From contig JACNJR010000022.1 in the NCBI GenBank assembly GCA_014382495.1, positions 1-39,735 on the forward strand: a stretch of DNA of 39,735 nt, given 5' to 3'. The notes beneath the pieces are model-generated. The model had not been told where the DNA came from. It did not search any database and was given only the letters and a program-made list of their open reading frames with translations. Position 1 is the first letter of the stretch; every line of letters begins with the position of its first letter. The DNA is from Candidatus Cloacimonadota bacterium (GTDB lineage: Bacteria; Cloacimonadota; Cloacimonadia; JGIOTU-2). Both the position numbers and the translations under genes were made by a program. Positions 1 through 39,735 of the stretch are shown piece after piece.

Positions 1-2272
1 CGGGATTGGCTGCTACCATACCTCCTGACGCTAAATCGCCAAGCGTAAATCCAGTGTAGTTCGCATTATCACAATAAAGTACAAATTGAAATGAAATCGC
101 ACCATCAGATTCTGTTAATGCATATGATTCATCCTCTGCAATTGTTATTGTGTTTCCTTCGCTATAAACATAAATCATCGCTTCGTCTAAACTTCTACTT
201 CCTCCTTTTCCACCTTCAACTGGGAATTCTGTAATGATGCCAGCGGAGTATTGCAGAATAAGTGCGGCGTCGTATGCGGAGACATTATCGTCACCATTCA
301 CATCGCCGGCAGTAAGCTGGTCATCAGTCCAATCTGAGATAATACCAGCAGAATATTGGAGAACGAGTGCAGCGTCGTATGCAGAAACATTATCGTCACC
401 ATTCACATCGCCGTAAGTTCCTGTCCAGCCACCGCTTTCTGGGAATTCAATTTCAATTGCAGCATATTCCATTGTTCCGCCATCTGCAGCGCCAAATCCG
501 TGAATAGAAGAGCCGAAACTGTTATCATCGAGGAACATCAGATGAACTTTTCCGTGTGTGTCGTCCACATATTCCACTTTATCGCCTGGATAGACATAGC
601 AAGGAAGCATTCCGTTTAATTCAGATGCGTAATTATCGCTATTTGGATTTGCATCTATGTATAATACATCCGACCAAGTTGCGCCATTATCGGAAGATAC
701 TGAGAAAGCCATTTGAGAATATTCCATCCAATCAGCATAATCTTCATCGCCGTCATTAGCATATTTATTATACAATCCATCGTGCCATACAGCAACAAGC
801 CATCCCATATCTTCATTGCCAACTATTTTGAAGACATTTTCATGGAATGCAGTATCGTTGTCATAGAAGTAAATTGGCCAGCCAGAATAGAATAAGATAT
901 CTCCATAATATTCAGATTCCGAATCTTCGACGAATTCATCAACAGCGCCATCATTATTTGTATCCCACGGGAGATACATTTCATCTTCAGCAAAGTATGT
1001 CTGGTCTTGGGCAAAATCTTCGTGAATAGGTGCTTCAAGATTATGATAATGGAATGTCTTGGTTGCAAAATCAAATGTGATATGTTTTGGGAAAATGATG
1101 TATGGATAGTAGAAACTATCTCCTGCAGCATCTGGATATGTTTGCAAGCCCATTGCACCGGTCATATGCAGGTTACCATCTGCATCAAAGATCGCATTTT
1201 GATGTCCGGAATTTACGAAACCGAAATACATATCATAAGGAGTTCCATCTTCTGCTACAAATGTTGGGTCACCGAACATATCGAGCGGATTATCGACAGG
1301 ATACTGGCAATTTAGTGTGACAGGTTCTTCCCAAGTAACTCCGCAATCTTCACTCCAAAGGACAAATAATTCGTCCCCGCCAGTATCGTAAACAGAGTAA
1401 CCCATATAGGCAACGACATCGCCATTTACAGCCATTGCTTTCATCGCTCTTGCCCATTCAGGATCTTCAGCATGCATATCATCAAAGTAATCAAATTGTT
1501 GGTATGTCCAATTTAAATCAAGTTGTGCATCAAGTTCAGCAGAACTAAAATCTGCATAACCGAGTAAAACATTTTCAGAAGGTAAATCTGATCCGCCAGT
1601 AGAGGAAGTTGCATTATTACCAGTAACGAATACTCTGTTGTATCCAGCAGTTGGTGAATTTCCTACATAAGTATATGGCCAGATAAATTCATCCGGATCG
1701 TGATCGGTAAATTCAATCACATGATAAGGATCTTTCCACAGACCTGGACCACCCATTAGATGGAATAGGTCATAAGTAAATAGACAATCCCAGTTGGCGC
1801 CAGCCGATTGATGCCAAGTGCAGAATGGGTCTGCAGTAACGGGGTCAATATCAATTCCGCCATATCCTTCCCAAATATCGGAACCGGCAATAGTTGCATT
1901 TCCAGTCAAATTACCACTTGCATTAATATAGGCATAATACTCTCGTCGGTTTGCCACAGAGGTTTCTTGTCCGTGGTAAATCATATAGACACCACCAGCA
2001 GGATAGTAATATGGTTCAGAAACATCGGGTTGAACTCTTACGGGTAAGCTGTTGTAACTACCTGGCATATAATCGTAATATGTAGTAGTTAGATCAATTG
2101 GGTCAACAACAAATTGATAAGCTGGAACATCTCGAGTGATTTTTCTTACTGGAACTTTTTCATTCGCCAGCTGTCGAATGGGGATTTTTGTTTTAGCCGG
2201 TTGCATAATTTCATTTGCAAACAGGCCAAAAACAAATGTACTGATAATTAAAAGAACAATGAATTTTTTCAT
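1..2272 (-). CDS. Secreted BNR/Asp-box repeat protein with a tandem dockerin-type repeat pair and a possible cohesin-like tail. Partial: the 3' end lies beyond the window.
   Basis: This ORF is absent from the ORF track because no stop codon falls inside the window. Hand translation from the ATG at 2272..2270 (GGAG 5 nt upstream) stays open down to position 2. The N-terminus MKKFIVLLIISTFVFGLFA looks like a signal peptide. Two Asp-box motifs are present (SEDCGVTW, SSDNGATW). Two copies of GDVNGDDNVSAYDAAL(V/I)LQYSAGII match the dockerin EF-hand-like repeat. Confidence 0.75.
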   Translation of the reverse strand, partial: MKKFIVLLIISTFVFGLFANEIMQPAKTKIPIRQLANEKVPVRKITRDVPAYQFVVDPIDLTTTYYDYMPGSYNSLPVRVQPDVSEPYYYPAGGVYMIYHGQETSVANRREYYAYINASGNLTGNATIAGSDIWEGYGGIDIDPVTADPFCTWHQSAGANWDCLFTYDLFHLMGGPGLWKDPYHVIEFTDHDPDEFIWPYTYVGNSPTAGYNRVFVTGNNATSSTGGSDLPSENVLLGYADFSSAELDAQLDLNWTYQQFDYFDDMHAEDPEWARAMKAMAVNGDVVAYMGYSVYDTGGDELFVLWSEDCGVTWEEPVTLNCQYPVDNPLDMFGDPTFVAEDGTPYDMYFGFVNSGHQNAIFDADGNLHMTGAMGLQTYPDAAGDSFYYPYIIFPKHITFDFATKTFHYHNLEAPIHEDFAQDQTYFAEDEMYLPWDTNNDGAVDEFVEDSESEYYGDILFYSGWPIYFYDNDTAFHENVFKIVGNEDMGWLVAVWHDGLYNKYANDGDEDYADWMEYSQMAFSVSSDNGATWSDVLYIDANPNSDNYASELNGMLPCYVYPGDKVEYVDDTHGKVHLMFLDDNSFGSSIHGFGAADGGTMEYAAIEIEFPESGGWTGTYGDVNGDDNVSAYDAALVLQYSAGIISDWTDDQLTAGDVNGDDNVSAYDAALILQYSAGIITEFPVEGGKGGSRSLDEAMIYVYSEGNTITIAEDESYALTESDGAISFQFVLYCDNANYTGFTLGDLASGGMVAANP
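239..412 (-). repeat. Two about 69-nt direct repeats with a 105-nt (35-codon) period, encoding the two dockerin repeat segments
   Basis: I hand-aligned 239-307 against 344-412 and found about 60 of 69 positions identical. Both translate on the minus strand to GDVNGDDNVSAYDAALxLQYSAGI. Confidence 0.85.
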
Positions 2273-2336
2273 TTTTTCTCCTTTTTTCTTTAGTTGGTTA
2301 ATATCTCAAATGGCATATTATTATGCCGCCTATCAA

Positions 2337-3383
2337 TTAAAATTTCATCTTCATAGAAAATCTCATCGGTCCCGTAAGAAAGCTACCGTCTAATTTCTCT
2401 TCCAAATCCCCGAAACGAGAGTAAGAGAAATCAAGGTCTAAGATAGCCACCGATGTTGGGATTTTCCAACCTAAGCCAAATGATAAACCTTGGCAATCTA
2501 AATTAAATTGATATCCAGATCTCAAAAAGAATGTTCCAACGCAATATTCAACTCCTAAATTATATGTTTCCAATCTATCAACGCAATTGTCCAATTGAAA
2601 TACAGCATCAACTGATTGCAATTTTTCTTTGTAGAGATTCATTGCAATTCCGAGCGAAAAATTCATAGGAATTGGAAAGTCCAACTCCTCGCGATCTTCA
2701 TCAATCAAGCCATCGCCATCGTTGTCAAGCAGGTCGAATGGGTCTTCATCAATAGCGCCATCATTGTCATTATCTAAAGTATATTTCAAATTTGGTCCGA
2801 AGTTTCTCAAGCTCATACCGATTGTCAAATCGCGCCAACCTGTATCGTATAAACTTCCGAGGTCAACGCTCCAACCGTTAACATAATACTCATCTAAATT
2901 TTCTCGCAGATATTTGCCGGTAATTCCGAAGGAGAATTTGTCAGTCAATCGGGAAGCGTAAGATACTCCTGCCATAATATCGCTGCAAGTAAAATACATA
3001 CCGTTCCATCCATAAATTTCTTCAGTGGTAACTTCCATCCAATCCATATGCAGAATTGATCCAGTAAAAGCAAATGTGCCAACTGAAGTGTTGAAAGCAT
3101 AAGTTGCATATTCGAAATTTATATCAGCCACATAGCTAAGATGATTGAGAAAAAGTTCGCTACCATTTGTATAAGCCAAGCCAGCAGGATTCCAATATGA
3201 AGCTGATGCGCCTTTTGCGTATGGCGTATATGCTTCACCCATTCCGATTCCGCGAGCATCAATACCAAGTTTCAGAAATTGCAGACCAGCAGTTCCGACT
3301 TTGGGAAAAATTTCAGCTGAAAGAAAATTTGGCACAATAGATAAGATCATTAGAATTATTACTATCCTTTTCATTTCAAGCAT
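2337..3383 (-). CDS. PorV/PorQ-family outer-membrane beta-barrel (T9SS shuttle-type protein) with an acidic loop insertion
   Basis: It has a signal peptide. The N-terminal signature VGTAGLQFLKLGIDARGIGMGEAYTPYAKGASASYWNPAGLA is typical of the PorV/PorQ family. Alternating beta-strand patterns run throughout, and the C-terminal residue is aromatic (KMKF). An AAAGGA SD lies upstream of the ATG. Confidence 0.8.
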   Translation of the reverse strand: MLEMKRIVIILMILSIVPNFLSAEIFPKVGTAGLQFLKLGIDARGIGMGEAYTPYAKGASASYWNPAGLAYTNGSELFLNHLSYVADINFEYATYAFNTSVGTFAFTGSILHMDWMEVTTEEIYGWNGMYFTCSDIMAGVSYASRLTDKFSFGITGKYLRENLDEYYVNGWSVDLGSLYDTGWRDLTIGMSLRNFGPNLKYTLDNDNDGAIDEDPFDLLDNDGDGLIDEDREELDFPIPMNFSLGIAMNLYKEKLQSVDAVFQLDNCVDRLETYNLGVEYCVGTFFLRSGYQFNLDCQGLSFGLGWKIPTSVAILDLDFSYSRFGDLEEKLDGSFLTGPMRFSMKMKF

Positions 3384-3433
3384 CAGATCCTTTCTTTATT
3401 GGATCTTGTCAATTTGCTCAAATATTTTTGACC

Positions 3434-3462
3434 AATATCCAATATTATAATAATTTTGTCAA
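3434..3462 (-). promoter_or_regulatory. Candidate sigma70-type promoter for the PorV-like gene (TTGACA, 17-nt spacer, GATATT)
   Basis: The reverse complement of 3457-3462 is TTGACA. A 17-nt spacer follows (3440-3456), and the reverse complement of 3434-3439 is GATATT. The site lies about 50 nt upstream of the ATG at 3383, inside the only large (115 nt) gap of the block. This is a sequence match only. Confidence 0.3.
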
Positions 3463-3498
3463 GAAAAATTTTATATTTTAATTTATTCATTTTATTTA

Positions 3499-6400
3499 TT
3501 ACTTAATAATAACAAATTTATCAACTTTTCTGTATCCGCTATCGTGATCTTCCACAGAATAAAGATAGATACCACTTGCGATAATCTGGTCATATCGTGA
3601 CAGCATATCCCATTCGTGAATTCCACTTGCGGAAATACCTGTTGGTGATGCTTTGCTTGGATTGATAACATCCACAGAATGTGCGCCGTTATGTTCTATT
3701 TTATCGACAAGGTCGCCAGCAAGCGTGAATATTTTTATAGTACAATTTTCTGGAAGATTAACAAACCAAATGCGTTTACTTCTGTCGCCCTTATCATCAT
3801 TAGCTCGTCTTCCATCAAACTTGCTTTGACCGAGATATGGATTTGGCACAACATAAATATTATCCATTTCATTTTTAGCGGCAGGACCTGGGAAAATAGT
3901 TTTCATATTAGCATCTTTTCCAGATTCAAGTGATTGTAGGTCTTTATCTGGAATTCCTCTGTCAAATGTAGTTACGGAAATATAATTTTCCACGCCCTTA
4001 TCAGGATACTCTATTGTATATTTATAATATCTTCTTGAAAGTCGTTCTTTTTTGAGTTCAGTTAGACCTTGCGGGTGGCTTTGGCCGAGATGTCCTTTAA
4101 GAGGAATTAATGCATCGTCATATAAAGCCAAAAAGAGTTCATCTGAAATATTTGGATTTGGATTTTTGAAAAGAAGAGCTTCCTGCTCCTTAACACCAGT
4201 GCATTCAGCAATGACATCGATGCTGTCGAGAGTATTGTAAAGCGGAGTTCCATAAACAGTATCACCAACTGCAATTTTAGTAAAACTGTATAAATCATCA
4301 AATCTGTAATAATTAGTCCAACTTGTTGTATCTCCGTATACGATATCGTTCCCATCAACTATATGTGATTGAGGTAAGCCATTATTAATGCCGAGAAATC
4401 CGCCGAAGTTCACTTCGTAAGTTGGATCTTCTAAATTTTGACAGACGGAATAATCTGCAAAATCTTGTGGAGTATCAATTTTATCCCATCTTCCCACCTT
4501 CGTCCAAGCACCTTCAAGGCCAGACTTGGACCTTTTCCACAATGTATAACCTTGGAAATCGTGTCGCAATCTATCTGCTGTCCAAGGATTTACTGATGCA
4601 TTATCATTTCTGTTAATCGGTTTTGTGTAATCTATCTCTCCATTTGACAATGTGTCCCAAGGTGCAAATTCTGCTGGGAAATATCCATATTCTTCAAGTT
4701 GTTCATCATAATTATCAATATAACTATCGAGAAAATTATTTCCCGTTTCCTCTTGCCAACCGATAGCACCTTTTGTGACATTCATTCTATCAACGGTAAA
4801 TTCTGAGCGATTATCCCAGTAAACAAAAACAGAATCTCCATCTTCTGATTGTTGGCATGTCATTTTTGGATAATCTGGTGGGCCTGGCGCTTCATAATGT
4901 TTGAATGTGTCGGGCAGAATAACGGTAGTCAAAGTTTGTGCTTCACCATAAATTATTTTTGACCATTCGGAAGTTCGTTTTATCTCCTCCGGACTCTCTC
5001 CAGGAAAGATTCCGATAACAATTTTCATTGTTTCGTATGGAGCGAGATTCCAACTTGCTGTATCTGGTTCGGTAAGACCTTTCATATTTCCACAGAACCC
5101 AAAGAGAAAGCGTGTGTCGCAAGGATCACTTTCTTGTGTTTCTGGTTCATCTCTCAAAGAGGTAAATTTATTATCATCAGGATTTCTATCTGTCAGAAGC
5201 CAATATTTTTGGTTTCGATTATCTTGTGTATTTGGATCTCCATCGTGAGGACCGTCACCTCTTTTCCAAGTCCAACAAGCGAAATCAAGTTGATCTGGAT
5301 CGGGTGTACAAACCCTTGCGCCGATATATCCTGTGGTAAGTCCGCCATCTTGGTCGGCATCGTAAGTGTATGCAAATTCATATCCTTCGCCAGAAACATA
5401 ACTGCTTATATCTTCGAGGGAACGAGGATCTCCACCCCAAGATTGAGGACCGACATCGCAATCCATATATATACCCATCGCACAATCGTACAATGTGTCT
5501 AATGGATTCATATTTGTGATATCAAATTCTACATAGATTAAATTTTTGATATACTCATAACTCCACTGAAAACTTACCTGGCGGACTCGGACATTCAACG
5601 GTTTATGTTCCTGCCCAGTCCCGCTTCCCCAGGTTCTCTCACCTGATGTACCGAATGGACTATAATCGTAATAATAACCAAGATAATCTTGCTCTGAAAG
5701 TGGATATCCATCTTCATCTTGTAATCCATCGCCATCATCATCCTGCGGTCGTGCAAAGTTGTATAAGCTATCAGTATCGTCAAATCCTAAATCCAAAAAG
5801 CCAAGCGGAAACCAAATATCAATATTATCGTTGATTTCACCTACATCGCATTGTGTATTTTCAACTACTCCGCGAAATTCATGAGTCCCACTGGAAAATG
5901 TGCTAAATTGTGAAGGGACGCTATGGCGGTATGGAAAAGCAAATCCGGCAGGGTCTTCATCAATCAAGCCATCGCCATCATCGTCAATGCCCATCTGCTG
6001 TTCTCTAATCGATGATTCCAAAACACCATCAGATAAATTATTTTCGTCATACAAAGAGCCAAGAGCATTCTCTTCCAACTGATTATATGCGGGAAGATAT
6101 TCATACATATCTGCATCGCCATCGAATCCGACTGAGACCAAAGTATCAATAACTCTTCCAAATCCTACATTTGTTGTTCCTGTCTCGTCTTGGTCCGCAT
6201 TCTGCCAGTAGAGTTCATCTCCGTAAGAATTTCGTCTCTGCTTACAAGCACCAAACCATAATGCGCCTTGATAAAGATAGTCAATACCAGAACCGCCTGG
6301 ATATTCCAGAGATGGCCATTGTGGAGTTACATCATCTCCTGAACCGAAGAAACCATAGTTGCTGATTCTCATCCAGATATTACCGACATTGTGGTAATGG

Positions 6401-6528
6401 AAAATATCTAATCTTTTGCTGCCAGAACCACTTTGTATAGCTTTTGTAAATGCGAGAGAAGAAAATCCGATAACGAATAATACGACTAAAAACAACATCA
6501 AATTCTTTCTTTTTGAGCTGAAAAGCAT
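3499..6528 (-). CDS. Large secreted T9SS cargo protein of unknown function (1009 aa) with acidic DxDGDGLxDED motifs
   Basis: It has a signal peptide (LMLFLVVLFVIGFSSLAFT) and a GGAGG SD 4 nt upstream of the start. Two acidic Ca-binding-type motifs are present (IDDDGDGLIDEDP, QDDDGDGLQDEDG). The C-terminus is a T9SS sorting domain. I recognised no catalytic motif. Confidence 0.85.
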   Translation of the reverse strand: MLFSSKRKNLMLFLVVLFVIGFSSLAFTKAIQSGSGSKRLDIFHYHNVGNIWMRISNYGFFGSGDDVTPQWPSLEYPGGSGIDYLYQGALWFGACKQRRNSYGDELYWQNADQDETGTTNVGFGRVIDTLVSVGFDGDADMYEYLPAYNQLEENALGSLYDENNLSDGVLESSIREQQMGIDDDGDGLIDEDPAGFAFPYRHSVPSQFSTFSSGTHEFRGVVENTQCDVGEINDNIDIWFPLGFLDLGFDDTDSLYNFARPQDDDGDGLQDEDGYPLSEQDYLGYYYDYSPFGTSGERTWGSGTGQEHKPLNVRVRQVSFQWSYEYIKNLIYVEFDITNMNPLDTLYDCAMGIYMDCDVGPQSWGGDPRSLEDISSYVSGEGYEFAYTYDADQDGGLTTGYIGARVCTPDPDQLDFACWTWKRGDGPHDGDPNTQDNRNQKYWLLTDRNPDDNKFTSLRDEPETQESDPCDTRFLFGFCGNMKGLTEPDTASWNLAPYETMKIVIGIFPGESPEEIKRTSEWSKIIYGEAQTLTTVILPDTFKHYEAPGPPDYPKMTCQQSEDGDSVFVYWDNRSEFTVDRMNVTKGAIGWQEETGNNFLDSYIDNYDEQLEEYGYFPAEFAPWDTLSNGEIDYTKPINRNDNASVNPWTADRLRHDFQGYTLWKRSKSGLEGAWTKVGRWDKIDTPQDFADYSVCQNLEDPTYEVNFGGFLGINNGLPQSHIVDGNDIVYGDTTSWTNYYRFDDLYSFTKIAVGDTVYGTPLYNTLDSIDVIAECTGVKEQEALLFKNPNPNISDELFLALYDDALIPLKGHLGQSHPQGLTELKKERLSRRYYKYTIEYPDKGVENYISVTTFDRGIPDKDLQSLESGKDANMKTIFPGPAAKNEMDNIYVVPNPYLGQSKFDGRRANDDKGDRSKRIWFVNLPENCTIKIFTLAGDLVDKIEHNGAHSVDVINPSKASPTGISASGIHEWDMLSRYDQIIASGIYLYSVEDHDSGYRKVDKFVIIK
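3502..3858 (-). other. Region encoding the T9SS C-terminal sorting domain (type A/FlgD-Ig-like) of the 1009-aa protein
   Basis: The last 119 residues read IYVVPNPYLGQ...IKIFTLAGDLVDKI...SGIYLYSVED...KFVIIK. This matches the VyPNP...i.IftlsG.lV...GiY.y...gKfvi.K pattern of T9SS CTDs. Confidence 0.75.
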
Positions 6529-6562
6529 TACACCTCCGAATCTATAATAAAAATTTTCATAA

Positions 6563-7201
6563 TTAAAAACTAAATTTGATGGGAAAAGTTACCCAGACAG
6601 CAACCGCTTTTCCCTGATTTTTTGCTGGAATGAATTTCCATTTTCTTACAGCTCTAATCGCAGCTTCATCTAGTCCGCCAGGTCCAGATTGGAGTGATTG
6701 GATGACATCTACAGCACCGACAGTTCCATCTGCAAAAACTTCTGCCTGAACAACAACGGTTCCTTCCAAACCACTCTTTTTCGCAAAATCTGTATATTCT
6801 GGCCAGACCTTCTTGATTGCGATTGGCTCTTCATCGTGAACGACAAATTTTGGAGTTGTACCAACACTACTGACTGGAGGAGGTTTTGTCAAATCAAGAG
6901 TAGTCGGTCCAATCGTTTCGATTTCCTCAATATCCTCATCGTCAGACATTTCAGATTCCTCAATAGTAAGTGGAATAATTGGTTTTACCTCTTCAGGCGG
7001 TTTGAATTTCTGTCTAACTTCTGGAGGAATTTCGATACTTTGAATCTCTTTCATTTTGTGTTTATACGGTTTTACTTCAATTTTTGGAAACACGATAAAT
7101 GCGAAGAGAATTAGAAGTAAAGCTAATGTGAGCGAACGGTCAAAATAGCTACTCGCTTCTTCTTTCCAATCTAAAAATTTATATTTTGATTTATTTTGCA
7201 T
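6563..7201 (-). CDS. tonB: Energy transducer TonB
   Basis: It has one N-terminal TM helix, then a Pro/Lys/Glu-rich linker (IPPEVRQKFKPPEEVKPIIP). The C-terminal TonB domain reads VWPEYTDFAKKSGLEGTVVVQAEVFADGTV...AAIRAVRKWKFIPAK. Confidence 0.9.
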   Translation of the reverse strand: MQNKSKYKFLDWKEEASSYFDRSLTLALLLILFAFIVFPKIEVKPYKHKMKEIQSIEIPPEVRQKFKPPEEVKPIIPLTIEESEMSDDEDIEEIETIGPTTLDLTKPPPVSSVGTTPKFVVHDEEPIAIKKVWPEYTDFAKKSGLEGTVVVQAEVFADGTVGAVDVIQSLQSGPGGLDEAAIRAVRKWKFIPAKNQGKAVAVWVTFPIKFSF

Positions 7202-7212
7202 TTTTTTTTGAT

Positions 7213-7620
7213 TTAGCGAAGAACTTTGGCTTCGAATGAAACTCGCAAAGCTTCCGCCTTTTTCAGTTCATTCATAATATCTACCATAAGTCCATAATCA
7301 GCGTCTCTGTCCGTGCGAAAACTTGTGATAATGCTCGGATTTGTAGCGAGTTTTTTCATCATAACATATCGTATTTGGTCGGTTTCTATGGCGAAATCAT
7401 CGATTGAGATAATTCCAGATTTGCTTACATAAATAGTTGCGGCATTTCTGCGATTTATTTTCTGAATCGATTCGGCTTTTGGAAGAATAACATTAAGCCC
7501 TTTTTCCTTCACAAAAGTTGTACTAACCATAAAAAATATTAGCAATAGAAAAGCGATATCAGACATCGAGGCATTCGGAATCTCAGTCGCAATTTTCGTT
7601 TTTCTTTCAATCGTTGCCAT
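7213..7620 (-). CDS. exbD: Biopolymer transport protein ExbD/TolR (second copy)
   Basis: The N-terminus IPNASMSDIAFLLLIFFMVSTTF matches the ExbD TM signature. The size is right at 135 aa. It lies 8 nt downstream of the first exbD. Confidence 0.9.
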   Translation of the reverse strand: MATIERKTKIATEIPNASMSDIAFLLLIFFMVSTTFVKEKGLNVILPKAESIQKINRRNAATIYVSKSGIISIDDFAIETDQIRYVMMKKLATNPSIITSFRTDRDADYGLMVDIMNELKKAEALRVSFEAKVLR

Positions 7621-7628
7621 AAATCCTC

Positions 7629-8042
7629 TTACCTTGTGGAGAGTGAAATTGTCTTCGCGCCCGCTGCAAGCAGTTGGTCAAGCGCTTCTACCATCATATG
7701 ATATTTACATCTTCGGTCTGCTTCAAGCACGAAAACCATTTTTGGATTTTCATTCACTTTTTTTTCTATAATTTTTCTTAAATCGCTATAACTTATGCGT
7801 CGTTCGTCGATAGCGATATCACCTTTTCGGTTAACTTTGATTTTGGTGAGATTCTCTTTTTTGATTTTAACTTTTTGGCCGCCAGTTTCTGCGTGAGGAG
7901 GTAGAATCAAACCGAGTCCTTTTTTCGCATCAAATTTCGTCGTAACAAGAAAGAAAATTAGCAGAAGAAACGCCACATCTGCCATTGAAGCAGTTGGAAT
8001 ACTCGCTTTTTTTCGCACCTTTTTTTGCTTTACAATATTCAT
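7629..8042 (-). CDS. exbD: Biopolymer transport protein ExbD/TolR (first copy)
   Basis: It carries IPTASMADVAFLLLIFFLVTTKF and is 137 aa. Its start lies 2 nt after the exbB stop. Confidence 0.9.
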   Translation of the reverse strand: MNIVKQKKVRKKASIPTASMADVAFLLLIFFLVTTKFDAKKGLGLILPPHAETGGQKVKIKKENLTKIKVNRKGDIAIDERRISYSDLRKIIEKKVNENPKMVFVLEADRRCKYHMMVEALDQLLAAGAKTISLSTR

Positions 8043-8044
8043 AT

Positions 8045-8854
8045 TTATTTAGATTCTAAAATTGCTTCTGATAATTTTTCAGAACCGGTCTGCATATCAA
8101 TTATTAAGCCGTCAATTGCTGAAACGAAGAAATTATTAATCAATTGAATTGGAATTGCCACGGCGAGTCCAGCAGCAGTTGTAACCAAAGCGACAGAAAT
8201 TCCGCCAGCGACGATTGTTGGTTCAACTTCTCCGGCAGCTTCGATTGCCTCAAATGCTTGAATCATTCCGACGACTGTTCCGAGAAATCCCAGCATAGGC
8301 GCAAGATTGATTGTTGTCGCAAGTGCGATTAATCCTTTTTCGAGAAAAGACATCTCCAAAATTCCTGCATTCTCAATCGCTTTCTCAACTTCTTCAATCC
8401 CTTTATCCGCCTTCAATAATCCGGAATGAAGGATTGTTGCGACAGGACCGCGAGTTTCCGAACAGAGTTTGAGCGCTTCATCATATTTCTTTTCTGCTAC
8501 AAGTGGATTTAGTTGTTCCATAAAATCATGAACAGAAATTTTTGCATATCTCAAGGCAATAATTTTCCAAATAGAAGTTGCCAATGCCCAGATAACAAGA
8601 ATCAGCATAGGCCACATAACCCATCCACCTTTGATGAAGAGTTCAACTAAACCGCTACCGACGATTTTTTTCGCAAATGCTTCAAATCCGCCACCAGTTT
8701 TAGCAACTTCAGTTTCAATAACCTCTTCGACGGCAGAAGTTGTGTCTTCTGCAACTTCATTCTCTTCGGCGTTCAGCACTAAAGCGATTGACAAAATAAT
8801 CACAAAGGCAATCGTTGCCAGGATTAGAATTCTGAATTTCTTACTTTTATTCAC
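8045..8854 (-). CDS. exbB: MotA/TolQ/ExbB proton-channel protein with an N-terminal periplasmic extension
   Basis: A GTG start at 8854..8852 is preceded by a TAAGGAGGA SD. The C-terminal region LAPMLGFLGTVVGMIQAF...GGISVALVTTAAGLAVAIP is the ExbB/TolQ signature. Confidence 0.9.
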   Translation of the reverse strand: MNKSKKFRILILATIAFVIILSIALVLNAEENEVAEDTTSAVEEVIETEVAKTGGGFEAFAKKIVGSGLVELFIKGGWVMWPMLILVIWALATSIWKIIALRYAKISVHDFMEQLNPLVAEKKYDEALKLCSETRGPVATILHSGLLKADKGIEEVEKAIENAGILEMSFLEKGLIALATTINLAPMLGFLGTVVGMIQAFEAIEAAGEVEPTIVAGGISVALVTTAAGLAVAIPIQLINNFFVSAIDGLIIDMQTGSEKLSEAILESK

Positions 8855-8873
8855 TTTTATTCCTCCTTAGTTT

Positions 8874-11800
8874 TTAGAATTCAAATGCTATTCCGAAATT
8901 ATATTTTCTTCTTTCTGTGTAAATTCCTGGATTGGAGAGACCAGCCATATAAATTGCGGCACCAGCGATATCTTCTGCAGTATCAATATTATCATTCTCA
9001 TCCAAATCATAATCATCCCAATAATCAAATGTTCCTTGGTCGTCGGTTTCACCAGTTTTTTCATTTACCCAATTGATATTCTCCGTATCGAATAGATTTG
9101 TTATATTCAAGTAAAATTTTATTTTTGAATCTCCAAACAGATTAAATACTTTACTGAACCTTACATTTGCAACATTTGTCCAAGGTTTTCTTGCAGAATT
9201 TGTTTCAAGAGGAGCATTACTTTCAGGGTCGGGAGTAATCGGAGTATATGGCTCGCCAGATTGAATTTGCCAGAGAAAGTTAGCATAGAATTTATCAGGC
9301 ATTTTTAATCCCAAAACATAAAACTCCTCATCTTCTGGAATTCTGAAATCGAAGTTGACTGACCCGATATGACGAACATCCCAATCTAATGGAAATTCTC
9401 TTAAATTATCTGTCGCAGAACTAACCTCTGAATTCCTTCCGGTTGCCCAAGAATATGTATATCCAAGATTAAATCCCCAGAAATTACTAAATCTTTTTCT
9501 CAATGTAAATTCTATACCGCGAGCGCTACCATAATCGTTTGTAATATAAAGATAATGCTGTTTCCCAGATTCGGCAATACTATCAGGTAATAGCGAATAA
9601 TCATTGCTCCAAGTACTGACCAAATTGTGAATGTTTTTGTAAAATATGGTAACATCCAAAAGATAATCCTCTGCCATCTGATGTTCCACGCCGACTTCGT
9701 AAGTTATTGTAGTTTCTGGCTTAAGATTTGGATTTCCAACACTTGCTCCAGTACTTCCAACTTCAGGCCGTGCGCTTGTAAAAACATATTGCATTGGTGG
9801 TAATTGACTTTGATAATTATACGCAAAATGCATCACATCTTTTTCAGTAATTGGATGAGAGACGCCCAATCGAGGACTTATCATCAATTGAAATTTTTCA
9901 ACTTTCTCTTTTGAAATATAATAATCTCCACTTCCTGCTTGTTTGAGATATTCTACATAATCCCATTTTGCATCGACAAAATTTCCTGTAGTATCATTAA
10001 TTGTTTGATATTTTTCTCCCAGATACCAGAAATCAAATCTCATTCCGGCATTAACAATCATACCTTCCCATTCCATTTTATCCTGAAGATAATATGCACC
10101 TTGCCAAGGATATGCTTTGTAACCATCCACAGAACCACCGGCAAATTGGACAGCATCTTCAAAATCTGAAATTAAATATGTATGTCCGCCATAACCAAGT
10201 GTATCGGTTTCATTTACAAGTTCGCCATCTTTTGGGCAATTGGCTAAATAATTTGGCAAACGAACAGCATCGTCAATAATCCAAGGTCCAACAAGGCGAT
10301 CCTTAAAGATTTCATTATATTTGATTTCAATTCCGGTTTTAAAACTATGCACATTGTTCACTTGATATGTTAAATCTCCTCTAAGTGTGTATGTAACGGT
10401 TTTATCATCGATAAATGAACCAGAATGAGAACCAATTGATGAGAAGTATGGAACAGTTCGAACATCACCAAGCTGGTCCTTATATTCCACATAGCTGCCG
10501 GGAATATCAACACCATAATTGTTTGATTCAGGGTCATCGGGATTTAAATTAAAATTTCCATCGGAGAAATACCAATCTCTATCCACGCCGGAATTTAGAT
10601 TAATATCGGTTGCAAATCTGCTTCCGCGGATTGTGTAAAACATATTTGATGAAAGAGTATGGTCCCAAGTGAATGCCTGTTGGTCATGAGTTGTAGTCCA
10701 ATGATTGTAGTATTGTAACGAGTACTTCATACTGTGAGAATAAGGAAGATAGGTTTCACTATCACCTCTTAGCGAAAAAGTAAGTTTGTGTTTTGGAGTA
10801 AATTGAAATTTAACTTTTGTGTTCATCTGATAATTATTTTTAAATCTATTACCTAAATCAAAAAAGTCAAAAAGCAGGTCTCTATCTCCTTTGACGCTAT
10901 TTATTTCATTAATAAAATATAGAGAATCTGCGTAAACATTACTTCCATTTTCCATAAATAAGTCCCATAAAATGTCATTTTCATCAATAGTATAATATTT
11001 TCCATATCGCGTATCAGTCCAAGAACCTGAAGCATTGATATAAAATGTGTATTTATCTCTTTTTTGTTTTGAGCCAAAAGGAATGATTGGTCCGCCGAGA
11101 GCAAATTTAATTTGGTCAGAATTATTTCCATCATTGAATAAATGGTCAGAACTGGATTCTATTTTTCCAGTGTATTCAGGTCCGCCAGATTTTGTTATCA
11201 GATTAATAATTGCAGATTGTGCATTACCGAATTCAGCAGTAAATCCTCCTGTTTGAATAGACATATCGCTAACTGCGTCCATATCAAGATTCATACCAAA
11301 TCCGCCATCAACTGGATTTGAGACGGACATTCCATCAATAGTGTAAACGACTTCACCAGAACGTCCACCGCGAATATGCATATCTTCACCAGAACCGACA
11401 GCGCCAGCAGTAACAGCGACAATATCCTGAATATTTTCCACTGTCATATGCTCCATATCTTCTGCAGCGACAATGTTTTCAGAGCCAGTAATATCTCTCT
11501 CAACGAGTTTTCTTTTTGCTTTGACAGTAATCCCTTCAATTCCAATTGCCTTTTTCTGAAGTTCAAAATTTAATGTAGTGGTCAAATCCAGATTGATTTT
11601 CACTTTTTCCACAATCATATGTGCGTAATCCATTCTGAATGCTTTAACATCGTATTTTCCAGCTGGAATATTGATAACCATATATCTTCCCCTAGCATCG
11701 GTTATTGTTCCCATTTGTTTATCCAAAATCATAATGGTTGCACCGATAATCGGGTCGCCGGATTCCTTATCGATTACTCGTCCTATCAATTTCCCAGTTG

Positions 11801-11885
11801 TGCCAGCTGAAAGTATATTCGCAAAAAGCGTAAAAAACATTAAAAAAATCACAAAACGATATTTGCTCATCGACATTCCTTTCAT
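8874..11885 (-). CDS. TonB-dependent outer-membrane receptor with an N-terminal carboxypeptidase-regulatory-like domain (Oar-like architecture, no SusD partner)
   Basis: The N-terminal GKLIGRVIDKESGDPIIGATIMILDKQMGTITDARGRYMVINIPAGKYDV is CarboxypepD_reg-like. The plug-like region reads IVAAEDMEHMTVENIQDIV...HIRGGRSGEVVYTIDGMSV. A barrel of about 800 aa follows and ends in FGIAFEF. The true start is probably the third ATG (11870), which has an AAGGAA SD 6 nt upstream. Confidence 0.85.
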   Translation of the reverse strand: MKGMSMSKYRFVIFLMFFTLFANILSAGTTGKLIGRVIDKESGDPIIGATIMILDKQMGTITDARGRYMVINIPAGKYDVKAFRMDYAHMIVEKVKINLDLTTTLNFELQKKAIGIEGITVKAKRKLVERDITGSENIVAAEDMEHMTVENIQDIVAVTAGAVGSGEDMHIRGGRSGEVVYTIDGMSVSNPVDGGFGMNLDMDAVSDMSIQTGGFTAEFGNAQSAIINLITKSGGPEYTGKIESSSDHLFNDGNNSDQIKFALGGPIIPFGSKQKRDKYTFYINASGSWTDTRYGKYYTIDENDILWDLFMENGSNVYADSLYFINEINSVKGDRDLLFDFFDLGNRFKNNYQMNTKVKFQFTPKHKLTFSLRGDSETYLPYSHSMKYSLQYYNHWTTTHDQQAFTWDHTLSSNMFYTIRGSRFATDINLNSGVDRDWYFSDGNFNLNPDDPESNNYGVDIPGSYVEYKDQLGDVRTVPYFSSIGSHSGSFIDDKTVTYTLRGDLTYQVNNVHSFKTGIEIKYNEIFKDRLVGPWIIDDAVRLPNYLANCPKDGELVNETDTLGYGGHTYLISDFEDAVQFAGGSVDGYKAYPWQGAYYLQDKMEWEGMIVNAGMRFDFWYLGEKYQTINDTTGNFVDAKWDYVEYLKQAGSGDYYISKEKVEKFQLMISPRLGVSHPITEKDVMHFAYNYQSQLPPMQYVFTSARPEVGSTGASVGNPNLKPETTITYEVGVEHQMAEDYLLDVTIFYKNIHNLVSTWSNDYSLLPDSIAESGKQHYLYITNDYGSARGIEFTLRKRFSNFWGFNLGYTYSWATGRNSEVSSATDNLREFPLDWDVRHIGSVNFDFRIPEDEEFYVLGLKMPDKFYANFLWQIQSGEPYTPITPDPESNAPLETNSARKPWTNVANVRFSKVFNLFGDSKIKFYLNITNLFDTENINWVNEKTGETDDQGTFDYWDDYDLDENDNIDTAEDIAGAAIYMAGLSNPGIYTERRKYNFGIAFEF

Positions 11886-11968
11886 AAGAACATTATTCTA
11901 ATATAAAGTTAGAAAATACAATTTTTTGACTCCATAAAATTTAGTGTCAATTTTTTTTCAAAATATTT

Positions 11969-12760
11969 TTATTTTTCTATAATTTTTTTGATAAATTTTT
12001 TTTCAAATTTATTCAGACCACTTTTTTTGTCCAATTTTATCGGAAATATCTCCTCAAAAGCTTCATTTAATTTATATGAAAATTCAAGAAATGAAATAGG
12101 GGAATCCAGAATTTGATTTATTGCTATCGTTTTTTTTGAGAGATATTTTTTGAGAATGTTTCTCTCATTTTCATTTTTGACAATCAGAAATTTTGACATT
12201 AGTTCTTGATTATTATTGAGCAAAATTGAGCCATGTTGTAGAAACGCACCATCTTTTCTGATTTGAGCACTTCCAATAATTTTCTTGTTTTTGTAATGAA
12301 TTTCATATTTTGAAGCACTTGTAAAACAAGGATTTGACCACTTTTTTTGGTTATTCAAACTTGGCAAACCATTTTCCATTTCTGCATCAATTCCAATTTT
12401 TTTCAGTGTTGCTAAAAGTACTTTCCCAATTTTTTGATAGGATTGCAAAATTGAACCTTTCAGAATTCCATCGGTTTTTGCGATAACTGCATAAGTTATT
12501 TCATCGTAATGAAGCACAGCTCTGCCGCCGGTCGGTCTGCGAACAATGCCAAATCCTGATTTTTTTACTCTTTCCAAATCAATATATTTTGCGATATTTT
12601 GATGAAAACCGAAAGAGATTGTTGGTGGATTCCAATCATAAATTCTGACAGTTTGAGGAGAAATTCCATTTGCAACGCCTTCCAAAATTGCTTTGTCTAT
12701 CGCCATATTTTCGTTGGGAGGCATTTTGCCAGAATTAATGAAGCGCCAGATTTCAGCCAT
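11969..12760 (-). CDS. Lipoate/octanoyl-protein ligase family protein (LplA/LipM-like catalytic domain only)
   Basis: It carries the motif RRPTGGRAVLHYDEITY and the lysine motif KKIIGSAQ, both typical of BPL/LPL catalytic domains. At 263 aa it lacks the LplA C-terminal accessory domain. Confidence 0.75.
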   Translation of the reverse strand: MAEIWRFINSGKMPPNENMAIDKAILEGVANGISPQTVRIYDWNPPTISFGFHQNIAKYIDLERVKKSGFGIVRRPTGGRAVLHYDEITYAVIAKTDGILKGSILQSYQKIGKVLLATLKKIGIDAEMENGLPSLNNQKKWSNPCFTSASKYEIHYKNKKIIGSAQIRKDGAFLQHGSILLNNNQELMSKFLIVKNENERNILKKYLSKKTIAINQILDSPISFLEFSYKLNEAFEEIFPIKLDKKSGLNKFEKKFIKKIIEK

Positions 12761-12763
12761 TCA

Positions 12764-13663
12764 TCAAAATTGTGTATATTTTTTCAACAAATTTACTCGG
12801 GTTTCTATCTTTTCTTTATCCATTTTTTTTAATGAATCCAAACTAAAACTTTCAATATCAAACGATGCAGTTATCGTTCCGTACAATGCAGCTTTTTTGA
12901 GCGTCTGTTCGTCAAGTTTTTTTTCGCTTGTGAGAAATCCCATAAAGCCGCCAGCGAAACTGTCTCCAGCGCCAGTCGTATCGATTGCATTTTTTAGAGG
13001 AAAAACAGGAACGAAGAAAAGGAAATTTTTTGCAATCGTGATAGAACCGTATTCTCCTCGTTTGATTACAATAATTTTTGGACCAATTTTGAAAGTTTTT
13101 TCGGCTGCGTCAAAAATTGAAGCTGAATCTGTCAGCATTCTGATTTCATCTTCATTTATAAAGAGAATGTCTATCATTTTTAGCAATTTTTTTAGAGATT
13201 TATTTTTGCTTTTAATCCAAAAATTCATAGTATCTGCTGCAATAATTTTTGGCTTTTTCAATTGGTCAATAACACTAATTTGTAAATCTGGGTCGATATT
13301 TCCCAATAAAATATATTTGGATAATTTCTGTTTTTCTGGAATTTTAGGCGAGAAATTTGCAAAAACATTTAGCGAAGTTTGCAAAGTAATTGCTTCATTC
13401 AGATTTTCATATTTCCCTTTCCAGCGAAAGGTCTTGCCATTTGCAATTTTCACACCTTTTATATCAATATTTTTTGTTTTCAGAAGTTCAAGATATTCGT
13501 TTGGAAAGTCATTACCAATCACACCAACAATTGAAATATTTTTGGAAAAACAGCTAGCAGCAATTGAAGCATAAACCGCAGAGCCGCCGAGTACTTCTTC
13601 GACTTTACCAAAAGGATTTTCAACAGAATCCAGAGCAATTGAACCGATAATTAGCAGATTCAT
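12764..13663 (-). CDS. PfkB-family carbohydrate/nucleoside kinase
   Basis: The N-terminus IGSIALDSV..LGGSAVYAS and the C-terminal DTTGAGDSFAGGF anion-hole motif both fit the family. Confidence 0.85.
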   Translation of the reverse strand: MNLLIIGSIALDSVENPFGKVEEVLGGSAVYASIAASCFSKNISIVGVIGNDFPNEYLELLKTKNIDIKGVKIANGKTFRWKGKYENLNEAITLQTSLNVFANFSPKIPEKQKLSKYILLGNIDPDLQISVIDQLKKPKIIAADTMNFWIKSKNKSLKKLLKMIDILFINEDEIRMLTDSASIFDAAEKTFKIGPKIIVIKRGEYGSITIAKNFLFFVPVFPLKNAIDTTGAGDSFAGGFMGFLTSEKKLDEQTLKKAALYGTITASFDIESFSLDSLKKMDKEKIETRVNLLKKYTQF

Positions 13664-13869
13664 TTTTCTTGCTCGATTATTATTGTGGTATTCTGTTTTT
13701 TTGAATTTATAAGATAATCGAAGAATTTTTGCGGACCGCCAGCCGAGAAAAATCTTATTATTAAAAGAACAAAAATCAGAGCAATCAATCTTATTAAAAT
13801 TTTCCAGAATGCGGTTAAATCTTTGTTTCTTCGTTTTCGTCGTCTAAGCCATTCGTCTTTGAATTCCAT
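13660..13869 (-). CDS. Small single-pass membrane protein, hypothetical
   Basis: The 69-aa product has a basic N-terminus (RRRKRRNK) followed by one hydrophobic helix. It overlaps the pfkB start by 4 nt and begins 3 nt after the aminotransferase stop. There is no homology evidence. Confidence 0.4.
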   Translation of the reverse strand: MEFKDEWLRRRKRRNKDLTAFWKILIRLIALIFVLLIIRFFSAGGPQKFFDYLINSKKQNTTIIIEQEK

Positions 13870-13872
13870 ATT

Positions 13873-15057
13873 TTAGTCCAGAAGATTTTTCAAACCTTTT
13901 TCGAAACGTTTCACACCTTTTTTGATATTTTCCATTGAGTTTGCATATGAAAATCGGACAAATCCTTCGATGCCAAATGCCGAGCCAGGAACAAGTGCAA
14001 TATGATAATTTTCCAAAAGAAAGTCGCACAAATTTGCTGATGTTTTAACTCCTTTTTTATTCTGTTCCAAATAATATGACACATTCGGCATTGCGTAAAA
14101 AGCACCTTTTGGAATAGCACATTTTATGTTTGGAATTGAGTTCAATTTTTCAATTAAAAAATTTCTTCGTTTTTCAAATTCTTGTCTCATTTTTTCGACC
14201 GAATCATCTTTTTCCAGAAGTGCAGAAATAACCGCTCTTTGCGTAATAGAATTTGCGCAAGATGTTGAATGTCCTTGAATTTTCAATGCTGATTTTATTA
14301 TTTTTTCAGGACCTGCAGCATAGCCTAATCTCCAGCCAGTCATTGCATAAGCTTTTGAAACGCCGTTAATTACGACAGTTCGCGCCTTCATTTTTGGTAA
14401 TGATGCTATGGAAATATGCTCCGTTTTATCGTAAATTAATTTCTCATAAATCTCATCAGAAATAACTGTTAGGTCGTGTTTTATTGCAAGTTTTGCAATC
14501 TCTTCTAATTCCATACGCGTGTAGACAATTCCAGTCGGATTATTGGGTGAATTTATGATGATTGCTTTGACTTTTGATGAGATATTTTTCTCAATATTTT
14601 TTGTAGAAATTTTGAAATCATCTCCTTCAGGTTCGATAAATTTTGGAATCGCATCAGTCATAATAATTTGTGAATAATAACTCACCCAAAATGGAATTGG
14701 CAACAGCACTTCGTCTTTGTAATTGCAAATTGCAAGCAGAATATTCATAATACAATTTTTTGCGCCCGAGGAGACCATAATATTTTCCGGACAATAATCG
14801 AGGTTATTATCTTTTTTGAACTTTCCACAAATTGCATTTCGCAATTCGAGCATTCCAGCTGTTGCTGTATAGTGCGTGTAGTTCTCATCAATTGCTTTTT
14901 TGGCAGCAGATTTGATATTTTGTGGAGTTTGAAAATCTGGTTCACCGATACTGAAATTAATCACATCAATTCCTTCCGCTTGCATCTCTTTGGATTTTGT
15001 GGAAATTGCAATTGTAGCAGAAGATTTTAGCTTTTTTACTCTTTCAGAAATTGGCAT
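13873..15057 (-). CDS. Class I/II PLP-dependent aminotransferase (aspartate aminotransferase-like)
   Basis: It carries NSPNNPTG and the PLP-lysine motif SKAYAMTGWRLGY. The length is 394 aa. Confidence 0.85.
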   Translation of the reverse strand: MPISERVKKLKSSATIAISTKSKEMQAEGIDVINFSIGEPDFQTPQNIKSAAKKAIDENYTHYTATAGMLELRNAICGKFKKDNNLDYCPENIMVSSGAKNCIMNILLAICNYKDEVLLPIPFWVSYYSQIIMTDAIPKFIEPEGDDFKISTKNIEKNISSKVKAIIINSPNNPTGIVYTRMELEEIAKLAIKHDLTVISDEIYEKLIYDKTEHISIASLPKMKARTVVINGVSKAYAMTGWRLGYAAGPEKIIKSALKIQGHSTSCANSITQRAVISALLEKDDSVEKMRQEFEKRRNFLIEKLNSIPNIKCAIPKGAFYAMPNVSYYLEQNKKGVKTSANLCDFLLENYHIALVPGSAFGIEGFVRFSYANSMENIKKGVKRFEKGLKNLLD

Positions 15058-15074
15058 TTCATTTTTCCTTTATT

Positions 15075-17156
15075 CTAAATTTCATAAACTATTTTTGACA
15101 AATCAGCGATTTTCACAAAATGACCGTTCAACAATCTGAGCAAAGCCATCCGATTCTCTCTAATTTTTTCATCTTTTACCATCACCATAACATTATCGAA
15201 AAAGTCGTCTATATCGTCTTTTAACGCAATCAACATATTCAAAGCTTTCTGATAATTTTGAGATTCAACATATTTTTGATATTTTGGAGCAAGATTATTC
15301 ATTTTTTGATAAAGAGAAATTTCTTCATTTTTCTCAAACAATTTTGTGTCTAATTTATTCACATTTTTTGAACTTGAAAGAATATTTGTAACTCGTTTGA
15401 AGCCAATAATAAGTTTCCGAAATTCATCTTTAGATTTGAGATTTTGCAGATTTTTTGCTCGCAGAATTGTGTCGGGAATATTGGCAAATCCGCTTTCCAT
15501 AACTGCGTCAATCACATCGTATTCGATTTTGTAATTTTCAAGATGTTTTTTTACTCTTTGACTAAAAAAATCAAGCAATTTCGAAGCAGCAGAATGCTCA
15601 TCTTTTGATATTTTTTCGAATGAAGTAAGAGATTTTTCTATGAATTTAATTATTGAGATTGGCAGATTATGTTTATCGAGAATTCTGATGATTCCATTTC
15701 CTGCTCTTCGCAAAGCAAGTGGGTCACTCGATCCGGATGGAATTAGTCCAATCGAAAAACATCCGCAAATTGTATCCATTTTATCAACGAGCGATAATGC
15801 AATTCCTGTCTGAGTTTCTGGAAGAATATCATCTTTGTAGCGTGGCAAATATTGCTCAAAAATTGCCTTTGCCACTTCGTCGTTTTCTTTGTCACTCAAA
15901 GCATATTGCCATCCAATAAAACCTTGAAGTTTTGTATATTCCTTCTCGCCGAGCATCAGCGTTGTCAAATCTGTTTTGGAAAGCTGAATCGCGCGTGCTA
16001 TTTTTTTTGCTTCAAAATTTAGATTTTTTGCAAGAAATTTGCTGAGTTCTTTCATCCGTTCAGTTTTATCAAAATACGAACCAAGTTTCTTCTGAAATGT
16101 AGTTTTTTTTGTAATTTCTATCCTATCGACAAGTTTAGTTTTTTTGTCGGTTTCAAAATAAAATTTCGCATCGGAAAGTCGCGCATTTATTACGCGTTCG
16201 TTCCCATATTTTACTTTCTGAATTGTCTTCGGATTGCTGTTTGCAATGCAGATGAAATTCGGAAGGAGATTTCCTTTTTTATCATAAAGTGAAAAACATT
16301 TTTGCGTTTCGGAAAGTGTGGTTTTTAGCACTTCTGCAGGAAGTTCAAGGAAATCTTTGTCAAATTCTCCCAAAACAGGAGATGGAAATTCGACCAAATC
16401 GGTAACAGTTTCGACCAATTCTGGATTATCAGCAGGAATTCCATTTACTTTTGACGCAGTTTCATTAAGTTGATTTAGAATAATTTTTTTTCGTTTCTCT
16501 CTTTCTACGATTACAAAATGCTTTTCTAATTTCGATTTGTAGCCATCAATCGAATTTATCGTAAGTTTGTTATGAAGATTTTCGAATCTATTTCCAAAAC
16601 TGAACGAATTGCTTCTGATATTTCCAAATTGGAAATCGAGAATATTCTGATTAAAAATAGCCAAAATCCAGCGAATTGGACGCGCAAAAGAGATACTATT
16701 TTCCGACCATCGCATCGTTTTTGGAAATTGGATTTTGCCGATTATTTCAATTGAAATTTGTTTCAAAATTTCTTCTGTTATTTTGCCTTTGATGACTTTT
16801 GTTGCAGAAAGATATTCGCCCTTTTTAAGTTTTTTGATTACTATATCTTTTTTAGAAAGATTTTGCTTTTTCAGAAAACCTAATCCGACCTGATTAAAAT
16901 TTCTATTTGAATCAAAAGCAATCTTTTTTGGCGGACCGATAATTTCTTTTTGGCTATCTTTCTGTCTATTTGGAAGATTGCGAATTATAATAGTGAGTCG
17001 TCTTGGCGTGGAATATTTTTCGATACTTTCAAATTTTATCTTATGATTTTGGAGTTGGTTGCTAAAATAATTTACCATAAAATCAATTGCTGGCAGGATA
17101 TAGTTGGCAGGCAATTCTTCTACACCAATTTCAAAAAGATATTTATTTTTAATCAT
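15075..17156 (-). CDS. glyS: Glycine--tRNA ligase beta subunit
   Basis: The N-terminus reads LFEIGVEELPA. The 693-aa length and the internal GDLRRAGNGIIRIL-type region (SDPLALRRAGNGIIRI) also fit. Confidence 0.9.
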   Translation of the reverse strand: MIKNKYLFEIGVEELPANYILPAIDFMVNYFSNQLQNHKIKFESIEKYSTPRRLTIIIRNLPNRQKDSQKEIIGPPKKIAFDSNRNFNQVGLGFLKKQNLSKKDIVIKKLKKGEYLSATKVIKGKITEEILKQISIEIIGKIQFPKTMRWSENSISFARPIRWILAIFNQNILDFQFGNIRSNSFSFGNRFENLHNKLTINSIDGYKSKLEKHFVIVEREKRKKIILNQLNETASKVNGIPADNPELVETVTDLVEFPSPVLGEFDKDFLELPAEVLKTTLSETQKCFSLYDKKGNLLPNFICIANSNPKTIQKVKYGNERVINARLSDAKFYFETDKKTKLVDRIEITKKTTFQKKLGSYFDKTERMKELSKFLAKNLNFEAKKIARAIQLSKTDLTTLMLGEKEYTKLQGFIGWQYALSDKENDEVAKAIFEQYLPRYKDDILPETQTGIALSLVDKMDTICGCFSIGLIPSGSSDPLALRRAGNGIIRILDKHNLPISIIKFIEKSLTSFEKISKDEHSAASKLLDFFSQRVKKHLENYKIEYDVIDAVMESGFANIPDTILRAKNLQNLKSKDEFRKLIIGFKRVTNILSSSKNVNKLDTKLFEKNEEISLYQKMNNLAPKYQKYVESQNYQKALNMLIALKDDIDDFFDNVMVMVKDEKIRENRMALLRLLNGHFVKIADLSKIVYEI

Positions 17157-17239
17157 AAGATTCGGTAAATTGCTTTTTGTTTATTTTGATGTCAAGATTT
17201 TGAGAACTAAACGCAAAAAATGCAAGAGAATAAAATTTG

Positions 17240-17677
17240 TCATTTTTCCAAAATAAAAGTAGCAGGACCACAATTTACCAATTCAATTTCCATCAAAGCA
17301 CCAAAAATTCCAAGTTTTGGTTTAATTCCATTTCTTTCCAATTCTACTGCGAATTCATTGTATAATTTTTCTGCAATTTCTGGCAAGGCAGAATCTGTAA
17401 AACTTGGACGATTTCCTCTTTTGCAATCAGCACATAAAGTAAATTGTGAAACAAGTAAAATTTCACCATTAATATCTTTTATGCTTAAATTCATTTTTCC
17501 ATTTTTATCTTCAAAAATTCTGAGATTCACACATTTTTTAGCGAGATATTCAATCTGATTTTTGTCATCATTCGGCAAAATGCCAAGAAAAAGGAGTAGA
17601 CCAAATCCAATTTTTGAGACAAGTTTTCCGTCAACTTTTACCGATGCGTTTTTCACTCTTTGAACCAAAATCTTCAT
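17240..17677 (-). CDS. dtd: D-aminoacyl-tRNA deacylase
   Basis: The product is 145 aa. It contains [16 protein letters not shown] and GNRPSF motifs. Confidence 0.9.
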
Positions 17678-17780
17678 TGTCGCTCCTGCAATAATTTATC
17701 AAAAAAAATTCAAATTTAGTTTTATTTTGTCAAATTTCTTGACGATAAATTCTTAATCGAAATTCTTCGGAGATCAGATT

Positions 17781-18593
17781 ATGGATAAAAAAATGATTTT
17801 AGTTTGTGATATTGGAAATACGCATATTGTTCTTGGCGTTTATGAGAGCGATAAATTGCTAAAATTCTGGCGAATCCAATCTTCAACTCACAAGACGGAA
17901 GATGAATTTTTTGCCTCTTTCAAATTATTTCTAAATGAGATAAATTTATCGATAAATGATATTTCTGGAGCGGTTATATCTTCAGTTGTGCCGATTTTGA
18001 CAGAAGTTTTCAATCATCTTTTCTGGAAGTATTTTCATCTCAAACCGATTATTGTCTCATCAAAATTGGATTTGGGAATTTCTTACGATAAGATTAAGCG
18101 CCCGTTAAGTATTGGTGGTGATTTAATTGCGAATGCTTTTGCTGCGCATAAAATTTATGGAGATAAAAATAATTGTATTGTTGTCGATTTTGGGACAGCG
18201 ACAACTATTCAGCTTATTTCGCAAAAAAGAGAATTTTATGGAACCGTTATCTCGCCTGGAGTTCAGACATCATCTGAAAGTTTATTCAAAATTGCGGCTC
18301 AACTTGGCCAAATCAAACTTGACTCACCAAAAAAAGTTATTGGCGATGATACAAGGTCAGCAATGCTTTCTGGCATTGTGTTTGGCGCCGCAATAATGGC
18401 AGATGGTTTTATCAAAAAAATCAAAATGGAATATTCAAATCTTGATGGAAATTTTTGCACAATTGCAACTGGCGGAATCTCAGATTTGATTTGCAAACAT
18501 ACAAAATCAATAGAAAAAATAAATAAAAACTTGACTTTACAAGGACTACAATTAATATATTGTCACTTAAAAGGAATTGCCTATACAGATTGA
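17781..18593 (+). CDS. coaX: Type III pantothenate kinase
   Basis: It carries LVCDIGNTHIV (DxGNT) and VVDFGTATT motifs. The length is 270 aa. Confidence 0.9.
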   Translation: MDKKMILVCDIGNTHIVLGVYESDKLLKFWRIQSSTHKTEDEFFASFKLFLNEINLSINDISGAVISSVVPILTEVFNHLFWKYFHLKPIIVSSKLDLGISYDKIKRPLSIGGDLIANAFAAHKIYGDKNNCIVVDFGTATTIQLISQKREFYGTVISPGVQTSSESLFKIAAQLGQIKLDSPKKVIGDDTRSAMLSGIVFGAAIMADGFIKKIKMEYSNLDGNFCTIATGGISDLICKHTKSIEKINKNLTLQGLQLIYCHLKGIAYTD

Positions 18594-18726
18594 TACAATT
18601 TAGATATAGCTTGAACGGCTAAAGCGCATTCACAATTGCGTGTTCGAAGAATTTGCTTTTGGTTTGGTATGCGCATTTTAAGATTAATATTTCCCAACGG
18701 AAATAAATAGCAAAAAAATATCTATT

Positions 18727-21700
18727 ATGAAAAGTATATCTGTTTCGGCAAAAAAAATTCGTTTTCTGGTAATTTTATTTTGCAGTTTATCGATATTTAG
18801 CAAACTGCTTTATGCTAAAATTCCAACTTCGCAAAATATATCGTCAGAATCTGATACTACAAATTTAGTGATAGATATAAAATCCTCGCCAGCATCATTT
18901 TTTACTCCGAAATTATTTCATTCTACAGCTAATTATTGCGACAGCAATGCAGTTTTTTCTTATTCATATTTTAAAGTATTTATTCCTGAAAGTTTCAATT
19001 ATCACTTTCTCAAAAATAGATTATATTCTTCGGATTGTGAGTTTGATATTGAGAATAATCTTGCGATTATCAAAACGAAATTTGTTAATGTTGAAATTAT
19101 TCCGCCAATTGCAATTCCTTTAGAAAAATTTTGGAAAATTCAAGAAGACATTCTTTTTTATAAATTATTTTACAAAAAACTTTCAGAGACAAAAATACAG
19201 AAACATCAAGAAAGCGATACAGAAGGACTTTTTAAGGACATCGATTTTCCTGAAGTGAAAATGCCAAGGGCGTTGAGAAAAATTTTCGGTGATAAACTTG
19301 GTCGCTTAAAAGTTACAGGTTCCCAAAAAATTACTGTTGGCGGTGTGAAAACTGTTCGAGAAGGCGAAGCTATAACTGAAAGTACAAAAAAAAATATTTT
19401 ACCCGATTTGAAAATGGAACAAAAACTCGATTTGGGAATTAATGGAACTATTGGCGATAAAATAAAAGTCGATGTGGAACAGACCTCCGAAGAATCAATT
19501 TTCAAAGAGAACACGATAAATGTGAAATATGAAGGCAACGAGGATGACCCAATAAAATTAATTGAGCTTGGCGATACTCAATTGCGGCTGACTGGCTCAA
19601 AATATATTAGTTATTCTGCTTCATCAGAAGATCTTTTTGGAGTAAAGGGGAAATTCGAATTTGGAAAATTAAAATTTACTACAATTCTCAGCCAAGAAGA
19701 AGGGCAGCATGCCACAGCAAGCGCAACCGGAACAGCAAAAGAGGATTTTTCAGAAATTCGCGATATGGATTTTGCCAGAAATAAATATTTCTATATTGGT
19801 GATCCCAATCCAGAAAACCCAAATTCCATTTTTGAAGTAATATCTGGCGAATTAGTTAAAAAAGATAGTTTAATGCCATTGAATGGAACTGTCAGAGTTT
19901 TTCTCCATAATGGTGGGAATTTCGATCCAATAAATGATATAATTGGACGCTCAATTTACGATACAGACGGTGATACTCTTTATTATTTTCAGGAACTTGA
20001 AGCGATGAATGATTTTTATATCGATTATCTGAATTCTCCATATATTATCACTTTTAAAAAACATATCTCAAATTTTGATGTGATTGGAATCGTGTATGAG
20101 ACCGAATCTTACATAATCGGAGATGCTGCATCTGACACAATTGAAGTAAAACTTATTAAGAAAAATTATACAAGTTCAGGTTTTCCTGAAGAAGTTCTTT
20201 GGGATTATCAAATGAAAAATCGATATGACCTCGGCGCGCAAAATATCGAGAAAGATGATTTTGAAGTAAAAATTTATCAATATGGTTCAAGTGGTGAAAA
20301 AATTGAAGGAGTTGTAATTGATACTGTTTATCAAACTTATGTTGAATTAATGGGGCTTGACCGCAATAATGACGGACAAGTAAATGGTTATGATGACCAA
20401 TCGGGTGGACTCATCGATTTGACTGCTGGGATTATTAATTTTCCATATTTAAAACCATTTGATTCTTCAACTTTTGAGTACATCAATTCAGAGCTTTCCC
20501 ACTTAGGAAACGATAATATTTATGATGAATTAAATCCCGATCCAACTGAATATGCCCCATTTTATATTAGCGTGAAGATGAAAAGATCATCAAGTTATGT
20601 CGATCTTGGATACATTAATATCATTCAAAATAGCGAGAAAGTATATGTCAACGAAGAGCTGATGAATAAGGGAACAGATTACGCCATTGACTATATGAGC
20701 GGAACGGTTACTCTAAAAGGCGCTGCCGCAGCTGACCCAAATGCTGATGTGAAAATTGATTTTGAGTACGAACCATTTTTTACATTAGATAAAAAAAGTA
20801 TGATGGGTTTCCGAGCGGATTATGAATTCAATAAAAATGTTGGTATCGGCGCAACTTTTATGTATGAGAGCGAAACGGTAAAGGATAAACATCCCCAAGT
20901 TGGAGGTGAACCACAAAAAATAATCGTTGGCGATATCGACGGAAACATCTCTTTCGACAATATTCCATTTTTGACAAATCTTGTGGATAAAATTCCGCTC
21001 GTGAAAACTAATGCAAAGTCATCTCTCACACTTTCAGGCGAAGTTGCAATGAATATTCCAACCCCCAATGCAACTGATAATAAAGAGGCATATCTGGACG
21101 ATATGGAGAGTTCGGTTGAAAAATTTTCCCTCGGAATTAATCGAACGAGTTGGAGTTTTGCAAGTTGGCCAGCAAAAATCGATACCTCAGGAAATAATCT
21201 AAATGCATCTAACAGAGGAAATTTTAAATGGTATAATCCAAATGAAGCGGTTCGAGCGGGAGACATTTATGAGGAAATTTCTGAGCAAGAAAAACGAGAA
21301 TATGTCACAATCTTGGAATGTAAATTAGATACTTTGGAAAATGAGGATCAATCTCAATGTTGGGGCGGCATAATGAAAGCGTTTGGCTCAACTTCAATGG
21401 ATTTCTCAGAAAAGAAATATTTGGAAATTATGATAAATGCTAAAGATGCGGTTACGGGCGACTCTTTATTTGTAGATTTAGGTTATATCAGTGAAGATTT
21501 TTATCCCATTATGAATCCAAATGGAGAATTGGATAAGGAAGATGGGCTTGTTTTTGAAGATGGAAGTTTGGATTTAGGCGAAGATTTGGGTTTGGATAGA
21601 GTTGAAGGTGCCGACCCGAGCCCAGCAATAAACCATTTTGAAGATGGAACAGAAGATGTCGATGACGGAAACGACGATTATGATTATGTTACAGATTCTG

Positions 21701-24700
21701 ACGGATATGACAAAATAAATGGTACGGAAAACAACGGAAAACTTGATAGCGAAGATTTGGATGGAAGTGGCGGAAATAGTCCAGATACAAATAATGAATA
21801 TTTTCAGTATGCAATCAATCTTGAAAATATCAATAATGAAATTCAAATTTCAGAAAAGAATGGATGGAAATTTCTAAGAATACCGCTACAAGATTCAACA
21901 TTTTATAGAAAACGAGGAGCAAATCCGGATTTTTCATATATCAAATATGGTAGAATCTGGGCGAAGACAAATTCATCGCTAACATTAAAAATTGTATCTT
22001 GTGAAATCGTCGGAAATAGATGGAAAGCATCTGCAATTTTGGATACTTCACTCACAACGCCAAACAATTTAGGAGAATACGAAGAATTTGAAGTCGCTTC
22101 AGATAATAATCGAGATAATGGAAATTATACTCCGCCTCCCGGCTCAATTGAAGAAAGTACGAATAAAGACGAAACAATAATCGAGAAAGCAATATTTCTG
22201 TCCTGCAATGAGATTCAACCAAATCGATATATTTATGCAAGACGAAATCTTTCAGAATCTGTTAATTTGCTTTCATACGAAAAAATAAAATTCTGGGTTT
22301 ATGCACAATCAGACAATAGCAGTGAAGAGACAATTGTTTTTCGAATCGGGGCAGATACTTCAAACTATTATGAATATCGGAAAAAAATTCCAGTTTATGA
22401 TGACCTTAATTCAGAAATGAAAGAAGATAGATGGACCTCGATTACTATTGATTATACGGAGCTTACAAATCTGAAAAAAGACGATATCCCAGATACTTTG
22501 CAAAATATTAAAGGTTCTCCATCTCTAAATTATGTAAAGCAAATCATTTTTGGCTTAATTCGCCCTGCTTCAGTCGACACGAATTTTACGGGCAGAATCT
22601 ATTTTGATGATATAAGATTGGCAAATCCTTATGATGAAATCGGTATTGCATCTACATTAAGTTTGAATGGGAAATTTGCAGATTTTTTCGATTTTAAGAT
22701 TAGTTTTGAAAATAAAACGCCGAACTTTTATTCAATTGGTGCTGATAAAGGTTACGGAAGCAACTTGATAAAATATAGTTTGGATTATGGGAAAATCCAC
22801 CTAAATAAATTTTTGCCAGATTCTTGGGGATTTAACATTCCATTGAATTTGAAATATTCACTTTCTGAAAGCAAACCGAGATTTAAGCCAAATTCTGATG
22901 TGAAATTAACCTCAGACAAGGAAAGGAATTTGCTGAAAACTAAGACAAAAAATCGCTCCGCGTCTATTTCGATAGACAAAAGTAAAAAATCTTCAAACTT
23001 GTTTGTGAAATATCTAATCGACAACATATTCTTATCCGGCGATATTTCAGAAAGAGAATCTCTGTCGCCGACGAAAAAGGATACGACACTTTCATATGGA
23101 GGAATATTTAAATACAATTTAAGTTTTTCGCGAGATAATTCATTTAAGCCGTTGAAAAATTTCAAGATATTTTATTTGCCACAAAAGATGAGTTTTAATC
23201 TTGATTATGACTATTCTCGTTCAAAAACTTGGACAAAACAGACATTAGATTTGGAAGATTTTAGAAATGATACTAAAATTCCGACCGAAAAAGCAAAAAC
23301 AACTTTTGATGTCGATTACGAAATATTTTCTGATTGCAAAACAGATTATACTTTGAACACTACAAGAGATTTGCAGAAACGCCTTTTATTTAAGAATATG
23401 AATATCGGAATTGAAACTAGCCGAACGCAAAAAATTAATCTCAACTACAACCCAAATTTCCTAAAATTTATTGATTTTTCATCAAATTATGGAACGACAT
23501 ATAATCAAGATAGAAACGAATCTCAAACAAATGATACTCTTACAACGATAAATTATAAAGTTGGGAATAATCGTACAATCCAAAGTGGATTGTCACTCAA
23601 ATTTGATAAATGGGGAAAAGATTTGATGGATGCGGTCACACTTCCTGAAATTAAAACGGAAGAGGAAACTAGTCCTAAAAACGAAGGAAAAACTGCTGAC
23701 CAAGATACAACTTCTGTTGAGCTGTCAAATGATATTGAGGAATATGTTTCTACCGAAATAGAAATTGATTCAATCGAAGTCGGAATTGATTCAACGCAAA
23801 TTTCTTCGAAAGATTTGCCTTTATATGAAAAGAAAAAAAAGAGACATCCTTTGCTCTTAACTGCCGCATCAATAACCGGAAAAGTGTTTGGTTTTGGAAT
23901 AAAAAATCTCGGAAATATAAAAGTAAATTATACAAATAACCTAAACACAGATTATAATACGCAGACCGATTCATTGCCACTGCCAGATTTCAAGTATCAA
24001 ATAGGCATATATGATTTAAAATCGATGGGATTGCGACCGAAAAAAGAGAGCGACAAAATCACAACTTCTACTTCAAATAGATTTAATATTTTCAAAACTC
24101 TTTCTGCAACGGTGAAAGCAAATTATGATTGGGAAAAGAGCGAAACTTCCGGAACAAAAACAGAGAAGATAAATTATACTTTGCCTGATGTGAGTTTGAA
24201 TTATACTGGATTTGATAAAATAATTCCATGGAATTTTGTCTCGAATTCTTCGGTTTCAAGTGGAATATCACGAAAAATTTCCGAAGAGATTTCAAGTTCT
24301 ACTAAAAATTCAGAAAATATTACAATCAATTCTTCCATCACTTTGCCACTAAATTTAATCGAGAATATAGATACAAAAATTACGTTCTCTCACACTTTGG
24401 GGAATATTAAAGGTGAAAGTTCTAATGGAAACGAAACCGGTTCGAGAAATCAGGATTTAAGAATTTCTGGAAATATTGGGTACTCTTTCAGGGCAGAAAA
24501 ACCGATAAAAATTCCATTGTTAGGCAAAATAAATATGAAAAATAAATTAGATGCGTTGCTGAAAGTTTCATTCAATTCAAACAAAAAAAATGATTATGCA
24601 TATTCAACAGATAATTGGCAAGTTATGATGGATAAGACAACTCTGATAATTGAACCTGGAGTTACATACGAATTTAGTCGTGATATTGATGGCGGTCTAA

Positions 24701-24789
24701 CTGCAAAATATGAACGGTCAAATGATAAGAAATCTGGAAAATCTACACAAACCACTTCGCTGAATTTCTGGGTTCAATTTGATTTTTAA
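18727..24789 (+). CDS. sprA: T9SS outer-membrane translocon SprA (Sov)
   Basis: The 2020-aa product has a signal peptide. The N-terminal SprA signature block reads LKVTGSQKITVGG...KLDLGINGTIGDKIKVDVEQTSE...INVKYEGNEDDPIKLIELGDT...LFGVKGKFEFGKLKFTTILSQEEGQ. An acidic D/G/N-rich insert is present, and beta-barrel-like repeats run to the C-terminal WVQFDF. Confidence 0.9.
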   Translation: MKSISVSAKKIRFLVILFCSLSIFSKLLYAKIPTSQNISSESDTTNLVIDIKSSPASFFTPKLFHSTANYCDSNAVFSYSYFKVFIPESFNYHFLKNRLYSSDCEFDIENNLAIIKTKFVNVEIIPPIAIPLEKFWKIQEDILFYKLFYKKLSETKIQKHQESDTEGLFKDIDFPEVKMPRALRKIFGDKLGRLKVTGSQKITVGGVKTVREGEAITESTKKNILPDLKMEQKLDLGINGTIGDKIKVDVEQTSEESIFKENTINVKYEGNEDDPIKLIELGDTQLRLTGSKYISYSASSEDLFGVKGKFEFGKLKFTTILSQEEGQHATASATGTAKEDFSEIRDMDFARNKYFYIGDPNPENPNSIFEVISGELVKKDSLMPLNGTVRVFLHNGGNFDPINDIIGRSIYDTDGDTLYYFQELEAMNDFYIDYLNSPYIITFKKHISNFDVIGIVYETESYIIGDAASDTIEVKLIKKNYTSSGFPEEVLWDYQMKNRYDLGAQNIEKDDFEVKIYQYGSSGEKIEGVVIDTVYQTYVELMGLDRNNDGQVNGYDDQSGGLIDLTAGIINFPYLKPFDSSTFEYINSELSHLGNDNIYDELNPDPTEYAPFYISVKMKRSSSYVDLGYINIIQNSEKVYVNEELMNKGTDYAIDYMSGTVTLKGAAAADPNADVKIDFEYEPFFTLDKKSMMGFRADYEFNKNVGIGATFMYESETVKDKHPQVGGEPQKIIVGDIDGNISFDNIPFLTNLVDKIPLVKTNAKSSLTLSGEVAMNIPTPNATDNKEAYLDDMESSVEKFSLGINRTSWSFASWPAKIDTSGNNLNASNRGNFKWYNPNEAVRAGDIYEEISEQEKREYVTILECKLDTLENEDQSQCWGGIMKAFGSTSMDFSEKKYLEIMINAKDAVTGDSLFVDLGYISEDFYPIMNPNGELDKEDGLVFEDGSLDLGEDLGLDRVEGADPSPAINHFEDGTEDVDDGNDDYDYVTDSDGYDKINGTENNGKLDSEDLDGSGGNSPDTNNEYFQYAINLENINNEIQISEKNGWKFLRIPLQDSTFYRKRGANPDFSYIKYGRIWAKTNSSLTLKIVSCEIVGNRWKASAILDTSLTTPNNLGEYEEFEVASDNNRDNGNYTPPPGSIEESTNKDETIIEKAIFLSCNEIQPNRYIYARRNLSESVNLLSYEKIKFWVYAQSDNSSEETIVFRIGADTSNYYEYRKKIPVYDDLNSEMKEDRWTSITIDYTELTNLKKDDIPDTLQNIKGSPSLNYVKQIIFGLIRPASVDTNFTGRIYFDDIRLANPYDEIGIASTLSLNGKFADFFDFKISFENKTPNFYSIGADKGYGSNLIKYSLDYGKIHLNKFLPDSWGFNIPLNLKYSLSESKPRFKPNSDVKLTSDKERNLLKTKTKNRSASISIDKSKKSSNLFVKYLIDNIFLSGDISERESLSPTKKDTTLSYGGIFKYNLSFSRDNSFKPLKNFKIFYLPQKMSFNLDYDYSRSKTWTKQTLDLEDFRNDTKIPTEKAKTTFDVDYEIFSDCKTDYTLNTTRDLQKRLLFKNMNIGIETSRTQKINLNYNPNFLKFIDFSSNYGTTYNQDRNESQTNDTLTTINYKVGNNRTIQSGLSLKFDKWGKDLMDAVTLPEIKTEEETSPKNEGKTADQDTTSVELSNDIEEYVSTEIEIDSIEVGIDSTQISSKDLPLYEKKKKRHPLLLTAASITGKVFGFGIKNLGNIKVNYTNNLNTDYNTQTDSLPLPDFKYQIGIYDLKSMGLRPKKESDKITTSTSNRFNIFKTLSATVKANYDWEKSETSGTKTEKINYTLPDVSLNYTGFDKIIPWNFVSNSSVSSGISRKISEEISSSTKNSENITINSSITLPLNLIENIDTKITFSHTLGNIKGESSNGNETGSRNQDLRISGNIGYSFRAEKPIKIPLLGKINMKNKLDALLKVSFNSNKKNDYAYSTDNWQVMMDKTTLIIEPGVTYEFSRDIDGGLTAKYERSNDKKSGKSTQTTSLNFWVQFDF

Positions 24790-24831
24790 AATTTGCCACA
24801 AACTAATACAAACTTTTAGTGACGAATTTTA

Positions 24832-25269
24832 CTAAAATCTATAACTCAACGAGATAGTATTTCCATCAAATTTTAATTCTATTTTTCTCTTTTTCTCTTC
24901 AAAATCATAAAGTTTAGCATCCACAAAAGCATCCACAACAGAGAGAAATTTGATGGCACCAAACCACCAATACATATTCTGGCGTTTATCGTAAAATTGA
25001 CTATATTCTGCCTGATTTTCATCATCCCAAGCATCATTCATCTTGATGTGATAATCAATGGCATACCCAATCATAATTGCTTCTGTGGCAAACACAGCGA
25101 CAGATTTGAAATATTTTTGATTGTAGAATTGCCCACCGCCAGGAACAATAAACGAATATAACATTGCTTTTGTTGCATTTTTTTCGGAAATTTTTTCCTT
25201 CTCATTTGCAACAAGAAAATTACAAAATAGTAAGATAATTAAGCTAAAAACAAAAATTTTTTTGTTCAT
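24832..25269 (-). CDS. DUF5683-family small membrane/periplasmic protein
   Basis: It has a signal peptide and the motif SFIVPGGGQFYNQKYFKS, which matches the PGxGQxYN signature of DUF5683. Its ATG overlaps the upstream gene's TAA by 1 nt. Confidence 0.6.
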   Translation of the reverse strand: MNKKIFVFSLIILLFCNFLVANEKEKISEKNATKAMLYSFIVPGGGQFYNQKYFKSVAVFATEAIMIGYAIDYHIKMNDAWDDENQAEYSQFYDKRQNMYWWFGAIKFLSVVDAFVDAKLYDFEEKKRKIELKFDGNTISLSYRF

Positions 25270-26126
25270 TATTTTTTTCTAAAAATATGCAATCCAAATC
25301 CGATAAAAGTTGGAATCAAAATATTTATGAAAAATATCAAAAACGAAGCACTGGCTGCACTTCCAGCAGAAATTCCTATCTCTTTGAAAAAATATACAGA
25401 AAGCAGTTCGCGAACACCTAAACCGCTCAAAGTAATCGGTAAAGAGTTGAAAAATATCACAAGTGAAATCATAAAAAATGAGGTAAAGATTGGGACATTT
25501 TCAAATGCATTCAAAATAAGAAAAAACTGAAAAATGTAGACAAATACAAAAATCAATGAGATAAATAACATCTTTCCAATTCTTACTTTCTGAAAAATGG
25601 GAATAAATTTTTTCAATTGTGGAATCAGAATAACCATTTTTTTTGAATATACTAAAATAAGAATTAGAAAAATAGTGCAAATAAAGTAAAGATAATTTTT
25701 GAAAAAACTAAGTGAAAAAAATCCAAATATCAAAAGTGAGCCGAATGCAAATAATTTTTCATAAAACGCCAAAGCGACCATTTCATCCTTTTTTGAGTCG
25801 CTAATATGAAAAGCTCGCCCAATCTCGCCCAATCTCGCAGGAGTGAAAATACTATATGAAAAACTGTACAAAATGGATTTCAAAACCTCAAGATTTTTCA
25901 CCTTTTCATTATTCAAAATAACTAAAAATTTCCATCGTAAAAATTGCAAAAATAGATTTATCGGAAGAAGTAAAAGTGCAAGAAAAATCCATACAAATTT
26001 CGCTTTTGAAAATGCATCAAAAATCTGATTTGGCTTTACAAAATAGAATAGGAAGATGAGAAATAGAATTGTGAAGACGACTTTGACAAATATTTTTTTA
26101 TCAAATTTCATTTCTAATCCTGACAA
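25269..26126 (-). CDS. Polytopic membrane protein, lysylphosphatidylglycerol-synthase TM-region/flippase-like family
   Basis: I count about 8 hydrophobic helices. The conserved-looking PARLGEIGR loop fits the R-x-GE-x-x-R motif of that family. Function is unknown. Confidence 0.55.
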   Translation of the reverse strand: MSGLEMKFDKKIFVKVVFTILFLIFLFYFVKPNQIFDAFSKAKFVWIFLALLLLPINLFLQFLRWKFLVILNNEKVKNLEVLKSILYSFSYSIFTPARLGEIGRAFHISDSKKDEMVALAFYEKLFAFGSLLIFGFFSLSFFKNYLYFICTIFLILILVYSKKMVILIPQLKKFIPIFQKVRIGKMLFISLIFVFVYIFQFFLILNAFENVPIFTSFFMISLVIFFNSLPITLSGLGVRELLSVYFFKEIGISAGSAASASFLIFFINILIPTFIGFGLHIFRKK

Positions 26127-26650
26127 TATCTCTCTTTTTCGCTATAAATACAACCGCAATATTGCTGACGATACATATTTCTCTGTTTGGAAATTTTTAT
26201 TCCCTCTTTCCAAAATTCCCGAAAATCTTGATAGAAAAATTTTACTGAATACTGCTTTGCTAAATTTTCCCCAATTTTTTTTATTGTTTCGTGATTTTGA
26301 AATTTACTGTAAAGTAGAGTAGTTGTGAAATAATCAAATTTACCATTTTTCGCATAAATTGCAGCGGAATTTAATCTTTCATAATAGCAAAATTCGCATC
26401 GCTCGTTTTCACGAAATGCAACATTTCGGAGAAATTTTTCCAGATTATATTCGTCTTTATAAATGATTTTGCAACTCTCCTCTTTCTGAAATCGCTTTAC
26501 TTGGTCAAGCCGTTTTTGATATTCTGTATATGGATGGATATTTGGATTGTACCAGAAACCTGTTATTTCAAATTTATTTTTCAGATGAAAAAATGGAGCG
26601 ACATAGCAAGGTGCGCAGCAGAGATGAAATAGAATTTTTGCATTAGACAT
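26114..26650 (-). CDS. queH: Epoxyqueuosine reductase QueH (DUF208)
   Basis: It carries LHLCCAPC-type (FHLCCAPCY), WYNPNIHPYTEY, CEFCYYERL and YRQQYCGCIYS motifs. Confidence 0.85.
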   Translation of the reverse strand: MSNAKILFHLCCAPCYVAPFFHLKNKFEITGFWYNPNIHPYTEYQKRLDQVKRFQKEESCKIIYKDEYNLEKFLRNVAFRENERCEFCYYERLNSAAIYAKNGKFDYFTTTLLYSKFQNHETIKKIGENLAKQYSVKFFYQDFREFWKEGIKISKQRNMYRQQYCGCIYSEKERYCQD

Positions 26651-26653
26651 TTG

Positions 26654-27034
26654 TCATCTGTCTTCTCGGATTTTTTTGAGAATGATTTTTGCGGAGGGAA
26701 GAAATTCAAAAAATTTGTTTAATTTTTCACAAGCAAATTCATCGCAATATGCACAATTTTTGATTCCCTTTTCTAACCCGCAAAATCGTATTTCACAAAC
26801 TTTGCAGTGACTAAATAGAGGTTCTGTTTTTGACAAACATCCATTACAATTGATGTCTTCTGGCTTGATTTCAGCATTGAATTCTTTAGACCATTGTTCG
26901 GCGACTTTTTTTCTTTCAATGTCGTTATCATTTTTTGTTGCGATAAATGCCGGACATTCATAGCAGATTATTCCACAAAATGCAATTATTTTTTTCATAA
27001 TTTTTCCCCTGTTTTTTAGAAATTTTTTCAGCAA
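26654..27034 (-). CDS. DUF3795-type cysteine-rich protein (probable metal/Fe-S binding)
   Basis: Cys clusters are CGIICYECP, CNGC, HCKVCEIRFC and CAYCDEFAC. The likely real start is the internal MKKIIAFCG (about 26998). The stop lies 3 nt before the queH start. Confidence 0.6.
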   Translation of the reverse strand: MLKKFLKNRGKIMKKIIAFCGIICYECPAFIATKNDNDIERKKVAEQWSKEFNAEIKPEDINCNGCLSKTEPLFSHCKVCEIRFCGLEKGIKNCAYCDEFACEKLNKFFEFLPSAKIILKKIREDR

Positions 27035-27048
27035 ATTTTATATGGTTT

Positions 27049-28194
27049 TTAATATTCTTTAATAAGATTGGAAGCGATAACCAGTCGCTGAATTTGATTT
27101 GTGCCTTCATAAATTTGAGTGATTTTTGCATCACGCATCATTTTTTCGACGGGATATTCTTTCATATAACCAGAGCCGCCGAGGATTTGCACGGCATCAG
27201 TTGTGACTTCCATCGCCACATCCGAAGCATAGCATTTGCACATTGCAGATTCTTTGCTGAATTTTTTTATGCCAGCATCCATCATTCTTGAAGTTGCATA
27301 AACGAGTGCTCTGGCGGATTCTATCTTCATTGACATATTTGCGAGCATAAACTGAATGCCTTGAAAAGATGCAATTGGTCTTCCGAATTGGCGTCTCTCT
27401 TTTGCAAAACGAACAGCTTCATCCAACGCGCCTTGAGCGATTCCAAGTGCTTGTGCAGCGACCATTGGTCGCGATTGGTCAAAAGTTTTCATTGCAATTA
27501 TAAAGCCCATTCCTTCTCGGCCAATCAGATTTTCTTTTGGTACTTTGCAATTTTCAAATATGAGTTCTCGCGTGCAGGAAGCGCGAATGCCCATTTTATC
27601 TTCCTTCTTGCCAAATGTGAATCCTTCGGTTCCTTTTTCCACGATGAATGCAGATGCGCCACGGGCTCCTTTTGCTTTGTCCGTAATTGCGAACACAGTA
27701 TAGATTTCTGCTTCGCCGCCGTTTGTAATCCACTGTTTAGTGCCGTTAAGAATGTAAAAATCGCCATCTTTTTTTGCAGAAGTTTTTATTGCTCCTGCAT
27801 CCGAGCCAGCTTCAGCTTCTGTCAATGCAAATGCTGCAAGTCGCTTTCCTGCCGCAATATCTGGAAGATATTTCTTTTTCTGCTCTTCTGAACCGCTTAT
27901 TAAAATTGGTTCAAGCCCTAACCCAGTTCCACCCAATGCAAGAGTTATGCCGCTATCAACTTTACTCAATTCTTCCATCATAACCACAAGGTCCATAAGT
28001 TTTCCGCCAAGTCCGTCATACTCTTCTGGCAACAGTACTCTGAACAAGTCGGTTTCCGCCATAATCTTCACGATATCCCAAGGAAAAGTTCCATCTTCAT
28101 CATATTTTTTGCGAACAGGTTTTATTTTTTCTTCAGCCACTTGACGAGCTAATTCTTTTATCTCTTTCTGTTCTTCGGTCAAAAAATATTCCAT
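27049..28194 (-). CDS. Acyl-CoA dehydrogenase (short/branched-chain, butyryl-CoA dehydrogenase-like)
   Basis: The 381-aa product contains ALTEAEAGSDAG, QWITNGG, FDQSRPMVAAQALGIAQGA and YEGTNQIQRLVI motifs. A GGAGGA SD lies upstream. Confidence 0.9.
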   Translation of the reverse strand: MEYFLTEEQKEIKELARQVAEEKIKPVRKKYDEDGTFPWDIVKIMAETDLFRVLLPEEYDGLGGKLMDLVVMMEELSKVDSGITLALGGTGLGLEPILISGSEEQKKKYLPDIAAGKRLAAFALTEAEAGSDAGAIKTSAKKDGDFYILNGTKQWITNGGEAEIYTVFAITDKAKGARGASAFIVEKGTEGFTFGKKEDKMGIRASCTRELIFENCKVPKENLIGREGMGFIIAMKTFDQSRPMVAAQALGIAQGALDEAVRFAKERRQFGRPIASFQGIQFMLANMSMKIESARALVYATSRMMDAGIKKFSKESAMCKCYASDVAMEVTTDAVQILGGSGYMKEYPVEKMMRDAKITQIYEGTNQIQRLVIASNLIKEY

Positions 28195-28233
28195 TTATCC
28201 TCCAGAATTTTATTATTTTAGATAGAAAAGACT

Positions 28234-28262
28234 CATTTCTAAAATAGAAATAAATTTGTCAA
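28234..28262 (-). promoter_or_regulatory. Candidate sigma70-type promoter for the acyl-CoA dehydrogenase gene
   Basis: The reverse complement of 28257-28262 is TTGACA. A weak -10 candidate (TAGAAA/AGAAAT) lies 15-16 nt downstream. This is a sequence match only. Confidence 0.25.
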
Positions 28263-28274
28263 GAATACAAAATA

Positions 28275-29300
28275 TCATTCATAGTATTTCTTCGTAAATC
28301 CAGAAATGAATTTACCTTTTTTTGTAAAAATTGATTTAATCAAACCGATTCCAAATCCCAATCCATAAGCGAAAACTTGCGTGAATAAAGTTAAAACGGA
28401 TAAAATTCCAACTTTTACAGATTTATATTTGAATGTCGATTGCACAAAAGCGAATAATAAAATGAGAACCGCAACAGAAATTTCAATCAAAAGAGATAAT
28501 CTAAAAAATGGAACCGAAATTGAAACAATCAAAGTCAGCACAAAAATAAATAGCAACAAAAATGGGAGACAATGCACGAATTTAAGCATATTTTTATCAA
28601 TTCTTCCCAAATTGATGCGTGCAATTCCCCAATTGAAAATCTGTTTAAGAAACTTTTTTAAACTCGTTCGTCTTTTGTGATAAACAATTACATCCGAAAG
28701 ATATTTCACCTTGAAACCGGCTTGATAAATCCGATTAGAAAAATCCATATCTTGCCCGTGACGGAGTTTTCCCATCCCACCTATTTTTTGATAAACTTCT
28801 TTTTTTATGCCCATATTGAAACTGCGCGGATAGTATTTTGCCACACTTTTTTTTGCACCTCTCGTTCCACCCGTGCCGATAAATGAGGTCATCGCGTAAT
28901 TTACCGCTTTGAGAAATGATGAAAAATTTTCTTTGTAAGTGTCAGGTCCGCCAAATGCATCGAAATCGTTTTGCGACAGATGATTTTGCAAATTTTCGAT
29001 ATAATTTTTTGGCACAGTGCAATCGGAATCTATAAAGACAAAAATATCTCCATTTGCTTTTGACATTCCGAGATTTCTGGCAGAGCCGGGTCCTCTGTTT
29101 TGCTGAAAATAATAATTGATTTGTAATTTTTTTTGGTATTTTTCAATAACTTCTTTCAAATTATCTGTTGAGCCGTCATCAACAATGATCACTTCAAAAT
29201 TTTTTACGGATTGTTTTTCGAAAGAGGATAGAAACTCTTCGATCTCATCTGCTCGATTGTATGCAGGAACAATTATCGAGATCAATGTAGAAGAATTCAT
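28275..29300 (-). CDS. Family 2 glycosyltransferase with C-terminal transmembrane helices
   Basis: It carries IIVPAYNRADEIEEFL...VIIVDDGSTDN, the DXD-type motif FIDSDC, and GQDMDFSNRI, followed by about 3 C-terminal TM helices. I moved the start from the track's 29375 to the ATG at 29300..29298 (MNSSTLISIIVPAYN). That ATG overlaps the YfhO TGA as TGATG. Confidence 0.8.
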   Translation of the reverse strand: MNSSTLISIIVPAYNRADEIEEFLSSFEKQSVKNFEVIIVDDGSTDNLKEVIEKYQKKLQINYYFQQNRGPGSARNLGMSKANGDIFVFIDSDCTVPKNYIENLQNHLSQNDFDAFGGPDTYKENFSSFLKAVNYAMTSFIGTGGTRGAKKSVAKYYPRSFNMGIKKEVYQKIGGMGKLRHGQDMDFSNRIYQAGFKVKYLSDVIVYHKRRTSLKKFLKQIFNWGIARINLGRIDKNMLKFVHCLPFLLLFIFVLTLIVSISVPFFRLSLLIEISVAVLILLFAFVQSTFKYKSVKVGILSVLTLFTQVFAYGLGFGIGLIKSIFTKKGKFISGFTKKYYE

Positions 29301-31774
29301 CAGAGTTGCACCGTTTTCTCTTTTCGGTTTTCCTTCTTCCGCAGAATGGCAATAACTGCAAGAGTAATTAGGCAAAGGAAAGCAAAAATATGAGCTATAA
29401 GTGAAACTGTATAATACTTCATAAAAACTTCAGGATTGAACTCAAAAAGGATTTCGTGTTCACCAACAGAATCAATATAAACTGAACGCAAAATATGGTC
29501 AGTTTTATAGATTTCTGTCTCATTTCCATCTACAAAACACTTCCAACCCGGTGGATAATATATTTCTGAAATTACGAGCAAACCCGGTTTATCGATAAAT
29601 ATCTCATACTTCATTTGATTGAAGGAAGCGTTTTCCAATTTTACAAAAGAAGAATCCGGAGATTGAATTTGGAAATCAAATTGTTCTTCCAATATTGCTG
29701 TTTTGTATGGATTGAAATCTTCATCATTAATTTTTTCAAATCGTTTTTTTCGTTCTGGAATAATTTCTATTTCATCCACAAACCAGCCAGATTTTGCGTC
29801 AATATCAGTTTGATAAACAAACATCTTATTCTGCTTATCGTAATGATATGGTTTCACATTTTGGGGCGGAAGTTGCGTATTTGCGATAAGATATTTTACA
29901 TTCAACATCTTAAAAACATTCCAATTAAGTAGATTTATCTGTAGGCAATTTTCAACTATATCCTGATAAATTCTCAATTTTGCCGCAGAATATCCGCCAA
30001 TTGAATTATGATAATATGACCAATTATTACTGTTGAATGGATTTTCTGTAATTGGATAAATTCTGAAATAACTTTTATCATGCAAAATTGCTTTATCTGC
30101 AGATGTCTTCCTGAAATGTCTTTGCTCAAGTTTTTCCATATCGTATAATTCACCTTCTGCTTTTTTCACATACGGAATTTGGTCAAGCAAAAGTAAAGTT
30201 ATTATTCCCAAAAAGAAAATGTTCGGTTTAATTTTTTTGTTTACAAAAAGTAGGATAATTGAAGCAGTCAAAATTGTGAAGAGAATCAATCGCAATCCAT
30301 CCGTTTGCATCATATCCAGCCGCGCTGATTTGTATAATTGATGATTATAATTCTCATTTTCACCAACTTTTTCAAAGGAAAATGTATTTCCAAAAATTTG
30401 TGGAATTAGTCCCAAAAAGATTAGAAAGATTGATATTCCGATGATGATTTTCTTCGGCTTCAGTTTTCCGTTTTCCGTTTTCCGTCTTCCGTTTTCCATT
30501 AAACTTTTCAGTCCAAATCCAGCCCAGATAACAATAATTATTTGCATTATAATTTGTATCATCGCTGGAACGCGGAACTTATTGAAATAGGGAATATTTT
30601 GGAAAAACAGATTATATATCAGCGGAAAATGTCTGCCAAAAGATAAAAATAAAGATAATAAAAAAAGTCCTGATAATGTCTTTATAAATCCATTTTTGAA
30701 ATTCAGAATTAGTCCCAATAATGCTAAAAACAATAAAATTACACCGATATATTCGTAAGTTTGTGTAAACGGCATATGTCCCCAATAGCCAGGAATTTGT
30801 TGTCCTTGAAGTTGTGTAACTTTGTTTCCTTTATAAATTTCGCCAGAAATTCCACCAAAAAATCTTGGCATAACCCAAGTGAACATTTCTATTGGATGAA
30901 AAGACCAACGCGTCGCATAATTCAATTCCAATCCAGTCGATTCCCTCTCGCCAGTTCCACCACGAATGGAATATGGCGTATATTCCCCTGTCACAAAAAG
31001 TGGCTGTGAAACCATCAAAATTATCAAAACCGAAGATGCAATTATCAAAATGAGTTTCAAACCAGCAGCTTTTATTTGCTTCTCTTTTAGCATTTTTATG
31101 AGATAGTAAAGTCCGACGAAAAGTAGTATGAGAATTTGGTAGAAAAGTATCTGATAATGTTGTGTCCGCACTTGCGTCGAAAACACGAATATAAAACCGA
31201 ATAACCAAATCAGATTTTTTCTATTCAAAAATGAGATAAAGAAAAAAGTGACGAGTGGAATATACATTATTGGTCGGAATTTAGCGAAGTGTCCAATATT
31301 CAGCAATGACATATAATGCGGAATGAAAATAAAAGCTAGCCCACCAAAAACCGCAGACCAATAACCAAGTTTGAAAAATTTCAAAAGAAAAAACATTCCG
31401 ATGAAACCAATGAGATAAATCCAGATATTCACATATAGAATTTTCCCAAGCCATTTATGCAGAATGGTATCAAAAGAAAATATTTTTCCACCAATTCGAT
31501 GATAAATCGGCATTCCTGAAAAAACTGGAGAATTCCAATAAACAGTTTCGCCAGTTTCCTTTTGATATTCAATTCTTTGATGAGAGCTTCCCTTTGAACC
31601 GATTACATCCACTCCGCCTGGACGCAATCCCTGAAATGCCATTGGACTAAAAACAATCAATAATAATATAAATACAATTCCAAAAGTGATAAAATTTTTT
31701 TGATAATTTTTGAGAATGAATTTTGGTCTGCTCTCTTTTTTCTTTTCAGAAATTCTCTTTTTTGATTTTGCCAT
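29300..31774 (-). CDS. YfhO-family polytopic membrane protein (GT-C-type glycosyltransferase-like)
   Basis: The 824-aa product has more than 10 TM helices. The N-terminal WNSPVFSGMPIY motif is typical of YfhO proteins. A large C-terminal extracytoplasmic domain is followed by a terminal TM helix. Confidence 0.7.
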   Translation of the reverse strand: MAKSKKRISEKKKESRPKFILKNYQKNFITFGIVFILLLIVFSPMAFQGLRPGGVDVIGSKGSSHQRIEYQKETGETVYWNSPVFSGMPIYHRIGGKIFSFDTILHKWLGKILYVNIWIYLIGFIGMFFLLKFFKLGYWSAVFGGLAFIFIPHYMSLLNIGHFAKFRPIMYIPLVTFFFISFLNRKNLIWLFGFIFVFSTQVRTQHYQILFYQILILLFVGLYYLIKMLKEKQIKAAGLKLILIIASSVLIILMVSQPLFVTGEYTPYSIRGGTGERESTGLELNYATRWSFHPIEMFTWVMPRFFGGISGEIYKGNKVTQLQGQQIPGYWGHMPFTQTYEYIGVILLFLALLGLILNFKNGFIKTLSGLFLLSLFLSFGRHFPLIYNLFFQNIPYFNKFRVPAMIQIIMQIIIVIWAGFGLKSLMENGRRKTENGKLKPKKIIIGISIFLIFLGLIPQIFGNTFSFEKVGENENYNHQLYKSARLDMMQTDGLRLILFTILTASIILLFVNKKIKPNIFFLGIITLLLLDQIPYVKKAEGELYDMEKLEQRHFRKTSADKAILHDKSYFRIYPITENPFNSNNWSYYHNSIGGYSAAKLRIYQDIVENCLQINLLNWNVFKMLNVKYLIANTQLPPQNVKPYHYDKQNKMFVYQTDIDAKSGWFVDEIEIIPERKKRFEKINDEDFNPYKTAILEEQFDFQIQSPDSSFVKLENASFNQMKYEIFIDKPGLLVISEIYYPPGWKCFVDGNETEIYKTDHILRSVYIDSVGEHEILFEFNPEVFMKYYTVSLIAHIFAFLCLITLAVIAILRKKENRKEKTVQL
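30463..30497 (-). repeat. Five tandem copies of the heptanucleotide GTTTTCC (fourth copy GTCTTCC) inside the YfhO-like CDS
   Basis: Read directly as gttttcc gttttcc gttttcc gtcttcc gttttcc. It encodes ENGRRKTENGKL in a predicted soluble loop. Confidence 0.9.
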
Positions 31775-31783
31775 TATTTTTCC

Positions 31784-33283
31784 TTACTTGAATTTAATTT
31801 GAGAGATATTTTTTTTCCAATTTTGTGGACTTTTCCACTTCTGCCAGCTTTGTTTTAATCTTTTAAGTTCAATCTTTTCATAGAAATTCAAAAAATATAA
31901 AATAAAGGGGAATGAAAATATTATTGCAATTTTTATTAAAATTCTTGCTAAAATATTTAAATTTGCTGTCAAGGTTGATAGGAAGAATAAGACACCAGCC
32001 AGAATTAACATCTTTAAAATTTTCATATTTTCATAAGGGATTTTATAAAAACGGTTTGCTGTAAAATAGGTGATGAAATACAAAACAATAAATGAAATCA
32101 GCGTGGCAACCGCCGCTCCCATCATTTTGTATTTTGGAATGAAAAGAAAATTTAGAATAACATTTAAAATTAATACAAAAACAGTGTTATAAGCAACATA
32201 TTTCGTTTTGTTTTTTAGATATAAACCCAAATTAACAACGTATTTTGCACCACCAAAAATGTAGGCAAGAATGATAATTGGCACAATTTTATAAGCAAGC
32301 CAATAATCAGGATTTAAGGTAAAAGTTTCGATAAGTTCTTTGCTGAAAAAAGCTAATCCAAGTCCAGCCCAAAACAGAATAAAGACAAAATATGTTTGTA
32401 ATTTGGAGTAAAAACGCTTATCACCTTTTTGTTGAAAAATTTTGTATACAATTGGTAAAAACCCGAGTGCAAAAGATTGTATTAACAGTACATTTAAAAT
32501 TCCGGCAATTTTATATCCGAGATTGTAAAGCCCAACTTCTTCATAATTTACCAATATTTTAAGAAGATAACGATCTCCCATATTCAGAAGCATTCCAGCG
32601 AGAGAAGCAAAAATTAATGGAAACCCAAAACGAAGTGCTGATTTCAGAATTTTAGAGTCAAATTTAGGCATCATCTCTGAAATCATTTTCGGGAATAGAA
32701 TAAGAAATAGAATGCCATCACCAATTAAATAAGAAAATAAAATTCCCTTTATGCCAATTTTTGCAAACGCAACAAAATAGATATTCAACCCCAAAATCAC
32801 GACAATTTTTAAAATATTAGCAAGAGCATAAAAAATTGATTTCTCTTTTATTCGTAAATCCGCAAGAAAAAGTCTGTTAATAATTCGCAATGAAATTACG
32901 GCAAAACAGAGTTTGAAATATATGGTGAATTCAGTTGGATTTGAAAAATAAGCCGCGAAATTATTAGCAAAAAAATATCCGATAATGTTTAATAAAATCG
33001 CTATGGAAAAGAGTGAAATAAATGTTGTGAATAGTGTAGATTTTCTCTTTTCGCGGAATTCATTTAAATTATGAAATCGCATATATGCGTTTGGCTGTCC
33101 AAAAATTAAAACTTGTGCAAGAATCACAATAGTTATTTCCAAAATGCCAAGAATGCCATATTCGGAAACTGTGATATGTTTCGTGTAAAGTGGTAACAAC
33201 ACTATGCCAATCAGCTTTGTGGCAATGCTGCCAATTCCATAAATAGCTGAATGTTTTATTGTGTTTTTAATTTTTTTTAGCAT
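31784..33283 (-). CDS. Oligosaccharide/polysaccharide flippase (Wzx/MOP superfamily)
   Basis: The 499-aa product has about 12-14 TM helices. The N-terminus SAIYGIGSIATKLIGIVLLPLYTKHITVSEYG is typical of polysaccharide biosynthesis flippases. Confidence 0.75.
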   Translation of the reverse strand: MLKKIKNTIKHSAIYGIGSIATKLIGIVLLPLYTKHITVSEYGILGILEITIVILAQVLIFGQPNAYMRFHNLNEFREKRKSTLFTTFISLFSIAILLNIIGYFFANNFAAYFSNPTEFTIYFKLCFAVISLRIINRLFLADLRIKEKSIFYALANILKIVVILGLNIYFVAFAKIGIKGILFSYLIGDGILFLILFPKMISEMMPKFDSKILKSALRFGFPLIFASLAGMLLNMGDRYLLKILVNYEEVGLYNLGYKIAGILNVLLIQSFALGFLPIVYKIFQQKGDKRFYSKLQTYFVFILFWAGLGLAFFSKELIETFTLNPDYWLAYKIVPIIILAYIFGGAKYVVNLGLYLKNKTKYVAYNTVFVLILNVILNFLFIPKYKMMGAAVATLISFIVLYFITYFTANRFYKIPYENMKILKMLILAGVLFFLSTLTANLNILARILIKIAIIFSFPFILYFLNFYEKIELKRLKQSWQKWKSPQNWKKNISQIKFK

Positions 33284-33338
33284 TTAGAAAGAATTTATAG
33301 TAGTTATTTTCATAAATGCTCTATGATTTTAATCATAT

Positions 33339-33842
33339 TCAACGATTTCCTTTTGGAATTCTTCTTTTTATAATTTTAGCAGGCACTCCACCTACTATAG
33401 TGTAAGACCCTACATCTTTGTTAACTACTGCACCTGCGGCAATGATAGCACCTTTCCCAATTGTTACTCCTGGTAAAATAATAGCTCTTGCTCCAATCCA
33501 AACATCATCTTCAATTATTACTTTTTCTATTGTATGGCCTTGTTCACGAATAGGTATATCTACTCTAGCATAGTTATGATTGGCTGAATGTATTATTACT
33601 GAAGGTCCTATTAAAACATTATTTCCTATTTCTACTTTTCCTATTGCGTTAACCCAAAAATTATCATTTATGGCAACATTATGTCCAATACTTAAATTTT
33701 GAGGGTTATATATTGTAGGTTTGCTCCATAATTGTAGGTCAGGATAACTTTTCTGTAGTTTAAATTTATAAATAATAGAATAGAACAAAAACTTAATTCT
33801 CCTTTTTATACCGACAAATCTATAAAGAATTTTCTTAATCAT
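33339..33842 (-). CDS. Left-handed beta-helix (hexapeptide-repeat) O-acetyltransferase
   Basis: It contains [18 protein letters not shown]...[51 protein letters not shown]. Confidence 0.85.
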
Positions 33843-33860
33843 TTTTAATATAAATTATAT

Positions 33861-34751
33861 CTATCTGTTTTGAGCAATTAATCTAATCCATCTTCCATTA
33901 TTATTATATACTTCAAACTTATATTCAGCAGTTAACGGTTTTTTATTCTTTCTTATTGCAGAAATCTTCTTCTTAAAAAATTGCTTTGATTTAACAACTT
34001 GCGGGAAGTGTCTTATCAACGACTTTCTTAACTTTGATTTCCTTAGATTTTCAATATTTTCACCCACAGTTACGATATCCAAAATATTCATGTCTAATTC
34101 CCCAAAAAGTTTTTTAAGTGAGAACTTATTAAAGACTATTAAATGTGCACCTAAATATGCTTTAAAAATATCATCTTGATTTGGAACCTCAACAAGCATA
34201 TAGCCATCTTTTTTTAAAAGTCTCTTTAAATCCTTTAAATATTTAGTCGGTTCTCTAAAATGTTCAACAATATGAGATAAAATGATAATATCATAATCAG
34301 ATTCATCTATAGATTCCCAATTAGAATATAATTTTTTTATCCCTTTATTTTTCAATTCATCTTGCATAATAGTGTCGCACTCAATTGCTGAATAATTTAC
34401 AGTTTTATTATCAGATTCTAATTTATCATAAATATAAGCGTGACCAGCCCCTACATCTAGAATTTTCATATTTTCAAAACGGGACAAATGTTTTTTGAGA
34501 TATTTAATTCTAAATAGTGTTTGTATATAGTGAAAGTCACGTGCATCCCGGCTATCTGATTGAACATCTTTCCAATAATATTTATTAAATTCTATTAAAT
34601 CTTTTTCAGATGGCATAGGGTGAACCGATTTTGCAAGGCAGTTATTGCAAGTGACAAGTTTGGTGTTTACAAAAATTTTCGATTTAGCATAATGCTTTTC
34701 TACCTTTTTATATTTTTTACTCATACAAATTGGGCATTGCCAATCAATCAT
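33861..34751 (-). CDS. Class I SAM-dependent methyltransferase with an N-terminal Cys4 zinc-ribbon
   Basis: The Cys4 ribbon is CPIC...CNNC. Motif I reads ILDVGAGHAY, and the downstream region reads IIILSHIVEHF. Confidence 0.8.
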   Translation of the reverse strand: MIDWQCPICMSKKYKKVEKHYAKSKIFVNTKLVTCNNCLAKSVHPMPSEKDLIEFNKYYWKDVQSDSRDARDFHYIQTLFRIKYLKKHLSRFENMKILDVGAGHAYIYDKLESDNKTVNYSAIECDTIMQDELKNKGIKKLYSNWESIDESDYDIIILSHIVEHFREPTKYLKDLKRLLKKDGYMLVEVPNQDDIFKAYLGAHLIVFNKFSLKKLFGELDMNILDIVTVGENIENLRKSKLRKSLIRHFPQVVKSKQFFKKKISAIRKNKKPLTAEYKFEVYNNNGRWIRLIAQNR

Positions 34752-34799
34752 TATATCAATATCTCCAATATATTTTTCTTTATAATAATCATAAAACTG

Positions 34800-36941
34800 T
34801 TAGGCATCGCTAATTAATAGAGTTATTTCCGTTGTCTGTACTATATCCCAAAAGTCAATAGGCCATTCTGAATTATTGCCAATTATAGAATCATATAACC
34901 TTTCAAGTTCTTCAATATGACCTTTATCACTTTTTTTAGTTCCAATATTTTTAAGATTTATTCCATAACTTTTTAGCGATCTATAGTCATTCATAGTTAT
35001 AGTTTTTTCATCATAATGAATTTCCATATATTCCTTGGGAAACTTTTTGTTACCACAAGCAAAATATTCAATAGTAGCAATAGAACCATCAGAATATTTT
35101 AATATTATGGATTTGTTATCTGTAGATGAAAAGTAATTTGTCTTTGGAGATAAATTTTCATAACTAATAGATTTAATTTTACTTTCAGTAAAAAAAGTCA
35201 TTAAATCAATAATATGGCAGGCTTCTCCTATAATTCTACCACCATTTTCGTGAACCCAACTATCCAAAGGTATATAGCCAGCATTCATTCTATAATGTAT
35301 AAATAAAGGATTAATTCTTTTTTTTGTGCAGTTTTTTATTTCTTTAGAATATTTACTAAATCTTCTATTAAATCCGACCATAAGAAGAGGATAATCTTCA
35401 GTGTTTTTATAAAATTTTTCTATTTCATTTAATTCTTTTTTAGTAGTACACAATGGCTTTTCAACAAATACATTTTTATCAGCCTTTAAAGCGGCAAGTA
35501 TATATTGTCCATGACTATCATGTCTCGTTGTAATCATTACAAGATCAATATTTTTATCATTAATAATATCATCAAAATCAGAAGTAACATAATTAGCATT
35601 ATATTCTTTAGCTACCGACTTACCTTTACTTCCCATTTTATCCATAATAGCATATATATTGAATTTATTGGATAATTTCTTTATATTTGGTAAGTGAATA
35701 TTTTGAGCAAAATTTCCACAACCAATTAATCCAATATTTATAATAGATTTACCAATATTCTTTTTTGTTTTAATAACAACTTTACTCGTTGGTATTTTAA
35801 AACACTCAGAATTGTCTATTTTTGGAGATGCATATTGTAACAATACTAATAATGGTCTAATATCTTTAGAAAATGATTCAAACGCTTTTTCCGCCTGTTC
35901 AATAGGATATATTTCATCTACGATTTTTTCAAGATTAATTTTTTTATCCTGAATTAAATTTAAATACTCCTGCATATTTCTATTTTCAGTCCATCTAACA
36001 TAGGAATAAGGATAATCGACTCCCTTTTCTTCATAATTCTTATCGTATCTTCCAGGTCCATAGGAAGTTGAAATAAGAAAATCTAATTCTTTGGGATAAA
36101 TATCCTTTCGGGCAATTTCCATGCCGGAAATACCAACTAGTACAACTTTCCCTTTTTTACGACAAATTTGAAAAGCTTTAGATAGCGGCTCATTACTTGA
36201 TGTGGCTGCAGTAAAAATCACTGCATCTACACCATGATAGTTAGTCCAATTTACAACATCTTCAACATAACTATCTTCATTGGGATTTAAGATGAGATCT
36301 GCCCCTATTTCCTCTGCAATTTTCAATCTTTTTGGATCTGGTTCTATTACAACAACATAAATACCGGCAGCTTTTAATATTTGTAGAGTAAGTAAACCGA
36401 GAACACCACTTCCAATAATTGCACAATATTCTCCTATTCTAAGATCTGCACGCCGAACTCCTTGTAATGCAATTGCACCTATTGTTACAGTAGAAGCATC
36501 TTGAAAACTAACATTCTTGGGAATTTTTGTAATAAGATTTTTAGGAGTAACTACATATTCTGCATGATTTGCAATGCCTCCACCGGATACGGTAACTCTA
36601 TCTCCAATATCGTAATCCGTAACTTCTTCCCCTTTATCAATTACTATTCCACTCAATGAATATCCTGATGGTTTGTCTTTTTTCTTGGTTTCTTTTTTGA
36701 TAATATTTAGGGTTCCAGCAATACCTTTATTTCTTAATTTTGTAAAAGCTTTATTTATTTTTGAAGGGTCTTCCATAACCTGCTTAATGAGACCTTTTCC
36801 ACTATCTTGCAAACCATTTATCTCGGTTCCGGGGGAAATACAGCTATAAATTGTTTTTACTAGAACAGTATCTTTTTCCAACTTGGGAATAGGAACATTT
36901 TCTGGAACTGCTGCTCCAGAATTAATTAGTATTTGTTTCAT
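34800..36941 (-). CDS. Bi-domain oxidoreductase: N-terminal MDR/zinc-type alcohol dehydrogenase fused to C-terminal Gfo/Idh/MocA dehydrogenase
   Basis: The N-terminal half contains YSCISPGTE and the Rossmann motif AIIGSGVLGLLTLQILKAAG. The C-terminal half contains IGLIGCGNFAQNIHLPN and the EKPL motif (VFVEKPLCTT). Confidence 0.8.
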   Translation of the reverse strand: MKQILINSGAAVPENVPIPKLEKDTVLVKTIYSCISPGTEINGLQDSGKGLIKQVMEDPSKINKAFTKLRNKGIAGTLNIIKKETKKKDKPSGYSLSGIVIDKGEEVTDYDIGDRVTVSGGGIANHAEYVVTPKNLITKIPKNVSFQDASTVTIGAIALQGVRRADLRIGEYCAIIGSGVLGLLTLQILKAAGIYVVVIEPDPKRLKIAEEIGADLILNPNEDSYVEDVVNWTNYHGVDAVIFTAATSSNEPLSKAFQICRKKGKVVLVGISGMEIARKDIYPKELDFLISTSYGPGRYDKNYEEKGVDYPYSYVRWTENRNMQEYLNLIQDKKINLEKIVDEIYPIEQAEKAFESFSKDIRPLLVLLQYASPKIDNSECFKIPTSKVVIKTKKNIGKSIINIGLIGCGNFAQNIHLPNIKKLSNKFNIYAIMDKMGSKGKSVAKEYNANYVTSDFDDIINDKNIDLVMITTRHDSHGQYILAALKADKNVFVEKPLCTTKKELNEIEKFYKNTEDYPLLMVGFNRRFSKYSKEIKNCTKKRINPLFIHYRMNAGYIPLDSWVHENGGRIIGEACHIIDLMTFFTESKIKSISYENLSPKTNYFSSTDNKSIILKYSDGSIATIEYFACGNKKFPKEYMEIHYDEKTITMNDYRSLKSYGINLKNIGTKKSDKGHIEELERLYDSIIGNNSEWPIDFWDIVQTTEITLLISDA

Positions 36942-36974
36942 AATATATTTTTCTCCTTTTTTTAAGTAATATAT

Positions 36975-38213
36975 TCATATTTTTCGTTCCTTTAGCAAAT
37001 AAAATTTAGTTAGAGCTTTTAACATCCAGGCTTGTCCCCATCTTATATAGGCAATTTTCGATAAAAAAGGTTTTTTTGTAAATCGACTTTTTAAAAATCC
37101 ATAATAAAAATATCCGGATTTATCCTGTAGATTCTGTATTGTCCAAAGGCCCACATTTTTAGCAATCTTTTTACCTTCTGGAAAAATTTCTGATAATTCA
37201 CTTAAACAATTTATGCTTTCTGCACAAGAATGGATATCAATTCTATATTTTCTATCTGGTAGCAATTTAGGAATTGTATTATCTTCAAAAAAAATATTTA
37301 TATAATGATAATAACATTTTTTCAAACTGATATAAACATCTTTTCTATCGGTAATTTTCCAAATTGAATAAAGCATTCTTAATACAAATCCCGTATGGTA
37401 ATTATCACAAAAATTTCTCAATTTATCAGAAGGACCATTATAATCAAAAGAACCATTTGCATATTGATTTAAAATAGTATAATTAACTGCTTTAATACCT
37501 AATTCAACCCATTCTTTTTTCTTAATTTCATTACCAATTTTAATTAAATATTCTGCTACAAAAAGATTTAAATTATGAACATGATTTCGAGATAACGGTG
37601 TATAACTAAAACAAATCTGTTTATTTGAAATATTGTCAATGGGCAAGGTAACAAGAAATTCACAAATATCTTTGCATATTTCTAAGTATTTTTGATCATT
37701 TGTAAATTGATACCAACCCCAAAAAGCATCACCGGCTGCAGTAGTTACAATACCATTAGGAGTAAATTTTGGTATAAGAACCTTTGTTTGCCAATCAAAG
37801 GGATACCCCCATCCAATCCCTGCTTCCACTTGAGAATTATTCTTTTCTAGCCATTTTAGGAAAAAATCAGATTTATCTAAATATTTTTTCTCCTTAGTCG
37901 ATAAATATAGATCCAGATATCCTTTTGCAAAAAGAGCCATTGCTTTTGCATTGATTGTAGGTTTGATGTTAAAAAGTTTTCTAGAAATATTAGGAAAAGT
38001 ATAGAACAATTCAAATATTATCTCACGCATTATTCCCATTATATAATTCTTATTTCCCAATTTAATGATTTTTTTTACAAAATTGATTTCTTTTATATCA
38101 TAAGGGTCATATCCAACCCATCCGTTTTTTTCTATCCATTGATCCAATTCATTGATAGATGTAAAAAATTTCTTCTTATCTAAGTTCATTTTCAATTTTC
38201 TCATAAAGTTCAA
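36975..38213 (-). CDS. Hypothetical protein, probable (alpha/alpha)6-toroid fold. Possibly a polysaccharide-modifying enzyme (lyase/epimerase/hydrolase-like).
   Basis: I see six recurring helix-pair segments of the type AKAMALFAKGYLDLYLSTKEKKYL, AAGDAFWGWYQFTNDQKYLEICKDI, NLFVAEYLIKIG, YHTGFVLRMLYSIW, HSCAESINCLSEL and IRWGQAWMLKAL, plus a GWGYPFDWQ motif. The start is ambiguous (M1, M4 or M9); all three overlap the upstream GT4 stop. Confidence 0.45.
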   Translation of the reverse strand: MNFMRKLKMNLDKKKFFTSINELDQWIEKNGWVGYDPYDIKEINFVKKIIKLGNKNYIMGIMREIIFELFYTFPNISRKLFNIKPTINAKAMALFAKGYLDLYLSTKEKKYLDKSDFFLKWLEKNNSQVEAGIGWGYPFDWQTKVLIPKFTPNGIVTTAAGDAFWGWYQFTNDQKYLEICKDICEFLVTLPIDNISNKQICFSYTPLSRNHVHNLNLFVAEYLIKIGNEIKKKEWVELGIKAVNYTILNQYANGSFDYNGPSDKLRNFCDNYHTGFVLRMLYSIWKITDRKDVYISLKKCYYHYINIFFEDNTIPKLLPDRKYRIDIHSCAESINCLSELSEIFPEGKKIAKNVGLWTIQNLQDKSGYFYYGFLKSRFTKKPFLSKIAYIRWGQAWMLKALTKFYLLKERKI

Positions 38214-39387
38214 TTAAATTCTTGCTTGTATTTTCCCAATTATATTTTTCTACAACTGCCTTCTTTCCATTTTCACTCATTTCTTTTCTTAACTTTTCAT
38301 TTTTATATAATTTAATTACTTTGTCTGCAAAATCTTTTACATCTCCTGATTTATAAATTAAACCACATTTTGTCTCATTGACAATTCTTTCAATCGGATT
38401 ACAATTAGTTGCAACTACTGGTTTTTCTAATAACATATAATGAAATAATTTATGTGGAATAGTATTGTCAGTATGAACTGTTTTCAAATGTGGAATTAAA
38501 CAAACATTACTTGCTTTAATGTAAGAAGGTAAATTATATGGTGGTTGCCAGCCTTCAAAGGAAATATATTTTTCAACTTTTAGATTTTGGGATAATTTAA
38601 TAAGCTCTTTAAAGTTTTTTCCTTTCCCCACCAAAATCAATTTCGAATCTGGGCATTCTTTTATAACCTCGGGCATTGCCTTAACCACACTTTCAATCCC
38701 ACGATGAATATCAAATCCACCAATATAAGTAATTATAAATTTTGATTTAAATTTATTCAATATTTTATTATTGTCTTTCACTTTTAGAAATTCATCTTGA
38801 TTAACATAATTTGCGACAACGGTAATTTTCTCTTCAGGTATACCGAGCGATTTATATCTTCCAACTGCTTCATCAATAACCGTTATTAAATAATCTGCTT
38901 TATTGCACCATTCGATTTCTTTTCTTTTCCATTTAGGAATTGATATTAAGATATTGCCCGGAAATGAATTAGCAAATCTATAATGCTTTAATCCTTCAAC
39001 ATAATTTTCGTGTAAATCTCCCACTATTTTTATCTTTTTTTTCAACTTTTTCTTAGCAATAAAACCTGCTCCGAGCATATACAAATCGTGGATATGCAAA
39101 ACATTAATATCGTATTCATTCACGAAATTAATAATGTGTTTTGCCCAGAAATATGTATAATAATTAAAAGGTGTATTAATAAGACCTCTACCACGATTTG
39201 CCCATTTCTTCATCTTATATATTCTATTTAAATGTACCCCTTTATAAATTTCTTTTTTAGGTAGAGAATTATCATAATCTAAACATAACAAGAATACTTC
39301 ATAATCATTTTGTATAAGAGCAGTAGCTTCATTCTCAACTCTCATATCTGGAGGAAAATCTAAATCCAAAATCATTCCAATTCTCAT
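38176..39387 (-). CDS. Family 4 (GT-B) glycosyltransferase
   Basis: The C-terminal half, PHKLFHYMLLEKPVVATNCNPIERIVNETKCGLIY, fits the GT4 E-x7-E region. The 403-aa length fits. A 4-nt ATGA-type overlap links it to the upstream ORF. Confidence 0.8.
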   Translation of the reverse strand: MRIGMILDLDFPPDMRVENEATALIQNDYEVFLLCLDYDNSLPKKEIYKGVHLNRIYKMKKWANRGRGLINTPFNYYTYFWAKHIINFVNEYDINVLHIHDLYMLGAGFIAKKKLKKKIKIVGDLHENYVEGLKHYRFANSFPGNILISIPKWKRKEIEWCNKADYLITVIDEAVGRYKSLGIPEEKITVVANYVNQDEFLKVKDNNKILNKFKSKFIITYIGGFDIHRGIESVVKAMPEVIKECPDSKLILVGKGKNFKELIKLSQNLKVEKYISFEGWQPPYNLPSYIKASNVCLIPHLKTVHTDNTIPHKLFHYMLLEKPVVATNCNPIERIVNETKCGLIYKSGDVKDFADKVIKLYKNEKLRKEMSENGKKAVVEKYNWENTSKNLIELYEKIENELR

Positions 39388-39735
39388 AAATTGTTCCCCA
39401 AATCATTAGCTTTTTTCATAAAATATTCCACACTAATGATCTTAAAGAGATGTTCATAATTATTCAATGTTTGAAAATCATTATTTTGAAATTTGTAGAG
39501 AAATTTATTCCATTCATCTTCTTTAATAATTTCTGATAAATACATATTTTTGTAAATTAAGTTCTCCTGAAGATTGCTATTATCAAAAAGTAATTTGTAA
39601 ATTGGCAAATAATCCCATGCTTCTTGTAAATGCGTAGTCGGGTTAAAACCTATCTTTGTTAAAATTTTATTTCTCAATCTTTTTGATTGAAACCAAAAAT
39701 ATCTTATATAAAATGGAATGTAAGTGAAAGTGTTT
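39384..39735 (-). CDS. C-terminal part of a hypothetical protein; the 5' end lies beyond the window
   Basis: The track starts this ORF at a TTG (39677). The same frame stays open to the window edge (..NTFTYIPFYIRYFWFQSKRL RNKIL..), so the gene is truncated by the window. I recognised no motif. Confidence 0.5.
   Translation of the reverse strand, partial: NTFTYIPFYIRYFWFQSKRLRNKILTKIGFNPTTHLQEAWDYLPIYKLLFDNSNLQENLIYKNMYLSEIIKEDEWNKFLYKFQNNDFQTLNNYEHLFKIISVEYFMKKANDLGNNL

Follow-up and report, generated by a model that had tools for sequence, protein, structure and literature searches.

A conserved Cloacimonadota operon links a TonB-dependent transporter and its Ton motor with a PorV/PorQ-family barrel and a secreted protein bearing a distinct C-terminal domain

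The locus described here shares features with several characterised envelope systems. In Myxococcus xanthus, the Oar/Ton(Oar) system comprises a TonB-dependent transporter (TBDT) with a CarboxypepD_reg extension, a plug and a TonB box, whose gene adjoins exbB-exbD-exbD-tonB and whose role in export is experimentally established (PMC6434023). The SusCD and BtuBG systems pair a large TBDT with surface-exposed capture proteins from a shared operon, with secreted or surface enzymes alongside (PMC12578637). The anchoring of substrates on carriers is known in the T9SS (PMC10994853), and in PorU-PorV, PorZ-PorQ and the SprB-SprF/PorP-like type-B carriers a surface protein keeps its long C-terminal domain (CTD) on a dedicated barrel, the cargo and carrier genes lying next to each other (PMC11285876, PMC10994853). 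PorZ and PorU retain CTDs of 96-108 aa that possess an extra hairpin (PMC11285876). In the Bacteroidota BAM complex, BamA-BamG-BamH, a 14-strand FadL/PorV-type barrel packs on the larger one and grips a surface protein with its extracellular loops, thus bridging the two (PMC12578637).

The window, that is the whole stretch of 39,735 nucleotides analysed, contains eight minus-strand genes in the order TBDR-ExbB-ExbD-ExbD-TonB-G3-PorV/PorQ-like barrel-g1, separated, from the TBDR to g1, by 19, 2, 8, 11, 34, 115 and 64 nt. The open reading frame check of the window and the family matches bore out this gene list with its coordinates and gaps, as put forward in an earlier sequence-only reading, and the argument for plausible co-transcription stands, the gaps of relatives also being operon-like. 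The TBDR gene, g8 (8874..11885), encodes an Oar-class transporter of 1003 aa consisting of a signal peptide, a CarboxypepD_reg N-terminal extension, a TonB-box-like GITVKA motif, a plug and a barrel (Pfam: CarbopepD_reg_2 5e-15, Plug 1e-8, TonB_dep_Rec_b-barrel 2e-14, OMP_b-brl_4 2e-14). A SusC/RagA identity was considered for g8 and rejected (TIGR04056, 52 bits versus a cutoff of 368); SusC/RagA models match the same CarboxypepD_reg region of the protein. The motor genes comprise ExbB (g7, 8045..8854; MotA_ExbB, 102 bits, 2.7e-29), two copies of ExbD scoring 85 and 76 bits (g6, 7629..8042, 4e-24; g5, 7213..7620, 3e-21) and TonB (g4, 6563..7201; TonB_C, 69 bits, 4.6e-19), the latter with an N-terminal transmembrane helix and a Pro/Glu/Lys linker (all Pfam). 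In NCBIfam, TolQ and ExbB are the best matches of g7, and the GldL/PorL model does not match it. A promoter-like TTGACA-18-AAAAAT (11921..11950, minus strand), which is a consensus match only, sits in the 83-nt intergenic region preceding the TBDR gene.

Free variation of the neighbours in relatives, which by the sequence-only reading would have told against a functional unit, is not what is seen; the genes stay together. Among independent metagenome loci of Cloacimonadota with a flank long enough to test each gene, the eight-gene order is kept in ~95%, with a G3 identity of 48-69%, and the individual members are present at 49/50 (TBDR), 63/66 (ExbB), 65/67 (ExbD), 70/74 (TonB), 65/68 (PorV-like barrel) and 50/54 loci (g1), with median intergenic gaps of 9-29 nt; the arrangement is far beyond chance. 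A core triad of CarboxypepD_reg TBDR, PorV/PorQ-family barrel and G3 homologue also occurs in every sufficiently long Ignavibacteria locus (51 intact arrays, and others with split open reading frames) and, with a permuted gene order, in three more distant lineages, L087, L088 and L089. Profile comparison with the Ignavibacteria module (hhalign) indicates full-length homology of the TBDR (E 7e-107, 880 columns), of G3 (E 5e-59) and of the barrel (E 4e-67), the barrels being orthologous, and the TonB-box-like motif before the plug is kept in both TBDR groups. The barrel gene directly follows the TBDR gene in Ignavibacteria, L087 and L088, abutting or overlapping it, whereas in Cloacimonadota and L089 it comes after G3. 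TonB-ExbBD is absent within 10 kb of the triad in ~57 Ignavibacteria loci and in L087, L088 and L089, so that the Ton genes are inside the module in Cloacimonadota only. This unlinked state of the Ton genes, together with accessory genes that vary by lineage and a promoter-like site within the operon, would suit a chance neighbourhood of a housekeeping TBDR and Ton operon with an unrelated, uncoupled T9SS cargo-carrier pair; given the operon-like gaps and a triad that stays linked in five deeply divergent lineages despite reshuffling, we consider such a juxtaposition most improbable. The site in question, a sigma-70-like TTGACA-17-GATATT (3462..3434), lies in the 115-nt spacer between G3 and g2 (3384..3498, minus strand), where an internal promoter had been suspected; a promoter-like sequence is indeed present, but in 71 relatives the same spacer never exceeds 82 nt (median 10 nt), and the 115-nt gap is therefore peculiar to the window's lineage.

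G3 (g3, 3499..6528), a secreted protein of 1009 aa, is the most conserved member outside the motor, with 54% identity to its counterpart in the Cloacimonadota genome L001. It matched no family in Pfam, and its 531 homologues, all from Cloacimonadota and with the best 120 at ≥51% identity, are all named hypothetical. The AF2 model from a deep alignment (pLDDT 86.9) predicts that the body is a beta-supersandwich, joined by FN3-like and other domains, and that the protein ends in a long CTD resembling those of PorZ and PorU. With Foldseek this model retrieves PorZ (4e-6) and PorU (3e-4), as well as the N-terminal sandwich domains of GH116, GH94 and dextran dextrinase (2e-5 to 1e-3); the generic supersandwich fold is the sole match of the body, in which neither a catalytic nor a ligand-binding site could be recognised. 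It had been supposed that G3 was ordinary CTD cargo, which did not hold: the type-A models TIGR04183 and PF18962 do not match its C-terminus, the probability in profile comparison with a type-A CTD is 12.6%, and the domain (aa 890-1009; 3502..3861, minus strand) matches the PorZ C-terminus only (NCBIfam, E 3e-6), with no match to PorU or PorZ models elsewhere in the protein. CTDs of the G3 type are ~114 aa long (median 113.5) versus a median of 84 aa in canonical CTDs, and that of G3 belongs to the VVPNPY...GKFVIIK class, with nine strands predicted from the AF2 model, including a hairpin at 951-966. The G3 CTD thus forms a separate class, its nearest known counterparts being the CTDs that PorZ and PorU keep. 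This long-CTD class co-occurs exclusively with the barrel and the TBDR, while G3 paralogues with ordinary CTDs had neither as neighbours at 3/3 loci.

The barrel gene g2 (2337..3383, minus strand) encodes a PorV/PorQ-family outer-membrane protein of 348 aa and of the 14-strand type. The match is at the family level only (NF033709, 185 bits, cutoff 90), the equivalog scores for PorQ (94 bits), PorV (68) and PorV2 (53) all falling under their cutoffs; F. johnsoniae PorV (6h3i_F) is matched at E 3.5e-10. A loop of g2 contains two DxDxDGxIDED motifs (aa 204-214 and 220-230; 2694..2774, minus strand), found in 69/71 Cloacimonadota and in 0 of the barrels checked from Ignavibacteria, L088 and L089. 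G3 in turn carries two calcium-binding-like DDDGDGxxDED motifs (aa 182-192 and 263-273; 5710..5985, minus strand), present in 80/80 Cloacimonadota and absent from the orthologues of other lineages. Two copies each of DxDxDGxxDED have thus been gained within Cloacimonadota by g2 and G3 and by no other member. The suggestion that a private PorV paralogue serves particular cargo is strengthened by the constant company of barrel and long-CTD G3 homologues in five lineages and by the barrel-free ordinary-CTD paralogues, and g2 is probably a private carrier and anchor for G3. A second PorV-family gene is located 5 kb away in L001.

The last gene, g1 (1..2272, minus strand; 757+ aa), is cut by the window start, which leaves its C-terminus out of view; 29/30 of its orthologues end in a canonical type-A CTD. 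It combines Asp-box (BNR-like) motifs with a type I dockerin pair (Dockerin_1, 44 bits, 2e-11, Pfam), the BNR match being weak (18 bits versus a cutoff of 31; BNR_2 0.0019), as are the matches of its family profile to sialidase and BNR proteins (E 0.0025-0.04). A canonical gene for SprA/Sov, the T9SS outer-membrane translocon, lies 6.8 kb from the operon (18727..24789, plus strand; TIGR04189, 563 bits versus a cutoff of 200), and homologues in Cloacimonadota carry the name SprA. An export route is therefore already encoded in the window, which bears on the proposal, preferred in the sequence-only reading, that the Oar-like barrel and the Ton motor move G3 and g1 across the outer membrane or release them from it, the part played by Oar in the case of PopC. 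It is true that g8 has the CarboxypepD_reg extension that defines the Oar subclass and stands beside exbB-exbD-exbD-tonB exactly as M. xanthus oar does (PMC6434023), and that release of carrier-bound substrates from SprA requires energy (PMC10994853). The extension is, however, general in importers of the FCB group too, the type-A CTDs of g1 orthologues would be served by the normal route, the Ton genes lie outside the module in four of the five lineages, and no positive evidence for such handling was found, so that we hold it to be very unlikely. Between the two interpretations offered by the sequence-only reading, nutrient capture is favoured, in view of the Cloacimonadota-only Ton genes, the SprA gene in the window and the binder- or hydrolase-like accessory proteins.

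We propose, with a probability of roughly one half, that the locus encodes a TonB-dependent uptake machine in which G3, exported by the T9SS, is docked on a private carrier barrel beside the transporter. Following export of G3 and g1 to the surface via Sec and SprA, the long CTD of G3 would remain uncleaved and would tether it to g2, as PorZ is held on PorQ and PorU on PorV. We infer a physical complex in which the g2-G3 pair would sit beside g8, the beta-supersandwich body serving as a substrate-capturing lid, and g1, BNR-like and with an ordinary type-A CTD or, in the window, a dockerin, could bind or process substrate further out. TonB, which in Cloacimonadota is encoded with ExbB-ExbD-ExbD as an energiser of g8's own, would pull the plug of g8 and substrate would pass inwards to the periplasm. 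It may be objected that the operon shows neither an inner-membrane permease nor a periplasmic binding protein nor a regulator of its own, that a riboswitch search gave no match, and that G3 lacks a recognisable site. The operon is, moreover, a near-universal single locus beside housekeeping genes (lipoate ligase, 2-oxoacid dehydrogenase), a mode of conservation that is unusual for substrate-specific uptake loci. The missing permease and regulator, like this conservation and synteny, would be accommodated if g2-G3 were a PorQ-PorZ-like attachment or sorting module of an envelope or T9SS accessory complex, with the TBDR-type barrel as a structural or glycolipid-handling partner and a role in cell-surface biogenesis. 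PorZ is nearest to the G3 CTD, PorQ is the top equivalog of g2, and Bacteroidota BAM has a FadL-like barrel with surface proteins (PMC12578637). Yet PorZ has two propellers where G3 has its supersandwich, the PorU/PorZ resemblance ends with the CTD, the TBDR retains its plug and TonB-box-like motif, and nuclease or hydrolase accessory genes suit nutrient scavenging better; this role in biogenesis is, in our judgement, unlikely.

As an uptake machine, the locus departs from each of the systems it recalls. The Oar system lacks a PorV-like barrel, a G3 and any T9SS context, there is no sign of export at the present locus, and the Ton genes of the module are dispensable outside Cloacimonadota. Unlike SusCD and BtuBG, it has no SusD, regulator or inner-membrane transporter, its TBDR fails the SusC/RagA model, and the proposed lid would be held by a CTD on a PorV/PorQ-type barrel rather than by lipid. 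The g2-G3 pair differs from T9SS carrier pairs in the sub-cutoff equivalog scores of g2, in a G3 body unrelated to PorZ and PorU, and in its genetic lock to a TBDT, which to our knowledge is known for no T9SS carrier. The BAM assembly offers a precedent for the proposed g8-g2-G3 arrangement, but its large barrel is BamA and not a TBDT, BamH is a lipoprotein, and sequence kinship stops at the FadL superfamily. The chitin utilisation locus of Flavobacterium johnsoniae resembles the present one in being TBDT-centred and in encoding a T9SS-secreted chitinase, ChiA; it differs in its SusC/SusD-like pairs and its use of the general PorV, and we know of no private carrier barrel or G3-type protein in it. 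As suspected from the sequence, the searched literature holds no description of an import channel, a motor, two surface proteins and a barrel in one operon.

Hints as to the substrate point to nucleic acid in the relatives, versus glycan in the folds of G3 and g1. The accessory genes found in relatives of the module encode a NucT-like PLD nuclease (OB fold, CTD), a PHP metallohydrolase (CTD), a lipoprotein (P520, added in the Ignavibacteria-type module alone) and an NHL propeller; BNR-like g1 counts among the accessory genes as well. Ignavibacteria arrays invariably end in a nuclease with DUF5689, OB-fold and PLDc_2 (NucT-like) domains and a CTD, whose start overlaps the preceding gene, and the L088 array, which ends in the PHP metallohydrolase, has on its flanks genes for uridine kinase, thymidine kinase, RpiB, adenosine deaminase, PNP and cytidine deaminase. 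RpiB and adenosine deaminase also lie upstream in L087, while TK, PNP and an ExeM/NucH-like OB-fold CTD protein lie downstream in L001, ahead of its second PorV-like gene. In the window, an upstream PfkB kinase scores best as a ribokinase or nucleoside kinase, yet under the cutoffs. It could be surmised from these genes that the module serves to scavenge nucleic acids or nucleotides from outside the cell, a version of the uptake reading that we regard as doubtful: the Cloacimonadota operon itself has no nuclease, some of the salvage genes lie on the opposite strand and the group could be relict synteny, and the nuclease calls come from sub-threshold or domain-level matches. Within the uptake machine proposed here, G3 tethered to g2 would be a functional analogue of SusD or BtuG, and the accessory proteins resemble binding proteins or hydrolases, that is capture or degradation factors; since they vary from phylum to phylum, the substrate may differ as well.

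The locus is most economically read as a TonB-dependent uptake machine that relies on T9SS substrates for its surface parts. The sequence-only reading had described eight consecutive minus-strand ORFs separated by gaps of 19, 2, 8, 11, 34, 115 and 64 nt, and both the coordinates and the spacing are borne out in the window. Family searches also agree with its labels for the TonB-dependent receptor (TBDR; g8, 8874..11885), which has a CarboxypepD_reg N-terminal extension, a plug and a barrel together with an OMP_b-brl_4 match, for ExbB (g7, 8045..8854), for the two ExbD proteins (g6, 7629..8042; g5, 7213..7620), for TonB (g4, 6563..7201) and for the PorV/PorQ-like barrel (g2, 2337..3383). Between TonB and the barrel lies the 1009-aa secreted protein G3 (g3, 3499..6528), which belongs to no Pfam family and whose last 125 residues match the C-terminus of PorZ (E 3e-6). 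The product of the last gene, g1 (1..2272), is secreted and contains a type I dockerin, with weak signals for BNR repeats. The gene runs off the window edge; a public contig 99% identical to the window likewise breaks within g1, and the apparent split of its TBDR gene is a stretch of N, not a pseudogene. The TonB_C, MotA_ExbB and two ExbD matches (69.1, 101.9, 85.4 and 76.4 bits) are above cutoff and co-encoded, which indicates a TonB-ExbB-ExbD energiser. GldL/GldM-type (PorL/PorM) models have no match in g5 to g7, whose matches are to ExbB/TolQ/MotA and ExbD/TolR only. Promoter-like consensus hexamers are present 5' of the TBDR gene and inside the 115-nt gap.

This arrangement is a stable property of the phylum. 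A 3.1-Mb genome contig and the contigs of Syntrophosphaera thermopropionivorans carry the eight genes in identical order with unrelated downstream neighbours, and the gene order, whose conservation the sequence-only reading had singled out for checking, is near-invariant across 80 metagenome loci with a G3 identity of 48-69%. Counting only loci with a flank long enough to test, the TBDR is present in 49/50, ExbB in 63/66, ExbD in 65/67, TonB in 70/74, the PorV-like barrel in 65/68 and g1 in 50/54 Cloacimonadota loci. Median intergenic gaps in relatives are 9-29 nt, and the 115-nt gap of the window is an outlier, since elsewhere the genes for G3 and the barrel are a median of 10 nt and never more than 82 nt apart. 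The upstream synteny (aspartate aminotransferase, PfkB kinase, PurM, lipoate ligase) is kept and the downstream synteny is not, so the unit ends with g1. In comparison with L001, a Cloacimonadota genome contig, identity is much higher for G3 (54%) and the barrel (52%) than for the TBDR (37%) and g1 (28%); in the 80 metagenome loci, the best-HSP identity has a median of 57% for ExbB, 53% for ExbD, 53% for the barrel, 44% for TonB, 39% for the TBDR and 31% for g1.

G3 has hundreds of full-length relatives, of which the named ones are all hypothetical proteins from Cloacimonadota, and identity is 51% or higher among the best 120; the window copy has no exact-sequence match on record. Searches of Pfam, NCBIfam and PDB sequences return no match except at the C-terminus. 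The sequence-only reading had labelled the protein CTD cargo, and it is not cargo of the ordinary type-A kind: TIGR04183 and PF18962 give no match at E <= 0.01, and in profile-profile comparison the G3 CTD reaches 12.6% probability against the type-A CTD profile, versus 99.7% for the g1 CTD. An AlphaFold2 model built on a 94-sequence alignment (pLDDT 86.9, pTM 0.84) superseded a poor earlier one from 35 close homologues (pLDDT 64.6). With this model, Foldseek against the PDB ranks PorZ first (E 4e-6) and PorU 12th (E 3e-4); in both cases the aligned part is the C-terminal Ig-like and CTD region. In the body, some 270 residues resemble the non-catalytic beta-supersandwich domains of GH116, GH94 phosphorylases, dextran dextrinase and cyclic glucan synthase, and the same search finds no catalytic domain match. 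Identification of G3 as PorU itself was rejected, with no sortase or C25 match and no Cys or His invariant across the family, as was identification as PorZ, the match being confined to the CTD and the body being a supersandwich. PorU and PorZ are surface-retained, held by PorV and PorQ, respectively. Their CTDs are uncleaved, 96-108 aa long and carry an extra hairpin after strand 5, whereas cleaved CTDs measure 67-88 aa (PMC11285876). From the PNPY motif to the end, the G3 CTD class has a median of 113.5 residues against 84 in the canonical CTDs of paralogues, and the model predicts nine strands with a hairpin at 951-966; in length, in hairpin and in its top Foldseek match, it is of the PorZ/PorU type. 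We infer that the G3 CTD stays uncleaved and that G3 is held on the barrel after export.

The barrel g2 is a member of the PorV/PorQ family (NF033709 185.1 bits, cutoff 90; Pfam PorV PF19572 38.1 bits, cutoff 27), and the PorV structure of F. johnsoniae (6h3i_F) aligns with it at E 3.5e-10. It falls below the equivalog models of PorV proper (NF033710, 68.1 bits over the N-terminal half only, cutoff 250) and PorQ (NF033711, 93.6 bits, cutoff 220), and below PorV2 (NF052325, 53.4 bits, cutoff 325). A second PorV-family gene, with an NF033709 score of 72.8 bits, below cutoff, occurs in L001 at a distance of 5 kb on the downstream side of the operon. There it forms a second cargo and barrel pair (19799..22041), in which a 463-aa ExeM/NucH-N-terminal-like, DUF5689 protein with a PorU-like CTD is followed directly by the 280-aa barrel.

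An exhaustive profile-free search at E <= 1e-3 places G3-related proteins in 2023 clusters at 50% identity, which form two branches. Members of the first have the whole protein in common, with a C-terminal module ending ...SGxYLFSVED...GKFVIIK; those of the second share the core but end in an ordinary T9SS type-A CTD. Association with the TBDR and the barrel is exclusive to the first branch, such neighbours being found in 0/3 loci of canonical-CTD paralogues (L005, L170 and L171). At L170 (17545..19441), the contig carries a 1403-aa paralogue with an LTD domain and an ordinary CTD, as well as TonB, ExbB and one ExbD as a separate set; if this contig is from Cloacimonadota, the Ton system of the operon is not the sole one in such genomes.

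Beyond Cloacimonadota, 80 Ignavibacteria genome loci were retrieved from the branch with whole-protein homology. An intact array of a G3-like protein, a CTD protein, a 513-aa lipoprotein, the TBDR, the PorV-like barrel and an NHL-repeat protein is found in 51 of the 80, followed in 49 of these 51 by a secreted NucT-like nuclease; the remaining loci with enough downstream flank show the identical order with some ORFs split. The barrel gene lies directly 3' of the TBDR gene, mostly abutting it or overlapping by a few nt. Homology between the Cloacimonadota and Ignavibacteria proteins is full-length in profile-profile comparison for the TBDR (E 7e-107), the barrel (E 4e-67) and G3 (E 5e-59). Cloacimonadota G3 is longer by 300 aa, and by hhalign this additional part is not a fused homologue of the NHL protein or of the 513-aa lipoprotein. 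In the latter (5693..7216 in the Ignavibacteria locus L006) and its orthologues, the lipoprotein cysteine, Cys21, never varies and sits within SCxE...D, and the acidic residues after it resemble the surface-lipoprotein export signal of Bacteroidota. Three more divergent lineages keep the TBDR-barrel-G3 linkage in differing orders: TBDR, barrel, NHL, G3, 520-aa protein and CTD protein in L087 and L088, and TBDR, G3, barrel and 590-aa protein in L089. The conserved core therefore consists of three proteins: the TBDR, the PorV/PorQ-like barrel, and G3 together with its distinct C-terminal domain. TonB, ExbB and ExbD are absent within 10 kb in L087-L089 and in every Ignavibacteria locus; in Cloacimonadota, the Ton genes represent an insertion, placed between the TBDR and G3.

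G3 and the barrel, its proposed partner, also have a sequence motif in common. A calcium-binding-like motif, DxDxDGxxDED, occurs in two copies each in Cloacimonadota G3 (80/80) and barrels (69/71), located in the window at 5710..5985 for g3 and 2694..2774 for g2, and is found in none of the remaining operon proteins. It is absent outside the phylum from the Ignavibacteria G3 proteins and barrels, from G3 of L087-L089 and from the barrels of L088 and L089, the orthologues checked. It is a lineage-specific parallel change in both proposed partners. The motif is also present in the canonical-CTD paralogue of L005.

For g1, the earlier description as a secreted dockerin protein stands, and the BNR assignment is weaker, BNR_2 scoring 18 bits against a gathering score of 31.4; two Asp-box motifs are readable in the sequence, and the family profile weakly resembles sialidases at E 0.0025-0.04. 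Canonical type-A CTDs, with Por_Secre_tail and FlgD_ig matches, terminate 29 of 30 orthologues, and the window copy lacks its C-terminus. Among the 30 examined, a dockerin replaces the immediately following type-A CTD in the window g1 only. Tandem duplicates of g1 occur in some Cloacimonadota (three to four copies, 130-369 nt apart, 3' of the barrel gene in L097, L104 and L116). No accessory protein of the Ignavibacteria arrays is detectably homologous to the g1 body.

The Oar subclass of TonB-dependent transporters comprises a CarboxypepD_reg N-terminal extension, a plug with a TonB box and a 22-strand barrel; g8 belongs to it, with the extension, plug and barrel all above Pfam cutoffs and a conserved TonB-box-like motif ahead of the plug. 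In M. xanthus, exbB-exbD-exbD-tonB adjoins oar as it adjoins g8 (PMC6434023). The sequence-only reading had called a TonB-energised outer-membrane step that handles T9SS substrates the more interesting of its two readings, and this proposal found no positive support. In no other lineage does the module include Ton genes, the CTDs of g1 orthologues are ordinary, and the CarboxypepD_reg extension is widespread in importers of this superphylum. Moreover, the SprA/Sov translocon of the T9SS is present in the window (18727..24789, plus strand, 2020 aa; TIGR04189 563 bits, cutoff 200), in an ORF missed by Pfam whose homologues carry the name SprA. The genome therefore possesses a canonical export route for CTD proteins, encoded 6.8 kb from the operon. 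We therefore consider a TonB-energised step acting on T9SS substrates very improbable. Equally slim are the chances of a variant in which the Cloacimonadota Ton system and Oar-class barrel, besides import, power or site the extraction or positioning of g2-G3 after SprA; if true, this would constitute a TonB-coupled step of type IX secretion, alongside or replacing GldLM. SprA is preceded by a type III pantothenate kinase (CoaX), as it is in the divergent locus L172 too, and followed on the opposite strand by a DUF5683 protein (24832..25269). A conserved linkage of SprA to the module was discarded, L172 retaining the CoaX-SprA pair only; no locus has SprA less than 10 kb away from G3, on flanks too short to reveal a spacing such as that of the window.

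An importer of the SusC type is not indicated either. The suggestion that the locus is SusD-less was correct, no SusD-family match being present anywhere in the window, and the SusC/RagA model TIGR04056 covers only residues 33-210 of g8 with 52.5 bits (cutoff 368). A strict polysaccharide utilisation locus requires SusC/RagA and an adjacent SusD, whereas the window operon has neither. We propose that G3 would exit through SprA on g2 as a private carrier and stay bound to it, by analogy with PorZ-PorQ and PorU-PorV. Type-B CTD proteins likewise remain with their PorP/SprF carriers (PMC10994853). The g2-G3 pair would be positioned at the TBDR, because the barrel and the TBDR are genetically locked and because the Bacteroidota BAM offers a precedent, in which a FadL-type barrel bridges BamA and a surface protein (PMC12578637). 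In such a complex, G3 may serve as the lid that binds the substrate, outer binders or hydrolases may be supplied by g1 or, in other phyla, by the accessory proteins, and the energiser would be the one co-encoded in Cloacimonadota. The analysis establishes gene content, homology, conservation and the exclusive association of a separate CTD class; the complex, the retention of the CTD, the direction of transport and the substrate are inferences.

The genomic surroundings bear on a further alternative and on the possible substrate. Next to the module lies a lipoate ligase or a 2-oxoacid dehydrogenase/lipoylation operon, in Cloacimonadota (LplA in the window, 11969..12760, minus strand), in Ignavibacteria (E3-LplA/B-E1-E2-LipA, upstream in L006-L086) and in L087 (E2-LplA...LipA, 16904..22079), which looks like a very old conserved synteny across three deep lineages. 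These housekeeping neighbours, the near-universal conservation of the unit and its lack of a permease or regulator speak against a simple nutrient locus and are the reasons for which we retain, as an unlikely alternative to uptake, a role in envelope or T9SS-related biogenesis. Under the uptake reading, other neighbours hint at nucleic acids or nucleotides. The last gene of the Ignavibacteria array encodes a DUF5689, OB-fold, PLD (NucT-like) nuclease with a CTD, and that of the L088 array a PHP metallohydrolase with a CTD. Nucleoside-salvage genes flank the module, six at L088 (1012..4935 and 18200..18601) and two at L087 (1238..2923); in L001 (16627..18884), a thymidine kinase and a nucleoside phosphorylase lie just downstream, then an ExeM/NucH-like OB-fold CTD protein and directly the PorV-like gene. 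The folds of Cloacimonadota G3 and g1 look glycan-related instead, and the nuclease and salvage neighbours are hints only. A riboswitch 5' of the TBDR, sought as a further substrate clue, is found neither in the window nor in four related loci. Across several lineages, the salvage genes near the module include uridine kinase, thymidine kinase, RpiB, adenosine deaminase, nucleoside phosphorylase and cytidine deaminase, and the PfkB kinase of the window (12764..13663) scores best, below the cutoffs, as a ribokinase or nucleoside kinase. The right third of the window (27049..39387, minus strand) is a surface-polysaccharide biosynthesis cluster with GT2, a Wzx-like flippase, a hexapeptide acyltransferase, a methyltransferase, an ADH/GFO fusion oxidoreductase and GT1, together with an 824-aa ORF (29300..31774) and a 412-aa ORF (36975..38213) of no confident family.

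Full-text literature searches on Cloacimonadota, T9SS, TonB, PorV/PorQ-like proteins and Ignavibacteria found no described system of this kind, in agreement with the sequence-only reading. The parts are of known kinds, namely an Oar-class TonB-dependent transporter, a Ton system, a PorV/PorQ-family barrel and T9SS cargo. Novelty appears to lie in their conserved union and in the distinct G3 family with its C-terminal domain. Cloacimonadota and Ignavibacteria are plentiful in digesters, sediments and anoxic waters, and the Ignavibacteria version occurs in groups with cultured members, so that the function is directly testable. If the triad of TBDR, barrel and G3 is a physical complex, it would represent a second way to build surface-capped TonB-dependent transporters, and the role of T9SS carriers would widen from shuttling to the permanent assembly of an uptake machine. 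It would also give a function to a large hypothetical-protein family with members of about 700-1000 aa with more than 2000 clusters at 50% identity (E <= 1e-3), and to a distinct CTD class, both kept in Cloacimonadota, Ignavibacteria and further lineages.
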